Shown: positions 1 through 64,000 of the stretch, one piece after another
Layout of the letters: the number at the start of each line of letters is the position of its first letter
Position numbering within the stretch: position 1 is the first letter of the stretch
Virus record (IMG/VR): IMGVR_UViG_3300040801_004034
Location: 157,293 to 221,292 of that record
Length of the DNA stretch: 64,000 bases
Reading direction: 5' to 3' (one strand)
Notes under the pieces: generated by a model
Told to the model about the DNA's origin: nothing
Seen by the model: the letters and a program-made list of their open reading frames with translations, nothing else
The model's database searches: none
Position numbers and translations under genes: made by a program

Positions 1-240
1 AATCAATTTATATGAATGAAAATGTCGGTAGTGCACTATGGGCAATGATCGGTCAAAGAGAAGAACCTGGTGGTCATGTTGTACACACATATGTATCATT
101 TGCAACACAAAATGGTGATATACTAGATGAAAATACAATTACACAAGCACGTTTAGTTGTGAGCAGAATCAAAGCAAATGCAGCAGAGTATAGACGCGTT
201 CATGGTTACTCACCATATTCAGATTAAACATAAATAATGT

Positions 241-729
241 ATGCCCTGGATATCGTCAGAAATTCATTATGAACGAGTAAATATCAAGAAGAAAACGATC
301 TTTGGTTGGAGACGTAAATTAGGATATCGTTTAACAAAAGATCTCAGATATAAAGCTGGTGATGGTGTTTTTTATGTTTTAAAACGTGGTTATATTTGGG
401 ACGGCCCATCATACCCAAATTGGCTTAGTTGGATTATAGGTGATAAAACAACGGATGGTGCATTAGCTGCATCAGCATTCCATGACATTCATAATAAGAT
501 ACCAGCTCGTTATGTTACATATAACAGTGATAAATCACAAAAAATGTATTATGTAACAATGTCTATTAAAGATGGTGCTGCATTTTATGATAAACTGCTT
601 GATGAATGGCCGGATAGTAACCAAACAGTGAAAGGATGGCAATCCAACACACAACGATTTGGTTTAATAGTTTTTCAGCCAATATATCGTCTGTTGAATG
701 ATAATGAAGATTGGCTACTGGATGAATAA
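241..729 (+). CDS. DUF1353-like protein (late gene)
   Basis: YIWDGPSYPNWLSW...AASAFHD resembles the DUF1353 DGASxP...HD pattern; TAAATA box at 231-236. Confidence 0.55.
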   Translation: MPWISSEIHYERVNIKKKTIFGWRRKLGYRLTKDLRYKAGDGVFYVLKRGYIWDGPSYPNWLSWIIGDKTTDGALAASAFHDIHNKIPARYVTYNSDKSQKMYYVTMSIKDGAAFYDKLLDEWPDSNQTVKGWQSNTQRFGLIVFQPIYRLLNDNEDWLLDE

Positions 730-737
730 ATAATTAT

Positions 738-935
738 ATGAGCATGTTAAGAAAAATAAAACGTTTTTTCAATCTTCCGATCGTTGAATGGGTTGAAAAC
801 ACACAAAAAAATACAAGTAATGAAGCTGATGAATATCTTTATATTTTTTCACCAACTGAAGGTGACCTTATGTTAACAATCGGAGATGTTAAAGCAGCTA
901 AAAAGCTCGCAAGTAAAAATAACGAGGATAAATAA
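738..935 (+). CDS. small hypothetical late protein
   Basis: ORF with TAAATA at 727-732, 5 nt before ATG. Confidence 0.55.
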   Translation: MSMLRKIKRFFNLPIVEWVENTQKNTSNEADEYLYIFSPTEGDLMLTIGDVKAAKKLASKNNEDK

Positions 936-939
936 TATT

Positions 940-1098
940 ATGCCATTACATACAACACTAGTACCACCTGCATCAGGTGGAAGCATGACAACGGGTTATC
1001 TAGAAGATTTCATGAACACCACGGTAACTGCAGCTTCAGGGACTTTGATTCAAGTACTTGACGCAAGTGGTCGTCTTCTTCTTGTATGGTCTGATTAA
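940..1098 (+). CDS. small hypothetical late protein (start revised to ATG 940)
   Basis: TAAATA at 929-934, 5 nt before ATG 940. Confidence 0.5.
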   Translation: MPLHTTLVPPASGGSMTTGYLEDFMNTTVTAASGTLIQVLDASGRLLLVWSD

Positions 1099-1102
1099 AC
1101 CT

Positions 1103-2866
1103 TTAAGCTACTGGCTCTTCTGGCACCGGTTCACCAACCGGTGTCTCCGGCTCTACTGGTATATCTTCAGTACCCCCTGCATCAGCTGGAGCTCCTCCGA
1201 AGTCAGGGATTCCGCCACCTCCTCCGCCGAGGTCCGCTCCGCCGAGATCACCTTCTGCTCCTTCAACACCTTGCTCCATATTTTCTCTCCAGTCAGGACC
1301 ACCTGCAGTAATTTGTGCAATTTCCCAATCAGTTTCAGCATCTTTACGACGTGCATGTCTATTAGCTTTAATACGGTCATCATCCCAACCAAGATAAAGC
1401 TTTTGTGCAAATGTTGGTGATATACTTTCATTACCAGCAATAGCATTAAAGTTGTCCATTCGTAGAGACAATTTCTGACTTTCACGCATTTCGTAAAAGT
1501 TAGTCGGTACATTCATTGTAATATCAATGTTATGCGCTTTGATATCAAATTTCTTATCTAGCTTTTTAAGCTTAAGATGAGCAATAAATCCGTTTTTAAG
1601 ACCGTTAGCAAACTGCTGCTGTAATCTGATAATAAAATTAGCAAATCTAAGTTCTTGTCTTAAGATTTCATTACCATCAGAAAAACCTTGTTCTGGGTTT
1701 ATACGAGTACCTGGCACTTTAAGTGCTTTGTAAAGCTTTTCGACGAAGTAAAGCAAGTCTGTAAGCTCACCGAGGTTTTGACCACCTTCAAGTTGTGTAA
1801 CGGATGTACCTTCACTACCAGTACGCTTTGCGAACCAGAAACTATCTAGCATACTTTGAGGATTGAATTTTTGTACTTGACCTTCTTGATTCGTGTCAAA
1901 CGTCTTTTTGCTCCAATACTGCTGAATTAATTTACGGAGATAAGCTTCTGCTTTTGGTGGCGGAAGGTTACCGGTATCAACATTGAATACTAGACGTTCT
2001 GGTGCACGAACTAGACGATAGATTACAATAGAATCTTCAATAAGAGACAGCTGTCTATATGCACGTCTACCGTTTTCAATATGCGGCATTCTAAACGTCT
2101 TATCGTGATTCCAAACACCAGAGTGTACATATGTAATTTGATTTTCTTCCATCGGAATCAAATCGTATCCGACAACCTTTTCAGGCTTCTGTGGATCAAA
2201 GATTGGTTTACGTAAAATATACCCTTTGATCATCATGTTTTGAATATTATCAAAAATAGGATCAATCAACTCACATGGTAATGTTACAGCACCTAAAATA
2301 CCTTCATCTATATGATTGTTATGAATGATGTGTTCAAAATAAACTTCCCCTTCAATTAACAACTGTCTGAAATACTCGAACCCTTTCTTCTCTAACTCGA
2401 AATGATCTACATATTTTTGAAATTCTTCTTTAAGTAAAGTTTCATATTCTGAATCGATTTCAGTATTTTTAATTTTAAGATAAGCTACACGACCTTCATC
2501 ATCAAGGTTAACACACTCATCGCAAATTTCATCTAGTGCTGTTGCAACTTCAGCAAAGGCAGCCATAACTCTATACTCAGATAATCTACCACCTTTATTC
2601 TCATCGATATTAGAATAAACAAGCTGCGCATAATCACCATCTCTTGAAATAGCTGCTGCTCCTTGTTCATTATACCCGTTGTTATAAAATATACTATTCT
2701 TAGCTAGTGCTTCATTGCGATCCATGCCCAATTGCTGGAAAGCTGGGTATTTTGGATTCAGGTTGCCGAACACATTATCAAAGTCTACCGGTTGATATGG
2801 TAGTTTGTTTGTTAAATTCTTGAATAGGTCAGATTTAAAGAATCCTTTTTTATCGTCTTGAGCCAT
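1103..2866 (-). CDS. gp20: T4 gp20-like portal vertex protein
   Basis: EDSIVIYRLVRAPERLVFNVDTGNLPPPKAEAYL, DSFWFAKR, TQLEGGQNLGE, LYKALKVP motifs typical of T4-like portals. Confidence 0.95.
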   Translation of the reverse strand: MAQDDKKGFFKSDLFKNLTNKLPYQPVDFDNVFGNLNPKYPAFQQLGMDRNEALAKNSIFYNNGYNEQGAAAISRDGDYAQLVYSNIDENKGGRLSEYRVMAAFAEVATALDEICDECVNLDDEGRVAYLKIKNTEIDSEYETLLKEEFQKYVDHFELEKKGFEYFRQLLIEGEVYFEHIIHNNHIDEGILGAVTLPCELIDPIFDNIQNMMIKGYILRKPIFDPQKPEKVVGYDLIPMEENQITYVHSGVWNHDKTFRMPHIENGRRAYRQLSLIEDSIVIYRLVRAPERLVFNVDTGNLPPPKAEAYLRKLIQQYWSKKTFDTNQEGQVQKFNPQSMLDSFWFAKRTGSEGTSVTQLEGGQNLGELTDLLYFVEKLYKALKVPGTRINPEQGFSDGNEILRQELRFANFIIRLQQQFANGLKNGFIAHLKLKKLDKKFDIKAHNIDITMNVPTNFYEMRESQKLSLRMDNFNAIAGNESISPTFAQKLYLGWDDDRIKANRHARRKDAETDWEIAQITAGGPDWRENMEQGVEGAEGDLGGADLGGGGGGIPDFGGAPADAGGTEDIPVEPETPVGEPVPEEPVA

Positions 2867-2908
2867 TGTAATTATTTAATTGTAACCACTGTTTTAATCA
2901 ATACTATG

Positions 2909-4084
2909 TTATAGATCGTATGATATATAGTTACCAGAGAGGTCAGTTATAACCTGATCGAGATAAGTCACAATACCGATACCACTGTCTAACATCATAA
3001 TATTCGTATCACCAGCACTGAAAGATTGTGTATTTAGCGTGTAACTACTATCTGTGTATCCAGCATCATTAATTGTAACAAACACCACATCAAATGACGA
3101 TGCTGCACTTAATGATGGCAAGTCAAACATCAAAATATTATCATTTAAAACTGTCGGTATAATCTCTTGACCTGAAACCGGTGCTTGTTGAGATGTGAAT
3201 CCTGATACCGTTTTAACACTAGAGTACACATCCGGGTTATTCGATGATAATAATACAGTTTCAACATGATTGAAACCATACCCTTCAAGAGTTATATTAC
3301 CTGTTGTACCGTATGCTAATGGTAATCTAGTGAAAAGCTGTCGTTGACCGTAGTATATGCTTGTTATTTCAGGTGCACCGCTCAATACACGACGACTAAT
3401 ATCACCAGTATCAAGATCAGCTGATGTAATTAGATTAACATCGTAAAAGTTTTGTCTTATATTATGAATTTCACCTACTGGATCAGCTGTATCTTTAAAC
3501 AACCATCCTTTAAGAGTGAAGTTCGTTTCAGAAACAACTCTATCCTTTTTTGATGAATCTCTATTTAGTTCATGCGTCGTTGATATATCACCGCTCCACA
3601 ACACCGTTGTTCGAATTTCCTGTATGTTTGGAAGTTTAAATTGTATTGGCACCGGCCAACTTATAATAACATACGGGTCACAAAAAGGTATGAAATTCGA
3701 TATAATCTGATCCATATCAGTATCATAACGCGACATAATTGCCATCGATATCTCAATATTTACCGGTACAGGGGCTTTAATATGTGAATGACTTGCTGCT
3801 TCAGTTAAATCACTAAAGTACCCGCCGTCGATCTTATTACGTTGTCTGACGCTATCACGTTTTAACCCAGTCATATTAACACTCACAACCGGTAATGTAA
3901 GTGTTTTATTCTCATTAACAATGTCGTGCATCACACGTTCTTTCGGTGCATACACGTATCTTACACTGATTCGATCTTGTTCAGAACGATTTTTGTTATA
4001 GCGACCAATAACTATATCATCGAACGCAGCACAAAACTGCGTGATAATATCTGAAATTTCAAAATAGAATGGACGGGACTTCAC
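2909..4084 (-). CDS. gp15: T4 gp15-like tail terminator / sheath stabiliser with C-terminal extension
   Basis: N-terminal FYFEISDIITQFCAAFDDI, YAPKER, TLPVVS, PVPVNIEISM, DMDQIISNFIPF match gp15; GTG start after TAAATA. Confidence 0.8.
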   Translation of the reverse strand: MKSRPFYFEISDIITQFCAAFDDIVIGRYNKNRSEQDRISVRYVYAPKERVMHDIVNENKTLTLPVVSVNMTGLKRDSVRQRNKIDGGYFSDLTEAASHSHIKAPVPVNIEISMAIMSRYDTDMDQIISNFIPFCDPYVIISWPVPIQFKLPNIQEIRTTVLWSGDISTTHELNRDSSKKDRVVSETNFTLKGWLFKDTADPVGEIHNIRQNFYDVNLITSADLDTGDISRRVLSGAPEITSIYYGQRQLFTRLPLAYGTTGNITLEGYGFNHVETVLLSSNNPDVYSSVKTVSGFTSQQAPVSGQEIIPTVLNDNILMFDLPSLSAASSFDVVFVTINDAGYTDSSYTLNTQSFSAGDTNIMMLDSGIGIVTYLDQVITDLSGNYISYDL

Positions 4085-4092
4085 ACAATTAT

Positions 4093-4557
4093 TTAATCAA
4101 CTTCCCACGGGAAGTGAATCCAACTAGTGCCTGCATTTCCGCAGTGATATGTTTTAATATCAAATGTTGTATCATCACGTCTTAACAATGAGCAATATGT
4201 TACATTTATTTGAGGGTAAAATGTGGATAAAAATACAGAAACTTTTCTGAATGTTTCTCCGGAATCATTAATATCATCCACAACAATAACATTTTTAAAC
4301 ATGTCTAATTGCGGTGTCTGTTTAATACACCCAGCACCATCTCTCAAGCTAACTGAGAAATTAACGAGTTCATTACAACCGAACTTGTATGCTAACATAG
4401 TGGCAGGAATTAAGCCGCCTCTACCTATTCCGATAACACAGTCAGTTTCAATCTCGTCAACTTTAAGTTGATTATGTAAATCAGTGATGTAATGATCTAC
4501 ATATTCCCATGGTAAAGAAAACTTATCATGCGGTTTTTCAGTTTTAAATAAATGCAT
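4093..4557 (-). CDS. purine phosphoribosyltransferase (gpt/hpt-like)
   Basis: IGIGRGGLIPA, PRPP loop VVDDINDSGETF, C-terminal WIHFPWE. Confidence 0.85.
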   Translation of the reverse strand: MHLFKTEKPHDKFSLPWEYVDHYITDLHNQLKVDEIETDCVIGIGRGGLIPATMLAYKFGCNELVNFSVSLRDGAGCIKQTPQLDMFKNVIVVDDINDSGETFRKVSVFLSTFYPQINVTYCSLLRRDDTTFDIKTYHCGNAGTSWIHFPWEVD

Positions 4558-4584
4558 ACTCTAAATTATGGAGTAAAGATACAC

Positions 4585-4959
4585 TTAATCCATGTATGCA
4601 TCATATGTATTTTTAAAGTGTTTTAATAAAGACAGCTTATCATCAACTGCATAAACACCATTATCAAGCATACGCTTAATATCTTCAACACATCTTCGCA
4701 TCAAATTTTCCAACTGTTCTAATCTCATTGAACCGTACCCTGGTACAAGAATTTCACTACTGTCGGAAATTTCTGATTCCTGCTCTACACCTGTACTTGC
4801 ACTGTATGGTGATCCTTCCACTTTACCTTTACCTTGGAGACCAGGAAAAGCACTGGATGGTCCTTGACTATGAGGTGCATATTGACTATTTTGTCTTGTT
4901 TGATTGTATGCACCAGGATAATTTTCCATGATTAATTCGTTATCGCTCTTTTCGATCAT
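4585..4959 (-). CDS. hypothetical late protein, possible internal head protein
   Basis: TAAGTA box at 4965-4970; N-terminus DNELIMENY resembles that of 35076..35438. Confidence 0.5.
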   Translation of the reverse strand: MIEKSDNELIMENYPGAYNQTRQNSQYAPHSQGPSSAFPGLQGKGKVEGSPYSASTGVEQESEISDSSEILVPGYGSMRLEQLENLMRRCVEDIKRMLDNGVYAVDDKLSLLKHFKNTYDAYMD

Positions 4960-4970
4960 ATCATTACTTA

Positions 4971-5420
4971 TTAGAAAAAGTCATCTAATCTTGATGCAAT
5001 TTTTTCCCATTCTTTACATTCATGTTCATATTTGTTATTTGCATATTTATCATGATCAATATCATCATTAGAGTCCGGAACGTAATCGACTACATCTCTT
5101 ACAGGTGCTCTATCAATGTTGCATTGTATCCAGTGTTTAAATTCATGTACAATAGTCTGTATAACGAACTGTCGCTTTGTACGGAACACTCGAGCACCAT
5201 AAAATTCGTCCCCAATCTGAATCTCGTTTGTACCCCATATATACCCAGAAACTGGTCCTGGTACGACAGAAATACTCAACGTATAAAACCAAATTTTAGT
5301 TGTTCTCTTATGATGATTAGCAAGAAATGATAGACAATTTTCTAAACGATGCTTCTTAATTCCGTATTCCTTTAGAAGTTTTCTAAACTTTGCATCATAT
5401 TCTATCGAAATAACTATCAC
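4971..5420 (-). CDS. HExxH putative metallopeptidase-like protein
   Basis: TIVHEFKHWIQ motif with downstream YEHEC. Confidence 0.5.
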   Translation of the reverse strand: MIVISIEYDAKFRKLLKEYGIKKHRLENCLSFLANHHKRTTKIWFYTLSISVVPGPVSGYIWGTNEIQIGDEFYGARVFRTKRQFVIQTIVHEFKHWIQCNIDRAPVRDVVDYVPDSNDDIDHDKYANNKYEHECKEWEKIASRLDDFF

Positions 5421-5815
5421 AGACTTTCAGTTCTATTTTCTTTTAAAACATCGATAAGTGTTCTGAATGATTTTCTTCCTGCTTCTTCAGCAGCTTCTTT
5501 ACTTTCAAACCCGAAATTGTACTTATCAGGGGGATATTGTTCTTTCTCAGATTCTGTTTCGTCTTTTACTGTATCGACTTTAAGGTATTTGAATGCCCAT
5601 TGAGCACCTGCTATAAATGCCTTGTGAGCTTCCGTGGTAAACATGTCACCATCTTCAACCTTATCCATGCCGTTTTCTTCGCTATACTCATCTATGCCAT
5701 AGCACATAGCGGTCCAATCATCAATAAAAAGATCTCCTTTTTTATAACACTCCTTACGACACTCTTCCCAGATTCGTATAAATCGTTCATCTGTAATTGG
5801 CTTCATATTTTCCAT
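5417..5815 (-). CDS. hypothetical protein
   Basis: ORF; TATAAT 6 nt upstream of ATG. Confidence 0.6.
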   Translation of the reverse strand: MENMKPITDERFIRIWEECRKECYKKGDLFIDDWTAMCYGIDEYSEENGMDKVEDGDMFTTEAHKAFIAGAQWAFKYLKVDTVKDETESEKEQYPPDKYNFGFESKEAAEEAGRKSFRTLIDVLKENRTESL

Positions 5816-5840
5816 AACTCTATTATAATATATTTTTATA

Positions 5841-6443
5841 TTATGTCCACATTTGCTTACGATTTCTGATAATCCAGCTCATGTAAAATTCTTCTTGTTT
5901 GTTTAGCTTTTCTTCAAGCTTATCATGGTGACTATAGCATTCTTCATATGAAAACTTAGATGGTTTCAATTTCTTTAATGATAGTTGATCGTCAATTTTA
6001 CATGGTTCATCTTCCCATTCAAGTGGTCCAGCTTTATTCGTTGCAGCTGTGAGTGCATCATCTATTTGTTTCTGTAATTTCGGTCGGCGAACCTTCACAA
6101 AATCATAACAATCTGTAAGTTCTTTTGCAAACTTCTTATGATCATCACAATCATCATATGCGACCCGTTCAAAACATTCTTCACCTTCTACGAAATGAAT
6201 AACACAACCGAATAAAAATTCCTCGATAAGATAATCTTTATCATGCCATTCATATTTCGGAATGTATGTTCGTACCCAACGTTGTGGTGACTTGAAGAAC
6301 TGCTTAATGTAATCAAGCCAGTTCATTCGATATCGGGGTAGAATGAATCCCCACACATCATCAACGAAGAAGTCGTAAACATCATATACGAATTTCGGAA
6401 GATTATACATCCTCCATTCCATTTTGAATTTAAAATCGTTCAT
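5841..6443 (-). CDS. hypothetical protein
   Basis: 200-aa ORF abutting neighbours; ends WIIRNRKQMWT. Confidence 0.65.
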   Translation of the reverse strand: MNDFKFKMEWRMYNLPKFVYDVYDFFVDDVWGFILPRYRMNWLDYIKQFFKSPQRWVRTYIPKYEWHDKDYLIEEFLFGCVIHFVEGEECFERVAYDDCDDHKKFAKELTDCYDFVKVRRPKLQKQIDDALTAATNKAGPLEWEDEPCKIDDQLSLKKLKPSKFSYEECYSHHDKLEEKLNKQEEFYMSWIIRNRKQMWT

Positions 6444-6706
6444 TATGTTATTGGTTCAATTTCAAAACATTCGAGCCTTTGAAACAATTCGTTTTGTGAT
6501 ACAACCGTGATACCTTTTCCAGACAAGCTGAAAACATAAACATATAATGCGTGTATACCTCTGCTTCCAACAGTACGTTTGAATTCACATGTAAAGTAGA
6601 TACAATCACCTTCTTTAATATCACAAAAACCATAAGCTGTTGTTTTCTTTTTGATTGCAGTTACCCTATACTGGCCTGATTGAAATGGTATTGTTAATTC
6701 TTCCAT
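6443..6706 (-). CDS. hypothetical protein (start revised to ATG 6706)
   Basis: first ATG after the structured 6716-6925 element. Confidence 0.5.
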   Translation of the reverse strand: MEELTIPFQSGQYRVTAIKKKTTAYGFCDIKEGDCIYFTCEFKRTVGSRGIHALYVYVFSLSGKGITVVSQNELFQRLECFEIEPIT

Positions 6707-6715
6707 ATAAAAGGT

Positions 6716-6925
6716 GAGGTTCAAGAACCGAAGTTCAACGAAAAGTTTCGCTGCTAAGTTTTTTGTTTTACGATTTTCGTTTTACAGTTTACAGAAGCTA
6801 AATTTTGTATTTTAGATGTCGATATCTGTATATATACGAAGTCCGATTGGACCAGTTCATCAAGTCTCCGAAGAGAGTATGATAAGTGCTACTTGCTTTT
6901 CATACCCGCCCGATTCTATCCCCTC
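6716..6925 (-). ncRNA. candidate structured ncRNA / 3' element with 7-nt A-rich repeats
   Basis: closing helix GAGG..GAATCGGG / TTCGGTTC..CCTC; stems GTATGA/TCATAC, TCTC-TTCG-GAGA (cUUCGg), GTCC-AATC-GGAC, CAGCGAA/TTCGTTG; heptad run in between. Confidence 0.6.
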
Positions 6926-6930
6926 ATAAA

Positions 6931-7374
6931 CTAAATTGATGTTGTTGCGTTGAAATCATCGACCTCGTCTTGAAGATCATTGATCTCTTCTTTGATCACT
7001 TGCAATCTTGCGTCAACATCATCTTGGGTAACAAAAGCTTCAAACACATCATATTCTTCAGGTGCATCGCGCGTGAATCGAGATTTACTAAACTTACCTT
7101 CTTTTGTGTCGAGGCATTCGAAAAAGCCTAGCTGTCCTTTGAGTTCAGCCATTCTGATCAGCTTAACTGCAATTGGTGCAGTTGCAACTTGAATTGCAGC
7201 CTTGAGACTAATCAGTTGAGCAAGTTTATCATCAAGTTGAACGAACGACTCACTAACTTTAGTATGATTAAACTTATCTTCAAGCTGTGAATTCTCACGG
7301 TTAATGATAGATTTAACTGTGTTGATCTCACCTACAAGGCGATTTTTAACTTTTAATGCTTTGCTTAATTTCAT
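6931..7374 (-). CDS. all-helical DIP1984/DUF6847-like protein
   Basis: MKLSKALKVKNRL...LKAAIQVAT...INDLQDEVDDFNATTSI resembles that family from memory; own GGAAC-N5-TATAAT promoter at 7381-7396. Confidence 0.5.
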   Translation of the reverse strand: MKLSKALKVKNRLVGEINTVKSIINRENSQLEDKFNHTKVSESFVQLDDKLAQLISLKAAIQVATAPIAVKLIRMAELKGQLGFFECLDTKEGKFSKSRFTRDAPEEYDVFEAFVTQDDVDARLQVIKEEINDLQDEVDDFNATTSI

Positions 7375-7793
7375 AGTTGTATTATATCGTTGTTCCTATT
7401 ATTTTTTACCCTTTTCGTAAATTTCTTTCATTGTTCTTTTACATCCCACACAGTATGTTTTACACCTGCTTAGTTCACATTTTCGAATGCACTGTTTCAT
7501 ACATGTCTATCCCAGAATATTCCACCTAACCATAGAAAGATGCATGAACGAGCTGTTTTTCTAATACGGAATTGATTTCTCGATACACGCTCGGTTGAAC
7601 TTGGCGGGAATTTATCGCGAGTTATTTCAAAATTATTCCAAAATATCAGCGGAAGAATTTCCATCCCCGCTTCGATATTACCTTTACTGGTATAGAAATT
7701 AGCAACTGCAGTATTGCGGTTCTTCCAACCATAAAACTCGAACAATTCAATCTCGATAAATCTACCAGACTTCGTTGTAATATTCCACTTCAT

Positions 7794-8243
7794 TTACTCT
7801 GCTTCTTTTACCATAGCATCAAAGTCAATTGCATTAACAGCATTAACGATGATTACAGGTTCTTTCGTCTTTACACTGATATCTCGTTCAGTAAGAAGCT
7901 TTCTCTTTACGTCTCCCATAGCGTTAGCAATGGTCTCCACTGGAATCTTCATGCCTTTACGTGTGAGATTGTGTTCAGCTGCTGCTTCTTTAATGCGTTT
8001 CACAACATCAACATGCGGAACACTTTCAGGCGTCTGAACAATATACATTGGAATTTCAGCAATGTTTTCATCTTCACTCAATGCAACAATTACGAATTGC
8101 TTCGGCTCTTTTGGGAGAGGCGGCTCTTTTGCTGCTTCTTGTTCAGCTTCTGCTTTGCTGATAATTTCTGCTCGTGTCGGCAAGTCGAGTTGCGGATAAT
8201 CTGCTAGGACGCTTTCGAATATTTCTTTGTCTATTTTTTTCAT
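7794..8243 (-). CDS. hypothetical protein
   Basis: ORF with GGAAC-N5-TACAAT at 8256-8271. Confidence 0.65.
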   Translation of the reverse strand: MKKIDKEIFESVLADYPQLDLPTRAEIISKAEAEQEAAKEPPLPKEPKQFVIVALSEDENIAEIPMYIVQTPESVPHVDVVKRIKEAAAEHNLTRKGMKIPVETIANAMGDVKRKLLTERDISVKTKEPVIIVNAVNAIDFDAMVKEAE

Positions 8244-8292
8244 AAATTCTAAATGATTGTAACACTGTTCCTTCTTGAATAAATAATAAAAT

Positions 8293-9606
8293 ATGACAAT
8301 TACAAAATTTAGTCAGCTCGTAAAGCTCGTAAATGAAGAGTTTTACAAAGATGGTGATACATTAAAGTTTACAACAGATTCAAACGATGATAATGTATTG
8401 AAATTTACTGATTCTTTAACAACAGTTAAAGGTGATAATTCAACATTTATAAGAAACAGGGGATTATCTCAAGGTAATTGGCATAGAGTGTATTATGGGT
8501 ATGATGTTGTGGACGATACCGATATGAGAAAAAGTGTTATGAGAATACCGAAGACATTTACATCGGGTTCAGCTGATCCAAAATCATACGATTCAAACAT
8601 AAATACAACACATTATGATTATGATGCATTTACTGATAAGGAATATCAAATGTTAATAGATAGAGCAATTGATGGGTTCGTATCAAAACCATACACAGCT
8701 AAGACGCATTATAATTTAATTGTGTATCCGAGTAGTAGATCACCTCATGTTATGGATATTGTACAGTCAATTCAAAATAAAATTGGTTATGAATTACCAG
8801 CTATAGAACACAAAAAAATTCCTAATACAACAACAGGTTGGAAACAAATATTTGGATTAAATGACCCAGATAACAGTAAAAATATTGTCAATACGCTGTA
8901 CAATAAAATCTTCGGAGATGCTAATCATTCCAGTAATGTAGCAGCTACTGCAAAAACAGAAATAAATGATGCTGCAAATGCGGTAATGACAAACCATAAA
9001 AGCAATGACGATAAATACATTTCAGTTGCAACTCATTTACGCGGTGCAGGTGAGCCGGTTTTAATACAACAAATAATCGATGCGTTAAACCAAAATGGGT
9101 TCTTCGAAAAATTTCCAGGTGCTAAACAACCTAAGCTAGGTGGTCATTTAGATCAATATGCAACTAATTCTGTATTCAGACAAGAAAGACTGAACAAAAA
9201 GCTTGGTGAGGATCAGCTTAATATTTTATTTGTGGATGATAATATTAATACAGGGGATACGTATAAGCAGTTACAAGCTGTAATTACAAAATCGCCTGAT
9301 CAGCATTGGGATTTCTTTTACCTTATTAAAAAGGAAAGTTATGGAAATACAGAAGGTGATATTGGTACTGGGGAAATCGAACAGCTTGAATCACAAAAAG
9401 TTAGTATTTCAAAAACGATTTCCGATCTCAACCTTAGGCTCAAAAAATTGAACGATGTTGAAAATTTCTCTTCTATGGACCTTGGTTTGAGCGATATGAG
9501 ACGAGAAAAGGAGCAAAAGGAAAAGACAAATCAGTTAGAATCACTTACAAACCAGCTTGCTGAACTTGAAAAGAAGATCAAGCAACTAAGCTGGCAGAGG
9601 GAATAG
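8293..9606 (+). CDS. late protein with phosphoribosyltransferase-like domain and C-terminal coiled coil
   Basis: LIVYPSSRS and ILFVDDNINTGDTY (PRPP-binding loop); TAAATA at 8280-8285. Confidence 0.6.
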   Translation: MTITKFSQLVKLVNEEFYKDGDTLKFTTDSNDDNVLKFTDSLTTVKGDNSTFIRNRGLSQGNWHRVYYGYDVVDDTDMRKSVMRIPKTFTSGSADPKSYDSNINTTHYDYDAFTDKEYQMLIDRAIDGFVSKPYTAKTHYNLIVYPSSRSPHVMDIVQSIQNKIGYELPAIEHKKIPNTTTGWKQIFGLNDPDNSKNIVNTLYNKIFGDANHSSNVAATAKTEINDAANAVMTNHKSNDDKYISVATHLRGAGEPVLIQQIIDALNQNGFFEKFPGAKQPKLGGHLDQYATNSVFRQERLNKKLGEDQLNILFVDDNINTGDTYKQLQAVITKSPDQHWDFFYLIKKESYGNTEGDIGTGEIEQLESQKVSISKTISDLNLRLKKLNDVENFSSMDLGLSDMRREKEQKEKTNQLESLTNQLAELEKKIKQLSWQRE

Positions 9607-9607
9607 T

Positions 9608-9994
9608 TTAATCCCAATTCCAGGTTTCATAATACAAATCATCAACCTCGAACTCATCCCAGAATTCTTTACCGCATGTAGGACAGGTACCATATAATGT
9701 CTTCCAATGACCAGGTTTATTAGGATATCCGGTCATACCACTTGTTCTAACCTTCATTTTAAGATCTTTATGTCCGCAATAATCGTTCTAGATCGTTTCA
9801 ATTTCCTGTACGACTTGTTGCTGAACCTTCTTGATTAGATCTTGTTTATCATTTGTGGTATTAATTTGTAGTTGCAAGTAAAAATGATCTTGTTTACGGT
9901 GATCTACCGTAAACTTATCTTCCATCAAAGCATTCACATTTTTGACATGCACAAACCCTGTCTCTGAGATAGTTCTCCAATCAAATTTTCTCAT
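9608..9994 (-). pseudogene. Zn-ribbon protein interrupted by in-frame TAG at 9788-9790
   Basis: ATG 9994 overlaps the thyA stop; frame continues ...EIETI*NDYCGHKD...CPTCGKEF...WD to TAA 9608. Confidence 0.55.
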
Positions 9995-10869
9995 ACTGCA
10001 ACCTCCGCCTTGATTGTACCCTGATGATTGTAATCGACGAGCTTCGAGTCTGAAAACTCCCAATCAAATACACTTGTAAAATTATCTGTCTGAAGCGTAG
10101 GCAACGCAAGCGGGCTACGTGACAGCTGTTCTCTTGCTTGTTCCACATGGTTCTCATACAGGTGTAAATCAGCTAGTGAACCACTTAGAACACCTGGTTT
10201 GAGACCTGCTTCTTTTGCTAGCAAATCTAGTAGCAAAGCATACGATGCAAGATTGAATGGTACCCCAAGGAATGTATCACAACTGCGCTGCGTCCAAACA
10301 AGGTCGAGATATTCACCACGCTTCATAACTTGCCAAGAAAAATGACACCATGCAAGTGCTGTATGATCTAGACCGAGAGGATTCCAAGCAGTACAGACCA
10401 TTCGACGACATTCAGGATTGTTATGAAGTCGATAAACAATACTTTTTAATTGGTCAACACTTTGATGACCTTCATTACCGTAATGTCTTGCAGATGGATC
10501 ATGAAAATCTCTCCAACTAGCTCCATAAATACATGGACCGAGATCGTCTTCGGCTTTCATTTTAGCTTTAGTTTCATCATCGTTACCATATAGTACTTTA
10601 TCTGGGTTACACCATTCATCCCAAATCTTACATCCACGATCTTGAAACCATTTCTTAGATGTAACACCTTTAATGAACCCCTCGAGCTCAACCGCCATTG
10701 TTTTAAATGCAAGACGTTTTGTTGTAAGTGCCGGAAATCCTAAACTCATATCATGTTGAATCATACGAGGTGGGATTTTATAAGTAGCTACACCGGTACG
10801 GTTTTGCTGAATGACATCTGTATCAAGAAGGTCTTGAAGAATTTGTAGGTATTGTGTTTCTGCGTTCAT
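9991..10869 (-). CDS. thyA: thymidylate synthase (ThyA)
   Basis: NRTG, FPALTTK, IWDEW, CRRMVCTAWNP, ALAWCH, QRSCDTFLGVPFN, DLHLYENH, C-terminal EVAV. Confidence 0.95.
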   Translation of the reverse strand: MNAETQYLQILQDLLDTDVIQQNRTGVATYKIPPRMIQHDMSLGFPALTTKRLAFKTMAVELEGFIKGVTSKKWFQDRGCKIWDEWCNPDKVLYGNDDETKAKMKAEDDLGPCIYGASWRDFHDPSARHYGNEGHQSVDQLKSIVYRLHNNPECRRMVCTAWNPLGLDHTALAWCHFSWQVMKRGEYLDLVWTQRSCDTFLGVPFNLASYALLLDLLAKEAGLKPGVLSGSLADLHLYENHVEQAREQLSRSPLALPTLQTDNFTSVFDWEFSDSKLVDYNHQGTIKAEVAV

Positions 10870-10870
10870 A

Positions 10871-11338
10871 TTAATCTTTAAAGTGTTCACGTACGGTATT
10901 TTCCATAATCTGCTTTAGCTGACTATCGATATTGAACCGTTTGCTGTTGATATCCAAACTGGTGCGGATATTACCGTTTTTATTTCGTTGCGTAGCTGCT
11001 TTCCAGTCTGCAAGCATCTCGAGCAAATCGAGGAGTGTCATGTCATTAACACCATTCTCCCAGTGTTCAGGGTGGTGCCGGTTCTTTGCATAGTGGTTGT
11101 CAATAGCAGGTTGTACCTGCTTGAGAAGCTCATCATACTCAGGAGAACCATATTCTGTCTTAGCTAGTTCAGGAGTCTTTTCAGCAAAGATTGCTAGCTC
11201 CGGATCAACAAACTTACTATCATCATGCTTTTGACCACGATCAATCAGATCATGTACAAACAAATTCAGATTCATTTGTACTTGACGGACATGTTTATGC
11301 GTCTCGTTCAGACAGTTTAATGTTTTATTATTGCTCAT
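10871..11338 (-). CDS. DUF5662-like HD-type phosphohydrolase
   Basis: HDDSKF...HYAKNRHHPEHW...EMLADW. Confidence 0.65.
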   Translation of the reverse strand: MSNNKTLNCLNETHKHVRQVQMNLNLFVHDLIDRGQKHDDSKFVDPELAIFAEKTPELAKTEYGSPEYDELLKQVQPAIDNHYAKNRHHPEHWENGVNDMTLLDLLEMLADWKAATQRNKNGNIRTSLDINSKRFNIDSQLKQIMENTVREHFKD

Positions 11339-11819
11339 ATTGTTTCATTCCTTCCGGTTTTGTATCCGACGACGGATAGCAGCTTCAATTCCGTCTTGTT
11401 CATCTGTTAACATTGCTTTAGCGTTATGTAAGATACTTTCAATATCATTTTCATCAAACCATTCTCTATCAACATCTAACCAACCAAGAATGTATTCTGC
11501 AATTTCAAATTTAGTAAATTTCATTTTGTCTTACGATACATATCTGGATGATCCTTTTTATATTGTTCGAATTCCTCCTTTGTCATGTTCCATGGATCTG
11601 TTGGATCAGGAGCAAGATGATCAAGAATTTCTTCCGGGGAGTCACCGATCATGTAATACGGAATTGTACGATCACAAAGATTGTCTTCCTTACCTCCTTC
11701 GTCTTCTTGTTTGAGTCGAGCTCGAGCATGACGGCGAAGCATCTTTTTATCGTTCATGTCATCCCGCTCAATAAGAGATCCGCGCTTGAATTTATCCATA
11801 CTGTATTATAGAAGTGTTC

Positions 11820-12935
11820 CTACAGATCTTCACGCCCAATGTCAACCATAACCGGAAAACGTGGAATACCATCTGGTGTAAGGTTCTGATATCGAATTGT
11901 AGCAAGCTTACCAATGTATTTGTCTTTGTTAACAAGCAGCTCGGTAAACAATTCATCATTACCACGACCACTAGCTCCAAATTCTTTACCATCTTTTGTT
12001 TGACAAATCAACCGACCCATCATACCTGCACGTCGCCCATTACCTGGTGTGATATCAAGCACTAAAAATTCATCATCATCGAATGCTTTATACTTCTGCA
12101 AATGTTTTGTACGTGTGAAAATATACGGCTCGCTCGGATTCTTCAACATGATACCTTCATACCCATCCTCGATATAACTTGCATGAGCTTCTTCAATTGT
12201 TTCAATTGTCGGCTCGTACATAATATTCTCAACAATCTTAATCATTGAATCAATACCTGCAACTTCCATATGAAGAAACTCTTGACGTTCAATTGTGGTC
12301 ATATCAGGTCGATCTGAATCAAACATATCGAATACATGAAACTGTAACTTGCTTGCTGCTTCAGCTAAGTCAGCTGATGTAGGTTTCTTTTTACGTGTTA
12401 AACTGATTATTTTGTTGAAATCAGTATTGTATTCATGATTATAAATTTCACCATCAAGACGTACTGTTGGAAACTTCTCAAAGAAGCTTCCGAGCGCATC
12501 AAACAAATGACCAAGTGTGAAGTATGGTTTATTATTACGACTTACTGCTTCATTTTTGTCAATGATACACCGTAACCCGTCCAGCTTTGGGGAGATAAAT
12601 ACATGCTTCTCAAGATGCTTAGGTTGATATTTCTGTGCTAGGGTAGGACTAAAGTTTGTCTGTGTATCATCTGGCACATCATCAACATTTTCAACATACC
12701 CTTTATTTACATGGTCATCCCACTGCTTTTGTGCGCGTTCCATCGCAACTGTTTGAGGAGTCTTTTCGTTTGCTTTACCAAAGTTATTTCCTTTAGCATA
12801 GGTCGGTGTACTCGTTGTCGTTTTTCCACCTACCTGACCATACTCGGTCCAGAAATGATCATCTTCCCAGAACATTGTCCAGTGCTGAATACTTCCGTTT
12901 TTATTGCGTTTAAATAGCGTTGGTAAATTTTGCAT
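11820..12935 (-). CDS. ATP-dependent DNA ligase (start revised)
   Basis: motif I SPKLDGLRC, LDGEIY, FHVFD, EGIMLK, QKYK, OB domain with PRFP; promoter at 12946-12961. Confidence 0.92.
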   Translation of the reverse strand: MQNLPTLFKRNKNGSIQHWTMFWEDDHFWTEYGQVGGKTTTSTPTYAKGNNFGKANEKTPQTVAMERAQKQWDDHVNKGYVENVDDVPDDTQTNFSPTLAQKYQPKHLEKHVFISPKLDGLRCIIDKNEAVSRNNKPYFTLGHLFDALGSFFEKFPTVRLDGEIYNHEYNTDFNKIISLTRKKKPTSADLAEAASKLQFHVFDMFDSDRPDMTTIERQEFLHMEVAGIDSMIKIVENIMYEPTIETIEEAHASYIEDGYEGIMLKNPSEPYIFTRTKHLQKYKAFDDDEFLVLDITPGNGRRAGMMGRLICQTKDGKEFGASGRGNDELFTELLVNKDKYIGKLATIRYQNLTPDGIPRFPVMVDIGREDL

Positions 12936-12951
12936 AATGATATATATTGTA

Positions 12952-13896
12952 TTACAGTTCCTTTGGTGCATGGACTTTTTCTAATCCATGACCTTTTGTC
13001 TTTTTAATTTTGTCTTTGTTTTTGTTCATCCAGTCTTGAACATACCAAAGTTGACCGCATCCACCGCCAATATCATCTTGACCGGCTGGATTGAAAACAC
13101 GGACGTTGTAACCTGCTTGTAACATCTTGGATGAAAAATCTTGTGCTAACTTCCGTTGCCGTTCATTTGCTGTGGCAATATTTTCATCGCGTTCACAAAT
13201 AACTGATATTGTTGACTGCCAGATTGACGGATCGAAATGTTTGACTAATCGATCAACATCTTCCTGTGAATCATTTTTATCATGAACACAATAATTAAAG
13301 AATGGTTTTCTACCACAAGCTTTATACCATTCAACACCGGTTTCAGAAATCTGTTTTAGCGTCATTGTAGGGCTTGGAATTAACTTCTTTCTAGCTTCAT
13401 CTGTCGATTCATGAACTGAAAACTGTAACCCGATGGTTTGGATCCATTTAGAGATTTTATTCAACTCCTCGAAAGCTTTTATTCCGCCGATTGGAGCTGA
13501 TGTTGAAATCAGAAGTGAAGCTGTAGGATACATTGCATAAAGCGTACCGAGTGCTTTTGATAACTCATTAAAATTCAACATTGGTTCACCCATTGACATA
13601 AACATGATTTGCAGCTTATCGATATCATTCGGATTACAATCGATCTCATTTTCCAACAAGTGTATTGATTGTGATGCAATCTCTTCACCTGTGAACGATC
13701 TTACGAAGTAGTCACCGGCGCCACAAAACCGACACCCTACCGGACAACCAGATTGTGTAGAACAACAGATAACTGTTCGATCTTTGTATGTCGGATACTT
13801 ATACAATACCGATTCTGCAACACCATTGTCCTGAGTGTAAACATACTTGTTTACATTTTCATCACTAGATGTTATTTTTTTAATATTATCCCACAT
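12952..13896 (-). CDS. RlmN/Cfr-family radical SAM RNA methyltransferase
   Basis: CCSTQSGCPVGCRFC, MSMGEPMLN, GQDDIGGGCGQL: cluster CxxxCxxC plus both catalytic Cys of class A RS methyltransferases. Confidence 0.88.
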   Translation of the reverse strand: MWDNIKKITSSDENVNKYVYTQDNGVAESVLYKYPTYKDRTVICCSTQSGCPVGCRFCGAGDYFVRSFTGEEIASQSIHLLENEIDCNPNDIDKLQIMFMSMGEPMLNFNELSKALGTLYAMYPTASLLISTSAPIGGIKAFEELNKISKWIQTIGLQFSVHESTDEARKKLIPSPTMTLKQISETGVEWYKACGRKPFFNYCVHDKNDSQEDVDRLVKHFDPSIWQSTISVICERDENIATANERQRKLAQDFSSKMLQAGYNVRVFNPAGQDDIGGGCGQLWYVQDWMNKNKDKIKKTKGHGLEKVHAPKEL

Positions 13897-13908
13897 ACCG
13901 GTATTATA

Positions 13909-14493
13909 TTACAGTTCCAAAATCTTTTTCGATGTCGGTACCCAATCAGGATCAGTTTTCAACTTCATTGAGACTTTACGAAACAAATCAGCTGTTGAAC
14001 CTTGCATTGTTGTTGGTACCGTATCTTGAACGGTCGAAAGACCAAAACTCTCAATCACACTAATGTAAGGTTTCTGTTCACCTTTCCAGTTCGTTGTAAC
14101 ACCAGCAACTCGTACTGCTGGAAATTCACGGCCTATCCAATCATTACGAATATGTGGCTGAACAACAATTGCTGTTCGCATGTATAGTGAGCTGCCGCAT
14201 CGACCAGGGTAGGATATAATTTGTCCTCGTTCAATCGGTTTACTGTATAAATCTGTAATATTATTAATAATTGCTTTTTTTGTTAAAAATTCTACTGCTT
14301 CTTCCATTGTTAGAACCTTTGCATTTTTACCTTTTGGTCTTTGCATTGATTCAATTTTTTCTTGTTCGTTATTATAAAGACATCCTGAGCAAGTCCAACC
14401 CCCGAACATGCCGGGAGGGCATGAACCTCTTCCCTTCGAACATTTTTCAATGTTACCCTCCCGGCAGATACCACCTTGGTGTAAATAAACCAT
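13909..14493 (-). CDS. hypothetical protein
   Basis: 194-aa ORF in a co-directional run. Confidence 0.55.
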   Translation of the reverse strand: MVYLHQGGICREGNIEKCSKGRGSCPPGMFGGWTCSGCLYNNEQEKIESMQRPKGKNAKVLTMEEAVEFLTKKAIINNITDLYSKPIERGQIISYPGRCGSSLYMRTAIVVQPHIRNDWIGREFPAVRVAGVTTNWKGEQKPYISVIESFGLSTVQDTVPTTMQGSTADLFRKVSMKLKTDPDWVPTSKKILEL

Positions 14494-14799
14494 TTACATA
14501 AACCAAGTTATAACCCAACCAAAAAGCAATGCAAAAGCAGGCTTTAATACAGCAACCACAATACTAAAAATTATCTTTTCTTCTGACGTACGAGTATCTT
14601 CCGGTTCGTTACCGGAATAACCTTTAGTTAGATAATTTATAATTATCGCAATTCCGACTGCTACCGGGATTGTTAATGATGCAATACCAAATGTAGAAAC
14701 GATAAACCATTCCCATAAGATGGTTAATGCGTATCCGCTCCAGATTATACCGAGCGGTGTAATTAGTAATGCAATTACTGCTAGTGCTATTGTTTTCAT
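14494..14799 (-). CDS. small membrane protein
   Basis: three hydrophobic segments. Confidence 0.65.
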   Translation of the reverse strand: MKTIALAVIALLITPLGIIWSGYALTILWEWFIVSTFGIASLTIPVAVGIAIIINYLTKGYSGNEPEDTRTSEEKIIFSIVVAVLKPAFALLFGWVITWFM

Positions 14800-14808
14800 A
14801 TTTTTGTT

Positions 14809-15540
14809 TTATTGCTTTGTAGTGGGCATTAACCACATGTTATTGTTTGAGAAAACTTGCTCCTTGATCATGCTGTAGTATTCAAGCCGTGACAAGGTCA
14901 ACATAGTATCAGCCTTGAAACACTTGAACAATTCCTCACGGATACGCTCTTGTGAAACGTTCTTTAGACCACTTACGAACTCCATGTAGATCATGCAGCG
15001 ATGAATATCCTGATGTAGGTTGAATCCCTTGGTGATTGAAAACCTGAAGTAGCGTAACATACGAAGGTAATCTTCCTTGATTCGATCTTCAGCATTTCCA
15101 ACTGCACGGATAAGCTTCATATTAAGGTCATCCACCCCATGAAAAGGATCGATAATAGTACCATCAGCAAGATCAATAGCAATTGCATTTACAGTTGCGT
15201 CACGACGAGCAAGGTCATCTTCGATACAATCAGCAATGTGGGTTACATCAGGCCGACGACCATCACTGTATTCACCATCCTTACGAGCAAGAGCAACATC
15301 AACTGCACCGAGTCCAGGAATGTTGCATCGTAGAGTCAAAAACCCTTCAGTTGCAAGAAAGACCTCACCACCGATATCTTCAACAGCCTTCACCATGTCA
15401 GCAAAGGTAGGAGCTACCATACACAAATCCAAGTCCTTAGGCTTGCTATTTGCGTCGATCAACTTATCACGTACCCACCCACCAACGATGTACGTTGGGA
15501 AGGGTAGCTTAATGTTAGGAATGTCTAATACTGCTTGCAT
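14809..15540 (-). CDS. class II tRNA nucleotidyltransferase (CCA-adding / poly(A) polymerase family), compact
   Basis: YIVGGWVRD..DLD, DGRRPD, DLARRDATVNAIA, DPFHG, EDYLRMLRYFRF. Confidence 0.9.
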   Translation of the reverse strand: MQAVLDIPNIKLPFPTYIVGGWVRDKLIDANSKPKDLDLCMVAPTFADMVKAVEDIGGEVFLATEGFLTLRCNIPGLGAVDVALARKDGEYSDGRRPDVTHIADCIEDDLARRDATVNAIAIDLADGTIIDPFHGVDDLNMKLIRAVGNAEDRIKEDYLRMLRYFRFSITKGFNLHQDIHRCMIYMEFVSGLKNVSQERIREELFKCFKADTMLTLSRLEYYSMIKEQVFSNNNMWLMPTTKQ

Positions 15541-15937
15541 ATGGTAATTATATGATTGTTCCTATCCGAAATACGGTTCGCTTTTTTTACTGAAAGGGTG
15601 CATTGCATCCCAATGTTTTTTATATGCTTCAGGATCTTTTTTCTTCATACGTTCTACTTCTTCAGCATATCGCTTCAACGGACGATTTGCAATCTCATTG
15701 AATTCATCCTGTGTAATGTTATTGAGATTGATTTCAATATTTCGTAACTCAGGGCATCCAGTCTGCTCACCGCCAAACCGACGCTGTTCAGCACCTTCAG
15801 GGCTGAGATCGATCCCGTATTTGCAGTCACATGTTGAAGGTTCTTTTTCGAACATCATACCGTCATAACTACATTTCGTGCGGCGAAGCAGATGGATGTA
15901 TTTTCTGAGTGTTTCTATGTCTGTTGTAAACATAATA

Positions 15938-16621
15938 TTATAGCGGATTCTGAGTATCCTTACCGTGATGATCTGGAGCACTTCCATTTTGCTTATCCAT
16001 GAACTTTCTCAGATCAGCAAAGTTGATCGGGTAATCATTCTCTTCAACGCTAACTTCGTAGCACTTCATCTTGGAATTCTTGTAAAGACGTCCGAGTTCA
16101 GACTTAACGAGAGTTCCATGAACATGACTGTAAAGCATGTAAGACCCTCCGCCTTGACCATTCCAACTCAACACTGGGTAATGACTCAAGCACACAGCTT
16201 GACCATTGACAAATGCTTCGAAGTAGTTTGGAGTAAACACAACTTGCTTACCCCCGAGATCGAGAACATTTTCATCAACACCGCTAAAGCTTTGATGCCA
16301 ACCCGCATAGTGATTACCAGCAGGTAGGTAAAGAGTCTTGAAGCTCAATCGGTTCAGCAATTCTTCGAATGCTTCCTTCCCACCTGCGCCGAACATAGTA
16401 TCACCAAGTAGGAAACCAACAGTATTCTCATTAGCTACTTCGTTCCAACGTTGGATCAAAGTCTCTCTATGATCAAGAACGGAATCAAATCCGCGCATCT
16501 TCCATAGCGGTACCTTCCACTTTGGATCATGATTAGCATGCAAGCATCCCCAGAACAGAACTTCCTTAGGATCTGCCTTAACCTTAACTGGCTTGTAAAA
16601 TAAATCTTTTAAATTCGACAT
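15938..16621 (-). CDS. calcineurin-like metallophosphoesterase (start revised)
   Basis: CLHANH, LLGD, AGNH, LSHYP, YSHVHG; promoter at 16628-16643. Confidence 0.8.
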   Translation of the reverse strand: MSNLKDLFYKPVKVKADPKEVLFWGCLHANHDPKWKVPLWKMRGFDSVLDHRETLIQRWNEVANENTVGFLLGDTMFGAGGKEAFEELLNRLSFKTLYLPAGNHYAGWHQSFSGVDENVLDLGGKQVVFTPNYFEAFVNGQAVCLSHYPVLSWNGQGGGSYMLYSHVHGTLVKSELGRLYKNSKMKCYEVSVEENDYPINFADLRKFMDKQNGSAPDHHGKDTQNPL

Positions 16622-16628
16622 ATGCGTA

Positions 16629-17069
16629 TTATAAATGTGTTCCTGTTGCAAGTTGAACATAAAATGGTACAAGAGCAATAAGCGTTACTGCGTGAATAAG
16701 CTGATCGATTCCAATTGTATTCCAAAATGCTTTATATTGATCACGTTGCCAGAATCGAGCTGTAAGTCTACTTGTACACCAATCTGTTGCAAAATGTGTT
16801 ACAAAAATATAAAAATATATTAACATATGAAACGAAAATGATCCCCAAAATCCCATATTAGGCAGCTCTGTTACAAAGCAAAGCGGCATCAAGATAAAAA
16901 GAAAAATCATCATGAATACAGTCCCTGTATAAATCGTAACGTGATCTAACATAACCCTGTTATCTGAGATTTTTTGTGTACCTATTTTTCTACTCTGAAG
17001 TAGAAAATCTCCGATATAATGCCCACTAAGTAAGACAGCTATAAAATAAATTGTAATATATTCAATCAT
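16629..17069 (-). CDS. DUF3307-like membrane protein
   Basis: HYIGDFLLQ...H...HFATD...GIDQLIH pattern. Confidence 0.7.
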   Translation of the reverse strand: MIEYITIYFIAVLLSGHYIGDFLLQSRKIGTQKISDNRVMLDHVTIYTGTVFMMIFLFILMPLCFVTELPNMGFWGSFSFHMLIYFYIFVTHFATDWCTSRLTARFWQRDQYKAFWNTIGIDQLIHAVTLIALVPFYVQLATGTHL

Positions 17070-17197
17070 AATCTTCTCCAATTCCAACTGTTCGATGTGC
17101 ATATCTCTCACCGCAAGAATATTCAGCGAGCTCTGAACTGCATAGAGATAATGTTCCGTCCTTCACTCTCTGAAAAAACAGATCGATCTCTAATTCC

Positions 17198-18034
17198 TCA
17201 ATCATGGTCTTCGAGATCGATGTAAATTTTGTCGTTGAACCATGACCAATCTTGTTTAAAGACTGGCGTCTCGTTATCAATGTACCATTTTGTTCTGACA
17301 GGTACCTCACCGATTTTAATATCTGGATGCATATCAGGAAATGCTACTGTTTCAAATTTCTTATAACAAGACGAACCATGCTGTTTGGTAACTGGTAGTT
17401 CATACCAATCAGCGTCATCATCTTCATTTGACATTAACATCTCTTTAAGCTTAGCTGTATTCTTACCTTGTAACTCTTTATGTGAGTAATAAGCTCGAGC
17501 TTGCATCTGAACACTGTTTTTTGCAGCATCTTGCATTCTCCACCACAAGCAGTTTAAAACTTCATAACGTTGTGATAGTGGAAACACACGAGCATCGAAT
17601 TGAGCTTGTTTCATTACCATTGCATCAGCTACAGCAGTTTCATCTAACTGATTACCATAATCAGGTGTTATAGCACGAACCATTCGCAACTGATTAAACT
17701 TACTTGTTGCAAGACTTGCAGCAACACTTGTGATCTTTTGGATGTTTCCGCCAAACCAGATATCAGCTTCACGGCTCATCAGGTCAGTAAACACGATTGT
17801 GATATCATCTGATTGTGTATAACCAAACTGCGCACCCTGGATATTCTCACAAAGAAACTTCATCGTCTCTTGCATATCTTCGATCATACCTTCATCGAAT
17901 GGTCGATCCAACCCTTTTGTATAGGTATGAAATGCTTTACCATCGATGCGTAGCACGTAATATTGTTTTGGTGAAAGATATGTACGAGTGATATTCTCGT
18001 AACCTTTCATGCGATCTCCTAATTCATCACTCAT
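17198..18034 (-). CDS. Thg1-like 3'-5' RNA polymerase / tRNA(His) guanylyltransferase
   Basis: RMKGYE, RIDGKAFHTYT, YTQSDDIT, FDAR, WRMQDAAKNS. Confidence 0.92.
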   Translation of the reverse strand: MSDELGDRMKGYENITRTYLSPKQYYVLRIDGKAFHTYTKGLDRPFDEGMIEDMQETMKFLCENIQGAQFGYTQSDDITIVFTDLMSREADIWFGGNIQKITSVAASLATSKFNQLRMVRAITPDYGNQLDETAVADAMVMKQAQFDARVFPLSQRYEVLNCLWWRMQDAAKNSVQMQARAYYSHKELQGKNTAKLKEMLMSNEDDDADWYELPVTKQHGSSCYKKFETVAFPDMHPDIKIGEVPVRTKWYIDNETPVFKQDWSWFNDKIYIDLEDHD

Positions 18035-18197
18035 GTTGTTATAATATCGTTGTTCCTATTTTACCAACAAAACCATCCGCCGCATTTATTACATTTAACA
18101 CCACCACGTGGTTGTGCTTGGATATCATGATCACATTCTGTATCAGCATCCCAAAGTTCATCTAATTCTGAGACGTTTTCTTTTATTTCATCACCCA

Positions 18198-18614
18198 TTA
18201 CAGCTTAATGTTATTGAGGATCTTCTCCTTTTGCTTTGCAACTACCTCAGCAGGTACCCCATGTACGTTTTCACTCCCATGCAAGTTCTGAACAACATAG
18301 CTCACAACTACATAACCATGCTTTTCAGCAAGTTCGATATACGGCTTACGTTCTTTACCTGTTGTATTGGTGTTGTCAACAATGATACATGCAGTTCTTT
18401 TCAACATATTCAGCTCGACCTGATCTTTGCACCAAGCATGAGCTTGGCCGAGTTTACTCGGATCGAAATCATAACCATCACCCCAGAATAAATCAGCACT
18501 ACATATTTCACAATCTGGGTGCAAAGTTTCGATGAACTTGCTAAAGGTAGACTTACCGCTGCCTGACGCTCCGACAGGCAGGATAAGTACTTTGTTTTGA
18601 ATTAATGGATTCAT
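18198..18614 (-). CDS. P-loop polynucleotide-kinase-like protein (AAA_33)
   Basis: GASGSGKS, CSAD, IVDNTNT, NVHGVP. Confidence 0.8.
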   Translation of the reverse strand: MNPLIQNKVLILPVGASGSGKSTFSKFIETLHPDCEICSADLFWGDGYDFDPSKLGQAHAWCKDQVELNMLKRTACIIVDNTNTTGKERKPYIELAEKHGYVVVSYVVQNLHGSENVHGVPAEVVAKQKEKILNNIKL

Positions 18615-18637
18615 ATAGCTATTATGTTAATGTTCCT

Positions 18638-18838
18638 TTACTTGCTTACTCGCTCACGAATTTCTGCAAGAGAATGCTCGATCAAAAGCTCCATAAGGTC
18701 ATCAGAACTTTGAATCCTAGCTTCAATAACCTCTGTTGGCTCGTTATGGTAAATTGCTCCGGCAGCAACATGTACCTCACCACCACTGAATACATGGCGA
18801 TTGAAATTAATATGCTTGTTTTTTTCTAGTTTAATCAT
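18638..18838 (-). pseudogene. N-terminal fragment of ribose-phosphate pyrophosphokinase (Prs)-like protein
   Basis: FSGGEVHV...ARIQSSDDLMELL matches phage Prs-like N-termini, but the ORF ends at 66 aa against the next promoter. Confidence 0.6.
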
Positions 18839-19060
18839 AATTGTTTTGTCTATTTAAATTGTGTATCCATGTTGATATTAAACGAACGGAAAACATAGTA
18901 TAGTGATCCGATGTAAAATATCACCCAAGTACTCCATGTTGCAAAAACGAAACTATTCCAAGGTAGTTCATATATCACACCTGTAGACCACAGGGTAGCA
19001 AAAAACATCAATATGGAAATGAATTTATGTTTATGTTTTAAAAATCGTCGTATCATATGT

Positions 19061-19843
19061 TTATATTACTGTTGTTCCTTTTTTACATCTACCTTTGAAC
19101 CACCCGTTTGGTATTTCAGTTTTGGTTAAATCAACTTGTTTCATTGTTACACCATTGGTAATCCAATTTGTTCCTTTCTTCGCTTCACTCATTCTTTTTC
19201 TTGTACTAGTCTTTTTTGCAATACCTTTCTGTTTTATGCTTATTTTACGTTTAACATCATCAGGACGCTGTTTACCATAATGACCATTATTCGCGCCTTT
19301 ATTTTTACCTTTCATGCTTTGTGAGATTTTTCTACAATGATCTTTAGAAAATTTCTTGCCTTTGTTAGTACCGGTTCGACCAATATTTGTTTCACTTATT
19401 CTTTTTTTATGTCTTTCAGTCATTCCTCTCACCCAACCTTCAGGTATATTTTTCAGTTTACACCATTTTTCATTATTACCATCGTTTATTAATACTAAAC
19501 CATCACGTGCATGTTTCATACTTTCTCGCCATCGAACCCTGTAATACTCAAACATTCTTGATGATGTAATACGACCTACACCGTTAATACCAGTTTTAAA
19601 AAAAGATAAAGCGGATAGAGCTCTTAACATTTTATAATACTCAACAGAGCCTTTTATTTGCATTTTTACTAGTAGTAAATGCGCAATAAAATGTTCTCTC
19701 GGAGATAATAAAACTATATTACTATGTTTATTATCTCCACCAATACTTTTTGGTATAATATGATGTCTTTCAGCATGGCATGATGTTGATGGATCTGATT
19801 TGCGTTTTTTGACAAGTGATTTGTAAACAGTATGATAATTCAT
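19061..19843 (-). mobile_element. free-standing HNH homing endonuclease with NUMOD3-like repeats
   Basis: ERHHIIPKSIGGDN..NIVLLSPREHFIAHLLL; repeated HKKRISE/HCRKISQ/KRKIS; TATAAATA late box at 19849-19856. Confidence 0.85.
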
Positions 19844-19857
19844 ACTATTATTTATAT

Positions 19858-20868
19858 TCAGCTTTCGGTATACTGGTAATTGATCGTTTTGAAGCTTAGA
19901 TCTTTGTTAAGTCGTTCACTATAAAGATGATTGCGAAGTCTCCATACAAGCCCTTCAGCAGTTGCACCATTAGCATACTTCACTTTCTTCGCTTCTTCGA
20001 CAAGATCATCAGCTGTTTCCCATTTGAATGGACCTTCATAGTAAAGATCAACCATAGGAATACCAAGCGTAGTGCAGATTTGAACTGATTCATTCCAGTC
20101 GCAAAGAATACGACGATCAAGCTTCCAAACATTGAACACCCGGGCGTCAACACCTTTAAGCTTTTCTGGATTCTTTTGAATACCTTCACCTACAAGCTCC
20201 AACTGGAGACCAATACCCACAGGTAGCTTCTCTTTAAGGTTGTACTTGAATACAGGTTGCCAATATTTGCTGTTTCCTGATTCTTTGATTTCGAGATTAC
20301 GAGAGCAAACTTTGAAACCGTCTTCGGCATGATTAACGATAGTTACAGAACTACCATCATGCTTAACAGTTGCAACAACATCTCGCCCTTTCATCATTTC
20401 GATAATATCAGGCATATTCTCAAGACGTTCTTCATCGGTCTTTGGTACAAGATGTGTCGGAAACGACCCAGCTACGTCACCACTTTCATACGATACAGGT
20501 TTTTCGTATTTCTCAACACCGAGATATTCACCCACATCAGTATCAATCAAATCATTCGGGTCGACATCATAATAGCTTGCTGGGAGATATTTCATAAGCT
20601 CACCAAGAGGCATAATTAGTCCATTGCTGTATTCACCACGAAGCTTGATAATATTAATCCTGAACTTCTTATTTTCTAGGAAGCTGAATTCTGGTTTATC
20701 TTTCGGCGCAATAGTATCGACCGGGATATAAACGACGAGATCATCCACTTTGAAATCAACTGCGCTAATTACACGCCAGCTGAGACCATACATCTTAAAG
20801 ATGGTGAGTGAATCTGCATTTGGATGCTCAATAACATCCGAGATTTTTTGTATTGTTGCTAGTTTCAT
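19858..20868 (-). CDS. RNA ligase, DRB0094/Rnl5 family
   Basis: N-terminal KLATIQKI..HPNADSL OB module; KHDGSS, EGLVWR, SFKTIN. Confidence 0.88.
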   Translation of the reverse strand: MKLATIQKISDVIEHPNADSLTIFKMYGLSWRVISAVDFKVDDLVVYIPVDTIAPKDKPEFSFLENKKFRINIIKLRGEYSNGLIMPLGELMKYLPASYYDVDPNDLIDTDVGEYLGVEKYEKPVSYESGDVAGSFPTHLVPKTDEERLENMPDIIEMMKGRDVVATVKHDGSSVTIVNHAEDGFKVCSRNLEIKESGNSKYWQPVFKYNLKEKLPVGIGLQLELVGEGIQKNPEKLKGVDARVFNVWKLDRRILCDWNESVQICTTLGIPMVDLYYEGPFKWETADDLVEEAKKVKYANGATAEGLVWRLRNHLYSERLNKDLSFKTINYQYTES

Positions 20869-21208
20869 ATTATATTTTTATTTTTGTTTCTTGTAGTTAA
20901 CAAAGTCTCTACGTAAAACATTTCCAGTTTTTTGAAAATTTCTGATGAACATTAAGTTGTAGTTTTTTAGACTCTTCTGTTTATCGTAATACCCGAATAC
21001 CTTTGCATTAAATTTTACAACATCACCTGAACGGAATTTAAAGCCAGCAGGTGCAGTGATCCAAACATGATCTGCAACATCAATATCTTTATGTATCACG
21101 TCTTTAATCAAAAGATAATGACCACCGATCTTGCGTGGATTAATTGTTTGTATAGTTGCAGTTACTTCGATCAATTGACCTTTGAACTGCTCCATTGCTT
21201 CTCTGAAT

Positions 21209-22306
21209 TTACTTTTCATCCAATACTGATTTGATTATTTTTTTGATTGTTTGGTTTGGTATTTCCATTCCTTTACGTTTCTTAAATGCAACATCTTTCC
21301 ATGGATTTCTGTACGTCATTTGCATTAAGAACGCAAAATCCTTATCCGAAAGATTTTTGTGCATTTGTGCATATTCATCGATTTTGTTGATTGAAACATC
21401 AACAGATTTTTTAACTTCATCTAGATTTTGAACAAGTTCCTCAACCATGCACCAGCATTCATAATCAAATGTGTTTTTGATATATTTTTTAAATGCTTTG
21501 AATGATGGAAAATCCTGATCAGCATAAAGATTAAGAATATTCTTTTCAGTTGCATTTGATTTAAACGAATGTAACTTGAGATACTCTGCTGATTTTACTT
21601 TCCATAAATCATTACCTTGGTATATGACACAACCTTCAATACCAGATGCTTTTTCGATCGTAGATAGAAGTTCGCTCAGGTCATTGAACTCATATTTCTT
21701 CGGACGTGGCACAAGCATCTCCATTGCAAATGAATCAAGCATTACCTGAGATTCTAGCTCGTATGTATTCTTGTTAATTGCTCCGATCAGATACAAATCG
21801 ATTTCGGGGTAGTCCAAAACAATCCGCTGATTAGGTGTTACAATTTCGAAAAGTAATGATAAATGAGTATGGTTCTGCATCCAAGGACGGATGTTATAGT
21901 ACTTGTCAAGAGCAACATCGAAATCAGCGCTATTGTCTAAAGTAACGTAGCTTTCAGTACCTCTGGTACGAACGTTGAACATGTTCTCACATGCATCGAC
22001 AATCATTAACGAGCCATCCTCTTTAGATACAATTCTCGAATCTAACAGATCAGTTGGAGGCGGAAAGTTACCAGGGTTTTCACCAAAATTAACGAACTTA
22101 GGAAAGCCGCAGCTTAAGGGCTGAAAATCTGACTTACGGTAAATAAGTGAGCGTAAAAATTTATTTTCCTGCGTCCATTCGACACTAGGCAGACCTGGAG
22201 TAATTAAACATGCCTCATCGCCAAAGAATGTAATATCTCTTTGTATAAATTCCTCGATTGGTACACTTTTGAGTGCAGCCTCTACGCGTTTTTGTGCTAA
22301 GTTCAT
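21209..22306 (-). CDS. RNA ligase, T4 Rnl1-like
   Basis: FPKFVNFGE, KEDGSL, FEIVTPNQRIVLDY, EGCVI, KVKSAEY. Confidence 0.85.
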   Translation of the reverse strand: MNLAQKRVEAALKSVPIEEFIQRDITFFGDEACLITPGLPSVEWTQENKFLRSLIYRKSDFQPLSCGFPKFVNFGENPGNFPPPTDLLDSRIVSKEDGSLMIVDACENMFNVRTRGTESYVTLDNSADFDVALDKYYNIRPWMQNHTHLSLLFEIVTPNQRIVLDYPEIDLYLIGAINKNTYELESQVMLDSFAMEMLVPRPKKYEFNDLSELLSTIEKASGIEGCVIYQGNDLWKVKSAEYLKLHSFKSNATEKNILNLYADQDFPSFKAFKKYIKNTFDYECWCMVEELVQNLDEVKKSVDVSINKIDEYAQMHKNLSDKDFAFLMQMTYRNPWKDVAFKKRKGMEIPNQTIKKIIKSVLDEK

Positions 22307-23163
22307 ACTAACTCCAAGCTATAATTTGCTCCCCGTTTATTGAATTTGAACACCCCTTTAACAACCCCGTTAACCATATGCGGTACAACCTTTTCAAACT
22401 CTGCTAATCTGAATGTGTATACAGTTCCACGAACACCAACATGTTTAAATTTGAAGTTACATGCTGATCGACCTCGATTTGCTCCCACAAATTCAAGCTC
22501 AGCTGGAAAGGGTCCAGGAATCTCAAGCATTTCATACCCGCCATAACTTTCATAGGTTAAGTATTCGTTTTTTTCTTTGTTGTATGGTACTTTCATATTA
22601 TTTTTTTCTAATTGGAATTAATGGTACTGGTGATGCTTTACAATCACATGAGAAATCTTTTGTTTTGTCAAATTCTTTTTTACAAACCGTACATTGCCAA
22701 ATGTTCCAATGTATTTTGCGTTCGTATTTTTCTTCTAATAATGCCTCTGATGGCCACTTTGGTGGATCAACTTGACTTTTTGGTGGAATATAACTACCTG
22801 TTCGAACAGGTTCATTATGACAATCGCATGGACATTTATGATTTTTACGAATCTTTACAAATATCCACAAAGCTATCGGCAATAAAGCAACAGCAATTGG
22901 ACTACAACTTGAACATGCTAAAACGATCATACTTCTTTAAATTCAATTTCAAATGTTGCAAGGCTATATTTTTCACCCGGTAAATTGCGACGAATGTTTA
23001 CTAAATCATATTCAGCTTCCTCTTTATCTGATTTGAGATGTTTAAGCGGAACGGTTGGTGAAAAATATCCTCCCATTCGATGCGAGCAATAGTAAAACCC
23101 ATCACAATCACGTTTGATGCAATACTGTTTAATAATCATACAGCAATAATAATGATGTTCCTT

Positions 23164-23973
23164 TTATTGGAATTGTGTGTCGTGACTTAAAAAATGTTGT
23201 GTAATAACACCATTTTGTATAATTGCATAGCTCATTTGCATACAGTCAATACAGTAGTTTTTTAAACCAATCCCATTTTTCTTTTCTCGTTTGATTTTAC
23301 TGTTAATTGTAGTATGACCAACAACTTGTCTTACTTCATCAAGGGGCACGAATTCATAATTCCAATCAAGCCAAACAGGGCTCCCAACATCGCTCAGACC
23401 CATCCGACATGCACCGACATCCCATATCCAATGACCAGCTTCAAACATAAAATGATGTTTTGTTTTATCCCAGTCATCACTCAAACGTTGGATATTATCC
23501 AGTTCGCTCATGAATGGTTTAAAATGTGATGTGTGAAATCCTGCATGTGAAACAACAATATCATCACCGATTTGTGTACAAAGCTTTAGCGATTCAACCC
23601 ATTTTGGATCGATATCCTTATTAAAAGTTTTTGCTTTACTTTTTGACCAACCAGAGCAAAAATAGTCTGAATTTGATTTAGTGTTGATATAGTTTTTATT
23701 ATATGATGCTAAGTATGCAACATCATGATTACCAACATGCCAAATAGCGCGATCACCAAATTCTTCAAACCGTTCTCTGATCCATTCACATGTTGCACCA
23801 ACACCATATATAATTGCTCCGTCTGGTGTTCTGAATGTATCGAAATAGTCACCGTTAAAGATTACAATCTCCCAATCACGTTCAGCTTCTAATACGAGGT
23901 CAGCAAAGCCACCAATGTTTTGGTGTATGTCCGGAATTACTAGTACTTTTGTTTCTTTTGATATTTTTCTCAT
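23164..23973 (-). CDS. calcineurin-like metallophosphoesterase
   Basis: PDIHQ, GDYFD, GNHD, SHAG, QVVGHT. Confidence 0.88.
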   Translation of the reverse strand: MRKISKETKVLVIPDIHQNIGGFADLVLEAERDWEIVIFNGDYFDTFRTPDGAIIYGVGATCEWIRERFEEFGDRAIWHVGNHDVAYLASYNKNYINTKSNSDYFCSGWSKSKAKTFNKDIDPKWVESLKLCTQIGDDIVVSHAGFHTSHFKPFMSELDNIQRLSDDWDKTKHHFMFEAGHWIWDVGACRMGLSDVGSPVWLDWNYEFVPLDEVRQVVGHTTINSKIKREKKNGIGLKNYCIDCMQMSYAIIQNGVITQHFLSHDTQFQ

Positions 23974-24330
23974 TTTCTTTTAATCTCTCAATAAGTTGTT
24001 CGTCAATTTCTGCAGTTATTGTTCTCTGCATATCTTCTCGTGCTTCATCATCATTAAAGACAATACGCAACACTTCAAGACTATTATCTTCCATTCACTT
24101 ATTATACATTAACAACCACTAATTTCCAGTAATTTTAATACTATGAAAGCTGTTCATTGATCTAGTAAACCCCTTTTCATCCCGTGCAAGAAACGCAGCA
24201 GTAGGGGCATGCCATTCAACAACACCTACAAAGATTGGATTCTTATAATCGTTACGCACTTCGCAGGTAATTTTATCACCTGCGCATACTTCTTGACCAT
24301 TATCAGCAAATATTCCAGTTTGTTTATATT

Positions 24331-24702
24331 TCATGATTGGTGCTGAAAGCTATGCAGGTAACATTCTATATTCCTTTTACCTACTGGGTTCATACTATGA
24401 CACATCCAATCTGATGTTAAATCAATATTTTTGTTCATGCAGAATTTTACTAACCACTTTGCACAATCATAACCTGTCTTCTCGAGATCTCCATTCGCAT
24501 TATCACCTGCAGCATAATGAACATCAGCTAGATCATGATCGAATGAGATAAAGTCTGGAAGTTCATTATATAAAATGAAGTGATCACTGATAGTTTTTAC
24601 AAACTCATCATAATTACGGACAATTGTCCATGTACCAACATCTGGCAATTTCACATGGGTTGTGAATTGCGGGCTTCGTATATCATCTAAAAATAAGTTC
24701 AT
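24331..24702 (-). CDS. cyclic-phosphate-processing receiver-domain protein
   Basis: LFLDDIR...ISFDHDL...TGYDCAKWL...HSMNPVG. Confidence 0.8.
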   Translation of the reverse strand: MNLFLDDIRSPQFTTHVKLPDVGTWTIVRNYDEFVKTISDHFILYNELPDFISFDHDLADVHYAAGDNANGDLEKTGYDCAKWLVKFCMNKNIDLTSDWMCHSMNPVGKRNIECYLHSFQHQS

Positions 24703-25398
24703 TGCATAACCTCAATTATATAACATGAGTTCATAGTATTCAACACAGTTTCTGTTTTATTATCTTGTGGTACAATCTTTGTAACTGGAGACGATGTAAA
24801 CAGACCAAGCGATTCAACACCATTGCGTTCTTCCCGTAGCACCCAAATAGATTTACCAACTTCAACATCCATTAATAATATACCTTTGATGGAATATTCA
24901 ACCGGTACACCATTAAATCTAGCTCCATCAACTTCTGATAAAGTGTCATTTTCGGTGTAATTTTCATCACTGATATGTTTCTTTTTATAAAGTTTAACTG
25001 TTTGTAATTTTTTCATATTTTTCTAAGTTCGTTGTTAAAACACTCCCATGCTACTGCTGAATTGATCGCAGCTCTGAGTGTAGGTCTCTTTTCCCCTTCA
25101 CCAACCGAAACACCAAACATATCACGTTGTTCAGAACCTGCTTCCTCCAAAAAATCCAAGCGTTGTGTATCATTCAACGAATATCGAGCATAGTGCTCAT
25201 CACGTAAAATAGTCGCTCGTTCTTTTGTTTCAAATGGTCCGATAACTTTGTAATTATGCGTCGGGTCCATGTAATAGAAACCAACTGTGGTGAAACCTGC
25301 ACTTATTTCAAGATCAGTGGGATCATCACAGTTTATCAATTCAAGTATTTCACTATAATTGCTGTTTATACTTCTTGTTCTATGTTGGTTAACTTCCA

Positions 25399-25899
25399 TT
25401 ACTTTGTTATTATTTCGTATTCTGTTAAGTCTGTAAACCCCATCCTACCGTAACAACGTTTAGTATATGCTTTACCACCATCCACAGATGTCTCACCACA
25501 GACACATGTTACAAAATCATGTTGATGTTTTGATTCGATTATTGTATGACATACATTACATTCAACTTTGTTATGTAAGATCTCTTTTCGGGTTGTTTCA
25601 CAATAAAGAACAATTTTGTTAATATCATCTTTTTTGACAGCTTTACGGATTTGTACACAGGTTTTATGAATAGATTTTGCTTCTTGAAATTGTTTCTTTG
25701 TAAGAAGCTTCTTTTCCGGTGCAAGAGTAGCATACTCAATAAGTGATATATGGTTGATATAGTTTATAGTATCTTCGGTAACACCATATCTGAGACTCAA
25801 ACTAAGCTGTTTAAACAAAAATATAGCATCATCAACAACTTTTGATATTGTCTCTACATATTGCTTGTCATAAAGCTGTTTAATTGAATTGCTCATCAC
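25399..25899 (-). CDS. protein with C-terminal Cys/His zinc-finger
   Basis: CNVCHTIIESKHQHDFVTCVCG..VDGG. Confidence 0.6.
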   Translation of the reverse strand: MMSNSIKQLYDKQYVETISKVVDDAIFLFKQLSLSLRYGVTEDTINYINHISLIEYATLAPEKKLLTKKQFQEAKSIHKTCVQIRKAVKKDDINKIVLYCETTRKEILHNKVECNVCHTIIESKHQHDFVTCVCGETSVDGGKAYTKRCYGRMGFTDLTEYEIITK

Positions 25900-26314
25900 T
25901 TAATTATAAACGTGTGCCTGGTCTCGACAAACTGTATGATTTTGTAATATTCATTCAAATCTTTATTCGGGTTGAGATGAATGCTCCTACCTATACCAGT
26001 TTTTAATGCACCCATCGCCATGCCTGGTGATTTATATGTAACTCTACCTTTGTATGACTGTATTAGCTCATCATTAGCTAAATTAACAATTGCATATCTA
26101 GTCTTCATGATTGAAATCAAATGATTTGTTCATCCCTGCTACATAACCATGAATGTAATCATCATTGATACCTAGAGCTTGAAAGTATGTTGCCTCAATA
26201 CCAACCTCTTGGAGTAGAAGTTGTTTACTCCTCACTTCTGAATGTATACAGAGCCATAGTGCTGACCCTAAAAATGCAATTACTGCAATTATAACTTTTG
26301 TTTCTGTATTCATA

Positions 26315-26734
26315 TTATTTTCCGTTTGTTAATTCATCAACGACATTACGTAATTTACTACGTTTTACAATGCGAGCCATGTTTAAATAGTGATCTTCCG
26401 GGCTTGGTTGCCAATTATTATACCATACATCTGGTAAACTACAAGCAGATCCTAAGATTTTTTCATATTGCTCATGATTAAGATTGTAGTTTCTGTGTAT
26501 GAGTTCATGATAAATTGTAAAATACCGTCTTGATAACCACTGTAACTTATTGTAAAAGAATTTGTTATGGCCTGTATTAAGACAATACTGCTCAGGTATG
26601 TCAACATCTTCTACTGTTTTACCTTTTTCGATAAGCTTTCTTACCGCGGTAAAGATGCGAGGCAGTTCTTTATATTCTGCCATCAAATGTTTATTTGTAA
26701 GATACCCGGGTGATATTGTATTAATCCTCGTCAT
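26315..26734 (-). CDS. denV: pyrimidine dimer DNA glycosylase (T4 endonuclease V)
   Basis: MTRIN...HLMAEYKELPRIF...GHNKFFYNKL. Confidence 0.92.
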   Translation of the reverse strand: MTRINTISPGYLTNKHLMAEYKELPRIFTAVRKLIEKGKTVEDVDIPEQYCLNTGHNKFFYNKLQWLSRRYFTIYHELIHRNYNLNHEQYEKILGSACSLPDVWYNNWQPSPEDHYLNMARIVKRSKLRNVVDELTNGK

Positions 26735-26953
26735 CTAATTTAAGCATATCTTCAGGTTTAAATGGCCAGCATGGACCATGCTGCGGGTATTGTTTTTCAT
26801 TTTCGCGCGCACAGTGCCAGCAAGGCTTCTCCCAATATCTATAAAAATCTAGTTCTCCTGAACCGAATGTCAACCCGGTCCAGTCTTCATCATTATGGAT
26901 ACCACTGCTTACTTTACAGTTGCCTGGATCAATACACTGTGTTTGCTCACCCA

Positions 26954-27217
26954 TTAAAAGAACATCATGCAGATGTTGAATAGAATAACCAGCGTACCTG
27001 CTGTAACAATAACTGCTACAAGAGCAACTGGCCATGGCATATTTGCATCTGGATTCTCTTGCATGATTTGCAACAGCTTATCGAATGAATGATCGGTCCA
27101 AACAGTAAGTGCTGGGATCAGTCCGAGAATAATTGTAAAAATTGATACGATGACCAATAATTCAATTAGTGTATAACCTTGGCAGGCTTTCAGTTACGCT
27201 TTATCCTTTAGTTTCAT
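26954..27217 (-). pseudogene. prepilin-type N-methylation motif membrane protein with in-frame TAA at 27194-27196
   Basis: MKLKDKA*LKACQGYTLIELLVIVSIF...; ATG 27217 overlaps the upstream stop. Confidence 0.55.
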
Positions 27218-28152
27218 ATTGTTTTATGTTTTTGTAGAGCATTTTTAATTTGCTCTTGTTCTTGTTTGAGTTTCTCTTGACGAGCTTTCAGTCTTGAAAT
27301 TTCTTCTTGTTGTTCACGTTCTTTACGGCGTTCATTCAGATCTAACATTTCAGATCGTGGGTCTATACGTCGACGCTCTACTGTTTCATATTCGATGATA
27401 ACAAACTCGAGCTGTTGAAGGCGGCTTCTATTAAACGCATCAGCAGCTTTGACAGCACCCGTGAGTGATTTCCATTGTTTACCGCGGTTATTGATACCAT
27501 AATCGCCGAGAAATTTTTCAGTTTTTATATCTTGAACTTTATAAATCATAACAGTATTGTATCAATGTTCCTGTTTTAGAATTATACTACCTTTACCCAA
27601 ATCTTTAAACGCCCAATCATATGGTACCGTAACTGTAAATTCTGTTACAACTTTCGGTATATCCTTACCAGAGAACATTTTATCATATAAATGCTTACGA
27701 GTAAACATTCGTTTCGTTTTAATGTTCAACAGGTTAACCCCTTTAGGTGTAGATCGAATACACAAAAATACACTATCTGGTCTACCATATAGGCAGTATA
27801 AGTGTCCGATCTTCAATTTTATGTATTTAATCCGTATCATTTTTATCTATATCTTTAGCAATAGCTTCAACAATAAAATCATACACAAATTTTGTCGCTT
27901 CTTGTTGTTCTTTATAGAATAGTAATCTTGTTATAATAACTGAAATCAGCAATGTAAAAAATGTAAATACAAAGGCAATGCAAAAAATAGTGAAACTACT
28001 GAGAACCTCTATAACAGAATAACCATATGTAATACCCAAAAAAAGTTGAAATATATATACAGGCCATATTACAAGATCAGGATTCGTTTCAATCCACTCA
28101 CCACAGAACGTATAAAATGTTCTGTCATTAATTTCTATTCTCGTACGTGCCA

Positions 28153-28386
28153 TTACTTACGAAATCTATCTAGATATTCATCAAATGTTTGATCATGCGC
28201 ATGGTTATAAACATAATCAAAAAGAAATTCATTTGCATCTTCTGCATTAGTGAACTGTTCATCGAATCCATCCTCAGATAGTTGCGCATATAATTTATCG
28301 AAATATTCAGTCCGAACCTTTTCAAGTTCACCAATGAATGTTTTTACTCAATAGATTTCGTCTTCCCATTTACCTTTAATTTCCAT
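28153..28386 (-). pseudogene. small acidic protein with in-frame TGA at 28348-28350
   Basis: MEIKGKWEDEIY*VKTFIGELEKVRTEYF...DRFRK; fills the intergenic gap exactly. Confidence 0.55.
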
Positions 28387-28545
28387 ACTATTATTCTGTT
28401 TCTTGTTCATCATAAAATGTTTCTAAGATTTTCACGCTTGAAGCTGAGAAGTTGAGTTGTTCATAGATAAACTCTTCACAAGCTTCAACCATCTCAGCTT
28501 CTGTTTCATAACCATCCATGCAAAGTTCTATTAAAAATTTAGGCA

Positions 28546-29607
28546 TTATACGTCGTCATATTCAGGGTTAACTTTCATATCTTGTTTGTACTCATCAAAT
28601 ACATCAAGAACATCTTCATGCAAACGTTCAACTGTATGATAATTAACAAATTCGAAATAACTTTTGTTATCGATAAATTCGTCCTTGTAATATTGGATGA
28701 AATTACCTAGCTCTTTACCTTCCAAGCCAGTGATTTTCGAAATATCCCCACCGCTGAACTTCTTATTGGCGCGATCTCTTACATAAACATAGTTATATGC
28801 ATCATCGACTTGCTTATAGAATGTATCAGGCTCCTTATTCAACTTACGTTCAGCATGTCGAATTGGGTCCCAAACAGGACTAGTTGCAGTATATTTCTTC
28901 TTATTGTTGATGAAATCTGCTAAGAATCTTTTAAACATAGGACGGTGTGTATCACGCTTGCGACTCTTTCGATTTTCACTATCAGCTTCAGTCACACCTT
29001 GCCAGATGTAATCGCTACTAAGTAGAAAATCCATTACTACCTCTTCAGGAAGTTCGATATTCGAAAACAGACCTTTAAGTTCATCGCTATTATAACCAAG
29101 CACAGTGAGTGCTTCAGTAAAGTCGTTTGTCAAAAGCAACTTATTACCTTCAGGTAGCTTATACCACAGACCATCATGACCAAACATGTAACCGAGACTA
29201 CGTGCAACCCGACCTAGGATCATACCAAAGTCACCAAAGCTTAGATAATTGCAATAGAACTCTTTCGTATCAGTTGTTGCGAAGATCAGATCGATTTGAA
29301 GCAAGTTATCCCAAAGCATGCTATAAACATTATGATTTGAGATGATAACACCAGCTTTCGGTTCATTGACTGAGATGTTTTTAAGCGTAGTCATCATATT
29401 GGTAACACGCTCATATTCACTACCACTTGCTGGTGGTACACAAACGATATCGATATCACCGAAGTCTTCTTTACCAGCAATATCTGCAGGAATTGTATAG
29501 TCGATATCATACTTTGCAAGCATTTCACCCACTTCTTTACAAGCAGCACGATAGTATTCTGGTGATACCCTTACTGCTCCGAATTCTTTTAATGCGTTTC
29601 CACCCAT
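28546..29607 (-). CDS. Pol-beta superfamily nucleotidyltransferase
   Basis: MGGNAL...KEDFGDIDI...QIDLI; FGHDGL. Confidence 0.7.
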   Translation of the reverse strand: MGGNALKEFGAVRVSPEYYRAACKEVGEMLAKYDIDYTIPADIAGKEDFGDIDIVCVPPASGSEYERVTNMMTTLKNISVNEPKAGVIISNHNVYSMLWDNLLQIDLIFATTDTKEFYCNYLSFGDFGMILGRVARSLGYMFGHDGLWYKLPEGNKLLLTNDFTEALTVLGYNSDELKGLFSNIELPEEVVMDFLLSSDYIWQGVTEADSENRKSRKRDTHRPMFKRFLADFINNKKKYTATSPVWDPIRHAERKLNKEPDTFYKQVDDAYNYVYVRDRANKKFSGGDISKITGLEGKELGNFIQYYKDEFIDNKSYFEFVNYHTVERLHEDVLDVFDEYKQDMKVNPEYDDV

Positions 29608-30452
29608 GATGTTTTATTTTAGTTTTTCGTAATAATTGAGAGATATGATCTCCCGACCATAACCTTCCTTTTCTAGAAGGTCATTATAATACTGTTCCTG
29701 CTCTTCAAGCTCAGCCAAGCTGTCTGATGTGATAACTAAACGACCGGTTGATGTTGTTTGTTTAAACACTTCATATTGTCGTTCTTCATACGGTCTTGAC
29801 CATTCAATACTAAGAATGTATTGCTTATTCTTGTATCTAGGTCCTGGCGGATAGTGTCGTTCCTGCTTCATCTGTATATTTGTTGGTGTATACATGTGCA
29901 ACGAATGATCCCTCATTAACGAGAACCGTCTTAAGGTATTCTGTTACCATTGTTTTACCACCATCATCTGTAGACGATTTAGGTGGAACGGCATCGCCAG
30001 TCATTACAACATGGTAGATATCCATACGGGTTTCCTTTTCGTCATCATCAACTTCATACCATACACAGATGTCAGCATACTGTGCATCAATATGCATAAA
30101 CTTTGATCCAACAGGTACTTCAAGTTCAGCGATTAAACTTACAGGGAGTGAGTATTTATATATTCGTTTCATAATTCTATTATAGTATCAGTCTGATGTC
30201 CAATCAACTGTATCATCCAAAGGGTCAAACATTAGCACCCAACCTAAAAAGTCTTCTTCAATTCGTCGTGGTGAACCATAGCTAACCCAATGCTTGGGAC
30301 CGCAGTAATTTTCAACGTAATAACCTGGTTCGAGATCACCTCGTTTGTATTTAGTCCACTTAACTGTTACAGCACAAGCAGTTAGAGATTCTTTATGAAC
30401 TGCAAGATATATACCTTCTCTTAGTAATGGATTAGTTGTTAGTTTCATAATT

Positions 30453-31307
30453 TTAGTCTGTTATAAATGTTGGAGAGAACTCTTTATATTCTCTGAGTGC
30501 AATTTCACTTACACCTTCTACAATCTTCTTCTTGTCGCATGCATAGAGACCAGAGCAGCTAAATGCACCGACTTCTAAAACATATGGTTTCATACCAGCA
30601 TCAAGACATACATCAAGAATCCATACTGAACACGGATTGTAATCAGTTGTATCAGCCAGCACACGATCAACGAATGCATTCAAATGCCCTGGAGCTTCTT
30701 TTCTATTTGGTTTACCATCCCATGAGTATTGACTACTTGCAATAATCTTGCGATCACCAATAACATAACGATACTCACCAAGAATAACTTTCGGTGTTGA
30801 TGCAACAACTAGATCAGTAGGTTGGCCACCATAACCAATTACAGCATGCCAATCCTTATGAAAGTGTTTGCGTTCAAACAACTGACCGGTAAATGTTTTA
30901 CGACCAGAAGACGGACGAATAAAAATTGTTTCATATGAACCAAGCCAATCATACAAATCATCAAGACGCCTTTCAACTTCGCCAAGAGGTAACATGATGT
31001 ACTTATCATTGAACAAATAGTCTCCGAAAAACTGATAGTAATACTTACATGAAAATTGTTCAACATTATCCCAGATAGCAGGAAGCCAATCTGTATACTT
31101 GCAAATCCGTTCAGCGCTCTGAATAGATGTTTGGGCAACAACACAACTATCTTGTTCAAAGTAATCGGTATACTCATCGCATGGGTTCGCAAGATCGGCT
31201 TCTTTAACATCATAACCGAGATCACGAGCTGCTTGAATTAACTCTTTCGTTGAATCATCATTTGCGATGTCTTCAATAAACCACTTTACAGTATTCTGTT
31301 TTGTCAT
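30453..31307 (-). CDS. ATP-grasp protein (R2K/DUF4343-like)
   Basis: FIRPSSGRKTFTGQ, EYRYVI, ILDV, VLEVGAFSCSGLY. Confidence 0.75.
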   Translation of the reverse strand: MTKQNTVKWFIEDIANDDSTKELIQAARDLGYDVKEADLANPCDEYTDYFEQDSCVVAQTSIQSAERICKYTDWLPAIWDNVEQFSCKYYYQFFGDYLFNDKYIMLPLGEVERRLDDLYDWLGSYETIFIRPSSGRKTFTGQLFERKHFHKDWHAVIGYGGQPTDLVVASTPKVILGEYRYVIGDRKIIASSQYSWDGKPNRKEAPGHLNAFVDRVLADTTDYNPCSVWILDVCLDAGMKPYVLEVGAFSCSGLYACDKKKIVEGVSEIALREYKEFSPTFITD

Positions 31308-31442
31308 TTTGCTTATTACAATTATGTTTATCTGCTTGTTGAGCAAACATACTTGGACCTGTTGATGCTATTCTATAACCGCAATATTTACAGGTATGAA
31401 TATTCAATGTACCGTTTAACGATTTAAATTTGAAATCATCTC

Positions 31443-31898
31443 TCATGATGTAACAAAATCGATCAACTTTTCCTTTACAATTGCACTGATCTTTCCAGCA
31501 TCGATACTTGCGCCAAACTCACCTTTAATAGCACCGATAACTTTACCCATATCCCTGATCGATGTTGCACCTGTAATACTAATTGTCTTATCAGCAATCA
31601 TTTCATAGTCGCTTTCATCAACCATTTCAGGTAGCAGTTCTTTACAAAGTTCAGCTTTCACTGTCATGTCAGAAGCAACTGTTGGTTGGGTTTTGCTATC
31701 TGCAAATGTAACAGCAGATTCCAAATATGCCTTTTCCTCCTTCTTAATGAGAGCATAAATCTGTTCATCATTAAGATCTTTGTTAAGACGCGCTTCGCTT
31801 TCTTGAATAGCGCTTAAAATGCCTTGATATACAGTAAGCTTTTTATAGTCGCGGTCTCTACGAGCGCTTGTGATCTTATCCTGAATTTTAGTTTTCAT
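31443..31898 (-). CDS. GatB/YqeY-domain protein
   Basis: LNDEQIYALIKKE...ELLPEM...GATSIRDMGKVIG...DAGKISAIVK. Confidence 0.85.
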   Translation of the reverse strand: MKTKIQDKITSARRDRDYKKLTVYQGILSAIQESEARLNKDLNDEQIYALIKKEEKAYLESAVTFADSKTQPTVASDMTVKAELCKELLPEMVDESDYEMIADKTISITGATSIRDMGKVIGAIKGEFGASIDAGKISAIVKEKLIDFVTS

Positions 31899-34179
31899 GT
31901 AGTTATTATATTATAGTTCCTCTAAACTAATACCAAGCCCCGCGCGCATATTAGAGCTCAATGAGCTTCTAATCCGCCTCTTAAGATTTTTGATAAGTTT
32001 TCGTATTTCATGTTTATTAGTGTGCGTATCCTCACACGCATTACAAGCCCTAAATGTGAGTTTTTCTCACTTTTTTCTGCGGGTATTTTGGCCGTTTCGG
32101 CGGCTCCTCGAACCAGACGCTTCTGGTCAATTCCGTTCGCTCGTGCCTCGCTCTCTCCATGCCAGAGCTATTTGTTCTGGAGAAAAGTTTCTTTGTATTC
32201 TCGCCACTCTTCCATCGCTTGAGAGATTAGCCGGATGACTGTGCCTACTTCACCGTCGGATTCGACCGCCTGCCAGACTCCTGGCCATGTCGGGTGGTCG
32301 ATGCGATGTATATCGAGCGTTGCCCATTCGCATGTAGAGCCTTGGCAGGTTCCACGCGATAGTTGAAATCCATTGAGTCGCAGTCCTTCTGCGATCATCT
32401 CCAGCTCACCCCACCCAGAACCAACCGGATGGATCAACCCCTTAGCCTCGGCCTTATCTTCCCAATATTGGTGTTCTTCATCACTCATGTTTTCTATATC
32501 TTCTATGTTCATTTGTCGGGGTTATCCTCCTCGGAGTTCTCAAGAATAGAAAACTCGCAGTAGTTGTTTTCTTGTCGACCTGTCTGTGTGAGCGAAAATC
32601 TAAACCCCTCCGGTTGTCGCAATCCCATTTTGTCGATCTCTACCCTAGCCAATCGAAACATCTTATTTCTCTTGCCGTTGTAACCAATTGCTGCAACTTC
32701 ATCGTCTCTAAACGATAGTCGGTATGTGGTCGTTTTTATGGTTTTTAATATCATAGTGTTGTCGGGTTTAGAACCAGCCGCCATACTCAATGCGAGGTAG
32801 GCCGCTGGATTTTCGTTAATATTTATCTACCTCTGAGCTGCTAGGCTCGCATCGAGTAGGCTCGATGATGTAATGACTTCATTATTCGATAGTATAATTG
32901 CTGCGTATTTCATATTATGAGAAGTTTATTTGGTTTTGATAGATTTCTGTATCACCTGGATCAGCTGCTAGACCTAGCGTTTCACTTTTTCCATAACATG
33001 TACCATCAATGCTGATGAATCCAGCTGATACCGGCTCTCTACGAACTCGGTGCCAATCACCATGCGTCTGGTTCTTAATAGCACCGAGCATCTCTGCCAT
33101 AGCATCATGATCAACACTTTTCGGAAATGTAAATATCTCAAGCTTATTATTATCAGGATTTTTTGTTTTGATGTATTTCATATTAAAAAACTTTAAAATT
33201 GCGAACCGCATATGCTACAAAGGCAATGCTAATACCGACTCCTACAATGAAGCCAAACCAAAAAGATCCGTTAAATATCCATTGTGATATTGTAATTTCC
33301 ATCTTATTCGTGTCCGTATAGTTCGATTAAAGATGTGCGAAGCTCATCAGCTGTTAGACCTTCTAGTGCTATTGAAATACCGGTCAGGAAACTCTTCTTA
33401 GTGAGGTCATCAATTGTCTTAGATGGTCCCATGTTATGTAATTTATGGTTTACTACATCAAGTAGCTTTTGTTGTTCATCTGTTAGCATATCTGTATTAT
33501 ATTATAGTTCCTATGACCTAGACCATTTTTGCTGACGAGTAAGCAAGCCATTGTGCTTAGCATTGCGCTTAATCATCTTGAGCTCTTGTTGCCCTTGCTC
33601 AAGTGTGATATCACCATCATGAATACGCTTCATAATTGCAGAACGTACTTCCATTGAATCAGCAATCTCACCACTACTATCAGCTTTGTTTAGTGCACTT
33701 CGCTTTCGTGATCTGGTTTCATCATTCATAATTCAGTTATTGTTATCTTATTAGTTACTATATATTTGACATTGACAGCAAACTTGCACTTACAGACGCA
33801 ATTGATTGTCATGTGATGTTCATCTGTAAACACATCACCATACTCGGTGCTATCAAAAGGTGTTAGAGCACTGTAATGATATTCGCATTGTGGACACTGA
33901 AAGTCATATTCATCTTTAACACGAGGACCGTATGTATTTGCATGCTCTTTGCTCTTGATTCCATCATACAACTTGTTCAGATTATCACTGAAGACAAACC
34001 GATCACATACAAAGAGGTTGTATTGTCGGATCTTAGATACCATCCAACCTGTATCAGGATCTTGCGGGTTGATATACCAGTCCTTGTTATCATTGAGCTC
34101 ATACACCCTGTACTTACCACGAGGTAACCATGATAGCGCACCATTACTATCCATCGGACATGCCATGAATCGTTTTAAC

Positions 34180-34473
34180 TCATTCATCTTTTAAAATATC
34201 TATGTTGTGGTGCATGATTACACTCAGTGATTTATTTGCAACTGTCCACCAACCACAGCACATCTGTTCATGAAGAGAATAATAACCAATGAACTCATCA
34301 TGAAGCATGTCATAGAACATCTTATCGAAGATTCTCTCAGCATGTTGTTCATTGCATGCATGAGGTGGTAATAAGCCCAGCTAGTTGCGCTTCTGCATCC
34401 GCTTTACAGATTTGCGTTTTACATCGATAATCGCTGGTAACCGGATAAACTCCTCATATGTCATTTCGTTCAT
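34180..34473 (-). pseudogene. hypothetical protein with in-frame TAG at 34381-34383
   Basis: 98 codons overlapping both neighbours; KRMQKRN*LGLLPPH... Confidence 0.55.
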
Positions 34474-35075
34474 AATACTTCTACATTATCATATGCATGA
34501 TAGACAATACCTGTTTCCTTTTCAGTAAATAGCAATTCAAGATTACCACAACTTAATTCCACCTTGTCCACCACAATTGTTCGTTCACCAGATTCATGTC
34601 TACTCCAGTGCCATCCCAGGTACCCACGAATAGCTTTACCTTCGAATGTGCTCTTTGCCCATGCAAGGTATGAATCACGCATTGCTTTATGCGCTGTCTC
34701 TTGTACTTGTTTAATGCTTACGTTCATGAGAAGATCTCCGTATCACCTTTCAAATCAAAGATTGTACCGCAATCAGAGCCCTGCGCGTATGATTCATGTC
34801 CATATTGAGCCCCGCCACAGTGGCGAGTCACCTTATAACCTTTCTGAGAGATACCAATAGTATATTCAGCATCATCACCACCTCTTGCGCGCTCATATTG
34901 GAGCATGGCAATAAACTCAGCCAACTCATATTTTGTCATCCGTGCACTGGTAACAGAGACGAATGGTTTAATCTTAGCTAGTCTTGGACCTGTTTTACTC
35001 ATATAACTAGTATATGGTAGTTCCTTAAACATGGAGAAACCTTCCATTTCTGAAAGGCCTTTCCGTAAAGCTAGT

Positions 35076-35438
35076 TTACATTACTGCTCTGCTTCTAATA
35101 AGAGCCTGGCTCATGAGCTTGCTCATGTGAGTTAGTGCTTTTTGAAGCTCTTCAGAGTCTATATTTCTCTCATCAATTGCCATCTCTGCTTCACCATGAA
35201 GTAGATCATAGAAGAACTGCTCTGGTTCTTCAGCAAGAGTCTTCATTAACTGAGCTGCAACAAGATCGAAATACTCTTCTTCAGGCGATATACTATCAGG
35301 CTCTGAGTAGCGCGGATCTCGAGGGTCATATTTCGGCTTACGTGCATTTTCCTGTGCTCGTAGTAAATCTGCTGGTGCATCTTCTAAACCACTGTAGGCT
35401 TCGTAAATTAGTTTGCTGTCATTGTTGATTGTGCTCAT
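35076..35438 (-). CDS. acidic late protein, possible internal head protein
   Basis: TAAATA at 35444-35449; N-terminus NDSKLIYEAY. Confidence 0.55.
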   Translation of the reverse strand: MSTINNDSKLIYEAYSGLEDAPADLLRAQENARKPKYDPRDPRYSEPDSISPEEEYFDLVAAQLMKTLAEEPEQFFYDLLHGEAEMAIDERNIDSEELQKALTHMSKLMSQALIRSRAVM

Positions 35439-35449
35439 AATATTATTTA

Positions 35450-35677
35450 ATGCGGGGTAGGGCGGGATCTGTATAATCTGCGAATAGCGGGGGTCTTAGT
35501 AATCTGCGAGGGATCTGCTCCCGGTTTTTTGTTTGGCATGCAGATATAACCCTAGTTCCAAAACGGCTCAGATAGTAAAGCGTTCCAACGGTTAACCTTC
35601 TCAGACCGGGTTCCTCTGAGCACAAAAGTTTCTCTAGTTCCAACCCACCTCTCGCTAGACCACTTTGGTTCTCTCTG
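35450..35677. other. GC-rich non-coding element with phased GTTCC and ATCTG/CAGAT motifs
   Basis: GTTCC at 35555, 35582, 35610, 35637 (27/28/27 bp); ATCTG x4 at 35467-35517 facing CAGA(T) x3. Confidence 0.5.
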
Positions 35678-35845
35678 CTACTTCCTCTTTCTATTCGCCT
35701 TACGCCTCCTTCGCTCGTTCTTATTCTTTCTTTTGTTGTTAGGCTTACCCACCTTAGGACTAAATGCATTCATCCATTTACTGTAGTCAGCATTAGCTCT
35801 AGCTAAGTCATGACCACTGAATGAAAATGTAGGCGCTCCGCTCAT
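35678..35845 (-). CDS. small protein with Arg/Lys-rich C-terminus (start revised)
   Basis: promoter at 35852-35867; ends KRKNKNERRRRKANRKRK. Confidence 0.6.
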   Translation of the reverse strand: MSGAPTFSFSGHDLARANADYSKWMNAFSPKVGKPNNKRKNKNERRRRKANRKRK

Positions 35846-38437
35846 GTTACTATTATATGTCTGTTCCATTACCTGATAGCAGCTTTGATATCACCTATAG
35901 TGTTTACACCTTGCTGTGAGTTATCAATAGCGATCACTTCTGTATCGTCTGGTAGTAAAGATGCAATTGGGTTAGTCCATCTCATTCCATTACTACGAAA
36001 AGCTACCTCTTCTACATTATCTGGATCGTTTTTAGTTGGCGCTTTGACTGCAAATGTTGTACTCATATGTATATTATATCAGAGTTCCATTACTTAGCTG
36101 GCGGCCATGTTAGGCCTGCCTCTTGTAGCTTAGGTACATCTTCGTCAGCAATATCGAACTCATCCTGAGTAGTGTAGTTAGCTTGTTGATGCTCTCCTAA
36201 TGTGTCGAAGACCATCTGCTCTGGAATGAACCACCCATAGTCATTACTACTACCTTTAAAGTACACCCTGACCATATTACGGTCATTGATATGATTGACT
36301 GATGCGCTCTTATGCTCTGTGATTTGTATTACCATAATTATCCGATCATGCTTGATGCTCTACACTCTTTGCTTCCTGGACCTGCTTCTGGCGCAGGACA
36401 AACTCTTCTACCTCGTCAGCTCTGATGCTGTACGTCGGTATGTGACGATCATGAAACTCCACTCGATAGAACTCACCTTGTGTGGTTGTTAGCGTGACTT
36501 CTTTTAGCTCGATTGTATTTGCTTTGCTCATGTCGATATTATATCAAGGTTCCATCACAGCATCGGATTGTGCGGAACGTCATTATCTTCTTCCTCACAA
36601 ATCTCGTGATAGGCACATCCTCTTAGTACGCTATTAGCTTTGTACCGAACTGTACCGGTGAATGCTTCTCGCTTTTCCTTCTTGAGTCCAGCTGCTCGAA
36701 CGTATCGTTCAGCTTGCTCCCGGGTGTTAAATGTCGCAACTATCTCTTCTTGTTCTTCAGTCTTGAACTGACCTCCGATATGTGAAAGAAAAACGTGCTC
36801 TGTTATACCTATTAGCTTTACCATGTAATTATTATATCGTGGTTCCGTGAGTGCTAATAAACCGCTACCATACGGTGGCTGAACATTGCAGAGAGCTCTC
36901 TCAGATTGAGTGGCTTCTCAGCGATCGTCAAGAACGCATAACCTTCCAGCTCTTCCTGAACCTCTTCTAAATAAACCTCATCACCTTCCCAATCACCTGA
37001 CTCATCATTGAACGTCACGCGCTCAAACGTCATCAAATTGCTATTGCGATCGAGCGTCATGTCGATGTCTTCGTTCTCGCCTAGGTGCACAAACACCATC
37101 ATATCGTTGCTGCGCATTGCTGGTAATTCATTTTTCATATTCATAACAATATTATATGATGGTTCCAATACGGCTATCCGATCAGTCCGACTGCGTTTGC
37201 AATCATCACTGCTACAAGCACGACAATACCGAACAGTACAACTTTTGCTATTGTTTTGAAGCTCCAACTATTATTTGGTCCAATCATTTTATTTCCCTTT
37301 GTTTTTGTTATTTGTTTATGCAGCAGTCTCTTCTACTAACTGCTCTCCATGAAAGCGTCGTGCCCACACCTCTTTGATATGCTCTTTCTGCTCTCTTGTA
37401 GATGAAAGGGATACGTACTGCAATCGTAGCAGGCGCTTGTAACCGCTAAGGTCTTCTACGATGTTGCCATCACCATCGTGCTGCTTTTCATGACGAACCA
37501 GACCTCGGCCCTTCTTCGAAACATACTCAGCGAGGAACTTCTCGTAACTGTTGTCGTATTTCTTCTCAATCAAGCCAGCTAGATACTTGTGATGGAATGC
37601 ATTTTCCTCACCGGTAACAGTGCACTTGACTTTGACCGTGCAGTTAAAAGCTTGCTTACCATCAGCAAACTCGTAGTTGTATAATTTTTTAGCTTTCTTT
37701 TCCATAATGTTAAACGTCAATTGCAAAGTACATCACCATCGCTGCATAGGCTGCAACTACTGTAATGACTGCTATGTGAATGATTAAATGTTTCATACTG
37801 ATATTATATCGAGGTTCCGAAAAGGTACTCATCATATGCTGCCTCATCAGAAGCTTCATATTCTGCTTTATGTAGTGCAATTTCATAATCTGCTTCATCT
37901 CGCAGAAATTGCGCTGCTTCAGCTGCTTGCCATGTATCAATATATTGATCGCGATCGTGTTCTTCTAGATGTGCCATACCAATATTATATCAGAGTTCCT
38001 AGAGGGAGTTACGTTTAATGCATCCTGCTTGGTACTGAAGACGATCTGTATCTTTCAACCAATTCGCAACGAATGTCTTGAGAGGGTACTCAGCATACAA
38101 TCCATCTTTCCTTCCGCCGATGTGATGAAAGCCATAATGAGCATTCACATCAATACCTTCGCTGGTAAGAAAGTCAAGATGGGTTCCGAGATCCCATTCC
38201 GGATGAATCAGAGTGCTTTGAGCTACCGAAACTTTTGCTAAATCGAATGTCTGTATTTGCGTTTTTATCATACCAATATTATATCAGGGTTCCGAGATGT
38301 GATTAGCACCATACTAGCTGTTCAGCATCAACATCTAGCTTACGAAGATACTCTTCACGTGCATATCGTTCCTGACGAGCCTTCACTTTACGATCGCGCT
38401 CTTCTTGAGCTAGTCGACGAGCTTCCTTCATCCTTAG

Positions 38438-38486
38438 CAACTTGCTCGTTACAAGTAACGAGCAAGTTGAACAACTTGCTCGTTAC
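38438..38486. repeat. 15-bp inverted triplication X-X'-X
   Basis: CAACTTGCTCGTTAC aa GTAACGAGCAAGTTG aa CAACTTGCTCGTTAC. Confidence 0.9.
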
Positions 38487-40161
38487 CAACAATGATCTCA
38501 GCTGCAAGTTCCTCATCGAGCGTCTTCAACCATGCTCGGAACTCCTCGCAATCTTCCTTTGATGTCTTAACGACAGCCCATGCATCGTTAAAGTCAACAC
38601 TCTTATCGAACTTTACGATATGACCAGGGCTGCAACCGCATGAACATCCAGCATTGCGTGAGTAATGAATACTCTTCACATCAGAAAGAATTTCCTTGAT
38701 TGCTGCATTAACTGCACGATTGCACTTGCGAAGAACTTTGTTCCAAGTCTTGCACTTAAAGTCTAGATTATAAATCTTCTTTTCATTGAACCAATCATCT
38801 GCGATCGTCATCACACTTTCTTCCTCTTTAGGTGTCTCAGTGTAGATGACCGCTCGGGTGCTGTGTGAAGGAGCCCAACCATTGCGGCTCTTTGACATCA
38901 TTTTGTTTCGAATTTCTGCTGTGGTGTTATTTTTCATACCAATATTATATCAGGGTTCCAATACGGCGATCAACCTGCGTCCCAACCATATGGCTTGCAA
39001 AGGAACGGCTTACCATCTACATCAACCAGATCACCTACTGATACGCTATACAGAGGACCATCATCAGCTCGGAACTTTTCTTCGAAGCGAGCTTCTTCGC
39101 TGTCCATGTCCATAAAATCACGTGGCTTGTTTGTAGCTGTGAACACCCACTCAGCAGCCTTTTCCTGCTCGACCACTCCGTCTGGAAGATCATACTCAAA
39201 TACTAAGTGGCGAGTTAGGTTATCGAGCTCCTCATCGGTTGCTCCAAATGCTTGGCGTGTGTCGGTTGGTCGGTATAATTTAATTTTCATACTGCGATTA
39301 TATCAGGGTTCCGAGATGTGGCTAGAGTCGAATCTTGATCATCTGTTCCAACCAAGCATGGACCTCTTCAATAGTGTCAGCATCTTCTGCACCTTCAACA
39401 TGATCCATAAACACATCCTCATACCATGTCTCAAAGCTTCCGCTCATCAACAGATTGTAAACGCCTTTTGCAACTTCTTCTGTGGTGTGTGTATCTTTCA
39501 TATTGATATTATATCGAGGTTCCTAGAAGTGATAGAGCGTTGAGCTCTTGTTGTCCTTATCGATGCAATTCGTATGCCAATTGTGCATGTAAGCTGGGGT
39601 ATACTTCTTGCGATGCTCATCGTATTTGTCTTTGCGGCAAATACGCACCTTACCGTAGAAAGTTCCTAGAGCGCCATACCCGCGATCCTTTTGCGTGACT
39701 TTTGTCTTGAACTGTTTGCGATTCTCTTTAAGCCAATCAGTAGCTTCCTTTCTACTCTCAAAGCCAAGATCGTACATGAGGTAGTTCGTATTGCGTCCAG
39801 TGATGCCTTCTGCATAGGCATTTGTATAAGTCATCCAAATAATATATTTCATACAATTATTATATCAGGGTTCCGTGAGGGCTACACACCTGGCAGCTCG
39901 AACTTCACATACCAGTGTGATTGATTTGCGAGCGATGCTCCTCCTCGGAACGGCTTCCATTTATCGCCGGTAGCAAGAATGATTGCTTCTGGGAAAGCTT
40001 TCCTTACTTTCTCCTCGAGCATCTCTGATGTGTACCCATTTCGGTAAAAGTAACCTTTGCGTACTGTAAAGATGCCTTTGCTCTTGCTGACGTGGTTTCC
40101 GATCTTTTCTTCGACTTGACGTGATGTAATTTTCATATGGTTATTATATCGAGGTTCCATG

Positions 40162-40671
40162 CTAGATGTTGTGGATGATCTTACCTGCAATTTTGATCTT
40201 GCGAAGTGATGATATTTTGTAATCACGTTCTGGTATTTCCTTCTCGATGCCTACTGCTTGCTGAGTAGCTGTTGGTGCTGCTTTAGGCAAGAATGGCTTT
40301 AGTTCCGCTAGAGGAATCTCAACTCCAGTCTCCTTATCGATGTAATAAGTTTTGCCGTTCAGCTGTTGAGGCTTGACGCTCAAGTATTGCTCACCTTTAT
40401 GATGAATGATGAAGCGATGTTCCTCATCACGAACACCCCAACGACGAGGCTTAGCTTTGAAAATAGCTTCCTTCCCCTCACGTTCGAGCTGACGATTAAC
40501 GCCTGCTTCGTAGTTAGTTCCGATCAAGCCGCCAACGAATGCAACCTTGATGACGCGTCCAAAGTATGGATTGTTCGTCTTGTTCATGCGAGGCTCGGTA
40601 TGAGCTTCGAATGAGATTGGTGTAGTGCCATTATTGGCATTTTCGATGATGTGGTGTACGATGTTTTTCAT
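40162..40671 (-). CDS. hypothetical early protein
   Basis: 169-aa ORF with own promoter at 40678-40693. Confidence 0.7.
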   Translation of the reverse strand: MKNIVHHIIENANNGTTPISFEAHTEPRMNKTNNPYFGRVIKVAFVGGLIGTNYEAGVNRQLEREGKEAIFKAKPRRWGVRDEEHRFIIHHKGEQYLSVKPQQLNGKTYYIDKETGVEIPLAELKPFLPKAAPTATQQAVGIEKEIPERDYKISSLRKIKIAGKIIHNI

Positions 40672-40912
40672 AATCAGATTATATCTAGGTTCCTAGACGT
40701 CCAGTCTGTATGCTGTAACTACTAGATCATCGATCTCACTCTCTTTCTGAGCAATTTGCTTCTCTAAATAAGCTAGTGCATCATCAGGTGCATCCTTATT
40801 CATCGCAAGTGTATGATAATATTCATGCAAGATGCTCAATTGTGCCTCAGCATGCTCCAATTTTTGTAGTGGTGTCTTTTCCATACCAACATTATATCTA
40901 GGTTCCAAGACA

Positions 40913-40948
40913 TGAAAGGACTCGAGCCACACCACATAACTCGAGTCC
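40913..40948 (-). terminator. probable intrinsic terminator
   Basis: GGACTCGAG-13nt-CTCGAGTCC followed by TTTCA on the minus strand. Confidence 0.5.
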
Positions 40949-42163
40949 CGACCCCCTTGGGTCAACCACCTTTTGCCAACCACGGCACATGAAAATTATT
41001 CTTCCGGTTCCTTAAAAATTTCGTCTTGCTCTCCTGGCAAAAGACCAGTCATAAGAAATTCTCGCTCAGTTGCATTGAGCATCGGAAAGGCTTCCTGAAT
41101 CATCATGCCGTCTTTCCATTTTTTGTTGCACTCGAGAAACTCTTGCGAGCTAATATTGAGATGCATCTCATTTGTTTTGCCTGTCAGTGGATTGGTTTTT
41201 GTGATCTTCATAATGTTATTATATTACTGTTCCGTTTCAGCAAGACGCTCGTTATATTTTGCAAGAATATGATCTTCAACCCTCTTGTATGAACCCCAGC
41301 AACTTGATGGCACATGATTGTAGATGAATACAATGAGCTTTCTGAGCTCATCACTCTCTTGAGGACAATTATCATATCGTCCGTAAGCACCGAAGAGATC
41401 ATTTGCAAGTACTGCATTGATAAACCCTCCTGGCTCATAACCATTCTCGATATAGTCCATCATCGTCTGAGCAAACCGTTTCGGACACTTGTTGTAATCT
41501 ATTTCAAACATATATTATTTTATCAGGGTTCCGTCACCTAAACGTTGTTCGGTCCAGTACCAACTCGATCAGATACTTTATCGAGATAGTCATAAAGGAA
41601 TTCAATTTGCGCTAATCGAGCGAGATCCATATTGTTATCGAGATTCGCTTCGCGTTCGAAACTGTTGAGTTGTTCCTCGAGAGCTTCAAACATATATGTC
41701 ATATGCATCTGACGCTCATCAGTTGACATTTGTTTGTACTTTGTAGTGTATTTAATTTTCTGTGCTTGATTCATACTACGATTATATCAGGGTTCCGAAA
41801 TTAGAACTCCTTCTTAAAGCTGATGCATGTGACTGTTTGGCCGCGCATCCATCGAGCGGAACGATTGATCTCATGATCATATACCTCGAATGTATAAAGC
41901 TCGAATGCTTTGGTGAGCATGTCTTTGATCATGCGCTTTGCTGCATCATCGTAGTTACAATTCGTTTTGATGCGAACTGTTCCGTCTTTGCGTACATCTC
42001 GGAAATAATTTCCTGGTGTAACAGTGCGTGTTGACGCGATTAATACTCGAATGTCTCTAATGGTTGGTGCTGTAATCATACTATTATTATAAGAAGGTTC
42101 CAAGAATGGAAAGCTGCCAGCTCTTTCGAACTGACAGCCCAAGTCGTTTCCGCCCTCCATTCA

Positions 42164-42676
42164 CTAACCGAAATGCGCTGTCAATACTTTGTTCATGCAT
42201 ACTCGAAGTTCCTTCAAGTCAGCAATCAGCGCATCTCGTGAGTAAAGTTCCAATACCTTCACTACATCATGCTTGTACGAATCAAGCTTGCTTACTAGCG
42301 TAGGTTTGTCTTTGATAAAATCGTAGTAGTCACCATCAGCTTTGACTGTTCCGTCTCTCTCGTTGATAGCATACTCCATGTAATTACAGACCTCTTTGTC
42401 ATAACCAAGTACTTCACAAACGGTGTAAATTCGCATGCGATGACTCAGATCGCAATCACCGGTAACAAGTTCCTTAGCAAGGTTGTAACCGGAACGTTTT
42501 GTTGGCCAAGGACCATCTTTTACATATTTAAATGCTCCTTCTTCAACTTCCAAATTGTTCCAGAACTTCCAATGATCGTATGGGTAAGTATTCTCCCATG
42601 CCCCATCGGAGAGCTGCCCGAGAATCTCATGTTCGAAAAGAGCTTTGAGCCGTTTTGGTAATGTCAATATATTCAT
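42164..42676 (-). CDS. hypothetical early protein
   Basis: 170-aa ORF; promoter at 42712-42727. Confidence 0.7.
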   Translation of the reverse strand: MNILTLPKRLKALFEHEILGQLSDGAWENTYPYDHWKFWNNLEVEEGAFKYVKDGPWPTKRSGYNLAKELVTGDCDLSHRMRIYTVCEVLGYDKEVCNYMEYAINERDGTVKADGDYYDFIKDKPTLVSKLDSYKHDVVKVLELYSRDALIADLKELRVCMNKVLTAHFG

Positions 42677-42950
42677 AATGTGTGCGGTTGTTATTGCTTA
42701 ATTGCAACTATATTATAAAAGGGTTCCGTTCTGGCTAACCCCTAAATTGATGCAAGTAGCACGATACCTAAACCGATTGCGAGGCCGATTAGCCAGCTAC
42801 CTAGCAAGGCACCTATGCAAGTTAAAAAGGCGACAAATGCGAGAGCGTTTGGATTAATATTCATAATGTGTTCCGTGTTCTAGATAATGTTTAATTGTTC
42901 CTGCTTCCTCTTCATCGATGCAGTGACTGATTAAAGGATCTATAATCATT

Positions 42951-43064
42951 TGTTCAATACAGGAACGTTCCTGTTCCAGTTCCGTGGCGGCGGCTATTAC
43001 CCTTACTGCCGCCGCCACTTGTTCTATCTGTTCCTGTTCCACTAAACGTTCCAGTTCCAGTTCC
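42951..43064. repeat. cluster of 8 GGAAC boxes flanking an 11-bp GC hairpin
   Basis: minus strand GGAACT GGAACT GGAACG..GGAACA GGAACA..GTGGCGGCGGC-13nt-GCCGCCGCCAC GGAACT GGAACA GGAACGTTCCTGT. Confidence 0.85.
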
Positions 43065-43425
43065 TACACTCGTTGTGGATCGAAAATATGGAACACTGTC
43101 ACTTGTGTGTTCCGCATAATATCACTCACATTATACTTCGGGTCATCTTTCAAGGAACTGATGCCAAACCCTCGCAGGTATTGAGAGATTGCCAATGTGT
43201 GGCCAGCTGTAACAACTGCACTGACATTCAATCGTGATAGTTCCTCTACTACCTTCTCGAGGATCGATAACGGAACAACCTTCTCGATCTTAATACGATA
43301 CCGACCATCTTGATGACGATCATTATAATGAGTAACACAAGTCAAATCGACTCCATGTTTCTCAATTGCATTGCGAACTTCTTTATATGTGATGTTTTTC
43401 ATATCGATATTATAAAAGGGTTCCA

Positions 43426-43950
43426 TTACGCTGCAATCAGCTCTCTAACAATCAGCTTGCCGAGAGTTTCATGCTTCTTTCCGATCATGTACCGATCTCT
43501 GTTGATCTTGTTGAGCTGGAACCCTTTTGGTATGCGAGCTTTTTTCGCATAGATGACTCCTGTTTCAACATTCATGATAGCATATAAGAGCTTTTTACGA
43601 CTGCGAGCAACAACATGTTCTGTAATATCTGTTTTGCCATTTGCAAGACGTGTAGGAGATGCTCCAATTTCTCTACAGATGCGCTTCCAACGATAGTCAT
43701 GCCTGCAGCATTCACCATGACGATGATAAGCAAGTGCGTGAGCGATCTCATGCAGCATCGTATCGAGAACCTCTTCCTCTTTACCAACACGGCACAATGT
43801 TTGATTGATTGCGAGAGTGCGATCGCGGTAGCGGCATTGACCGTATGTACGATAAGCACTCTTCTTTAGCAACCGCGGGCGCCATCCATGTTTGTCGAGG
43901 CCGTGCTGCTCAATTAACTTTCTGTACGTTGTTAGTGGTGTCATCATCAT
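43426..43950 (-). CDS. SprT-like zinc metalloprotease (start revised)
   Basis: YGQC, DTMLHEIAHA, HDYRWKRICREIGA; promoter at 43957-43972. Confidence 0.85.
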   Translation of the reverse strand: MMMTPLTTYRKLIEQHGLDKHGWRPRLLKKSAYRTYGQCRYRDRTLAINQTLCRVGKEEEVLDTMLHEIAHALAYHRHGECCRHDYRWKRICREIGASPTRLANGKTDITEHVVARSRKKLLYAIMNVETGVIYAKKARIPKGFQLNKINRDRYMIGKKHETLGKLIVRELIAA

Positions 43951-43996
43951 ACTACGATTATATCTGGGTTCCAAAAAGGCAAAACCATTTAAGATC

Positions 43997-44157
43997 ATCG
44001 CAAATCTCTATAGAGGCGAGCCGCTAAGCTCGGGTTTTAACCCCTCAGTATCAGTAGGTCGATGCAGTCACCTATCATCAGCTTTAATTTAAAGACGAGC
44101 TGGTTCGATTGCGTCTCCATCCGCGTTTAGGGTCTGTGATGGGTTCGACCTTGCGAT
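43997..44157 (-). ncRNA. candidate 161-nt structured ncRNA with own early promoter
   Basis: promoter 44163-44178 not followed by ATG; 5' ATCGCAA pairs with 3' TTGCGAT; internal stems AGGTCGA/TCGACCT, CCATC/GATGG, AGACG/CGTCT, GAGG/CCTC, CGAGC/GCTCG. Confidence 0.7.
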
Positions 44158-44423
44158 AAATTATTGTATCAGTGTTCCTATTCAACAACTGCTTCAATGC
44201 CATGATCAACTGCTTCACTGACCTTAACACCATTACGCATATGGTTAAGAGCAATCTGCTGCGCTTTGTTCATCTGTGTTAGTGTTAGCACAACAGCAAA
44301 GTCATTGCGTGCAACTTGTTCAATTGTCTGTAGGCTGGCGTCTCTAATTTTCATACGGTTATTATATTGTGGTTCCATGCACATATTTAATGTGAACAAC
44401 CGATTAAATATGCATCCATAATA

Positions 44424-44681
44424 TTATCGATTAGTTGCGAAGCGAGGAACAAAGCAGTTCTCAACCACTCCAGTTCGGCGGTTCATGTTTGTGACAATAC
44501 CACAAATGTCATGCATAAATTCAACTCGTGGAGCTTCATGTAAACGCTCCCAATTCATTCCCATATCATCTGCATTGAGCAGATCCATGACAAGTGTCAT
44601 GCGGTCAATTTTGATGCCCATCTCGGTGAATTCATCTTCAGCGCGATCAGCTACTTTGGTCATTATTTCTAGTGGTCTCAT
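44424..44681 (-). CDS. DUF6874-like small phage protein
   Basis: MDL...FMHDICGI...NCFVPRFA. Confidence 0.55.
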   Translation of the reverse strand: MRPLEIMTKVADRAEDEFTEMGIKIDRMTLVMDLLNADDMGMNWERLHEAPRVEFMHDICGIVTNMNRRTGVVENCFVPRFATNR

Positions 44682-45829
44682 ACTCAGATTATAAGAAGGT
44701 TCCTACCTGTGCTTGACTGCTAATGTAACACTTGCATGATAGTTACAAGGCATGACCTGTACGCTATGTACATTAACTGGCTCGGAAAGTTCCATCCATT
44801 GCTGTAATGCTGGAACTAAATCTTCATTTGGATCATCCCATGTACCTGTATTGATATCAAAGCTGATGTTCACGCTTCTAATTTCGCGATTAGGCTTAGG
44901 TAGTTCTATTTCCTTACCTTGTTCAAAGCGAAGACCATAGCATGATTGCGAAGCAAGAGCAATTGCGATGTCAGCAACATGACCTTTAAATGTTCCAAGC
45001 TGCTTAGTAGTGCGACCTTCACAGTCACCTTCTGTTGTAACCTTCCATATACCTTCTGGAGGACCGACAGTGTCTTGCATTTTGTTCCAGATATCACGCT
45101 GTCGTTCGACAGCACTATCTCGGCGTTTAAGTTCCTGAGCTAGCTGCTCAGATGTAAATTGTTTAAGGCTATCCATATTAGCCTACGATCTTATATTCGT
45201 CGCGCATGCTATCTGCTAATGACATCTTGACCGACTTAAGAGTGATGCCCGGAACTTTGCATAGTGCATATTCTTCACGTGCACGTTCGGTCACAAGCTT
45301 GTTAAATTCTTTCTGTGTGATGGTTGTTTTCATAAGTGGTATGTTAAGAGGGTTCCATTATGGCTCTTTACGAAGAGATGGATGACATGTCTCATTAAAG
45401 CCTTCAAACCATGCAGCATTTTCGAGCTCATTTTGTTCGACCTTCTTAGTCATCTCTGGTGTATCATGTCTTCTATGACCTAAACGAAATGGTCCACCTG
45501 GTGTGTAATCCCAGTTCTCAGAACCATCAAACTTAAGACCGGTCAGGCGACCATCTTTGTATGCTTTAATGTTTGATTTCATGTCGCTATGTTAAGAGGG
45601 TTCCAAGATTAATCATCACCGAATAAGTTGTCATTGTCCCATTGATCACAAGCACGAACTAGATCAGTGATGACCTGCTCACGACCAACATTGAATGCGA
45701 AGCGAATGAATGTTAAACACCCATGATCATATACACCTGGTATGTTCCGGCCGCGTGCTTCAGCGAGTGATTCGATTGCTTGTTCGTATGTGATTGTTTT
45801 CATGCCTCTAGTATAGAGAGGTTCCAATC

Positions 45830-47050
45830 CAGCTCAGAACGGAACAGTGATATAATATGTGTACAGCCAGATCGTGTCGTGAGCGAAATGCAGAGCCCGA
45901 GGGGTTGGCGAGAACTCCCTTGAGATATGGACCTGCTCCATCTCGGAAAAAAGGAACTGTGATATAATTGATGTGCTCCACCTACCTGCCTAACAAGGAT
46001 TGCCGGGATGGAAGGAGCAGAGATCTAGAGCTAGAGAGCAAACTACTCACCCTAGAGCGGAAAAGACCGGATGGGTTGCTAATGAAGAGTTTATAGGCCC
46101 CCACGCCTAGGCGGATCCAAACGGTCCAGCTATGCTTCTCTATAGAAATCCAGCTAAAAATGCTGGTAATGCGCCAGGTGCATAGGGAGTTAGAAGATTC
46201 TAACTTCAGGGTCGCCCGTCCGGATTCTCGCCCGGGTGAATTTACGCCCGTTTTGCCGCTCTGTAACTCGTTGAGAGGGTATGAGTTTACAGCCGATCCT
46301 GGCACGTAGTTCTGGAACCATGATATACTAGTGTTTTAATTTAACAGTGAGATAGCAGCCATGTAATAGATACACATAATAATATACGTAGACGTGCATA
46401 TGAAGCGCTATATATGAAGCGCTTAGGGCTCTCCGAGAGCCACGTAAGGATATATACGTGGGGTAATAATAAATGCCCGGGATAGCCAGGACGAATCTGC
46501 TATTGCAAGCGGGCTCAACTTGTGCGTATAGCTAGAAAGGAACACCTGCGCGGGAGATCGCGAGAGAAAGTGCGGGAGAGATAGCGCGCAGTGCGATAAG
46601 AGAGCGAGCGCGGGTGGGAGGGAGAAAATTTGAGCGGGAGACCTAACCAAATACCCGCTTAGATTCTATCATTTCCGTGCCCTCATATACCTCTCCTCAC
46701 ATAACCCTCTTGACTTTTCATACCTTGCTTAGCCTCTCCTCTAGGCTATTGCTCACATCAACAACAACCCTGCATCCATCATTAGTAGATATTACATTCA
46801 CACTTATATGTTCATCCTCTATCTCCACACCATGATTTTTCATCATGCTCTTTACCCTCTCTTTTATACCGCTTTTAAAATTATCATCTACCATTTTATT
46901 ACTCTTTCTATTAGTATTGTTATTGATGTTACTATTTCTAATATTACTCTTTCTATTGTTATTAGTATTGTTGTTATTAATACCCTGCGGGTGGGCTCAT
47001 TTCCTTCACTGGTGAGATATCGGGCTGTATACTAATGCCATTCCAGTTCC
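45830..47050. other. 1.2-kb non-coding region: candidate origin or genome-terminus region
   Basis: three plus-strand GGAAC promoters (45841, 45953, 46314); ATATGAAGCGCT x2; G/purine-rich GCGGGAGA repeats switching to a pyrimidine-rich tract near 46650; AT-rich ATTACTCTTTCTATT x2. Confidence 0.5.
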
Positions 47051-49628
47051 AAAAATACTTCCACACATCTTTCTCTTTTCTACACCATATCAATACCATA
47101 ATTATACTTCAGTTCCTTTTTGTATACACCATCCACACACCATCTCTTTTACTCAATGAAACACATTCAAACAACATCTTACCATTCACAATTTCATATG
47201 GTACGCCAGCTACAATAAGTATTGCACATACTTCATCCTCAGTCAAGTCACAAACATATTCCTTTTTACATGCTTGTTCACACATATTTAAAATGCTTTT
47301 AATATCATCAATCTTCATTATATTACCCAGATAATCTTTTTGTTTTAATTAAACCATTTGTATCTCTATAAACCATGAACCGGTGTGTTACAACAATACC
47401 AAATCTCACACTATTATACACTCTATATGATCCACACTTAGTCTGTGTGAAATCAAATTCAGCAATTGCATGCTTTGGTACAATAATTAGTCTCTTGTTA
47501 TCATCTCTATAATGGTATTCATCTGTGTATTCCACCACATGCTCTGATTTTGGATTACATAACCCCCAGTGACGCAAGTTACCTATGAATACATTTTGTG
47601 TTTGTATCCAGTGGTCTTGACCAATAATCTTAATCTTTACAGTCAGCTTGTGTACATCTTTACGCTGAACTTCATAGAACCTGTGTTTAAAAAATTGTTT
47701 GATCTTATTCATCCACCGGAACATAATATGTTTCAACTACTGTGCGGGTGCGCTGCTCTACCACCTTGGCACCATCCAATATTTCGCACGGCATAACACA
47801 ATCATACCAATCATTATCACCATCTGCATGTACCTGGTAAAAGCTCACGAACACATCACATAACTTAGCAACCTTTGGTGTGATTGAATACCATCTATGA
47901 TTATCTGTCTCACCATTAGTCACTGATTCAGTTTCAAACATCAGCATAGATGCTAGACCCTCATCACTACACACTTCATTTTCTAATTCAAAATGTTTCT
48001 TTATCAGTTCTCTTATATTCATAATTGTATTATACCTCTGTTCCTTTTTCCTCAATATGCTTCTTCACTATCCACAGATCATCACCTATTTGTCTTAACC
48101 ATTAACTCTTATGTGCTTACTATTATTTTCCAGTATTTCTACCATGTATCTTCATTACTTCGCGGAAGCTCCTCTGTCTAATTCTCTTGTTCTACTATAC
48201 TCTCTCATGGAACCCCTGGTGGGAACAGCTATTATTCATCAACCCATAGCAAAATATCGATGATACACATGATACACACATAAAACCAAATAATAATATA
48301 TATCCAACCTTCTACTAAATTAATAGTAGGATCATCTGAGATGAAGTCAGGTTTTGAATAACATAACAATACCATTACAGCAAGTGTATAAAGAATATTA
48401 GTTTTCATAATTAACCTAACGTACAACTTAACCCGATAAGGAACCATCCGATAATACCTAACATATACACTGTCCCAGCAGCGCTATCATCTGCATCGCT
48501 CAGTGGTTTTTTATCAAGCAATGATGATAATGAGATTGTAACATGAAATGTTAGTGCCCAAATCAGAAGGGGTATAAAATTGATTATATCCATCACTTAT
48601 TATAAGGTTGTTCCTTCTTACATTCACTTGCTGGTACTACTTTTCTGAATCTCTACATATAATATATATGCTACAATTTCGTTCATAGTGTTGGGAGCTC
48701 CCATCCATCCTCGTTCATGATGTCGGCGGCTTCTTTGGCACCGGCTTGTGAGGTGAATAATGATGTAAGATCTTGTGAAAGAATATGGGGACCAGCACAC
48801 CGGAGGCGGTGGCGGGAATCGAACCAGATGGAATACCGAGAGTAAGTTGCTTCATGCTTCGCATTCATCTCCATAGCCAGCGAGTAGTATCGCTGGTAGA
48901 AGGTGAAGAACTTGGAAGCTTGTTCGGCAGCATTTCGGGTTGGGAAGGTTCTACCAGCTCTTGGGTGATGAGGGCGGTCGCCAGCACTGTGACAGATCCA
49001 ACCATTATAGGTAACTGTATACATACCACCTTTCGGATCCCATGGTGTGACCGGATCAGGTGTTTCTTTAATAATCCTGTTAATTTGAGCTTTAACTGAA
49101 GCAATACGTTCAGTCTGACGAGCAGACTCTTTTGTAAGTTCACCTAGCTGTTCTAATAGTACTTTCATTTCATCTTTCATAATTAATAATTCCTTTCACA
49201 ACCATTAAAGATTATATTGTTACAATCTTGGTTTTCATGCTCTACTTGATTGTATGCATAGTGTTCTTCATCACCATTTTTGTATTGAGCCTCTATTGAG
49301 ACACTCATTTCTGTCCCATCATCATACTCGACCGTGAAATGATATGAATATTCATCTTCTCTATTTTTCATCTTGTGTAAAATATACAAATTCTGTTATT
49401 GGTTTATTGGTATCCTCATCAATTATTAATATCCAATCACCTAAACCTTGCTCGAAATGTTCGTTTTTAATTTCATTACGGATATATTCATCCATTGCTA
49501 CTGTATACATTATAACAGCAATAACCATAATCGGAAGCGATCCCATCTGTGTGCTTTCTGCACCAGCACATGCTAAGATAACAAAGAATATCATACTAAA
49601 AATAAAAAGAAATAACATCATAACAACA

Positions 49629-49976
49629 TTATATTAAGGTTCCTGTATGATCGCGGCGTTCATAAATGATAATACCTGCTCTTGTAGCTTCTTTCATCAT
49701 TGAAGCAGTACCCTTGCCTCCAGGAAATAAAACAACAGCATCAGCATATTGTGCCATTTCTCTATTACGAATAGGACCTGCAGCACGCCCATGCTTATCC
49801 CAATCAGCTTTGAATACTTTAATAGGTATACCCTTAGCCTGAGCGAATGCTTCACCACCACGATCTGCTCCTGTTGCACCACCACTCACAACTTCAGTTA
49901 TCAGGAGACTAGATAGGAATTTAACATCGTCATGATTAAGTTGATAATCTCTACCACCTGCAATGATTGTTTTCAT
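49629..49976 (-). CDS. YspA-like SLOG (DUF2493) protein
   Basis: IIAGGRDY, VVSGGATGAD, ADWDKHGRAAGPIRNREMA, GKGT. Confidence 0.85.
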   Translation of the reverse strand: MKTIIAGGRDYQLNHDDVKFLSSLLITEVVSGGATGADRGGEAFAQAKGIPIKVFKADWDKHGRAAGPIRNREMAQYADAVVLFPGGKGTASMMKEATRAGIIIYERRDHTGTLI

Positions 49977-50608
49977 TTTCTATTACGGAATGACTCTTTG
50001 AGATCAAAACCAGCACTTTCGATCTTATCTTTATTAGTCATCTCAGGAATGTGTGGTTCATTTGCACCTAGAACTGATCCGATATCTTGAAAGATTTCCC
50101 ATGTGGATGCAGGGCAACCAAGGTCTTTAAGCTGTGGGTTAAATTCAACATTACGTGCTTTATATTGTCGTTCCCTACCCCAGAAGATCATTATAGGAGC
50201 ATACTTCTGACATAGTGCGACTGCATTCTCGTTACGTTCCCCACTTACAAGCTTACTATAATGTCTAGCTAGGTACTTTTGTTCCTTAACGGCTTTGTCA
50301 AAATAATCATATGGTGTTTTAAAGTCATACACAAACGGTTCACCAGCCACATTTGTGAATGGGTAAGCTTTACCTCCAATTAGAAGTATATTACATTCAC
50401 CTTCATAATTAGATTTGGTTTTACTATTCCATTCCCATGTCAAAGGTCCCCATGTATATAGTTTATGAAACTTAAGTAGGTCGCTATATCTATTAGGATC
50501 ACAGCTAATATCAAGAACTTGTCTTTTACGATTATACACAACCTTCTCATCTCTGTACTGATGAGCAAAGTAGTCATAATAATCTTTAAATTTTGAATTG
50601 ATAATCAT
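49973..50608 (-). CDS. hypothetical protein
   Basis: FKDYYD...KIESAGFDLKESFR; 211-aa ORF. Confidence 0.65.
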   Translation of the reverse strand: MIINSKFKDYYDYFAHQYRDEKVVYNRKRQVLDISCDPNRYSDLLKFHKLYTWGPLTWEWNSKTKSNYEGECNILLIGGKAYPFTNVAGEPFVYDFKTPYDYFDKAVKEQKYLARHYSKLVSGERNENAVALCQKYAPIMIFWGRERQYKARNVEFNPQLKDLGCPASTWEIFQDIGSVLGANEPHIPEMTNKDKIESAGFDLKESFRNRK

Positions 50609-53007
50609 TTAGTTTGAAATACTTCTAATAATCATTGCAAGAATCTCTGGTCGTTTTGTTACGAGAGATCCTATTACTTTACGTTCTACCGCAAACTTAT
50701 CATGCTGACCGCAAGGTAGTTCATCTGGTGCTTTGCGAAACATATAGCAGTAATCAGACCCTTCACCTTTACCTTGATGACGACACCCATCATAACTATT
50801 TGTTTCATTTTTCATATAGTGATTATATCATTGTTCCACTGCTTGGCGAATAGCTTGTCTAAACACCCATTCATCACTAACTTCAGTACTATCGAGTGGT
50901 GGATAACTTATTGTACGTTGAATATAACCTTCTTCATTTACCCAACTGAGATGACCACATTTATGTATATCAATCCGCCATGTTTCAAGATTCTCAGCTA
51001 CCCATTTAATCATTTCACTATCTGTCATTACACTTATTATAATATTGTTCCTACACTGAATATTCTTCACCTGATTTCACATCTTCAACATTCACCACAT
51101 CTATTTGAACCTAGTATTACTTATATTGTTATGATAAAAGTAAACCAGCTTGATATTGGATTGCAGTTAAACTAGCAGTATCTGTATTACAATTAGCAAT
51201 TTCGTCAATGAACTTACGATATTTTTCATTATCCTCAAGTTCTCTAAGCTTGATTCGAGCAACTGTTCGATCTTTTCGTCCAGTCTGAACACCACTAAAC
51301 CAATAATCATCAGCCTTTTCAAACAGTATAATAGCACCTGTTTTAGTTGACACATCTTCATTAATTACAGCATTCAGTAAATCTTCAATATCCGCAAGTG
51401 ATTCAAATGAGAATTGATGCTTCTTAATGTATTCTTGTGCATCGAATTTAGCTCGTTGAGCTTTACCACATTCTTCTGCTGCAAGAGCAATTTCTTGTAG
51501 TGCATCGATCTCAGTATCACTATACTGCGACACATCGATCTCGATCGGTTTCTTCGTTACTGAATCAACAAGTGCTTTACAAATTAATTTACCATCTTTT
51601 ATTTCCATAATTTTACTTTCGTTTGATAGTCAGATATTTACAATCTTCATCATTAGGCATACTATATACCAGATCATAATCATCAGCTCTCATGAGTTCC
51701 CAATCATATATATGCAGAGTGTGACCATTACTAGCAACAGCAGCAACTAAAAGATTCTTTAGATGCTCTTTATCTGTTACAATTACATCTGGTATTGGTT
51801 CAATGCGTTCTTCTCCATAACGGTCTTTGAACACTTTTCGCATCCCTTTACCATCATGGTACTCAACACAGGTACAGCTAACAATTACTTGGTGTGATAC
51901 ATAAAGATGGAAATCTTTTAATACGATATCTTTAATATCTTTTTGTTTACGTTCAGGTAACAAATCAGCTGTTGTTAATATTAAATTCATAGTTGTTAGT
52001 TTATAAAAGTTCCATTATCACCCCATGTTGTAACCTGGTCTAAAAACGCTTTTGTTGCTTTACTAATACTGTCGGAATACCGCAGTTGTTTCTGCAATTC
52101 TTGAGTAACGATTTTACTAAGCTGCTCACGAATACACTTACCCATATATTCCATGACTGTTGCTTCTGTTTCTCTAGCTGCATGTGGTATATCATCTACA
52201 AATATTTCACCACTAAACACATCTTCTTTTGTTCCAAGGATAAAATTACATCTATATTTGAAAGATGGTGTGTATTTAACACTATGACCTGTATATGCAA
52301 CCCATTCACCTGATACAATTGACGATTCAAACTTGCGTGTGAACAGGATACGATCGGGTACATCCTGTTCGATCTCTCTATACAGCTTATGATATTCGTA
52401 GACGTCTTTCATTTTAATGTAAGTCATCAGGATGAATACCGAACAGCTCTGACATTGGGGCTCTGAGTGCATCTTTCAGCTCATTATATGCTGTTTTGTA
52501 ATATTCAAGTTCGATTTCAGTAGATGTTTCTTCAACTTTAACATCATTGTATACATCTTGTGCGATCCTTTCAGCAATAGCGACAACACCCGGATCAGCA
52601 TATGAAAGATCTCCGAAGCCGCTTACTGAATAGCCAATGAGCTGGGCAAATTGCATACGATCTTCTTGTGTGAAAGATTTGTATGCAATGTCGTTCATAT
52701 CTATACCACCATTTGTAAGAATGTAGTCAACTATTTCGTTCGTTTTAAACCGTACAGTACCTGATTCAGTCTTGACGATTGGTTGCATTGGTTGTTTAGT
52801 ATTCATAATTTATCTAATATTTGAAATATCACAGCATGCTCCACAAGCTGATTTAAATCGTACCCATATCTTATCTTCGATTCCTTCTTTGATCGTCGAA
52901 ACATGCCCAACTTCACAATCTGGATGACTTGCATCACCATTTGCATGATTTGGGATATAGGTCACCGGATCACCAACAGTATAGTCACTAGCTTTTTTGT
53001 TCATATT

Positions 53008-53264
53008 TTACCCTGCTCTAAAATGTTTAACAATTGCAAGAATTTCTGGATCATCAGTTTCTTCTTTTGGAAAATCAACATTAGATGAACATAAAAAACT
53101 GTCAACATCTTTTAGTTCATCACTATCAACAAAAAGTTCATTGTATTCTTCTTTGTTGAAACAGTATATCGATAATCACCCCACTCAATAACTAAACCAT
53201 TTGGTTCAACTGTAGCCCATGCCATAGGATGATTTCTTGTTTTGTTAAGTTTTTGTTTTTTCAT
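53008..53264 (-). pseudogene. small gene with apparent frameshift near 53165-53172
   Basis: MKKQKL...IEWGDYR continues plausibly in a shifted frame YCFNKEEYNELF...KHFRAG*. Confidence 0.45.
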
Positions 53265-53267
53265 AAT

Positions 53268-54047
53268 TTACAAATCCAAGTCCCAATATGTCACGACCAG
53301 GTAACCTTCACGTACCTTAGCAAGCACTATAGGATCATCTCGTCGCAGTGATTGTCGTTCAGCTTCTTGATTCAGCCAAGCACTATATGTAAGTTTTCTG
53401 CTACCTCTAGCATGAGACAGATCTTGCTTGAAAAGCTCTCGTGTACCTGCTACAAGTAATGACCGTTTCGGTTCATCAACTTCTTGTTCAAGATAATCAT
53501 CAAGATAAATTGAGCCAGGTATCAAACCTCTGAGTGCTGCTTCTGCATGAACTGATTCAAATGACCTTGCAGTATCACCTTTCAGGAACTTACCACCAAC
53601 TTTGTTAATGATGTTCTGGACGTGAGTATCCTCCATTGTAGCAATGAGATGATACACACCATCTTTTGATCTCCAGTATCGTTCAGGTGATTTTTTATCT
53701 TCAATTGATGTAGTTGTATCATCTTCAATAAGAACAATTTTGTTTTGTCCAACAGTTTCGTTCATGAACTTGATAATATCACCAGCATTCTCTTGCGGTA
53801 CAATACCGGTAAAGTTTTCAACCCCACTCCAGAACAGATCATGTTTGAAGCACAGAAACTCTACCTGCTCTTCGGTAAGGAACGACAAGCCAATACGCCG
53901 ATATGAGTCAGCAAATCGCTGCTCATTCTCAGTAAGCTCTGGTGTTACATTCTGTGTAAATCCAAAACTTGACAAATCATACTTCTTTGCATGAAGCTCT
54001 TCATGCTTATCAGATAGTGTTGTAAAGTCTTTGTGTATTGTATTCAT
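53268..54047 (-). CDS. hypothetical protein
   Basis: 259-aa ORF ending DPIVLAKVREGYLVVTYWD. Confidence 0.65.
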   Translation of the reverse strand: MNTIHKDFTTLSDKHEELHAKKYDLSSFGFTQNVTPELTENEQRFADSYRRIGLSFLTEEQVEFLCFKHDLFWSGVENFTGIVPQENAGDIIKFMNETVGQNKIVLIEDDTTTSIEDKKSPERYWRSKDGVYHLIATMEDTHVQNIINKVGGKFLKGDTARSFESVHAEAALRGLIPGSIYLDDYLEQEVDEPKRSLLVAGTRELFKQDLSHARGSRKLTYSAWLNQEAERQSLRRDDPIVLAKVREGYLVVTYWDLDL

Positions 54048-54602
54048 AAATTAGTTCTGTGTTGCAAGCTCAACATTTTTCTGAGCCTTGTAAAGATATT
54101 TTTCGAAGCCATGCTTTTCAGTACCATAAGCAGCCCATTCATACCGCTTACCATCAACGACTTTTTTGTCATCAACTTTGAGTACGTTCACAACACCAAC
54201 TTGCTTTCCGCCTCGGAACAGCTCATACTCTCGCGTGTTATGCTTCTGCCATTCGATGGTGAGCGATTTTGATTGCTGTACATCTTCTTCATAGACTTCA
54301 CCTGGCTTCAATTTACGTTTAAACGATGGTGCTGAAAGCTTACCATCGACTAATGTCATTGTTGACTTGTAATGCTTCTTAGCAAATTCTTTAAGCTGCT
54401 TGACGATTTCTTTGCGCGTCTTACCCTTAACAGCAAGTGTTAAACCTAACCCCTCACAATGCGGTTTTGCTAAAAGATTGGCATATGTTTCGGCACCTTC
54501 ATCTGTCGATGTTTTAATGATGTGTGCCATCGATACTAAATACATTGCTTCTTCTCTGGTGATGTTTTTCATACTATGATTATATCGAGGTTCCTTCACC
54601 AG

Positions 54603-54634
54603 AAAAGCCTGCTACCGATTAAAGTAGCAGGCTT
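54603..54634 (-). terminator. intrinsic terminator
   Basis: AAGCCTGCTAC-8nt-GTAGCAGGCTT then T-run on the minus strand, right after the SPFH gene. Confidence 0.8.
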
Positions 54635-54654
54635 GAAAAATTATTCTGATCAGA

Positions 54655-55647
54655 TTACTGAGTTGACTTTGAATCTAGTTGAAACAAGAATGGGTTCTGC
54701 GATCCGCCACCAACAGTGACAAACTTTGGTACTTCACCATTCCATTTTTCAGAGAAGTTAAGCAATGCTTCAGCTTTCATACGCTGTACATCAACTTCAA
54801 CTTGCTTCTTACGTGCTTCAGCTGCTTTAGCGAACTCTTCTGCTTGCTTACGTTCATTAACCGCAATACTTAGCAAACGCAAATTCTCTTGCTCTTGAGC
54901 AATCTTTTGCTGTTCCTTACGCTTAATATCCATTTCAGCAGTATATGCAAAGTTGATAGCTTCCTGAATTTCGTCATCAACATATGTCAAACCTTCTGCA
55001 AGACCAAACGATGTAATTGTAATACCGTATTCTTTAAAGTGCGATACGATATGTTGTCGTACCTTTTCAAAGATCTCATTCTTCTTAAGCTTGCACTCTT
55101 GTAGATTATATGCTCCAAAGCCTTCTGATAGTTGAGTTTGAATTACACCACGTACATTGCTGTCGATAATCTTACTAAGTGGTTGTGATCGATAGTAATA
55201 TAGAAACGTTGCTGTATCAGATTCATCTACATATGCTGAGATATTTGTCCCAACTTTAAATCCGAGGCTATCCAATGATTCAACTTCAATTGCAGCTGTT
55301 TCAGCTCCGCCTCGACTTTGTTCTGTATCACTTGTCCACTCACGTGTTACTGGAGATCGGTCAACTGTTACAACACGAATTGTAGGAATCCATTCATAAT
55401 CGTACCACATACGACCCAAGCTTCGCTTCTTGATCGGAATTGTAATACGCTTCGTAGCGACTTTCTGAGATTCCAAGAATTGGATACTCTCAAATTGCTG
55501 CTGGTTACTTGTCTTACCTTCGAGAGGGATAACAAATGCTGTTTCATTTGTATCGATCTCATCGATCGGTTCAACCGGTGCTGGTCCGAAACAACCTGTA
55601 AAGAATACAGTTGAAACGAAACCGAGGATTAGTACTAGTTTTTTCAT
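54655..55647 (-). CDS. SPFH/band-7 domain lipoprotein
   Basis: signal peptide with FFTG-C lipobox; YGITITSFGL, IQEAIN, coiled coil, EKWNGEVP. Confidence 0.8.
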   Translation of the reverse strand: MKKLVLILGFVSTVFFTGCFGPAPVEPIDEIDTNETAFVIPLEGKTSNQQQFESIQFLESQKVATKRITIPIKKRSLGRMWYDYEWIPTIRVVTVDRSPVTREWTSDTEQSRGGAETAAIEVESLDSLGFKVGTNISAYVDESDTATFLYYYRSQPLSKIIDSNVRGVIQTQLSEGFGAYNLQECKLKKNEIFEKVRQHIVSHFKEYGITITSFGLAEGLTYVDDEIQEAINFAYTAEMDIKRKEQQKIAQEQENLRLLSIAVNERKQAEEFAKAAEARKKQVEVDVQRMKAEALLNFSEKWNGEVPKFVTVGGGSQNPFLFQLDSKSTQ

Positions 55648-55655
55648 TTTTATTA

Positions 55656-55904
55656 TTATTGTGTTTTTGTTAGCTTGGTTTTAATTGTGTTAAACCAAAT
55701 TGTTAGAATCATTGCCAAGTATGCAACTGTTCCTAAGAACGGGATACTACCTTGAGAGAATTTTTCAGCTGCACTATAGACAACGATTGAATCTTCAACC
55801 TGTCGAACTGCAATTGATGCTTCTGTTGCGCTTCCAAAAGTGCTCCATGCATATAGAAATGCAATATATGCAAGTGTAATTAGTATTGTAGTTAGTTTTT
55901 TCAT
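55656..55904 (-). CDS. small two-TM membrane protein upstream of SPFH gene
   Basis: two hydrophobic segments. Confidence 0.6.
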   Translation of the reverse strand: MKKLTTILITLAYIAFLYAWSTFGSATEASIAVRQVEDSIVVYSAAEKFSQGSIPFLGTVAYLAMILTIWFNTIKTKLTKTQ

Positions 55905-57302
55905 AAATTAATATTGTCCTGTTGCTTTGAGCTCTTTCGTTGTCATCATTGAATATGGACGTTCATTCATTAATCCATCTGCATCCAATGCATTGAAACG
56001 AGCTTCATGTTCTTCTTGTAAGCATGATTTACCGAGTGGTTTGAGAATAAACTCACCATCAATTTCAATAACATCATAAATACCTGACATCGTTTTGTTA
56101 GACATTGGTATGAATATACCTGCGACTTCTTTACGTGCTATAATACGGCCTAAATGTTTCATATGTTTTTATTATACGGTAGTTCCTCGTTACATCACAT
56201 TAAGGTAACTCATAATCCAATCCTTGGACAATCTAGTCAGTGAAGGGCTTGTATCATAGATATGCTGAAGCTCATCTTTATTGAAAATTGTATCAAGAGC
56301 AACTGGTTTAACAGTACCGGTATCACCAAATACAAGCTTGTTAAACTCCGACTCTGTCAGATCAGTTATGTTTGTTGTATCCATTGTTTGATATTTCTTC
56401 GACTATATTTTGTACTTCATTACGAACCATTTGACCTACACATTCTTTGCTGTAATTTTTTGGGTTTCCAAAATCATCAGTAATGTCTAACAGCCAAACA
56501 CGAGCAGTAGCTTTTTCAATAATGTCTAACATTTGCTCGTCTATTTTCATTATATTGTGCTTGAGTCATTATCAATATCATCACCCCATGTATGAATATC
56601 GTTTGACAATGTCATAATTTTATGATAGACCGGATATAAAAACCGTGCAGTGCAATCAAACCGTAAAAATGTTCTTGCAATCAGATCACCGGTATAAAAG
56701 AGGATGTTTGAAATGAGATATTTCATTCACCCCGCTTTTCGATATTCTTCAGTGGTCATATACTTGCGACCGTTCCATAACGTTTGTGCCCTAAGTTTAC
56801 GTTGTTGATGAGCAAGATTAAATGCATCATCACTCAACATAACACATGTTGTGGCTCTAAGTGCAGCATCTCTGCTACAAATTCGTTCATACCGAATAAA
56901 CCCATCATCATTCCATTGCTTTGCAATTTCACGATCACCATCGTTCATATGTGCACTATCTACTTTACCGCTATAGTCTACTGCTCGTGTTTCAAGGTAC
57001 AGCAAAAGGCTGCGTTCATCTCGTGACATTTCTTCTAGTTTTTTCATAGTGTTTCCCATTGACTGTTAATACATTTGATAAACGTGATAGCATCTACACC
57101 TTCAGGTGGGTAAGCAACTTTATGATCAATCACACCTTCAATTGAAAACGGGTTCGTTTCAAGCAGCATAACACATGGATACTTCTTAGGGTAGCTGTGC
57201 GGTTTATGTTTGTAATCATATGTTTTTTCAAATTCTTCCTTGTTATGTATGACTTTCATAAGGATATTATAGTATTGTTCCTTTCAGGACATAAATATAA
57301 AT

Positions 57303-57659
57303 ATGACACAACGTTTTGATAAATTAGTAGAAAGTTTCTCTCTTAATGACGACAATAGCCGAGAATGAGATGAAACTGAAACACCTGATGAATATTATCA
57401 GTATGAAAATGACGATCTTGAAATTGGTGGTAAGTCACTTTGGGTGAAAGCATCTGTTAATTATGAGCTATCAAGCAACGATGATACAGGAGAAGGTTTC
57501 ATTGATGTTCATAGCGTTGAGTTGAGCTATGTTGGTGTGTTAAATGATGTACAAGATGATTTTGTACCAATCGATTTACAAACATTATCACCTGAGGATC
57601 GTGAGACTATTGAAGCTGCAATTCAGCAAGATTTTCTCGATAGAGAACATTACCGATAA
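57303..57659 (+). pseudogene. acidic late protein with in-frame TGA at 57366-57368
   Basis: TAAATA at 57292-57297; MTQRFDKLVESF...NSRE*DETETPDEY... in frame with ORF 57444..57659. Confidence 0.6.
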
Positions 57660-58108
57660 ACAATTACATTATCAGGTAGATTCTCGATGATCGGAAGCAC
57701 ATCATCATATTGTAACCTACCAGCACCAATGCCTGGAAAATTTAAATGGAATGTATAGTCGCTTAAAAGTGCTAAAAATGACAGCATTTTCATACTCTTA
57801 CGAATAATATCCAAATCTGCATCATCGCTATAATAGCGTTTCACTTGGAAGGCTCCTACAATCTGATCGGGAGAAATATTTGCAAATATGATACCATAAT
57901 CACCTTGTCTGAACTTTATCATACATTGTTTGATATACTCACCAATCTGTGCATCGACACCAGGGAATGCATCTCTCACCTGCTTAGCCGCTCCGCGACC
58001 CATGACCAACACATCACCTGATTTAAGCGTGTTGTTGCCTGTAAACATATAAACATCGGGTTTCGACCATGCTTTGGAATAGTCAAGTAATTGTTCTTTT
58101 AATATCAT
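57650..58108 (-). CDS. macrodomain (ADP-ribose-processing) protein
   Basis: FTGN..LVMGRGAAKQ...FQVK...FPGIGAGRL. Confidence 0.75.
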   Translation of the reverse strand: MILKEQLLDYSKAWSKPDVYMFTGNNTLKSGDVLVMGRGAAKQVRDAFPGVDAQIGEYIKQCMIKFRQGDYGIIFANISPDQIVGAFQVKRYYSDDADLDIIRKSMKMLSFLALLSDYTFHLNFPGIGAGRLQYDDVLPIIENLPDNVIVYR

Positions 58109-59375
58109 GCTCCTAAATAGTATCTTGTTTGTTCAGCTGAACATTCATCCCATACACCAATGTATGGATACATTCTCACACCATGGATAACTTCACTCTT
58201 TTTAAACATGCATTTAAAGTCCTCATCTGAAATATCCTCTGGTAATTGATCTTCATATTCATACTGCAGCGCACAAACATCGTAATCGTACTCACATGAT
58301 TCCATCATCTAGCATTTCTAAGTTTATCAAACAAATGACATTGCTACGATCACTCGCTACATAAAAAAGATGATCAGCTGCTTGAGTAATACTCAAATTA
58401 TCACATCTACAATAGTATCCACTTTGCGCGTATTTTTCACTGAAATATTGATTTATAATGTTTTTCAGTATTGGATCGATTTGCTTTGTCATTTCTGTTC
58501 AAACAGTTTCGTCATATTTTCTAATAGGCGGTCGAGTGTTTGTTTACACTGTTCTGTATCACCGCTCTTCAAATCATCAATACCTTTTTGTAAAGTTATG
58601 ATCATTTGAGCGTTAACAAATTCTTGGATGTTATCAGACATAGTAACAGTATTTAATCCACTCACCATAATAGTTTTGAACTGCTGTATTAAACTGACTT
58701 GAGATATTCGCTGATGTAACAGCATTCAATCTCAAAATCTTTACGTGATTTGCATACGATGCTTTGTTCGTATACAATCTCATCATTATTTTTAACAATG
58801 ATTTTTGGGTGTTCATCCGCACACTGATACGAATATTCATTCCCGTTCATCACAATGTCAAATTTTGTATTTTCCATATGTTATGTTATTTTTGTTATTA
58901 TTTACTACGGTTTGAATTGATATCTTTATCAATTTTTTGCGTAACTTTAACTCCGACATGCTCATTAAACACAAGCGGTCCATAAGACCTCCCCATTGTT
59001 TTACCAGCATTCATCACTTTTGTTCTTCCTTTTAGGGTTCGTTTTGCCATAAGTTAATTTCTTCTATTTTAGTATACGTTTTTATTTAATCAACTGGTTC
59101 ATCTGAGTACCATTCCAATTTTTTGAATTCTGATATACGCATTGAATGCTCTTTGACTATTTTACGGTTAGCGTCTAGTTCAGTGAGCAGACACCAATTT
59201 TCTTTGATATCTCGCACTATATAAAAGAAGCATTTCTCGCTTGGATCGTGTTCGAACGGGTTGTAATGATAGTTTTTTACTAACCGTGTTTGACCAACTT
59301 TAACAAGGTTTCTTTCCTCTTCTTCTTGAAGATTATATGTACACCAATTAGTAAACTTATCCCAAATCTTACCCA

Positions 59376-59819
59376 TTACATTGCCTTACGTTTCTTCTTA
59401 AGAATTTTATCAGTTACATTTCCATTACGGGTAACACCTGCTTTGTTGAAAAATGACTGATTACCACTGTGTTCAAAAACACTAAGTCGTTTCTTCTTTG
59501 ACACAATGAATGCTTTTTTAAGCATTGCTGTTGCAACACCTTTTCGACGATAACGTACTAGTGTATAGCATTGATATTCTGTATTGAAATCTGTATAAAC
59601 AATCGCCCATCCGACTAGATTTGTACCATTATGCGCAACAATCACAAACCCGTTTCTTTCAATGATCTTATCTTCAAGAGTATCGGCCATCAACCCATCA
59701 CCTCTCACTGTATTGTCAGCAACACGACCGCTGTTGAAATTATTACGCTTACAAAACATCTTAATATCGTCAGGAAGGTTTTGTGTCTTCAAATTGTATG
59801 TTTTTGTATATGTTCTCAT
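59376..59819 (-). CDS. GNAT acetyltransferase-like protein
   Basis: YRRKGVATAML acetyl-CoA motif. Confidence 0.65.
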   Translation of the reverse strand: MRTYTKTYNLKTQNLPDDIKMFCKRNNFNSGRVADNTVRGDGLMADTLEDKIIERNGFVIVAHNGTNLVGWAIVYTDFNTEYQCYTLVRYRRKGVATAMLKKAFIVSKKKRLSVFEHSGNQSFFNKAGVTRNGNVTDKILKKKRKAM

Positions 59820-61754
59820 TCGTAGTAATCTGGAATTAGTTCGATGTTTGAATTAAAGCACAATGGTGAACCCATTGAAATATATTCACCGAATATGCTC
59901 ATAAGATACCATAATTGAAACTTCGACCATCCATCTTCATCCACTTTTGGTGTACTGATTTCACTAACTCGTAGATATTTTGAATGATGCTGTATGTATT
60001 TTCCAATACCATACTCTGTGAGTTTCACTCGCACATCATGATTGATGTTGAATTCATTTTTTTCCGGCTTGTTCATGACAGCTACTCTATGCGCTTGTCG
60101 TGTAACCTTTTCGAAATCATTAATTTCAACTCGAACAGATTTATCTGTCATTGATATGATTTTACCTTCTTGTGGAAATACACTACCGTACTGTGTAGGA
60201 GATGTCATACATACAACAGTATCTCCTACATACATTTTTATTCCTTTATGATCTTTAAGATATTTTACACTCATTTGTTTGTTCTTGTTCGTATGATTCT
60301 GGCCACTTATTATAATGTTGTTCCATTTCTTCTGCTGCTGAATAGGCAGTAACGATAGCACATTCGATTCCACCAGCAACAGGTTCGAGAAAATCTTTAT
60401 GTAGATAGTTAGTCTTCGCCATCATCCGAAACTCATGACGGATATCAGACAACTGATCGCGTAGTTCATGAATACGTTCATGTTGTTTTTTGAATTTTTC
60501 TTCACTCATATTCTTTATGCACTGTTGTTTTCGTTTTATACATTTTAGTACCCATAACAGATTCTAGATAGTCGTTTACACACATCTGAGCCGTTGAGAC
60601 GTTCAAATCTCATCCCAAATTGTTCTTCTTCATTTAACATACCTCCATACTTTCGTACTTTGGTTAACCGTCGTGATAACTCATCACGCATGCTTTCAGC
60701 CTGTTCAAGTTTTTGTTTAAGTTCTTCTACTTCGCTCATATACTATTTTGGTTTGTTTGTTGTGAAGTAATATGGATCGTTTAATATCTCAAAATCATAT
60801 TTGGTTACAAGACTACCTTCTACAAATGGTTTCATAGAGTATGTACCGTCTTCATTCTTGAAAAACTCGACACCGTCTTTGACTCTATAGATAACATCTG
60901 AACCTGGGTGTAAAGTGTGCGGAAACAAAACATAATAACCATGATTCAAAAACACTCCTTGGAACCGTTTTATATCACTCTTTGTGGCAGCTTTTTCACC
61001 CATAACATGCTCAAACATCACATCATCACAAGTAAAGTGGTCAACATTGAGATCACTTTTTCTAAGTTTTAACTCATTCATATACACTACCTTTCTGTCC
61101 TGGTTCGTTACTATTTGTACAATCTAAATTATGATCACTTGCATGAGGACAACGCTTGTTACCACATTTCGGGCATAAGATCATCTGTGCTCGATTTAGC
61201 GGAATAACCCAACCATGTAAATCATATACAAGCTTATGCTCTTCGATACACTTATGACAAATACACTGTTTATTTTCTTGGACCATATGGAGTTGAATCG
61301 AGTCTCATATCCCAAAGCTCATCAGAACGCTTATAACCAAGCTTCATTGCTTCTTCAACAGAATCAATTTCGTCGAAGATTTCAGATGCTGATGTTGCTA
61401 AGCAATACTTGTTTGGATCACGACCAACACTTGCATCCATAACAGTCTCTTGCTTACGGATCGTCATGTAGAACGTTTTGTAGTCCTTACATTCCCAAAC
61501 ATTAAACTCACCTAACTTGATAAACTTCTTACGAGTTGGATCTGATGATAATTTGCTCATTAGTTGTAACGTACGTTTTGTTTTGTTGATTGAAAAAGTA
61601 ATTCAAACGTTGCTGGTTTCTTCCAATTTTGATATGGTATTGATGGAAACTTGCGTCTTTTTTCACAATACTCGATAAGGTCCTCCTTTTTAATAAAGGT
61701 TTTCCTCTTATCATCGCCGTTTGAATTCATACAGCAATGATAAGAGGGTTCCGA

Positions 61755-62756
61755 TTACGCTACCTTAGTTAGCTCGATCGCACGAGCTCCTCGCTCGATC
61801 GTTTCAGCAAACTTATCTTCTTGCGTTACAACATCCCAGAACTGAATCTTACCAGTACGGCCAATTCCGAACTCACTCGATACGAATTGGATAGCCTTAT
61901 CAGCTCCGAAACCTCGTGTAGATGAATGTGTGTAGTAATCAGTTACTGCACTGAACGCATCTGCGACTGTTTCACCGCGGTTACCAGCACCGTTCTGGAA
62001 GAGATCCATCAAATGACCGATCCGATTGGTGCTGCGTGTACTTACACCCTTTTCAAGATCCTTCATGCTCTTATGACGAAGGACAAACCCTGTGAACAAC
62101 CGTTGAGTATCACCCTCATTGATCTTCTGACTATGAAGAATGTCGAACTGCTTGCGGAAATGCTCCTGCGTTCCAAGATATGCATCAAGAGCTTTGCTCA
62201 TATCAACAATCTTTTCATCCATATTACCACGGTGAACTGCTTTTGCAACTGCGCCGGTACGGAAGTTGTATGTAAATGTGTTATCACATACAGTGCAGAC
62301 ATTTGTGTTGTTGACCCAGATCGTTGAACTTTGATCGTGTGAATTACCGAAGTTCAGAAAGTCATTAAATGTACGACCACCTGCTTGGAACGTATCATGA
62401 CCTTTGATCTTAACCGTGACGAACACTCGACCACGATTACAAACACTACCAACACTCACAACTTCAGCGCCTTTAATAGCATCTATTGCTGAACGAACCA
62501 GATCAAGAAATGTCGCATTGGTAACTGGTTTGTATGTTTTAGTCATCGGACGACCGATTGGCATACAATCATCAGTTGCGACGATCATATCAAATTCGGT
62601 AGGCTCTCCACCTGGAAGGTAAAGACCACGACGATCAATATCCCACTCTGTGAGCCAATTATTATTGACATCAATTGTATCTTCAACTTCTGTCAAGCCG
62701 TGCCATGCTTGTTTGACACCTTGTTGTTTATCTCTTGCTGTTATATTATGACTCAT
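61755..62756 (-). CDS. DUF932-family protein (start revised)
   Basis: AWHGL, YKPVTN, GSVCNRGRVFV, NSHDQS, VCDNTF, AFSAVTDYYTH. Confidence 0.8.
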   Translation of the reverse strand: MSHNITARDKQQGVKQAWHGLTEVEDTIDVNNNWLTEWDIDRRGLYLPGGEPTEFDMIVATDDCMPIGRPMTKTYKPVTNATFLDLVRSAIDAIKGAEVVSVGSVCNRGRVFVTVKIKGHDTFQAGGRTFNDFLNFGNSHDQSSTIWVNNTNVCTVCDNTFTYNFRTGAVAKAVHRGNMDEKIVDMSKALDAYLGTQEHFRKQFDILHSQKINEGDTQRLFTGFVLRHKSMKDLEKGVSTRSTNRIGHLMDLFQNGAGNRGETVADAFSAVTDYYTHSSTRGFGADKAIQFVSSEFGIGRTGKIQFWDVVTQEDKFAETIERGARAIELTKVA

Positions 62757-62889
62757 TGTATTATTTGTTTGTGTTAATTTTATTGTGCTTATCACTTCTA
62801 TTCCCCTATTATAAGAGTGTTCCTATAACCGAAACATTTAATCGATGTTCTTTTCGTAGATATATTACATTCAATTAAATAATAGTATA

Positions 62890-63828
62890 ATGTTGACCAG
62901 AATTGAAGATTTAATTAGACAAGGCATATTTGATATACCTCTTGACACTAATGACCCGACGTCCGGAATTGGTGTTTATGCAGGCAACGGTGCTTTTGGA
63001 TATGCTCCTAATGGAACGAGATGGGTGAAAGTTGGTAGCAGTAATAATGATTGGAAGCAATTTTTATTCGTATCTGATGTTACATCCGGTAACACCACAT
63101 TCAATACAATATCAGCAACAACGATACACACCACAACGATTCATGCTGTTTCCTCATTTGTTGATGTTATTGATATTAAACAGTATGAACTATCAGGTTT
63201 TGATGTAGAAGGTAATGTTACTATCGATGGTAATATAAATGTTACAGGTACTGTTGATGGTAGAGACATTGCTAGTGATGGGTCTAAGATCGATACTCTA
63301 ATATTAGACGTTTCGTATCTTTCAGCTAATATTGATTCTAATTTCAATCTTCAAACTGCAACTGATAACTATCTATCTGGTGCAATTGATAATACAGATG
63401 CTGATATAACATTCTTAAGTGGTGCAATTGATTATAATTTCAATCTTCAAACAGCAACCGACAATTATCTTTCAGCTAATATTGATTCAAATTTCAATCT
63501 TCAAACTGCAACTGATAACTATCTATCTGGTGCAATTGATTCTAATAACACATCTATTACCAATCTCAACTCAACTGTAAGTTCAAATAGTGCTGATTGG
63601 AGCGATAAAAGAATTATCAACACTGTTAATTCTGCAGTTGCAACACCATTATCCGGATTATCAGAGAATGAAGCAGCTGTAAGAAACATCGATAACATTA
63701 TTATTATGGATATAAACATCGGTAACACAGTACGATCTATTATTGTTGGAACTACGACATCAACAGAAGACATAGTAACATTTAACAATGAGCAAGTCTT
63801 CTTTAATGGTGAATTTGTAATTATATAG
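62890..63828 (+). CDS. virion structural protein, tail-fibre-like, with internal repeats
   Basis: TAAATA at 62876-62881; GTVDGRDIASDG; (YLSxxID...QTATDN) repeats. Confidence 0.6.
   Translation: MLTRIEDLIRQGIFDIPLDTNDPTSGIGVYAGNGAFGYAPNGTRWVKVGSSNNDWKQFLFVSDVTSGNTTFNTISATTIHTTTIHAVSSFVDVIDIKQYELSGFDVEGNVTIDGNINVTGTVDGRDIASDGSKIDTLILDVSYLSANIDSNFNLQTATDNYLSGAIDNTDADITFLSGAIDYNFNLQTATDNYLSANIDSNFNLQTATDNYLSGAIDSNNTSITNLNSTVSSNSADWSDKRIINTVNSAVATPLSGLSENEAAVRNIDNIIIMDINIGNTVRSIIVGTTTSTEDIVTFNNEQVFFNGEFVII
63316..63546 (+). repeat. intragenic tandem repeats encoding YLS(A/G)xIDxNFNLQTATDN
   Basis: three near-identical AATTTCAATCTTCAAAC(T/A)GCAAC units. Confidence 0.85.
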
Positions 63829-63869
63829 ATTAAAAATGGAAAATCAAAAATAGTGATTAAATAATTAAA

Positions 63870-64000
63870 ATGGCAAAGCTAGCAGATTTAATTAGAGACG
63901 GTATATTAGATATCGAACTTAATACAACCAATCCATCAACTAGTGGAGCTGGTGTGAGTGCTGGTGATGGTGCTTTTGGTAAAGCAACTGATAATACAAG
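63870..64000 (+). CDS. partial paralogue of 62890..63828
   Basis: MAKLADLIRDGILDIEL..GVSAGDGAFG resembles MLTRIEDLIRQGIFDIPL..GVYAGNGAFG; TAAATA at 63858. Confidence 0.65.
   Translation, partial: MAKLADLIRDGILDIELNTTNPSTSGAGVSAGDGAFGKATDNT

Follow-up and report, generated by a model that had tools for sequence, protein, structure and literature searches.

Very few dedicated protein-RNA pairs are known in phages (pRNA, tmRNA, Y RNA, CRISPR-derived RNAs), and each of them has revealed a distinct mechanism. Among the described systems closest to the locus studied here, HutP of Bacillus subtilis is a small protein whose hexamer reads NAG triplets repeated with 4-nt spacers, that is with a 7-nt period, three at each of two sites on the hut mRNA; it needs histidine and Mg2+, and its binding destabilizes the terminator in which the triplets lie (PMC2425495). 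TRAP is a ring of eleven beta-sandwich subunits that binds one (G/U)AG triplet per subunit, with spacers of 2-3 nt, on the trp leader. The translational operator of T4 gene 32 is made of a folded nucleation element followed by more than 40 nt of unstructured RNA with UUAAA/UAAA repeats, which the phage protein binds cooperatively (PMC535899). In type III toxin-antitoxin systems (ToxIN), an endoribonuclease-fold toxin is bound by a non-coding RNA of tandem repeats of about 36 nt, encoded upstream of the toxin gene with a terminator in between. Other dedicated pairs are Ro60 with Y RNA (YrlA) and tmRNA with SmpB, whereas GOLLD and ROOL are ornate phage RNAs of unknown function that are often encoded beside tRNA genes. 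Finally, the DIP1984/DUF6847 protein family (PF20935) has a fold solved in 2009 (PDB 3KDQ) without a function, and its members are annotated as "septicolysin" in some records.

We analyzed a stretch of 64,000 nucleotides (hereafter the window) that is part of a T4-like jumbo phage from a microbial mat. A first-pass annotation, made from the sequence alone, had pointed to a gene for a small DIP1984-like helical protein followed by a structured RNA with 7-nt periodic repeats. Everything it described in the sequence is present, and its observation is confirmed. The gene ends in TAG, and five bases later (TTTAT) starts the first strand of a helix that pairs the two ends of a 210-nt stretch. The next start codon is the ATG at 6706, resulting in an ORF-free stretch of 224 nt. 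The features of the locus are the following:

6931..7374 (-): gene for a 147-aa protein with a predicted DIP1984 fold, four helices and a beta hairpin, with a basic N-terminal helix and an acidic C-terminal helix
6716..6925 (-): structured non-coding RNA of 210 nt, of a new family, from the first to the last base of the end-pairing helix
6909..6925 (-): 5' strand of the closing helix, with P1 GAGG (6925-6922) and P2 GAAUCGGG (6916-6909)
6716..6732 (-): 3' strand of the closing helix, with UUCGGUUC (6732-6725, pairing with P2) and CCUC (6719-6716, pairing with P1)
6888..6901 (-): P3 5' strand GAAAAG (6901-6896), then AGUA (6893-6890) and GC (6889-6888), one side of an inferred bulged-G (loop E / sarcin-ricin-like) motif
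6740..6751 (-): partner side of this motif, GC (6751-6750), GAA (6749-6747), and P3 3' strand CUUUUC (6745-6740)
6857..6882 (-): hairpin with a cUUCGg tetraloop (core 6865-6876)
6840..6853 (-): hairpin GGUCC-AAUC-GGACU
6815..6826 (-): GAUAUC GACAUC, the version in the window of the GAYnnnGAY motif that precedes the heptads in many loci
6751..6815 (-): heptad array, nine units in register, three plus six separated by 2 extra bases, with the family consensus K-Y-A-A-R-N-N, predicted to be less paired than the rest of the RNA
6754..6908 (strand not assigned): stretch covered by a metatranscriptome contig (155 nt, identical)
6443..6706 (-): next gene (87 aa, PHROG 5068, unknown function), not conserved next to the module elsewhere and probably not part of it

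We first asked whether this exceeds chance when the window is taken alone. The fold of the minus strand has z = -2.86, with 2 of 200 shuffles as good, against z = -1.53 for the plus strand. A heptad profile trained on other loci hits only 6765-6831(-) when both strands of the 64 kb are searched (E 0.0076). In contrast, the end-pairing of the window is not better than that of cross-locus controls. The first-pass annotation had also stated that gene and RNA share one promoter. This claim was not verified: our promoter scan performed at chance level (8 found, 8.0 expected), and no terminator was found in the window. The decisive support is comparative.

The relation of the protein to DIP1984 holds at the level of the predicted fold. 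The AlphaFold2 model is confident (pLDDT 96), and its best matches in the PDB by Foldseek are 3kdq_A and 3kdq_C (TM 0.70-0.79, probability 1.0, full length). By sequence the relation is only weak: the NCBIfam model NF038048 (DIP1984_fam) gives 16.2 bits against a cut-off of 70 (E 0.009), the window protein has no Pfam hit, and 2 of 27 relatives hit PF20935 weakly (best E 2.4e-4), so that the phage proteins score far below the family cut-offs. In the nearest atlas clusters, 19-23% of the members carry PF20935. A search of the PDB by sequence gave only noise (L29, E 0.28). The N-terminal helix is basic in the whole family (net +4.4) and the termini are nearly invariant. A profile search found 1924 clusters at 50% identity, mostly viral. 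Nucleotide searches of the INPHARED phage collection found nothing, near or distant, and a protein search returned only two unannotated huge-phage records. A protein search of a plasmid collection, which does not include the Acinetobacter "septicolysin" plasmid GQ476987, was empty, and bona fide bacterial DIP1984 genes were not inspected, so that the presence of a downstream RNA in bacterial members was not checked. Literature searches on DIP1984, DUF6847, PF20935 and 3KDQ, and on phage RNAs beside tRNA clusters, gave no functional study.

A folded RNA of this kind follows the gene in about a hundred unrelated phage contigs, and we compared 90 non-redundant homologous loci. An isolate, Arcicella aurantiaca DSM 22214 (NZ_QGGO01000004.1), also carries gene and RNA. 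The gap after the gene has a median of 237 nt, against 22 nt for the other gaps in the same loci. No protein neighbor is conserved. We also searched IMG/VR with RNA motifs alone, and in 9 of the 9 places found the gene lies directly upstream, whereas the motif scans for the two GC-rich clades found nothing in this database. In loci where a small ORF is inserted after the gene, the RNA is still linked further on.

The first-pass annotation had specified that its idea would fall if homologous genes lacked a conserved downstream structure or heptads, or if the region were not transcribed, and the idea survived this examination: homologues in about 90 independent loci keep a structured RNA of ~200 nt with 7-nt periodic A-rich sites directly after the stop, and the only metatranscriptome contig on the 5 kb around the locus lies inside the RNA. 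The lag-7 excess is 0.26 against 0.12 in control DNA (p 5e-22), and 64 of the 90 loci exceed the 95th percentile of the control, whereas about a quarter do not pass the strict periodicity threshold. Among successive YAAR sites, 29% are exactly 7 nt apart, against 3.4% in shuffles, and the base before the YAAR core is never C. A profile trained on 33 loci finds 32 of 56 held-out loci at the right place and strand, with no true off-target hits in 278 kb. The number of sites in register varies from 3 to 11, and a lenient count of chains has a high background in shuffles, not far below the observed, so that a fixed stoichiometry is not shown. The array is less paired than the rest of the molecule in 58 of 64 RNAs.

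A plain alignment of all RNAs misaligns the ends and gives no consensus structure, and the same happened for clade F. Hence, we worked by clade and with covariance models. Closing helices of 12 bp and 22 bp show compensatory changes within clades. A covariance model seeded on one clade finds full-length matches in other clades, and 35 of 37 hits with E <= 1 are at the expected site. On 25 sequences, 88.2% of the cells are paired, against 60% in shuffles and 35-56% in slid controls, and 22 of 22 pairs show double changes, although this alignment was fitted to the model. Many G-U pairs fix the strand. In 51 of the 90 loci, the two arms of the locus pair better with each other than with all 25 foreign partners. 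In clade A, AGUAGC and GCGAA are conserved, and the GC/GC pairs are kept in 10 of 10 sequences; the assignment of the bulged-G motif rests on the AGUA/GAA consensus and is an inference.

The RNA matches no family of Rfam 15 (which includes GOLLD, ROOL, 6S, SRP, and RNase P) at the gathering score in the window, with only sub-threshold noise in 6600-7050. In 16 related loci, Rfam identified only neighboring tRNAs and one tmRNA elsewhere. Searches for tRNA and tmRNA with ARAGORN gave no match in the window nor at this position in related loci. We considered a tmRNA-like reading, since the GAYnnnGAY motif translates as Asp-x-Asp and suggested an Asp-x-Asp-x-Glu "tag". We rejected it because frames through the motif have no consistent start or stop, the two ends form no tRNA-like domain, and a related phage has a genuine tmRNA elsewhere.

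Among the 90 loci, 30 hold tRNA genes, 17 of them immediately adjacent to the module, and 130 of 130 tRNAs are on the same strand, while the other two thirds of the fetched stretches show none. A T-arm-like hairpin occurs in 11 of 90 RNAs, against 1% of shuffles. The window itself contains no tRNA gene, and the link with tRNAs does not hold here. Concerning expression, a metatranscriptome of the source sample has a single contig on the 5 kb around the locus (4600-9600), which lies inside the RNA, with none on the flanking genes, and the DNA depth is flat at 45x. This contig has a depth of only 2.9 and comes from a library that could contain DNA.

Our best reading is that of a two-part phage module, with the gene of the DIP1984-like protein and, on the same transcript directly after its stop codon, a stable structured RNA of a family not yet described. 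The analysis itself establishes that the ends of the RNA form a long covarying helix, that an unpaired, G-poor stretch carries about 6-9 KYAAR sites spaced 7 nt apart, and that gene and RNA travel together across very diverse phages with no other conserved partner. The rest is our inference: the newly made protein would bind its own RNA, starting at the closing helix and bulged-G motif and spreading over the heptad lattice, with one subunit or one binding site per heptad, the conserved basic N-terminal helix contacting the RNA and contacts between subunits setting the 7-nt register. The product would be a discrete ribonucleoprotein, which would be the active form. HutP and the T4 gp32 operator are precedents for oligomers or cooperative binders on periodic RNA. 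However, there is no direct evidence that the protein touches the RNA, its net charge is near 0 with a strongly acidic C-terminal helix, and it has no known RNA-binding domain. What the particle does is not known. Considering the position of one third of the modules in tRNA arrays and the T-arm-like hairpins, we place it with the tRNA or translation take-over or protection functions of the phage, and in this view the RNA is probably released by the enzymes that process the neighboring tRNAs. We are highly confident that this is a real conserved protein-RNA module, but the binding of the heptads by the protein as described is tentative, and the link with tRNAs or translation even more so. The interpretation given in the first-pass annotation is thus partly supported: a candidate protein-RNA system without a described counterpart is supported, the specific mechanism of one subunit per heptad of an oligomer remains an inference, the comparison with type III toxin-antitoxins is not supported, and a purely autoregulatory or attenuator reading fits poorly.

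Several alternatives seem less likely. The one we would retain before the others, although unlikely, is that the RNA is a decoy or sponge for another single-strand-binding factor of the phage or the host, with the DIP1984-like protein stabilizing or delivering the RNA, or acting separately. Candidates are a gp32-type SSB, Hfq, RNase E, Rho, or an A-specific endoribonuclease. A gp32-type SSB covers about 7 nt per monomer. The gp32 operator recognized in T4 has the same layout as this RNA (PMC535899), the window belongs to a T4-like phage, the array is G-poor and weakly paired, and the most frequent 5-mers in the arrays are UCAAA, AAAAU, AAAUU, UUCAA, UAAAA, and UUAAA. Yet the one invariant partner of the RNA is the DIP1984-like gene, the module occurs in very different phages, the sites are GCAAG rather than UUAAA in GC-rich clades, and the profile finds no second array in the 64-kb window. 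A mimic of a Rho rut site and an Hfq (ARN)n site were dropped, since the conserved core is YAA at period 7 and not YC dimers or triplets. It is more doubtful that the RNA is a cis-acting 3' element of the mRNA of the protein, i.e., an autoregulatory operator, a stabilizer, or a HutP/TRAP-type attenuator setting read-through into downstream genes when the protein binds the repeats. The helix starts a median of 4 bases from the first base of the stop codon and overlaps the stop in 28 of 67 loci, and translation and folding are therefore coupled; the 3+6 block layout also recalls HutP. However, in many loci an intrinsic terminator follows the RNA without overlapping the repeats, so there is nothing downstream to attenuate, and the downstream genes are not conserved. 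In several loci a small ORF separates gene and RNA, and the metatranscriptome contig covers the RNA but not the coding region. A 210-nt RNA with a bulged-G motif and, in some clades, a T-arm-like hairpin is also more than an operator needs.

Less likely still, the heptads might be codon-like triplets displayed in series (AAR for Lys, YAA/YAG for Gln or stop), with which the particle captures or shields anticodon loops of particular tRNAs, or misleads tRNA-directed nucleases of host defense, as an RNA-based counter-defense located in the phage tRNA array. The Y-A-A-R core, the location of modules in tRNA arrays, and the T-arm-like hairpins of some clades are in line with this idea, but it is entirely speculative and no pairing partner was tested. 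The stretch of the phage in the window and two thirds of the fetched stretches show no tRNA genes, and PADLOC, which does not cover counter-defense genes, has no match. A type III-like toxin-antitoxin or abortive-infection pair, in which the repeat RNA neutralizes a toxic protein, is very unlikely. It would account for a small protein next to a repetitive RNA, and relatives of the protein were annotated as "septicolysin" in plasmid papers, with no tested function. Toxicity was not assayed here, but the protein has no ToxN/AbiQ/CptN-like match in Pfam, NCBIfam, or PADLOC, and the family is overwhelmingly viral. Finally, it is most unlikely that there is no functional RNA and that the stretch is a DNA-level repeat (iterons, an origin or promoter spacing) or encodes a small peptide or a read-through extension of the protein. 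Some loci have ORFs of 45-68 codons in the gap, and in the window the frame 0 after the TAG meets only TAG stops until a TGA. Yet the ORFs are not conserved in start, stop, or frame, and a 7-nt period is incompatible with coding. Compensatory changes and frequent G-U pairs fit only an RNA of this strand. Read-through was rejected because TAG is an ordinary stop in this genome, in 24 of 119 ORFs, and other loci end in TAA or TGA.

The pair is widespread, in hosts ranging from AT-rich to GC-rich, and escaped annotation on both sides, since the protein is at best a remote DUF and the RNA is in no library. The result gives the DIP1984/DUF6847 fold its first concrete functional lead, and adds a compact, strongly covarying RNA with an unusual 7-nt lattice that structural biology can address directly. 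The frequent position of the module inside phage tRNA arrays bears on why large phages carry such arrays and on what else is processed from them. One may go further, although this is unlikely, and imagine a new class of phage ribonucleoprotein particle, with a ring or short filament of DIP1984-fold subunits ordered on an RNA displaying eight or nine codon-like YAAR triplets, acting together with the phage tRNA genes on host translation or against tRNA-directed host defense. In this case, the large DUF6847/DIP1984 superfamily would be a family of periodic-RNA-binding proteins.

When compared with the systems mentioned above, the module shares with the DIP1984 family the predicted fold, and the function is unknown in both. 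As in type III toxin-antitoxins, a protein gene lies next to a repetitive non-coding RNA, but here the units are of 7 nt, they lie downstream of the gene, the order of the parts and the terminator between them differ, and the endoribonuclease fold is not found. As for Ro60 with Y RNA and tmRNA with SmpB, we find a protein plus a dedicated stable RNA whose ends pair, with a tRNA-like T-arm in some members, and such pairs also occur in phages. However, there is no TROVE or SmpB protein, no match to Y RNA or YrlA in Rfam, no acceptor-stem mimic, and no tag reading frame. GOLLD and ROOL are three to four times larger and have neither a dedicated protein partner nor a heptad array. The operator of T4 gene 32 shares the layout of a nucleator followed by repeats, but it lies in the 5' leader and covers the ribosome-binding site of the gene, whereas here the RNA lies 3' of the gene; it has no end-to-end helix, and gp32 is an OB-fold, zinc-containing SSB and not a helical bundle. 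HutP has a different fold from the helical bundle with one hairpin of our model, and its Pfam family is not matched. The period of 7 and the 3+6 blocks resemble its two blocks of triplets, but the core is YAA(R) and not NAG, and on this point the comparison can be read either way. Where terminators are visible, they follow the closing helix and do not include the repeats, and the RNA, closed by a long helix, looks like a stable RNA; a HutP-type attenuator is not supported. TRAP, an attenuator that responds to tryptophan, reads its triplets with a period of about 5, while the period here is 7 and the predicted protein is helical.

The 64-kb window has 38% G+C and is 84% coding under the standard code, mostly on the minus strand. 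It is identical to part of a 221-kb IMG/VR contig from a microbial mat and is part of a T4-like jumbo phage. The first-pass annotation had described, downstream of the gene for a DIP1984-like helical protein, a non-coding stretch with pairing ends, a UUCG hairpin and a run of heptads. We found all these details in the sequence. The relevant features, all on the minus strand, are as follows.

1103-2866 (-), portal protein, named by PHROGs
2909-4084 (-), tail sheath stabiliser, named by PHROGs
4093-4557 (-), phosphoribosyltransferase, named by PHROGs
6931-7374 (-), gene of interest, 147 aa, ending in TAG
6925-6922 (-), GAGG, starting 5 bases after the stop and pairing with CCUC 6719-6716
6916-6909 (-), GAAUCGGG, pairing with UUCGGUUC 6732-6725
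6865-6876 (-), UUCG hairpin
6815-6751 (-), nine heptads, as three units, 2 extra bases, then six units
6706 (-), ATG of the next gene on this strand, 87 aa, PHROG 5068, unknown function

Between the two genes lie 224 bases with no ORF of 30 codons or more on that strand. The minus strand folds with z = -2.86 and the plus strand with z = -1.53. ARAGORN and Rfam found nothing. In the frame of the protein, the stretch after the TAG stop (6716-6933, minus strand) meets only TAG codons (four, counting the gene's own stop) until a TGA at the 3' end of the RNA. However, TAG is an ordinary stop in this genome (24 of 119 ORFs) and other loci do not show this pattern, so we judge it to be chance. Elsewhere in the window, the 437-aa ORF at 8293-9606 on the plus strand shows by eye a PRTase-like VDDxxxTGxT stretch, but has no family match. 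The largest stretches without an ORF of 70 codons, which were not examined, are at 52473-53267, 27923-28545 and 16679-17197 (795, 623 and 519 nt).

The protein has no match in Pfam, and NCBIfam gives DIP1984_fam with an E-value of 0.009 and 16 bits, against a cut-off of 70. Using an alignment of 27 homologues, AlphaFold2 produced a confident model (pLDDT 96) of four helices and a beta hairpin. The best matches of this model in the PDB are the two chains of 3KDQ, the DIP1984 protein of Corynebacterium diphtheriae, whose function is unknown (TM 0.70-0.79). Hence, the description of the protein as DIP1984-like is correct for the fold and remote for the sequence, and 2 of 27 relatives touch Pfam DUF6847 weakly. 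The family is large and mainly viral: the profile search identified 1924 clusters at 50% identity (E <= 0.001), and the nearest atlas clusters are 86-98% viral. The N-terminal helix is basic throughout the family (net +4.4) and the C-terminal helix is acidic (-4.9). The overall charge is near zero, and the most conserved residues sit at the two termini. No paper in the literature searched gives a tested function for DIP1984, DUF6847 or 'septicolysin'.

The first-pass annotation had put its own proposal at stake on whether homologous genes are also followed by a conserved structure and by heptads. We collected 37 viral, 5 genomic, and 73 metagenomic loci encoding relatives that are 27-50% identical to the protein of the window, which left 90 non-redundant loci with at least 260 nt after the stop. 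One of the collected loci, L041 (NZ_QGGO01000004.1), is from a cultured isolate, Arcicella aurantiaca DSM 22214, which carries both the gene and the RNA; its neighbouring ORFs have no PHROG match and do not show whether the locus is a prophage. The distance from the gene to the next ORF has a median of 237 nt (IQR 198-308), against 22 nt for all other inter-ORF gaps in the same loci. The lag-7 identity excess in the best 63-nt window has a median of 0.26, against 0.12 in control DNA from the same loci (p 5e-22), and 64 of the 90 loci exceed the 95th percentile of the control. Successive YAAR sites are exactly 7 nt apart in 29% of the cases, against 3.4% in shuffles. The unit reads K-Y-A-A-R-N-N, and C never precedes the Y. 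The GC-rich clades keep the period, with units that are GCAAG or UCAAG.

To assess the specificity of this signal, we trained a profile HMM on 33 loci, which found the array in 32 of 56 held-out loci, at the right place and strand. The only other hit in 278 kb is in the locus L094, where a small ORF has pushed the RNA further downstream. In the 64-kb window the only hit is the array itself, at 6765-6831 on the minus strand (E 0.0076). The array is G-poor (14% G) and less paired than the rest of the RNA in 58 of 64 cases.

In almost every locus the first ~30 nt after the stop pair with a segment 150-300 nt downstream, using quite different sequences. The helix starts a median of 4 bases from the first base of the stop codon, and the enclosed RNA has a median of 209 nt. 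In 51 of 90 loci the two arms of the locus pair better with each other than with any of 25 foreign partners, although the G-rich arm of the window is an exception. Analysis by clade with RNAalifold gave a 12-bp helix with six compensated pairs in the Verrucomicrobia-type clade, 15 pairs, of which seven are compensated, in the clade that contains the window, and 22 pairs in a third clade. A covariance model seeded on this third clade found full-length matches in other clades. After one iteration, 35 of 37 hits with E <= 1 in 404 kb lie at the expected site and strand. The window scores 25.8 bits (E 0.11), with a partly shifted register. Covariance model R2 also gave a weak, short match at 3413-3495 on the minus strand, inside the tail sheath stabiliser gene (24.7 bits, E 0.17), which is probably a false positive.

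On the 25 best matches, 88.2% of cells form pairs, against 60.0% in shuffles and 35-56% when the partner is slid. All 22 pairs show changes on both sides, and the covariation score is 0.59, against 0.18 in shuffles and at most 0.185 in slid controls. That alignment was fitted to the model, which favours the structure, but the slid controls and the independent within-clade alignments argue that the signal is real. Frequent G-U pairs fix the strand. In the clade of the window, the inner end of the helix carries AGUA-GC opposite GC-GAA (6893-6888 and 6751-6747 in the window), and the GC/GC pairs are kept in 10 of 10 sequences. By the known consensus this is inferred to be a bulged-G (loop E / sarcin-ricin type) motif, a common protein-binding site. 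Two other clades have GAA and AGUA on the opposite strands. Comparison suggests that in the window GAAAAG 6901-6896 pairs with CUUUUC 6745-6740, rather than forming the local hairpins of the minimum-energy fold.

Apart from the gene itself, no protein family recurs next to the module, and the largest other cluster occurs in 11 loci of closely related or GC-rich contigs. We found tRNA genes in the fetched DNA of 30 of 90 loci, 17 of which have one immediately adjacent, and all 130 tRNAs are on the same strand as the gene. In the related phage contig L024, a genuine tmRNA (Rfam RF00023, 90 bits, at 5868-6311) that ARAGORN had not reported lies 2.4 kb downstream of the module. Eleven of 90 RNAs, including those of loci L011, L040, L044, L052 and L055, carry a T-arm-like hairpin (GGUUCGAAUCC type), against 1% of shuffles. 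The RNA of the window has none. Many loci have an intrinsic terminator directly after the closing helix, and in L007, L046, L097-L110, and L109 it consists of a G+C-rich hairpin followed by a U run, which suggests that the RNA is the 3' end of the transcript in these phages. In L073, L078, L083, and L094 a small ORF lies between the gene and the RNA, yet the RNA is still found further downstream. This ORF encodes a Lys/Pro/Ala-rich basic peptide (MAKEK..PKK repeats) in the first three loci and an acidic one in L094. Scans of IMG/VR with conserved RNA motifs alone gave nine places, which are close relatives and make this a narrow test, and all nine have the gene directly upstream on the same strand.

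Three metatranscriptomes exist for the sample that also holds the DNA. Over window positions 4600-9600 they contain a single contig, of 155 nt and identical, which lies at 6754-6908, wholly inside the RNA. For comparison, the DNA run is flat at 45x. We estimate that a randomly placed contig of 155 nt would fall inside the 210-nt RNA about once in 90 trials. The depth is only 2.9 and DNA carry-over cannot be excluded, but this is weak but specific support for an RNA that is more abundant than the flanking mRNA.

Taken together, the observation made in the first-pass annotation is confirmed and extends to a widespread family. Its interpretation as an RNP is partly supported, being the best available reading but untested. 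What the analysis shows directly is a conserved, strand-specific, structured RNA of a family absent from Rfam 15, its tight link to a DIP1984-fold gene, and a 7-nt lattice of KYAAR sites in an accessible stretch. From this we infer that the protein made from the same transcript binds the RNA, nucleating at the closing helix and bulged-G motif and occupying the lattice at one site per heptad, to form a defined particle. The function of such a particle is open: the context of tRNA arrays, which is absent in the window itself, points to translation, tRNA processing or defence against tRNA-directed nucleases. We also considered that the RNA could be a decoy for another single-strand binder, a cis-acting 3' operator, a codon-display particle, part of a type III-like toxin-antitoxin, or a DNA or peptide artefact. 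The last two are poorly compatible with the data.

We found no described system with this layout in Rfam, Pfam, NCBIfam, PHROGs, PADLOC, the PDB or the literature searched, but two precedents make the inferred mechanism plausible. HutP is a hexamer, each face of which reads three NAG triplets with 4-nt spacers, at two sites of the hut mRNA (PMC2425495). The gp32 protein of T4 nucleates on a pseudoknot and spreads cooperatively over UUAAA/UAAA repeats (PMC535899). Membership in either family fails on fold, position and terminator logic.

What the first reader, a model, noticed from the sequence alone, without database searches (positions are those of the whole stretch)
11820..24702. Unusually complete tRNA/RNA repair-and-modification toolkit in 13 kb
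Seen: RlmN-like methyltransferase, CCA-type NTase, two metallophosphoesterases, Thg1-like polymerase, P-loop kinase, Rnl5-like and Rnl1-like ligases, and a cyclic-phosphate receiver domain. A further NTase (28546), ATP-grasp (30453) and YqeY (31443) lie nearby. Known: T4 Pnk/Rnl1 repair PrrC-cut tRNA; Thg1-like proteins rebuild 5' ends; CCA enzymes rebuild 3' ends. Inference: the module can heal anticodon cuts and both acceptor ends, countering several tRNA-targeting defences.
Basis: partly seen in the sequence, partly recalled or inferred. Interest (0 to 1): 0.7.

Follow-up and report, generated by a model that had tools for sequence, protein, structure and literature searches.

The report
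Phage tRNA end-repair gene cluster
An uncultured 221-kb T4-like phage from a microbial mat packs nine RNA-end healing, sealing, rebuilding and modifying enzymes into 12 kb, a real and compact example of the RNA-repair kits already described in jumbo phages.

Summary
Between 12952 and 24702, all on the minus strand, lie these genes:
- an RlmN/Cfr-like radical-SAM enzyme
- a head-and-neck-only "mini" CCA-adding enzyme
- two metallophosphoesterases
- a bacterial-type Thg1-like 3'-5' polymerase
- a Pnkp-type 5' kinase
- an Rnl5-type and an Rnl1-type RNA ligase
- a cREC domain protein

Catalytic motifs are intact, apart from one conservative Glu-to-Asp change in the Thg1-like protein. The ORF at 11820-12971 is an ATP-dependent DNA ligase, not the methyltransferase.

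The cluster is not accidental. An independent metagenomic relative, L183, carries the kinase, both phosphoesterases, mini-CCA, Rnl1, Thg1 and Rnl5 plus YqeY within about 15 kb. Sub-modules recur in several other phage lineages. However, the nearest complete relative, G002, keeps only three of the genes.

The phage also encodes 39 tRNAs, a tmRNA, PTH2 and a GOLLD RNA.

A tRNA/RNA end-repair kit is the best reading. A counter-defence role is inferred, not shown. Jumbo-phage RNA-repair kits with these same components were described in 2021, so this is a new member of a known kind, notable for its compactness.

The parts
11820..12971 (-). ATP-dependent DNA ligase (383 aa). It is the neighbour at the 3' end of the block and is probably a replication gene rather than part of the RNA kit.
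   Evidence: Pfam DNA_ligase_A_M E 9e-19 plus DNA_ligase_OB_2 E 1.5e-14. Orthologues lie near Thg1 in L034 and L038.
12952..13896 (-). RlmN/Cfr-like radical-SAM RNA methyl synthase (314 aa) lacking the N-terminal accessory domain.
   Evidence: NCBIfam TIGR00048 E 8e-26, but 91 bits is far below the equivalog cut-off of 290. PDB Cfr 9P0P E 3e-15 and RlmN 3RF9 E 2e-9, aligned from about residue 72 of those enzymes. CxxxCxxC, the upstream Cys and the C-terminal GCGQL Cys are present. Homologues lie about 4 kb from Thg1 in L020 and L051.
13909..14493 (-). Unknown 194-aa protein with an N-terminal Cys-rich (zinc-ribbon-like) segment.
   Evidence: Only a sub-threshold Zn_ribbon hit. The N-terminal 48 aa are 63% identical to an ORF just after Rnl5 in L183. 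The Atlas search was uninformative.
14494..14799 (-). Small membrane protein (101 aa).
   Evidence: phrog_2169 E 7e-14.
14809..15540 (-). Mini CCA-adding-type tRNA nucleotidyltransferase (243 aa). It has the head and neck only, with no body or tail domain.
   Evidence: PolyA_pol head E 4e-24. PDB 6IBP and 1MIV CCA enzymes, E 2e-25, align to residues 13-213. The GGWVRD...DLD, RRD and EDYLR motifs are present. NCBIfam CCA models are matched only over their first 190-240 positions. The best 120 homologues are all 215-268 aa, and 109 of them keep RRD plus EDxxR.
15562..15987 (-). Unknown ORF (141 aa as listed; it probably starts at the internal Met near 15933).
   Evidence: No family hit. The start-site inference comes from reading the sequence.
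15938..16621 (-). Calcineurin-like metallophosphoesterase of the phrog_547 / aq_1665-like subfamily (227 aa from the internal Met; the listed ORF runs to 16678). Proposed 3'-end phosphoesterase that partners the CCA enzyme.
   Evidence: phrog_547 E 7e-31. Across 80 homologues H28, G73-D74, G102-N103-H104, H147, H166 and H168 are invariant, and the motif-I Asp is Cys in 19 of 80, including this protein. AF2 pLDDT 95.8, best PDB match 1XM7 at TM 0.58/0.69. It is adjacent to or near CCA in L180, L183 and the L006 clade.
16629..17111 (-). DUF3307 membrane protein (160 aa), a conserved neighbour of the metallophosphoesterase.
   Evidence: Pfam DUF3307 E 7e-9 and phrog_2470. It is adjacent to the PE547 orthologue in L188 and near Thg1 and YqeY in L028.
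17198..18034 (-). Bacterial-type Thg1-like protein (TLP), a templated 3'-5' RNA polymerase (278 aa).
   Evidence: Pfam Thg1 E 4e-27. PDB BtTLP 4KGK E 1.4e-48. RIDG is present, and SDD replaces the SDE found in 119 of the 120 closest homologues.
18198..18614 (-). Pnkp-type polynucleotide 5'-kinase (138 aa), stand-alone.
   Evidence: AAA_33 E 3e-10 and tRNA_lig_kinase E 1e-3. The best PDB match is the Clostridium thermocellum Pnkp kinase domain 4GP7, E 4e-5, with the P-loop GASGSGKST and the catalytic Asp aligned. Orthologue in L180 at 48%.
19061..19843 (-). Free-standing HNH/NUMOD3 homing endonuclease inserted in the module.
   Evidence: NUMOD3, HNH_5 and HNH hits. L183 has a LAGLIDADG gene, and L186 and L187 have GIY-YIG genes, at comparable positions.
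19858..20868 (-). Rnl5-type RNA ligase (336 aa): N-terminal OB domain plus C-terminal nucleotidyltransferase.
   Evidence: PF21189 E 8e-14 plus PF09414 E 2e-18. PDB Naegleria RNA ligase 5COT E 2.5e-31, with motif I KHDG aligned to KLDG. Orthologue at 65% directly after Thg1 in L183 and at 38% in L035.
20878..21219 (-). Small predicted OB-fold protein (113 aa) between the two ligases.
   Evidence: No family hit. The Atlas structure search gives TM 0.60-0.75 to OB folds (ComEC DUF4131, tRNA_anti-codon). This is a lead only.
21209..22306 (-). Rnl1-type RNA ligase (365 aa).
   Evidence: phrog_562 E 8e-37, spanning profile positions 50-365 of 377. PDB T4 Rnl1 2C5U E 1e-8, with the KEDG, FE(I/F)V, EG and KxKS motifs aligned. 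Orthologue at 58% in L183 and 29% in L188.
22303..23139 (-). Three small unknown ORFs (97, 110 and 70 aa).
   Evidence: Only unknown-function PHROG hits. The N-terminus of the 110-aa ORF is conserved in L180, L181 and L183.
23164..23973 (-). Metallophosphoesterase (269 aa) with motifs of the lambda-phosphatase type. Proposed 2',3'-cyclic-phosphate / 3'-phosphate healing enzyme.
   Evidence: Pfam Metallophos E 1.3e-10. The DIH, GDxxD, GNHD, H and GHT motifs are invariant in orthologues from L183 (59%) and L180 (44%). There is no PDB sequence hit, and the AF2 model was too poor to use.
24119..24334 (-). 71-aa ORF matching the C-terminal part of YopX-family genes in relatives.
   Evidence: tblastn gives 50-52% identity to regions inside genes that carry Pfam YopX in L180 and L183.
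24331..24702 (-). cREC (cyclic-phosphate-processing receiver) domain protein (123 aa).
   Evidence: PF20274 E 1.5e-20 and phrog_1479 E 3e-27. The acidic residues (LDD, FDHD) can be read in the sequence. cREC lies within about 1-11 kb of Thg1 in four other viral records.
28546..29607 (-). Pol-beta-superfamily nucleotidyltransferase of an uncharacterised, phage-dominated family (353 aa). Peripheral to the module.
   Evidence: No Pfam or NCBIfam hit. phrog_24943 E 2e-23. GDIDIV and IDLIF motifs. Atlas structure TM 0.40-0.44 to Pol X palm/thumb. It is not RlaP: no BLASTP similarity, and there is no PF10127 hit in the genome.
30453..31346 (-). R2K-clade ATP-grasp protein (297 aa). Peripheral, with no tested link to the module.
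   Evidence: PF14243 and PF18299, E 2.5e-10.
31443..31898 (-). YqeY (GatB-C-like) protein (151 aa), which recurs next to the module in relatives.
   Evidence: PF09424 E 4e-23. Orthologues at 45-53% in L180, L181 and L183, and YqeY genes near Thg1 in L028 and L187.

Best explanation
The block 12952-24702 is an accessory gene cluster of a very distant T4-like jumbo myovirus. All genes lie on the minus strand, are tightly packed and often overlap. The cluster encodes a multi-step RNA (most likely tRNA) end-repair kit. The chemistry below is inferred from characterised homologues.

1. Healing of broken ends that carry 2',3'-cyclic-P and 5'-OH. The cREC protein and the lambda-phosphatase-type metallophosphoesterase (23164-23973) would restore a 3'-OH. 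The stand-alone Pnkp-type kinase (18198-18614) would restore a 5'-P.
2. Sealing. The Rnl1-type ligase would close breaks in single-stranded loops such as the anticodon loop. The Rnl5-type ligase would close nicks within base-paired stems.
3. Rebuilding the 5' end. The Thg1-like polymerase would re-add missing 5' nucleotides, using the 3' acceptor strand as template.
4. Rebuilding the 3' end. The aq_1665-like metallophosphoesterase (15938-16621) would clear a terminal phosphate. The head-and-neck-only CCA enzyme (14809-15540) would then re-add C, C and A.
5. Modification. An RlmN/Cfr-like radical-SAM enzyme would methylate an adenine in tRNA or rRNA.

The kit would keep the tRNA pool usable during infection, when host or rival nucleases attack tRNAs. 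That pool comprises host tRNAs plus the phage's own 39 tRNAs.

Shown: gene presence, family assignment, motif integrity and co-clustering across lineages.
Inferred: substrates, order of steps, co-transcription and the counter-defence purpose.
For: - Family assignments and motif checks.
- Co-clustering in L183/L184. Identities: MPE 59%, mini-CCA 52%, PE547 36%, Rnl1 58%, Thg1 54%, Rnl5 65%, YqeY 45%. An AAA_33 kinase gene is cut by the locus start. All lie within about 15 kb.
- L180: kinase, MPE, PE547 directly upstream of mini-CCA, and YqeY.
- L188: Thg1, kinase, MPE, DUF3307 and Rnl1.
- L187: a PHA02142-OB ORF, then Thg1, RlaP, kinase and YqeY.
- L006 clade: Thg1, MPE, RlaP and a full-length CCA with an HD domain.
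- The cultured Arthrobacter phage Atuin has RNA ligase, polynucleotide kinase and mini-CCA together.
- Elsewhere the genome carries 39 tRNAs, a tmRNA and PTH2, showing heavy investment in translation rescue.
- A published framework for jumbo-phage RNA repair names the same components, including cRec, CCA and Thg1 (PMC7824862).
- Established knowledge, from memory: T4 Pnkp and Rnl1 reverse PrrC cleavage of tRNA-Lys, and bacterial TLPs repair 5'-truncated tRNAs in vitro.
Against: - No functional or expression data. No same-sample RNA run listed holds the module.
- The host is unknown.
- The nearest complete relative, G002 (DNA polymerase 45% identical), keeps only the DNA ligase, PE547 and Rnl5. 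The kit is therefore dispensable and patchy.
- The TLP carries Asp in place of the catalytic Glu, which 119 of its 120 closest homologues keep.
- The CCA enzyme lacks the tRNA-binding body and tail domains.
- The substrate of PE547 is unknown. Its closest solved relative has no known function.
- Nothing ties either ligase to tRNA rather than other RNAs.
- The promoter and terminator scans are no better than shuffled sequence, so the single-operon idea rests on gene packing alone.
Confidence: 0.7

Rival explanations
1. The kit mainly serves maturation and upkeep of the phage's own 39 tRNAs rather than repair of nuclease damage. The CCA enzyme would complete the phage tRNAs that lack an encoded CCA. 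The Thg1-like enzyme would supply the missing G-1 of the phage tRNA-His. The RlmN-like enzyme would modify phage tRNAs.
For: - A large tRNA array lies at 125.5-143.2 kb.
- Five Rfam-supported phage tRNAs (Pro, Asn, Gln, Leu-aag, Val-aac) have no encoded CCA.
- The phage tRNA-His has T at -1, C1:G72 and A73, so G-1 is not encoded.
- Nineteen of 78 Thg1 loci have tRNA genes within 10 kb.
Against: - About 32 of the 39 ARAGORN-predicted tRNAs do encode CCA.
- Relative G002 has the same tRNA-His design but neither Thg1 nor a CCA enzyme.
- No tRNA-His gene lies near Thg1 in any of the 78 loci.
- The enzyme is of the BtTLP type. From memory, that type adds nucleotides by Watson-Crick templating and handles A73 poorly.
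- The kinase, two phosphoesterases, cREC and two ligases have no role in ordinary tRNA maturation.
Confidence: 0.2
2. The genes are a loose collection of nucleic-acid enzymes with unrelated jobs that merely share a hyperplastic early region. On this view Rnl1 is a tail-fibre attachment factor like T4 gp63. The kinase, phosphatases and Rnl5 do DNA or RNA-primed nick repair. The PolyA_pol protein tails RNA.
For: - The block sits beside replication and nucleotide-metabolism genes: td, DNA ligase and DenV.
- Gene order is shuffled among relatives, and homing endonucleases are inserted.
- G002 lacks most of the genes.
- phrog_562 is annotated with the dual role of T4 gp63.
Against: - The same seven or eight families re-cluster within about 15 kb in L183, despite only 36-65% identity and a different order.
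- Recurrent pairings (MPE with CCA, Thg1 with Rnl5, MPE with DUF3307) appear in several lineages.
- The CCA-specific motifs RRD and EDxxR are conserved across the mini-CCA family.
Confidence: 0.1
3. The kit repairs RNAs other than tRNA. Candidates are rRNA loops or mRNAs cut by ribosome-dependent or collateral RNases. The RlmN/Cfr-like enzyme would act on 23S rRNA A2503.
For: - Rnl5-type ligases seal nicks in duplex RNA generally (from memory).
- RlmN and Cfr act on 23S rRNA, and the closest solved relative here is Cfr.
- The tmRNA and PTH2 point to rescue of stalled ribosomes.
Against: - Thg1-like and CCA enzymes are dedicated to tRNA acceptor ends.
- Rnl1 keeps the region that aligns with the T4 enzyme's C-terminal part in the PHROG profile.
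- YqeY, a GatB-C-like domain, recurs beside the kit.
Confidence: 0.12

Closest known systems
Phage T4 Pnkp + Rnl1 tRNA restriction-repair pathway (reverses PrrC)
   Same: It has an Rnl1-family ligase with all nucleotidyl-transfer motifs, plus 5'-kinase and 3'-phosphoesterase activities for healing. The phage is T4-like (gp20 portal, gp15, gp43-type polymerase).
   Different: The kinase resembles the CthPnkp kinase domain rather than T4 Pnk, and it stands alone. The phosphatase is calcineurin-type, not HAD. A cREC protein, a second ligase (Rnl5 type), a TLP, a mini-CCA and an RlmN-like enzyme are added.
Jumbo-phage RNA-repair systems (Iyer et al. 2021, PMC7824862; Burroughs & Aravind 2016, from memory)
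   Same: The component list is the same: ATP-dependent RNA ligases, polynucleotide kinase, calcineurin-like phosphoesterase, cRec, CCA-adding enzyme and Thg1, alongside large tRNA sets and PTH2.
   Different: That work reports phyletic patterns, with Thg1 'only sporadically present'. Here all components are contiguous in 12 kb. RlaP and RtcB are absent. The CCA enzyme is the short form.
Bacterial Pnkp/Hen1 RNA repair (Clostridium thermocellum)
   Same: The kinase is most similar to the CthPnkp kinase domain. It is paired with a calcineurin-type phosphoesterase and an adenylyltransferase-type ligase.
   Different: The three activities sit on separate polypeptides. I did not look for a Hen1 methyltransferase. 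The ligases belong to the Rnl1 and Rnl5 families, not to the Pnkp ligase domain.
Bacillus thuringiensis Thg1-like protein (BtTLP, PDB 4KGK)
   Same: E 1.4e-48 over the whole length, with the RIDG and SD carboxylates conserved.
   Different: It has two insertions and is 278 aa against 245. Asp replaces the third catalytic carboxylate, a change unique among the 120 closest homologues.
Class II CCA-adding enzymes (e.g. 1MIV, 6IBP) and E. coli CCA with HD phosphohydrolase domain
   Same: Head and neck are present, with motif A (DxD), motif B (RRD) and motif D (EDxxR). A phosphoesterase is encoded next door, which parallels the E. coli fusion functionally (my inference).
   Different: There is no body or tail domain. 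It belongs to a populous family of 215-268-aa proteins, mostly from phages and metagenomes. The neighbouring phosphoesterase is calcineurin-like, not HD.
Arthrobacter phage Atuin genes 173-178 (cultured, annotated)
   Same: RNA ligase, polynucleotide kinase and a 243-aa tRNA nucleotidyltransferase (48% identical) lie within 4 kb, beside tRNA genes.
   Different: No Thg1, cREC, Rnl5 or RlmN-like gene is annotated in that stretch.

Membership tests
Rnl1 (T4 RNA ligase 1 family) | Motif I lysine in KxDG | tested here: met
   KEDG aligns with K99-EDG of T4 Rnl1 (2C5U), E 1e-8.
Rnl1 (T4 RNA ligase 1 family) | Motifs III, IV and V (FExV, EG, KxK) | tested here: met
   FEIV, IEGCV and KVKS align with FEFV, IEGYV and KIKS.
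Rnl1 (T4 RNA ligase 1 family) | C-terminal domain conferring tRNA specificity | tested here: inconclusive
   The PHROG 562 alignment reaches profile position 365 of 377. The pairwise alignment to T4 Rnl1 stops at residue 254. No structure was compared.
Rnl5 (DraRnl/NgrRnl family) | N-terminal OB domain followed by a C-terminal nucleotidyltransferase with KxDG | tested here: met
   PF21189 at residues 3-88 and PF09414 at 163-315. KHDG aligns with KLDG of 5COT, E 2.5e-31.
Rnl5 (DraRnl/NgrRnl family) | Seals 3'-OH/5'-P nicks in duplex RNA | not testable with these tools
   Needs a biochemical assay.
Thg1-like proteins (bacterial TLP) | Thg1 palm domain above the Pfam threshold, closest to BtTLP | tested here: met
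   95.3 bits against a cut-off of 29.2. 4KGK E 1.4e-48.
Thg1-like proteins (bacterial TLP) | Three catalytic carboxylates (D in RxDG; D and E in SDE) | tested here: inconclusive
   RIDG and the SD Asp are present. The Glu is Asp (SDD), whereas 119 of the 120 closest homologues have SDE.
Class II CCA-adding enzyme | Head-domain motifs A (GGxVRD...DxD), B (RRD) and D (EDxxR) | tested here: met
   Alignment to 6IBP and direct reading of the sequence.
Class II CCA-adding enzyme | Body and tail domains that bind the tRNA elbow | tested here: not met
   The protein is 243 aa. Matches end at residues 213-228, and the NCBIfam models are matched only over their N-terminal halves. I therefore file it as a mini-CCA-type NTase, not as a canonical CCA enzyme.
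Pnkp-type polynucleotide kinase-phosphatase | P-loop kinase with a catalytic Asp | tested here: met
   GASGSGKST and SAD align with the CthPnkp kinase 4GP7.
Pnkp-type polynucleotide kinase-phosphatase | Kinase, phosphatase (and ligase) fused in one polypeptide | tested here: not met
   The kinase (18198-18614) and the phosphoesterase (23164-23973) are separate genes 4.5 kb apart.
Calcineurin-like metallophosphoesterases | Motifs DxH, GDxxD, GNH[DE], H and GH | tested here: met
   The 269-aa protein has all five, invariant in its orthologues. The 227-aa protein has CxH (Cys in 19 of 80 family members) plus the other four invariant motifs and an MPE fold.
cREC (cyclic-phosphate-processing receiver) | PF20274 above threshold, conserved acidic residues, linkage to RNA ligases | tested here: met
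   74.1 bits against a cut-off of 27. LDD and FDHD can be read in the sequence. The gene lies 2 kb from Rnl1. Its catalytic activity has never been tested, here or, to my knowledge, elsewhere.
RlmN/Cfr radical-SAM methyl synthases | CxxxCxxC cluster plus the two mechanistic cysteines | tested here: met
   Alignment with Cfr 9P0P and direct reading of the sequence.
RlmN/Cfr radical-SAM methyl synthases | Full-length architecture and equivalog-level score | tested here: not met
   It lacks the N-terminal ~70 residues. It scores 90.9 bits against the TIGR00048 cut-off of 290. It is a distant relative, not an RlmN or Cfr orthologue.
RlaP NTase (for the 353-aa protein at 28546-29607) | PF10127 match | tested here: not met
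   No PF10127 hit in the whole genome. No BLASTP similarity to the RlaP of L006.

The most novel reading that the evidence does not exclude
The cluster is a conserved, self-contained tRNA-stem and tRNA-end repair pathway with two undescribed two-enzyme steps.

(a) The Thg1-like 3'-5' polymerase would fill in missing nucleotides on the 5' strand of a stem, and the adjacent Rnl5-type ligase would seal the resulting nick. Thg1 and Rnl5 are neighbours in L183/L184 and L035. In L187 an ORF with a faint PHA02142-OB match lies directly upstream of Thg1. The two genes lie near each other in L034 and in this window.

(b) An aq_1665-like metallophosphoesterase, often with a DUF3307 membrane protein beside it, would clear the 3' phosphate for a body-less mini-CCA enzyme. 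This would replace the fused CCA-HD enzyme of bacteria.
Probability: 0.22. Interest if true: 0.7.

Novelty: new member of a known kind. Interest (0 to 1): 0.45.

Why it matters
Many anti-phage systems and bacterial toxins disable tRNAs. Only the T4 Pnkp/Rnl1 answer to them has been worked out experimentally.

This locus and its relative L183 offer a compact, natural set of about nine genes that could be cloned as one piece. That set would let someone ask which kinds of tRNA damage a phage can reverse: anticodon-loop cuts, stem nicks, 5' truncation, or 3' CCA loss or blockage.

It also gives genomic context to four poorly understood families: cREC, mini-CCA, aq_1665-like metallophosphoesterases and DUF3307.

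Tried and rejected
- **Megablast of the 12.9-kb block against cultured phages:** no match. The phage has no close cultured relative; its DNA polymerase is only about 29% identical to those of T4-likes.
- **Thg1 exists to add G-1 to the phage tRNA-His (T at -1, A73):** weakened. Relative G002 has the same tRNA-His design but no Thg1. No tRNA-His lies near Thg1 in any of 78 loci.
- **The 353-aa NTase is RlaP:** rejected.
- **Complex prediction of mini-CCA with its neighbouring phosphoesterase:** the tool returned 'no answer'. This is not evidence either way.
- **AlphaFold model of the 269-aa phosphoesterase from a 3-sequence alignment:** pLDDT 45, unusable, so I ran no fold search on it.
- **PDB sequence search for the same protein:** no hit.
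- **Promoter and terminator scan:** counts equal those of shuffled sequence.
- **Rfam on the window:** nothing.
- **Metatranscriptomes of the same sample:** no contig laid on the module.
- **TAG recoding suggested by the tRNA(CTA):** rejected, because TAG ends 60 of 324 ORFs.
- **A possible third ligase at genome 85897-86802:** only a sub-threshold PF09414 match, with no Pfam or PDB support.
- **Atlas search for the 194-aa unknown:** uninformative.
- **Whole-record search of the L180 contig:** the record is not held.

Full report
**Context**

The window is the last 64 kb of a 221,292-bp IMG/VR virus record that CheckV rates as complete. Its GC content is 35.5%. The DNA comes from a microbial-mat metagenome. 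A 201-kb contig from the same sample carries the stretch without differences.

The phage is a very distant T4-like myovirus:
- The window encodes a T4-type portal (gp20), a gp15 tail-sheath stabiliser and thymidylate synthase.
- The rest of the genome encodes a tail sheath, a gp43-type DNA polymerase, a gp46-like nuclease and a ribonucleotide reductase.
- The polymerase is only about 29% identical to those of cultured T4-likes.
- It is 45% identical to its two nearest IMG/VR relatives.
- Megablast of the block against cultured phages finds nothing.

**The observation**

All sizeable ORFs between 10 and 33 kb lie on the minus strand. They are tightly packed and often overlap by a few bases. Read 5' to 3' on that strand, profile searches give the following.

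| Coordinates | Assignment | Evidence |
|---|---|---|
| 24331-24702 | cREC | |
| 23164-23973 | Calcineurin-type metallophosphoesterase (269 aa) | |
| 21209-22306 | Rnl1-type ligase | PHROG 562, |
| 20878-21219 | Small protein, OB fold predicted | |
| 19858-20868 | Rnl5-type ligase | |
| 19061-19843 | HNH/NUMOD3 homing endonuclease | |
| 18198-18614 | P-loop kinase | |
| 17198-18034 | Thg1-like protein | |
| 16629-17111 | DUF3307 membrane protein | |
| 15938-16621 | Second metallophosphoesterase (227 aa) | PHROG 547, |
| 14809-15540 | PolyA_pol-head nucleotidyltransferase | |
| 12952-13896 | RlmN/Cfr-like radical-SAM protein | |
| 11820-12971 | ATP-dependent DNA ligase | |

The three nearby genes check out as follows. 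The R2K ATP-grasp and YqeY are confirmed. The 353-aa protein at 28546-29607 has no Pfam hit. It does have a GDIDIV Pol-beta motif, a PHROG match and a weak structural likeness to the Pol X palm. It is not RlaP.

**Are the enzymes plausibly active?**

- **Rnl1-like ligase.** It aligns with T4 Rnl1 (E 1e-8). KEDG, FEIV, EG and KVKS fall on the essential residues of T4 Rnl1.
- **Rnl5-like ligase.** It matches the Naegleria RNA ligase (E 2.5e-31), with KHDG at motif I and the OB-then-NTase domain order.
- **Kinase.** Its closest solved relative is the kinase domain of Clostridium thermocellum Pnkp. The P-loop and the catalytic Asp are aligned.
- **269-aa phosphoesterase.** All five calcineurin motifs are present and invariant in its two orthologues.
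- **227-aa phosphoesterase.**
  - It belongs to a large family with 2,737 representatives at E ≤ 0.001.
  - Eighty aligned members share invariant GD, GNH, H and HxH motifs.
  - The motif-I Asp is Cys here and in 19 of the 80, so this is a recurrent natural variant rather than a lesion.
  - A confident model (pLDDT 95.8) matches best the Aquifex protein aq_1665 (1XM7), whose function is unknown.
- **Radical-SAM protein.** It keeps the CxxxCxxC cluster and both mechanistic cysteines of RlmN/Cfr. It lacks their N-terminal domain and scores far below the equivalog cut-offs.
- **Thg1-like protein.** It is of the bacterial type (BtTLP 4KGK, E 1.4e-48). It is the only one of the 120 closest homologues with SDD instead of SDE at the third catalytic carboxylate. 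The change is conservative, but it is a caveat.
- **CCA-type enzyme.**
  - It has motif A (DxD), RRD and EDxxR.
  - It ends after the neck, so it has no body or tail domain.
  - This is not a truncation accident. The best 120 homologues are all 215-268 aa, although proteins up to 425 aa were eligible.
  - Of those, 109 keep RRD and EDxxR.
  - Cultured phages of Arthrobacter, Microbacterium, Synechococcus and Cellulophaga carry the same short form.

**Co-conservation**

*Nearest complete relative.* G002 (209 kb) lacks Thg1. By tblastn it shares only the DNA ligase, the 227-aa phosphoesterase and the Rnl5-type ligase. The kit is therefore not a fixed feature of the lineage.

*Other lineages.* The genes do travel together elsewhere.
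- **L183/L184** (30-kb JGI contig, reached through the Thg1 homologue P0131). Within about 15 kb it carries:
  - an AAA_33 kinase
  - the 269-aa phosphoesterase (59% identical)
  - mini-CCA (52%)
  - the 227-aa phosphoesterase (36%)
  - Rnl1 (58%)
  - a LAGLIDADG endonuclease
  - Thg1 (54%)
  - Rnl5 (65%)
  - YqeY (45%)

  The gene order differs from the window.
- **L180.** Kinase, 269-aa phosphoesterase, the 227-aa phosphoesterase directly upstream of mini-CCA (68%), and YqeY.
- **L188.** Thg1, kinase, phosphoesterase next to DUF3307, and Rnl1.
- **L187.** An ORF with a PHA02142-type OB domain directly upstream of Thg1, followed by RlaP, a kinase and, further on, YqeY.
- **L006 clade** (about 20 related IMG/VR contigs). 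Thg1, metallophosphoesterase, cysteine-desulfurase-like protein, RlaP and a full-length CCA enzyme with an HD domain, with an Rnl5-type ligase 9 kb upstream.
- **Arthrobacter phage Atuin.** RNA ligase, polynucleotide kinase and mini-CCA together.

*How complete is the kit compared with others?* I searched 45 large Thg1-positive viral records in full.

| Family | Records with it (of 45) |
|---|---|
| PolyA_pol (CCA-type) | 15 |
| PF09414 ligase | 25 |
| Rnl1 | 17 |
| cREC | 7 |
| All four | 3 (G036, G040, G047) |

In those three records the genes are spread over tens to hundreds of kilobases. The kit is therefore at the complete end of a known spectrum. Its compactness is what stands out.

**Wider genome**

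- Upstream of the window the phage has 39 ARAGORN tRNAs. Rfam supports 35 of them.
- It also has a tmRNA, a PTH2 peptidyl-tRNA hydrolase inside the tRNA array and a GOLLD RNA.
- RtcB and RlaP are absent.

**Mechanism**

From the biochemistry of the characterised homologues, I infer a healing, sealing and rebuilding scheme.
1. cREC and the 269-aa phosphoesterase convert 2',3'-cyclic or 3'-phosphate ends to 3'-OH.
2. The kinase phosphorylates 5'-OH ends.
3. Rnl1 seals loop breaks, and Rnl5 seals nicks in stems.
4. The TLP rebuilds 5' nucleotides against the 3' acceptor strand.
5. The 227-aa phosphoesterase and the mini-CCA enzyme restore the 3' end.
6. The RlmN-like enzyme methylates an adenine.

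Only gene content, motifs and synteny are shown. Substrates, order of steps and purpose are inferred.

**Rivals**

- **Maturation of the phage's own tRNAs** is a real partial alternative.
  - For it: five Rfam-supported tRNAs lack an encoded CCA, and the phage tRNA-His lacks an encoded G-1 and has A73.
  - Against it: G002 has the same tRNA-His design without Thg1 or a CCA enzyme. Most of the tRNAs encode CCA. The healing and sealing enzymes have no maturation role.
- **A chance assembly of unrelated enzymes** is contradicted by the recurrent re-clustering.
- **Repair of rRNA or mRNA** cannot be excluded for the ligases and the RlmN-like protein.

**Comparison and novelty**

The logic is that of T4 Pnkp/Rnl1 and of bacterial Pnkp. 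The full parts list was already laid out for jumbo phages by Iyer et al. 2021 (PMC7824862). That list includes ligases, kinase, calcineurin-like phosphoesterases, cRec, CCA-adding enzyme, sporadic Thg1, PTH2 and large tRNA sets.

I therefore file this locus as a new member of a known kind. Its distinguishing points are:
- contiguity
- a split Pnkp-like healing set
- the mini-CCA
- the recurrent pairings Thg1 with Rnl5, and metallophosphoesterase with CCA or DUF3307

Those pairings suggest specific sub-pathways that have not been tested.

**What led nowhere**

- Complex prediction gave no answer.
- The model of the 269-aa phosphoesterase was too poor to use.
- No transcripts were found.
- The promoter and terminator scans were uninformative.

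Noticed in passing
L087:3025-3472 (genome 143025-143472, + strand; outside the window): A GOLLD RNA (Rfam RF02032, 179 bits against a gathering score of 150) lies at the 3' edge of the phage tRNA array. A tRNA-like element is embedded in it (ARAGORN 'Tyr-ata', 143094-143167).
   Followed up: no
L086/L087 (genome 125549-143167; outside the window): An array of 39 ARAGORN tRNAs (35 above the Rfam gathering score) plus a tmRNA (140670-141018, tag GENQLMAA). At least five HNH/NUMOD3 homing-endonuclease ORFs are interspersed among them.
   Followed up: partly
genome 138150-138226 and 138388-138729 (L086): An amber-suppressor-type tRNA (anticodon CTA) lies just upstream of a PTH2 peptidyl-tRNA hydrolase gene. 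TAG still ends 60 of about 324 ORFs, so nothing suggests stop-codon reassignment.
   Followed up: partly
genome 139447-139523 (L086) and G002 37698-37772 (L170): The phage tRNA-His has T at -1, C1:G72 and discriminator A73, so G-1 is not encoded. The 45%-polymerase relative G002 has the same design although it lacks Thg1. This may say something about the HisRS identity rules of the unknown host.
   Followed up: partly
window 17198-18034: The Thg1-like protein has SDD where 119 of its 120 closest homologues have SDE, the catalytic Glu.
   Followed up: partly
window 16629-17111 with 15938-16621; L188:6607-7703: A DUF3307 membrane protein is adjacent to the aq_1665-like metallophosphoesterase both here and in L188. 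It also lies near Thg1 and YqeY in L028. This hints at a functional pair.
   Followed up: partly
window 54655-55647: A Band_7/SPFH protein here has orthologues immediately next to Thg1 in L062 and about 3 kb from Thg1 in L187. Arthrobacter phage Atuin also has a band-7-like gene near its RNA ligase, kinase and CCA genes.
   Followed up: no
window 19061-19843; L183:8970-9923; L186:11347-12042; L187:10192-11139: Homing endonucleases of different families (HNH, LAGLIDADG, GIY-YIG) are inserted independently next to Thg1 or the ligase genes in different lineages.
   Followed up: no
window 1103-11338 and 26315-26734: The block is flanked by a T4-type portal (gp20), a gp15 homologue, a phosphoribosyltransferase, thymidylate synthase and DUF5662. 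On the other side lies a DenV-type pyrimidine-dimer glycosylase. An SprT-like protein (43426-43998) and a DUF932 protein (61755-62795) lie further along the window.
   Followed up: no
L180:15231-16436: An IS605 OrfB/TnpB (Cas12f-like) gene sits inside the related phage contig, close to its kinase, phosphoesterase and CCA region.
   Followed up: no
genome 85897-86802 (L084:5897-6802): A 301-aa ORF gives a sub-threshold PF09414 match (E 1.5e-4) but has no Pfam or PDB support. It may be a third, highly divergent ligase-like gene.
   Followed up: partly

What the first reader, a model, noticed from the sequence alone, without database searches (positions are those of the whole stretch)
35852..45825. 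Array of self-contained promoter+leaderless-gene cassettes built on GGAAC-N5-TATAAT-N6-ATG
Seen: about 50 copies window-wide, 28 in this 10 kb. Spacing is invariant at 5 bp, there is no evident -35, and the ATG falls at the expected +1. The upstream gene's TAG stop often forms the first G (TAGGAAC at 11820, 15562, 33511, 37999, 39523, 40693, 44178, 44703). Some copies share 24-25 bp identity (38269-38293 = 38935-38959; 38278-38301 = 39297-39320). Known: repeated early-promoter cassettes (PeSLs) drive gene shuffling in RB49-like phages. Inference: an unusual promoter class, read by a phage activator or atypical host sigma at about -22 to -18, that doubles as a recombination unit for an array of host-takeover/anti-defence genes. 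It also corrects many ORF starts.
Basis: partly seen in the sequence, partly recalled or inferred. Interest (0 to 1): 0.8.

Follow-up and report, generated by a model that had tools for sequence, protein, structure and literature searches.

The report
Leaderless promoter-gene cassettes in T4-like phage
An uncultured T4-like phage places the same 25-base promoter directly against the start codon of dozens of small genes, so their mRNAs should have no leader and no ribosome-binding site, and more than a hundred related viral contigs do the same.

Summary
GGAAC-N5-TATAAT occurs 44 times in the window (0.05 expected), 42 times on the coding strand. In 33 copies an ATG sits exactly 6 nt after TATAAT, and 32 of those 33 ATGs open ORFs of 50 codons or more.

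The logo shows no -35 element. It shows a GGAAC box at -22..-18, TGA at -15..-13, a consensus -10, T at -1 and A at +1. That is a -35-less, extended -10-like promoter fused to the start codon.

Shine-Dalgarno sequences are at chance level throughout. The first 40 nt after the motif ATGs are unusually unstructured. T4-late-like TAAATAAT boxes also abut start codons.

The window is the last 64 kb of a 221-kb T4-like contig from a microbial mat, with no cultured relative. The cassette recurs in over 120 other viral stretches and in no cellular genome.

In relatives, homology begins exactly at the first G of GGAAC, which supports promoter-gene modules that get exchanged. The cassettes fail the PeSL definition: no -35, no SD, and a stem-loop in only 3 copies.

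Still untested: the transcription start sites, what reads GGAAC, the host, and the anti-defence role of the ORFans.

The parts
35852..44703 (-). 23 exact GGAAC-N5-TATAAT cores of the dense array. The 16-nt cores start at 35852, 36073, 36538, 36831, 37151, 37803, 37984, 38278, 38944, 39297, 39508, 39859, 40143, 40678, 40891, 41218, 41781, 42086, 42712, 43409, 43957, 44361 and 44688. The ATG lies at core start minus 7, except at 42712.
   Evidence: logo
41517..45825 (-). Near-match cores inside the array: 41517-41532 (TAAAAT, ATG at N5), 44163-44178 (TACAAT, no ORF follows), 45341-45356 and 45589-45604 (TAACAT), 45810-45825 (TATACT).
35678..45803 (-). About 30 small ORFs (42-174 aa) served by the array. 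22 start at a motif ATG in my gene set, and 39882-40136 does too. The ORFs are unrelated to each other.
   Evidence: no paralogs; ORFans
7381..33511 (-). Exact cores left of the array, in front of replication, nucleotide and RNA-repair genes: 7381, 11805 (N5), 13903, 15547, 16628, 29683 (22-nt leader), 31905, 33496.
18041..35024 (-). One- or two-mismatch cores with ATG at N6: 18041, 18621, 19063, 23146, 25903 (GGCAC box), 27556, 35009.
47101..62823 (-). Exact cores right of the array: 47101 (fires into an ORF-free stretch), 48029, 48599 (N5), 49628, 50822, 51036 (N7), 54579, 56171 (N8), 57266, 60309 (34-nt A/C-rich leader), 62808 (leadered). There is also a near match at 61737.
45841..45856 (+). 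Exact core on the opposite strand with no ORF behind it. It is the head of a ~90-nt candidate small RNA.
45953..45968 (+). Second opposite-strand exact core. It is followed by a 346-nt ORF-free, strongly folding stretch (45975-46320).
46314..46329 (+). Third opposite-strand core (-10 is TATACT) in the same ORF-free region.
42677..42711 (-). 35-nt leader between the core at 42712 and the ATG at 42676. Its first 15 nt are invariant in four divergent relatives, where it precedes an unrelated gene.
54601..54634 (-). Hairpin plus T-run (intrinsic-terminator-like) directly upstream of the core at 54579.
42108..42139 (-). Terminator-like hairpin directly upstream of the core at 42086.
40914..40949 (-). 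Terminator-like hairpin (GGGACTCGAG arms) directly upstream of the core at 40891.
2871..35449 (-). T4-late-like TAAATAAT boxes 1-4 nt before start codons on the - strand: 2871-2878 (portal), 4088-4095 (gp15), 19847-19854, 35442-35449.
231..63865 (+). TAAATAAT boxes 2-6 nt before ATGs on the + strand: 231, 727, 929, 8280, 62876, 63858 (first base of each).

Best explanation
Each copy is a complete early-type promoter of an uncultured T4-like phage, fused to the start codon of the gene it serves.

Anatomy. A sigma-70-family holoenzyme would read a consensus -10 (TATAAT, -12..-7), usually preceded by TGA at -15..-13 (extended -10). A GGAAC box sits exactly one helical turn upstream (-22..-18) and takes the place of the missing -35 element. 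Transcription would then begin at the A of ATG (T at -1, A at +1). The mRNA has no 5' leader and no Shine-Dalgarno sequence, and is translated from its 5'-terminal AUG.

Why one promoter per gene (inferred). An internal cistron without a Shine-Dalgarno sequence is poorly served on a read-through transcript. So each small gene of the hyperplastic region carries its own promoter. Other genes are translationally coupled through stop/start overlaps or have A-rich leaders. Late genes use T4-late-like TAAATAAT boxes that are also placed against the ATG.

Modularity. Because promoter and gene form one unit bounded by the same 16-25 bp, the units are exchanged between genomes at the motif.

Shown here: the anatomy, its statistics, its conservation in more than 100 viral contigs, and the module boundaries.

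Inferred: the start site, leaderless translation, and the early timing.

Who reads GGAAC is open. My estimate is about 0.4 for RNA polymerase itself (beta' zipper or sigma domain 3, Z-element-like), 0.35 for a phage or host accessory protein, and the rest for a phage sigma.
For: Frequency and geometry.
- 44 copies against 0.05 expected; 42 are co-oriented with the genes.
- The N5 spacing is invariant.
- ATG lies at N6 in 33 of 44, and 32 of those 33 open real ORFs.

Logo.
- No -35 element.
- T-15 in 20/33, G-14 in 19/33, A-13 in 27/33.
- T-1 in 29/33, a pyrimidine at -1 in 33/33, and A at +1.

Function as a promoter.
- 33 of 37 TATAAT-N6-ATG sites carry GGAAC.
- Copies also stand before ORF-free stretches and before 22-51 nt leaders, as promoters can but ribosome sites cannot.

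Translation signals.
- The first 40 nt of the predicted mRNAs fold at -1.1 kcal/mol against -4.5 for random stretches (p = 2e-13).
- SD-like 4-mers before the 87 other genes number 9, against 9.8 +/- 2.8 by chance. 53 of 88 of those genes overlap the upstream stop or lie within 5 nt of it.

Not spread by duplication.
- There are no paralogs among 138 proteins.

Conservation.
- Portal relatives at 61-65% identity and other contigs hold 111 distinct copies, 72 with ATG at N6.
71 new loci hold 307 copies, 78% with ATG at N5-N7. All 32 loci with at least 3 copies are one-stranded.
- Control phages had 0 copies in 135 kb.

Module boundaries.
- Homology between L006, L010, L013 and L004 starts at the first G of GGAAC.
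- A different gene sits between two motif copies in L006 and L013.
- 10 of 33 homology endpoints in motif zones lie within 3 nt of a motif, against 3.6% expected.

Position of the box.
- The -22..-18 position matches the Z-element, which can replace -35 when the -10 is strong (PMC3173786).
Against: - No transcript data exist. The three RNA runs from the same sample hold none of the stretch, and no RNA run was listed for a relative.
- The host is unknown.
- No cellular genome among 185,579 species shows more than chance single hits to the cassette. Host promoters are therefore not visibly of this type, which leaves room for a phage-specific factor.
- Reported Z-elements are loose (AACCT, AACAT) and give effects of 2-6 fold. 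Here GGAAC is invariant, and its AAC is offset by 1 bp relative to the -10.
- 11 of 44 copies lack an ATG at N6.
- Only three terminators were found, so read-through transcripts must exist, and their internal genes would then need another way to be translated.
- The homology endpoints are not independent events, and motifs coincide with gene boundaries. The boundary statistic therefore cannot separate recombination within the motif from selection for intact promoter-gene units.
Confidence: 0.8

Rival explanations
1. The promoter and leaderless architecture are the same, but GGAAC is the binding site of a dedicated protein rather than a contact of host RNA polymerase. That protein could be a phage-encoded activator, a sigma-appropriation factor, a phage sigma or a shut-off repressor. 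The cassettes would then be delayed-early or middle promoters.
For: - GGAAC is invariant, far stricter than any reported Z-element.
- No cellular genome is enriched for the cassette.
- T4 gives a precedent for a box read by MotA with AsiA (own knowledge).
- The variable positions are slightly more alike within a contig than between contigs: 0.524 vs 0.492, reached by 1 of 200 permutations.
Against: - No other promoter class that could drive an immediate-early factor is seen in 64 kb. The classical -35/-10 scan is at chance, and the Bacteroidetes-type pattern occurs once against 1.5 expected.
- No sigma or known transcription-factor Pfam domain appears among the genes called across the window.
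- The rigid one-turn spacing to the -10 fits a single rigid reader such as the holoenzyme.
- A box centred at -20 lies where sigma domain 3 and the beta' zipper already sit.
Confidence: 0.35
2. The motif acts in RNA, not DNA. It would be a Shine-Dalgarno-independent ribosome entry or RNA-processing site inside long polycistronic transcripts.
For: - No SD sequence is present anywhere, so some other initiation signal is needed for internal genes.
- The motif-to-ATG distance is fixed in 75% of copies.
- Terminators are few.
Against: - The conserved bases are exactly the sigma-70 -10 consensus with TGn, plus a pyrimidine at -1 and a purine at +1.
- Copies occur before ORF-free regions, on the opposite strand, and 22-51 nt ahead of ATGs.
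- Three copies sit immediately after terminators, where a new transcript must start.
Confidence: 0.06
3. The repeats are primarily recombination sites of a cassette-capture system, like integron attC sites or a homing system. Their resemblance to a promoter would be secondary.
For: - The region is an array of unrelated small genes, each flanked by the same short site.
- Homology breakpoints in relatives lie at the site.
Against: - The motif has no dyad symmetry.
- No integrase or recombinase domain appears among the genes called across the window.
- The motif also precedes conserved core-adjacent genes and non-coding regions.
- Orientation is strictly co-directional with transcription.
- The exact run shared through GGAAC by pairs of copies is 6 bp at the median and 26 bp at most.
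Confidence: 0.03
4. The promoters belong to an alternative sigma class: sigma-54 (GG-N10-GC geometry, TGGCAC-N5-TTGC) or ECF (GGAAC as a -35 element).
For: - GGAAC-N5-T resembles the sigma-54 -24/-12 layout, and one copy reads GGCAC (25903).
- GGAAC is a common ECF -35 core (own knowledge).
Against: - The downstream element is TATAAT, not TTGC.
- With sigma-54 geometry the start site would fall past the ATG.
- No TATAAT or other conserved element lies 16-17 bp from GGAAC.
- Sigma-54 needs ATP-dependent activators, which is implausible for about 55 promoters.
Confidence: 0.02

Closest known systems
PeSLs (promoter-early stem-loops) of RB49/phi1 and other T4-like phages (Arbiol 2010, PMC2839356; Comeau 2014, PMC4122927)
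   Same: Both are repeated early-promoter cassettes concentrated in a hyperplastic region, each in front of an ORFan. The upstream stop codon lies inside or next to the cassette. Replacement breakpoints between relatives fall at the cassettes.
   Different: PeSLs have a full -35/N17/-10 sigma-70 promoter, a stem-loop terminator and a Shine-Dalgarno sequence before the start. Here there is no -35, no SD and no leader. A hairpin is present at only 3 of 44 copies, and a GGAAC box is present instead.
Leaderless genes with the -10 box next to the ORF (Deinococcus-Thermus, PMC12340547; Actinobacteria; lambda cI; Thermus phage phiYS40, Sevostyanova 2007, details from memory)
   Same: A TANNNT-type -10 lies at a fixed short distance from the start codon. 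There is no SD and the AUG is 5'-terminal.
   Different: This is a T4-like phage in which early-type and late-type promoters alike abut the ATG and SD is absent genome-wide. Those hosts use SD for their leadered genes (GGAG motif). The invariant GGAAC partner is not described for them.
Z-element / beta'-zipper promoters (Yuzenkova 2011, PMC3173786)
   Same: Both are spacer elements at -22..-18 containing AAC that can replace the -35 element when the -10 is strong. This defines a '-10/Z' promoter class.
   Different: The Z consensus is loose (AACCT, AACAT) with effects of 2-6 fold. Here the box is invariant, includes GG, and its AAC is 1 bp closer to the -10. Dependence on the zipper is untested.
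Extended -10 (TGn) promoters
   Same: TG lies at -15/-14 in the family consensus, the -10 is at consensus, and no -35 is needed.
   Different: TG is present in only about 60% of the window copies, whereas GGAAC is present in all.
T4-type late promoters (TATAAATA read by gp55)
   Same: The second motif class, TAAATAAT, stands before the portal, gp15, gp13 and prohead protease genes.
   Different: Here the box lies 1-7 nt from the start codon, so late mRNAs would also be leaderless or nearly so. T4 late genes have leaders with SD (own knowledge).

Membership tests
PeSL regulatory cassette | Sigma-70 promoter with both a -35 and a -10 box, about 17 bp apart | tested here: not met
   No information content upstream of -26. 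The classical two-hexamer scan found 41 sites against 32 +/- 4.8 by chance.
PeSL regulatory cassette | Stem-loop or terminator as part of the cassette | tested here: not met
   Strong hairpins with T-runs occur at only 3 copies (54579, 42086, 40891). The terminator scan is at chance.
PeSL regulatory cassette | Shine-Dalgarno sequence and start codon at the 3' end | tested here: not met
   Only 6 nt separate the -10 from the ATG. SD-like words are at chance level genome-wide.
PeSL regulatory cassette | Enriched in a hyperplastic region, in front of ORFans | tested here: met
   Density is 2.3 exact copies per kb in 35.8-45.8 kb against 0.4 per kb elsewhere. The proteins have no paralogs and mostly no family.
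PeSL regulatory cassette | Insertion or replacement breakpoints between close relatives lie at the cassettes | tested here: met
   This was seen in relatives, not in the window's own array. Homology starts at the first G of GGAAC in L004, L006, L010 and L013, and a gene is swapped between two copies. 10 of 33 endpoints lie within 3 nt of a motif. The near-identical strains of the window phage differ only by a 34-bp indel away from any motif.
PeSL regulatory cassette | Mini-circles formed by recombination between cassettes | not testable with these tools
   Only assembled contigs of 2018 runs were available, and no DNA reads could be laid.
Leaderless gene (-10 adjacent to ORF) | The -10 hexamer ends 5-7 nt before the start codon and no SD is present | tested here: met
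   In the window, 36 of 44 copies have the ATG at N5-N7. In 71 further loci the figure is 78%.
Leaderless gene (-10 adjacent to ORF) | The mapped 5' end of the mRNA equals the first base of the start codon | not testable with these tools
   No RNA run holds the window or L021.
Leaderless gene (-10 adjacent to ORF) | An accessible, unstructured 5'-terminal AUG | tested here: met
   Mean folding energy of the first 40 nt is -1.1 kcal/mol against -4.5 for random stretches (p = 2e-13). AAA is the preferred second codon.
Z-element promoter (-10/Z class) | A conserved spacer element at -22..-18 with a strong -10 and no -35 | tested here: met
   GGAAC occupies -22..-18 if +1 is the A of the ATG.
Z-element promoter (-10/Z class) | A sequence resembling AACCT or AACAT in register with the -10 | tested here: inconclusive
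   AAC(C/T) is present, but it lies 8 rather than 9 bp upstream of the hexamer and is preceded by an invariant GG.
Z-element promoter (-10/Z class) | Activity depends on the beta' zipper | not testable with these tools
   This needs in vitro transcription with zipper mutants.
Extended -10 promoter | TG at -15/-14 | tested here: inconclusive
   T-15 in 20/33 and G-14 in 19/33 in the window. TG is the consensus in relatives.
Sigma-54 promoter | GG at -24 and GC (TTGC) at -12, with the start about 11 nt after the GC | tested here: not met
   The downstream element is TATAAT. With this geometry the start would fall beyond the ATG.
Bacteroidota sigma-A promoter | TTG-N19-TAnnTTTG | tested here: not met
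   1 match against 1.5 expected in the window. The consensus is taken from PMC9723704.

The most novel reading that the evidence does not exclude
A large, globally distributed lineage of uncultured T4-like phages expresses essentially its whole genome without Shine-Dalgarno sequences. Both early and late promoters are fused to start codons. The early class relies on a previously undescribed invariant core-promoter element, a GGAAC box one helical turn upstream of the -10. This box replaces the -35 element and is read either directly by RNA polymerase (a strong natural Z-type element) or by a new phage factor. The resulting promoter-gene units behave as exchangeable modules.
Probability: 0.35. 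Interest if true: 0.75.

Novelty: new variant of a known kind. Interest (0 to 1): 0.62.

Why it matters
- Annotation. The cassette gives a simple rule for gene starts in a widespread group of large marine and mat phages. Standard gene callers mis-start many of their small genes.
- Leaderless expression. It would be the first T4-like lineage in which leaderless expression is the rule for both temporal classes. That bears on how phages adapt to hosts that ignore Shine-Dalgarno sequences.
- A new promoter element. The invariant GGAAC box sits where only the weak, poorly defined Z-element is known. It offers a natural, strong test case for how RNA polymerase or an unknown factor reads the spacer and dispenses with the -35 element.
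- Genome plasticity. The exact coincidence of homology boundaries with the box extends the PeSL idea of regulatory cassettes as shuffling units to a very different promoter architecture.
- Practical use. A 25-bp element that supplies promoter and translation start together is a compact expression part.

Tried and rejected
- Megablast of the array against GenBank phages found nothing. Portal and capsid tblastn best hits are cyanophages at only 31-35% identity, so there is no cultured relative.
- Tandem duplication as the source of the repeats is rejected. There are no paralogs among 138 proteins.
- A host-genome search was done. One scan of 185,579 species with GGAAC-NN-TGATATAAT-N6-ATG gave 55 single hits, about the chance level. 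The only multi-copy contig, L044, is a phage-family fragment binned into a Flavobacteriaceae MAG.
- Host inference failed. The Bacteroidota-type promoter is absent. Atlas neighbours of YqeY lean to Actinomycetota only weakly. Thg1 and ThyA neighbours are viral or mixed.
- TSS mapping was not possible. RNA runs of the sample hold nothing, none was listed for L021, and read laying returned nothing.
- Near-identical strains from the same mats gave no informative indels.
- Relatives of two array proteins in viral contigs were too distant and lacked the motif, so they were used as negative controls.
- Concerted evolution of the variable promoter positions within genomes is only marginal.
- Rfam found nothing for the ORF-free region.
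- Two of the three candidate small RNAs fold no better than shuffles.
- Pfam and PDB sequence searches on the leadered 170-aa gene and other array proteins found nothing.
- Literature searches for the motif or for leaderless T4-like phages found no prior description.
- The phiYS40 paper could not be read.

Full report
**What is there**

GGAAC-N5-TATAAT occurs 44 times in the 64-kb window, where dinucleotide-preserving shuffles give 0.05. 42 copies are on the - strand, which carries 134 of my 141 predicted genes. The spacing between the two blocks is 5 bp in every copy; no copy has N1-N4 or N6-N20.

In 33 copies an ATG follows TATAAT after exactly 6 nt. Four more have the ATG at 5, 7 or 8 nt. 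Eleven one- or two-mismatch copies also have a start at N6. 32 of the 33 N6 ATGs open ORFs of at least 50 codons, against 24% of all ATGs on that strand. Conversely, 33 of the 37 TATAAT-N6-ATG sites in the window carry GGAAC at the fixed distance.

**Anatomy**

I aligned the copies on the ATG. Nothing is conserved from -62 to -27, so there is no -35 element. A classical -35/-10 scan of the array is also at chance. The conserved positions are:
- GGAAC at -22..-18, with C or T at -17;
- T-15 (20/33), G-14 (19/33) and A-13 (27/33), which is an extended -10;
- TATAAT at -12..-7 and A at -6;
- T at -1 (29/33, a pyrimidine in 33/33) and the A of ATG at +1;
- AAA as the favoured second codon.

The distance from the -10 to the A, together with the pyrimidine/purine pair at -1/+1, is what a sigma-70-type start site looks like. 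A ribosome-binding signal would not produce those features.

Upstream genes end inside the next promoter. The TAG shares its G with GGAAC in 7 cases. TAA or TGA falls in the extended -10 or inside TATAAT in others.

The first 40 nt after the motif ATGs are almost free of structure: -1.1 kcal/mol against -4.5 for random stretches (p = 2e-13).

**Genome context**

The window is the last 64 kb of the 221,292-bp contig IMGVR_UViG_3300040801_004034, assembled from a microbial mat metagenome.

It encodes T4-type portal and gp15 proteins, thymidylate synthase, DNA ligase, two RNA ligases, Thg1-like and CCA-adding-type enzymes, and many ORFans. Flanking loci add gp13, the prohead protease and gp23.

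The best portal and capsid matches among 50,697 GenBank phage records are cyanophages at 31-35% identity, so no cultured relative exists.

**Translation signals**

Of the 141 predicted genes:
- 44 start at an early-type cassette.
- 9 start at a TAAATAA-containing box.
- 88 start at neither. Of these, 53 overlap the upstream stop or lie within 5 nt of it.

SD-like words upstream of the 87 scorable genes among those 88 number 9, where random 15-mers give 9.8 +/- 2.8. The few leadered genes have A/C-rich, G-poor leaders.

The T4-late-like box TAAATAAT occurs 11 times, and 10 of these lie 1-6 nt before a start codon. Those genes include the portal and gp15 here, and gp13 and the prohead protease in the flank. 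Both temporal classes therefore appear built for leaderless or nearly leaderless mRNAs.

**Not a product of duplication**

No two of 138 window proteins are similar at E <= 1e-4. Thirteen of 20 array proteins have no PHROG match, and the rest match families of unknown function. The motif is therefore maintained in front of unrelated genes. This also means the proposed host-takeover or anti-defence role has no direct support.

**Distribution**

Portal relatives at 61-65% identity carry the cassette.

A pattern scan of IMG/VR found dense arrays in unrelated samples: L021 has 24 copies in 12 kb on the array strand, L036 has 12, and L015 and L035 have 9 each. Over these contigs there are 111 distinct copies, 72 with the ATG at N6 and T at -1 in 66 of 73.

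In 71 new loci (639 kb) there are 307 copies, 78% with the ATG at N5-N7. Every locus with at least 3 copies has them on one strand. Again there is no information upstream of -26.

The family consensus is aaAGGAAC-TCTGA-TATAAT-AATAGT-ATG-AAA.

Seven large phage contigs that share only a distant protein homolog have no copy in 135 kb.

A scan of one genome from each of 185,579 prokaryotic species gave 55 single hits, about what chance predicts. The one multi-copy contig is a fragment of this phage family binned into a Flavobacteriaceae MAG.

**Module boundaries**

L004, L006, L010 and L013 are 84-90% identical over about 12 kb. Their homology begins at, or within 3 nt of, the first G of the GGAAC that precedes a conserved 147-aa gene. 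Upstream of it, each carries a different sequence.

Between L006 and L013, homology also stops 11 nt after the preceding motif copy. A different gene therefore sits between two copies.

In motif-containing zones, 10 of 33 homology endpoints lie within 3 nt of a motif, where 3.6% is expected. These endpoints are not independent, and the motifs coincide with gene boundaries.

Homologous cassettes stand in a different order in L021 and in the window.

This fits promoter-gene units that are exchanged at the motif. It does not prove that crossing-over happens inside the motif. The exact run shared through GGAAC by pairs of copies is 6 bp at the median and 26 bp at most. Homogenisation of the variable positions within genomes is marginal.

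**Comparison with known systems**

PeSLs are defined by a full sigma-70 promoter, a stem-loop terminator and an SD sequence plus start codon. Here the -35 and the SD are absent. Only three copies (54579, 42086, 40891) follow a strong hairpin with a T-run. The cassettes work like PeSLs in genome plasticity but are not members of that class.

The fixed -10-to-ORF arrangement matches the leaderless genes of Deinococcus-Thermus.

The position of GGAAC matches the Z-element. That is a spacer element at -22..-18 (AACCT, AACAT), sensed through the beta' zipper, which can replace the -35 element when the -10 is strong. The Z-element is loose and its AAC is 1 bp out of register with the one here.

Sigma-54, ECF and Bacteroidota promoter types do not fit.

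I found no description of this motif, or of leaderless T4-like phages, in the searchable literature.

**What remains open**

No RNA data could be obtained, so the start sites are inferred.

No sigma or transcription-factor domain appears among the genes called across the window, but 157 kb of the genome was not examined.

The host is unknown, and the hints conflict:
- Absence of SD and the binned contig point to Bacteroidota.
- The TATAAT -10 and the lack of TAnnTTTG argue against Bacteroidota.
- The atlas neighbours gave nothing firm.

**Verdict**

The promoter-plus-leaderless-gene reading is well supported by sequence evidence, and I put it at 0.8. The recombination-unit idea is supported in relatives. 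The PeSL label, the activator or atypical-sigma claim, and the anti-defence claim are not established.

Noticed in passing
window 231, 727, 929, 2871-2878, 4088-4095, 8280, 19847-19854, 35442-35449, 62876, 63858; L038 9989, 13400, 16950: The T4-late-like box TAAATAAT lies 1-7 nt before the start codons of structural genes (portal, gp15, gp13, prohead protease). Late mRNAs would therefore also be leaderless or nearly so. The box's overall frequency is not above chance (11 vs 10.6), but 10 of 11 copies abut a start codon.
   Followed up: partly
window 45830-47100: A 1.2-kb ORF-free, GC-richer region carries three + strand copies of the promoter (45841, 45953, 46314) and one - strand copy firing into it (47101). 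The 346-nt stretch 45975-46320 folds far better than shuffles (z = -2.7, 0 of 100) and matches no Rfam family. L021 has two equivalent opposite-strand promoters, and the first transcript shares a box AGCCCrAGGGGTTGGsGAGrACT. These are candidate phage small RNAs.
   Followed up: partly
window 42677-42727; L021 3630-3715; L118 5655-5745; L139 13850-13945: One promoter copy per genome is followed by a conserved leader beginning ATAGTTGCAATTAAG, invariant in four divergent phages. It precedes a 170-aa protein in the window but an unrelated 103-aa protein in the relatives. It looks like a conserved operator or RNA element rather than a gene-linked feature.
   Followed up: partly
window 43975-44178 (-): A variant promoter (TACAAT) overlaps the TAG of the upstream gene and is followed by about 190 nt without an ORF before the next cassette. 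Its fold is no better than shuffles.
   Followed up: partly
whole window: Shine-Dalgarno-like words upstream of genes are at chance level. 60% of the genes without a promoter overlap or touch the upstream stop codon. Leaders, where present, are A/C-rich.
   Followed up: yes
window 38452-38472: The only difference among six near-identical assemblies of this phage from the same mats is a 34-bp indel at the 3' end of gene 38449-38937, giving 162 or 171 aa.
   Followed up: partly
window 42960-43080 (-): A run of GGAAC words lies inside a coding region (GGAACTGGAACTGGAACG and similar, encoding Gly-Thr repeats). It is unrelated to the promoters but inflates raw GGAAC counts.
   Followed up: no
window 14809-22306: A cluster of RNA-repair-type genes: a CCA-adding/PolyA_pol family enzyme, a Thg1-like enzyme, an AAA_33 kinase-like protein, two RNA ligases and a metallophosphatase. 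Several have their own GGAAC promoter. No tRNA gene was found in the window.
   Followed up: no
window 32000-46000: G+C is 42-44% in the cassette array against 34-38% in most of the rest of the window.
   Followed up: no
L044 (CBFHVY010000069.1): An 11.7-kb contig with 10 promoter copies and a homolog of the window's metallophosphatase is filed in a Flavobacteriaceae MAG. It is probably a mis-binned phage fragment and gives only a weak host hint. It also holds tandem paralogous cassettes (MKKLSDTYK...).
   Followed up: partly
contig ends (L112, L113, window 64000): Three independent assemblies (221,292, 221,420 and 201,405 bp) end at about the same place as the window. This suggests a fixed genome end or a terminal repeat there.
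   Followed up: no

What the first reader, a model, noticed from the sequence alone, without database searches (positions are those of the whole stretch)
42951..43064. Eight GGAAC boxes at 6-bp period around a perfect GC hairpin, with no -10: decoy or loading site?
Seen: the promoter's GGAAC element is multimerised (3+2 | hairpin GTGGCGGCGGC/GCCGCCGCCAC | 3) and ends in the palindrome ACAGGAACGTTCCTGT. Inference: a high-avidity site for the GGAAC-binding factor (sponge, enhancer, recombination or packaging/entry signal) or an RNA decoy. It supports GGAAC being a discrete protein-recognition element.
Basis: partly seen in the sequence, partly recalled or inferred. Interest (0 to 1): 0.6.

Follow-up and report, generated by a model that had tools for sequence, protein, structure and literature searches.

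The report
Promoter-box array around a GC hairpin
In an uncultured T4-like phage, a 114-base non-coding spacer between two small genes holds eight copies of the early promoters' GGAAC box around a strong GC hairpin, with no working -10; it most resembles the decayed promoter/stem-loop junctions already described in T4-type phages, and a binding function is not excluded.

Summary
There are eight GGAAC on the minus (sense) strand and one on the plus strand in 42959-43064. They flank a perfect 11-bp GC hairpin and end in a 16-bp palindrome. All five tandem GGAACNGGAAC of the 221-kb genome lie here.

The stretch is open in frame but does not look coding. Its codon score lies below every real-gene window, and none of 20,000 synonymous recodings of the peptide reaches eight boxes. 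The 31-codon gene that starts at ATG 42949 scores as normal coding.

GGAAC is the upstream box of a genome-wide promoter class, GGAAC-N5-TATAAT-N6-ATG, which looks leaderless. About half of these promoters follow a stem-loop. The element keeps that layout in two places. Box 1 overlaps gene A's TAG, as in seven true cassettes. Box 8 lies 12 nt after the hairpin and 22 nt before the ATG. The -10 slots, however, are dead (CTGGAA, TGTATT), and the hairpin has no U-tract.

My best reading is a degenerate PeSL-like promoter/stem-loop junction whose boxes multiplied by slippage. A functional binding array or an RNA element is not excluded. No homologue of the flanking genes exists anywhere, so the conservation test could not be run. 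Interest is moderate to low.

The parts
43403..43424 (-). Bona fide cassette promoter of gene A: GGAAC (43424-43420), N5, TATAAT (43414-43409), N6, then the ATG at 43402.
   Evidence: The geometry matches 35 of 55 strict sites, which have an ORF ATG 6 nt after the hexamer.
43064..43402 (-). Gene A, 112 aa, an ORFan. Its stop TAG (43066-43064) shares its G with box 1.
   Evidence: It matches only itself among 5.8e9 proteins and 1.84e9 proteins. Pfam gives only a sub-threshold PASTA match and PHROGs nothing. The TAGGAAC junction is also seen at 7 true promoters.
43048..43064 (-). Left box run 1: GGAACT GGAACT GGAAC (boxes 1-3). It is part of direct repeat D2, copy 1 (43064-43045).
43030..43040 (-). 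Left box run 2: GGAACA GGAAC (boxes 4-5), followed by GATAGAACAA, which may be decayed copies.
   Evidence: family D1.
42984..43018 (.). Perfect 11-bp GC hairpin, GTGGCGGCGGC / GCCGCCGCCAC, with a 13-nt loop. No T/U run follows it on the sense strand.
   Evidence: I1; -25.3 kcal/mol alone. It is not called as a terminator, but that scan allows loops of 3-8 nt only and this loop is 13 nt, so the absence of a call is no test; the missing T/U run was read directly from the sequence.
42967..42983 (-). Right box run: GGAACT GGAACA GGAAC (boxes 6-8). It is part of direct repeat D2, copy 2 (42983-42964). Box 8 lies 12 nt after the stem and 22 nt before the ATG.
42959..42974 (.). 16-bp palindrome ACAGGAACGTTCCTGT. 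Its half pairs with 43045-43055 (outer inverted repeat I2) in the predicted RNA fold.
42950..42961 (-). Dead -10 slot TGTATT (42961-42956) plus the 6-nt spacer GAACAA before the ATG.
   Evidence: The weight-matrix score is -11.6, against 5.3 or more for true sites.
42854..42949 (-). Small gene B', 31 aa, from ATG 42949 to TAA 42856-42854. Its codon usage is normal.
   Evidence: in-frame score 0.30 (genes average 0.34), off-frames -0.88 and -1.10. No family match.
42742..42864 (-). Gene C, a 40-aa hydrophobic peptide. Its start overlaps the end of B' by 11 nt, and it has no promoter of its own.
   Evidence: score 0.135.
42706..42727 (-). The next bona fide promoter (GGAACCCTTTTATAAT), which closes the A-B'-C unit.

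Best explanation
The 114 nt between gene A's stop codon and the ATG at 42949 are non-coding. I read them as a degenerate composite promoter/stem-loop junction of the kind that separates gene cassettes in hyperplastic regions of T4-type phages (PeSL-like).

In this phage a normal junction reads: stop codon, often a stem-loop, about 10 nt of T-rich spacer, then GGAAC-N5-TATAAT-N6-ATG. The element contains two such junction slots. Box 1 overlaps the TAG. Box 8 follows the stem-loop and precedes the ATG at the canonical distance.

In both slots the -10 hexamer and the T-rich spacer have been overwritten by further copies of the box. I infer that this happened by replication or recombination slippage: hexamer runs, a 20-nt direct repeat, and (GGC)3/(GCC)3 arms.

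Inferred consequences: no initiation occurs here, and the hairpin without a U-tract does not terminate efficiently. B' and C are therefore expressed from read-through of gene A's promoter, on an RNA carrying a very stable nested hairpin between the cistrons.

Shown: the anatomy, the non-coding character, the dead -10, the promoter class, and stem-loop-plus-promoter as a common layout. Inferred: the origin by slippage, read-through, and whether the boxes still bind the factor.
For: - Non-coding. The codon log-odds of the 38 in-frame codons is -0.23. For 151 windows of real cassette genes the mean is 0.337, sd 0.131, minimum 0.02. The region uses GCC x3 (4% of Ala codons), GCG x2 and CTG x3. No synonymous recoding out of 20,000 gives 8 boxes (mean 1.3, maximum 6). 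The codon log10 probability is -24.3, against -17.65 +/- 0.99 in simulations.
- Promoter class. There are 69 sites. In 35 of 55 strict sites an ORF ATG lies exactly 6 nt after TATAAT, and in 7 the upstream TAG overlaps the box as box 1 does.
- Stem-loop plus promoter is common. 32 of 67 promoters have a fold of -10 kcal/mol or stronger within 55 nt upstream, against 15% of background. The neighbouring cassettes at 42101 and 40906 have stem-loops of -24 kcal/mol about 10 nt before the box; the value here is -25.3.
- Dead -10 slots.
- Slippage-like make-up.
- Published precedent: degraded PeSLs with the upstream box and stem-loop but no -10, and multiple mis-spaced copies attributed to recombinational slippage, next to ORFans in hyperplastic regions (PMC4122927).
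- The flanking genes are ORFans, and the region has a distinct GC content and codon usage.
Against: - All eight boxes are perfect, the stem is perfect and the palindrome is perfect. A relic drifting in an AT-rich genome should show decay.
- GGAAC is avoided elsewhere (o/e 0.65). Stray boxes therefore seem to carry a cost, and an eight-box array should be purged unless it is tolerated or useful.
- All boxes keep the sense orientation on both sides of the hairpin.
- A related phage also has a box-dense non-coding region.
- The defining PeSL evidence, indels between closely related phage pairs, could not be tested. The only other copies are 100% identical.
- There are no transcript data.
Confidence: 0.42

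Rival explanations
1. A functional DNA array. The boxes form a high-avidity site for whatever recognises GGAAC at -22 to -18 of the early promoters (a host RNA polymerase/sigma surface or an unknown phage factor). It would act as a sink, or as a local recruiter that compensates for the weak -10 in front of B'-C.
For: The copies are perfect, their orientation is uniform and the array is unique in the genome. GGAAC is avoided elsewhere. A box-dense ORF-poor region exists in the related contigs G001/G002, with 14 boxes in 411 nt against 0.6 expected. Box 8 sits in canonical register with the ATG.
Against: A 6-bp spacing puts neighbouring boxes on nearly opposite faces of the helix and too close for simultaneous occupancy (inference). 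No candidate factor was found: no ECF-type region 4, no MotA, and only a weak sigma region-2 match at genome 77.9 kb. None of the five related contigs has a tandem GGAACNGGAAC. No binding data exist.
Confidence: 0.25
2. An RNA-level element on the A-B'-C transcript. A nested hairpin (outer 9-11 bp, inner 11 bp GC) would act as a 3'-end stabiliser, a processing site or an attenuator. Alternatively it would display single-stranded GGA(AC) repeats as a decoy for an RNA-binding protein, in the manner of CsrB.
For: The fold is -44.2 kcal/mol with z = -5.4 and no shuffle folds as well. The outer inverted repeat I2 encloses I1. The boxes fall in the unpaired parts of the fold. All boxes lie on the transcribed strand.
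Against: No Rfam family matches; the best hit scores 25 bits against a gathering score of 65. There is no U-tract. The phage has no CsrA and no convincing RegA. There are no RNA runs. That the motif is identical to the DNA promoter box would be a coincidence under this reading.
Confidence: 0.15
3. Coding sequence. The stretch would be the N-terminal half of a 62-aa (GTG 43042) acidic helical protein, or a read-through extension of gene A past its in-frame TAG. The boxes would then be GAA-CTG / GAA-CAG codon pairs.
For: The frame is open from the TAG to the ATG, and a gene caller annotated the 62-aa ORF. The GTG lies exactly 22 nt after box 1. Ala tracts alone can yield an 11-bp stem in 4% of recodings.
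Against: Codon usage lies outside the range of all real-gene windows. A second frame is equally open, because the repeats contain no stop codons. There is no -10 for a leaderless GTG start. TAG serves as an ordinary stop in 13 of 47 cassettes. No homologue or family was found.
Confidence: 0.08
4. A cis site for DNA transactions: a packaging (pac-like) site, a replication origin or a site-specific recombination site made of short repeats flanking a cruciform.
For: The layout of 5 boxes | hairpin | 3 boxes recalls the P1 pac site, which has hexamer repeats on both sides of the cut (from my own knowledge, not tested). The element occurs once in the genome.
Against: T4-type phages package by headful without a strong pac site (established knowledge). 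Only contigs are available, and they show no termini, joints or variants. No AT-rich unwinding element lies next to it.
Confidence: 0.07

Closest known systems
PeSL / degraded ('half') PeSL elements of T4-type phages (Arbiol et al. 2010, PMC2839356; Comeau, Arbiol & Krisch 2014, PMC4122927)
   Same: It is a short composite of a stem-loop plus an early promoter, lying between ORFan cassettes in a hyperplastic region. The degraded forms described keep the upstream promoter box and the stem-loop but have no -10, or carry multiple mis-spaced copies ascribed to recombinational slippage.
   Different: The promoter here is not a sigma-70 -35/-10 pair but GGAAC-N5-TATAAT. The box is reiterated eight times in perfect copies on both sides of the stem. 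The stem has no T-run. No pair of close relatives is available to show an associated indel.
Rho-independent (intrinsic) terminator
   Same: It is a GC-rich hairpin immediately after a stop codon. True hairpin-plus-T-run terminators precede other promoters in this genome.
   Different: No U-tract follows on the sense strand, and the loop is 13 nt. The scan does not call it, but that scan accepts loops of 3-8 nt only, so this is no independent test.
ECF sigma-factor promoters (-35 GGAAC)
   Same: The same pentamer serves as the upstream promoter element (from my own knowledge).
   Different: The box lies 5 nt, not 16-17 nt, from a TATAAT-type -10. No ECF-type region 4 is encoded by the phage.
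CsrB/RsmZ-type sponge RNAs
   Same: Many GGA-containing repeats lie in the unpaired parts of a structured RNA.
   Different: The phage has no CsrA, no Rfam family matches, and the motif is identical to the DNA promoter box.

Membership tests
PeSL-like promoter/stem-loop junction | Lies between variable ORFan cassettes in a hyperplastic region of a T4-type genome | tested here: met
   The phage has a T4-type portal, gp15 and ligase. The region at 32-48 kb consists of about 40 small cassettes. Genes A, B' and C have no homologues.
PeSL-like promoter/stem-loop junction | A stem-loop directly upstream of an early promoter, recurring at many junctions | tested here: met
   32 of 67 promoters have a fold of -10 kcal/mol or stronger within 55 nt upstream, against 15% of background. 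The stem here (-25.3) lies 12 nt before box 8.
PeSL-like promoter/stem-loop junction | A functional promoter with both the upstream element and the -10 | tested here: not met
   The -10 slots read CTGGAA and TGTATT. Weight-matrix scores are -11.6 to -28, against 5.3 or more for true sites. It therefore fits only as a 'degraded' PeSL.
PeSL-like promoter/stem-loop junction | Association with indels or exchanges between closely related phages | not testable with these tools
   The only other copies are 100% identical. The related contigs lack the locus.
Intrinsic terminator | A GC-rich stem followed by a U-tract | tested here: not met
   The stem is followed by GGAACUGGAAC. The scan does not call it, but it accepts loops of 3-8 nt only and this loop is 13 nt.
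Protein-coding sequence | Codon usage like the genome's genes, and homologues that conserve the peptide | tested here: not met
   codon usage; no homologue or family.
ECF-type promoter | GGAAC at -35 with a spacer of about 16-17 nt to the -10, and a cognate sigma | tested here: not met
   The spacer is 5 nt to TATAAT. No Sigma70_r4_2 domain is found.
Protein-titrating DNA array or sponge RNA | Demonstrated binding of a factor to the repeats | not testable with these tools
   No binding or expression data exist. No candidate factor was found.

The most novel reading that the evidence does not exclude
The array is a selected cis-regulatory device of a previously undescribed transcription system. 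It would be a cluster of eight early-promoter boxes that titrates or recruits the GGAAC-recognising factor. That would tune the early programme, or gate expression of the small membrane peptide downstream, in a T4-like lineage that runs almost entirely on leaderless, one-promoter-per-gene transcription.
Probability: 0.2. Interest if true: 0.7.

Novelty: new variant of a known kind. Interest (0 to 1): 0.35.

Why it matters
The element itself is a local curiosity. It probably records how promoter cassettes slip and recombine in the hyperplastic regions of T4-type phages. Its main value is as supporting evidence that GGAAC is a separable recognition unit of an undescribed promoter class (GGAAC-N5-TATAAT-N6-ATG). 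It is also a ready-made probe: eight boxes with no -10, suitable for pulling down whatever binds that box. The wider context is the more interesting lead: a divergent T4-like lineage from a microbial mat in which most genes appear to have their own promoter and leaderless mRNAs.

Tried and rejected
- Homology route, all empty. Megablast and tblastn of the locus, gene A and ORF B against 50,697 phage records found nothing. Peptide-pattern scans of IMG/VR found nothing. The word search of 5.8e9 proteins with ORF B and with gene A returned only the query itself. Full HMMER of gene A against 1.84e9 representatives returned only itself.
- The encoding contigs are the same phage at 100% identity.
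- The exact pattern GGAACNGGAACNGGAACGTT in IMG/VR gave 12 unrelated chance or coding hits, none in a contig carrying the promoter motif.
- Five related contigs that use the same promoter class have no tandem GGAACNGGAAC and no homologue of gene A or of the 170-aa neighbour.
- Sequencing runs: only DNA contigs from one microbial-mat sample, with no RNA, variants, joints or termini.
- Rfam: nothing above threshold; the CcsR1 hit at 25 of 65 bits was rejected as a hairpin artefact.
- Standard sigma-70 promoter scan and terminator scan: not above the shuffled controls, and nothing called at the element. For the hairpin this terminator scan is uninformative, because its loop limit is 3-8 nt.
- Candidate factors: no ECF region 4, MotA, CsrA or convincing RegA.
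- The palindrome GGAACGTTCC also occurs in G001. One copy is inside a gene (EEERS), so it was not treated as conserved.
- TAG read-through or an alternative genetic code was rejected: TAG is a normal stop in this genome.
- A sigma-54-like -24/-12 reading of GGAAC-N5-TATA was rejected, because it would place the transcription start after the ATG.

Full report
**Context.** The window is bases 157,293-221,292 of a 221,292-bp IMG/VR virus record. The record comes from a microbial-mat metagenome. It encodes a T4-type portal, gp15 and an ATP-dependent ligase. Its portal is only about 31-33% identical to that of any cultured phage, so this is a divergent T4-like myovirus. Genes around the finding lie on the minus strand.

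**The observation.** GGAAC starts on the minus strand at 43064, 43058, 43052, 43040, 43034, 42983, 42977 and 42971, and on the plus strand at 42962. The perfect 11-bp inverted repeat GTGGCGGCGGC / GCCGCCGCCAC lies at 42984-42994 / 43008-43018, with 13 nt between the arms. The 16-bp palindrome ACAGGAACGTTCCTGT is at 42959-42974.

One is a 20-nt direct repeat, GGAACTGGAAC[T/A]GGAACGTT, at 43064-43045 and 42983-42964, 95% identical. The other is an outer inverted repeat, 42959-69 / 43045-55. In the predicted RNA this outer repeat closes a second helix around the GC hairpin. The fold is -44.2 kcal/mol, z = -5.4, and none of 200 shuffles folds as well.

The cluster is far beyond chance. All five tandem GGAACNGGAAC of the genome are here. 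P(>=8 boxes in 114 nt) is about 3e-7 at the local density. The hairpin is the most GC-rich perfect inverted repeat of 10 bp or more in the genome.

**What GGAAC is in this genome.** Aligning all minus-strand GGAAC sites and then scanning the genome shows a promoter-like motif, GGAAC-N5-TATAAT. There are 55 strict sites and 69 relaxed ones, always oriented with the genes. In 35 of the 55 strict sites an ORF of at least 30 codons starts with an ATG exactly 6 nt after the hexamer. That is where transcription would be expected to start, so these look like leaderless cassettes.

The window's 32-48 kb stretch is packed with about 40 such small cassettes. It also has a higher GC content (0.42 against 0.35) and a different codon usage. 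Outside this region GGAAC is among the five most under-represented pentamers (o/e 0.65-0.67). The same motif recurs many times in related IMG/VR contigs, which share about 65-72% nucleotide identity in structural genes. GGAAC is therefore a real, discrete promoter element of this lineage. What recognises it is unknown. The phage shows no ECF-type region 4 and no MotA, only a weak sigma region-2 match that may be the late sigma.

**Coding or not.** The 114 nt are open in frame from gene A's TAG (43066-43064) to the ATG at 42949. A gene caller annotated a 62-aa ORF from GTG 43042. A second frame is equally open, because the repeats contain no stop codons.

Scored with the codon usage of the surrounding cassette genes, the 38 codons give -0.23. 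That is below all 151 real-gene windows (mean 0.337, sd 0.131, minimum 0.02). The 31 codons from ATG 42949 score 0.30, with strongly negative off-frames.

If coding, the stretch would use GCC three times (4% of Ala codons), GCG twice and CTG three times. I drew 20,000 synonymous recodings of the same peptide from local codon usage. None reached eight boxes (mean 1.3, maximum 6). The observed codon choice is 6.7 sd less likely than average. Ala tracts alone can give an 11-bp stem in about 4% of recodings, so the stem by itself is weaker evidence.

I conclude that the nucleotide features are not by-products of an EQEQ/ELE peptide and that the stretch is most likely non-coding. ORF B and gene A match only themselves among 5.8e9 proteins. 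Gene A also matches only itself in a full HMMER search of 1.84e9 representatives. Phage records and IMG/VR give nothing.

**Anatomy relative to normal junctions.** In seven true cassettes the upstream gene's TAG overlaps the promoter box (TAGGAAC), exactly as box 1 does here. About half of the true promoters (32 of 67, against 15% of background) are preceded within 55 nt by a stem-loop of -10 kcal/mol or stronger. The two neighbouring cassettes, at 42101 and 40906, have stem-loops of -24 kcal/mol that end about 10 nt before the box and are followed by a T-rich spacer.

Here the hairpin (-25.3 kcal/mol) ends 12 nt before box 8. Box 8 lies 22 nt before the ATG of B', which is the canonical geometry GGAAC-N5-hexamer-N6-ATG. 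Two things are wrong, however. The hexamer is TGTATT, and the T-rich spacer is replaced by two more boxes. Behind box 1 the hexamer slot reads CTGGAA, and the start slot holds GTG 43042. A weight matrix from the 55 true promoters scores the slot behind the eight boxes at -11.6 to -28, against 5.3 or more for true sites.

**Interpretation.** The layout matches the composite promoter/stem-loop elements (PeSLs) described between ORFan cassettes in hyperplastic regions of T4-type phages. It matches in particular the 'degraded' forms that keep the upstream box and the stem-loop but have no -10, or that carry several mis-spaced copies attributed to recombinational slippage (Comeau, Arbiol & Krisch 2014, PMC4122927).

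The element is built almost wholly from short tandem units: (GGAACN)3, (GGAACA)2, (GGC)3, (GCC)3 and (GGAACN)3, plus the 20-nt direct repeat. That is what slippage would produce.

I therefore take it to be a promoter-dead, terminator-less junction. B' and the overlapping 40-aa hydrophobic peptide C would then depend on read-through from gene A's promoter at 43424, on an RNA carrying a very stable hairpin between the cistrons. These last steps are inference.

**Why function is not excluded.** All eight boxes, the stem and the palindrome are perfect. The boxes keep one orientation on both sides of the hairpin. GGAAC is avoided elsewhere in the genome. The related phage G001/G002 has an ORF-poor 411-nt region with 14 boxes on both strands, where 0.6 are expected.

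Two observations count against a simple avidity array. A 6-bp spacing places neighbouring boxes on nearly opposite helical faces (inference). None of the five related contigs has tandem boxes.

An RNA-level role (stabiliser, processing site, decoy) fits the strong fold. It has no other support: no Rfam family matches, the phage has no CsrA or convincing RegA, and no RNA runs exist. Contigs from four runs of one sample are identical, with no variants, joints or termini. The pac, origin and polymorphism ideas therefore could not be tested.

**Verdict.** GGAAC as a discrete recognition element is supported. Specific functions such as sponge, enhancer, packaging signal or decoy are unsupported but not refuted. 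The closest known kind is a degraded PeSL-like junction, which makes this a new variant of a known kind. Interest in the element itself is moderate to low. The phage-wide leaderless promoter architecture noted in passing is the more valuable lead.

Noticed in passing
Whole genome G000; e.g. window 2866, 19843, 35438 (late type) and 36088-44703 (GGAAC type): Almost no gene has a Shine-Dalgarno sequence. Start codons sit 5-7 nt after a -10-like element of one of three kinds: GGAAC-N5-TATAAT, TATAAT alone, or a T4-late-like (T)TAAATAAT in structural genes. This implies one promoter per gene and leaderless mRNAs across the phage.
   Followed up: partly
Window 35555-35641 (minus), within the ORF-poor stretch 35440-35690: Four GGAAC boxes lie at 27-28-nt spacing upstream of GGAAC-N5-TTATAT-N4-ATG. 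This is a second multi-box arrangement, with a different period.
   Followed up: partly
Window 45825 (minus) and 45841, 45953, 46314 (plus): One minus-strand and three plus-strand GGAAC-N5-TATAAT promoters are arranged back to back. The plus-strand ones have no ATG at the leaderless position, so they may drive non-coding or antisense RNAs.
   Followed up: no
L031 (G001) 2250-2660, identical in G002 at about 5680-6090: A related phage has an ORF-poor 411-nt region with 14 GGAAC/GTTCC boxes (7 per strand; 0.6 expected). It includes GGAACGTTCC and the repeated unit CCGAGCCTTTCCGAAC.
   Followed up: partly
Window 43090-43113, in the 3' end of gene A: There is an inverted pair GGAACAC-N10-GTGTTCC just upstream of the element. 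CGGAACAC also precedes the ATG of gene C (42874) and recurs in the G001 box-dense region.
   Followed up: no
Window 42850-42864 and 42662-42676: The starts of gene C and of the 170-aa gene share the 15-mer ACACATTATGAATAT, which suggests a past exchange or a common start context.
   Followed up: no
Window 32000-48000 versus the rest of the genome: The cassette region has GC 0.42 against 0.35. Its codon preferences are shifted: CTC 23% against 8%, CGC 33% against 7%, GAG 46% against 22%. TAG stops are common (11 of 26). It may have a different origin or expression regime.
   Followed up: partly
Genome 134-141 kb (outside the window): Several plus-strand GGAAC promoters directly follow sequences that look like tRNA 3' ends (GGTTCAAATCC and similar). 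This suggests a tRNA cluster interleaved with cassettes. It was not verified with ARAGORN.
   Followed up: no
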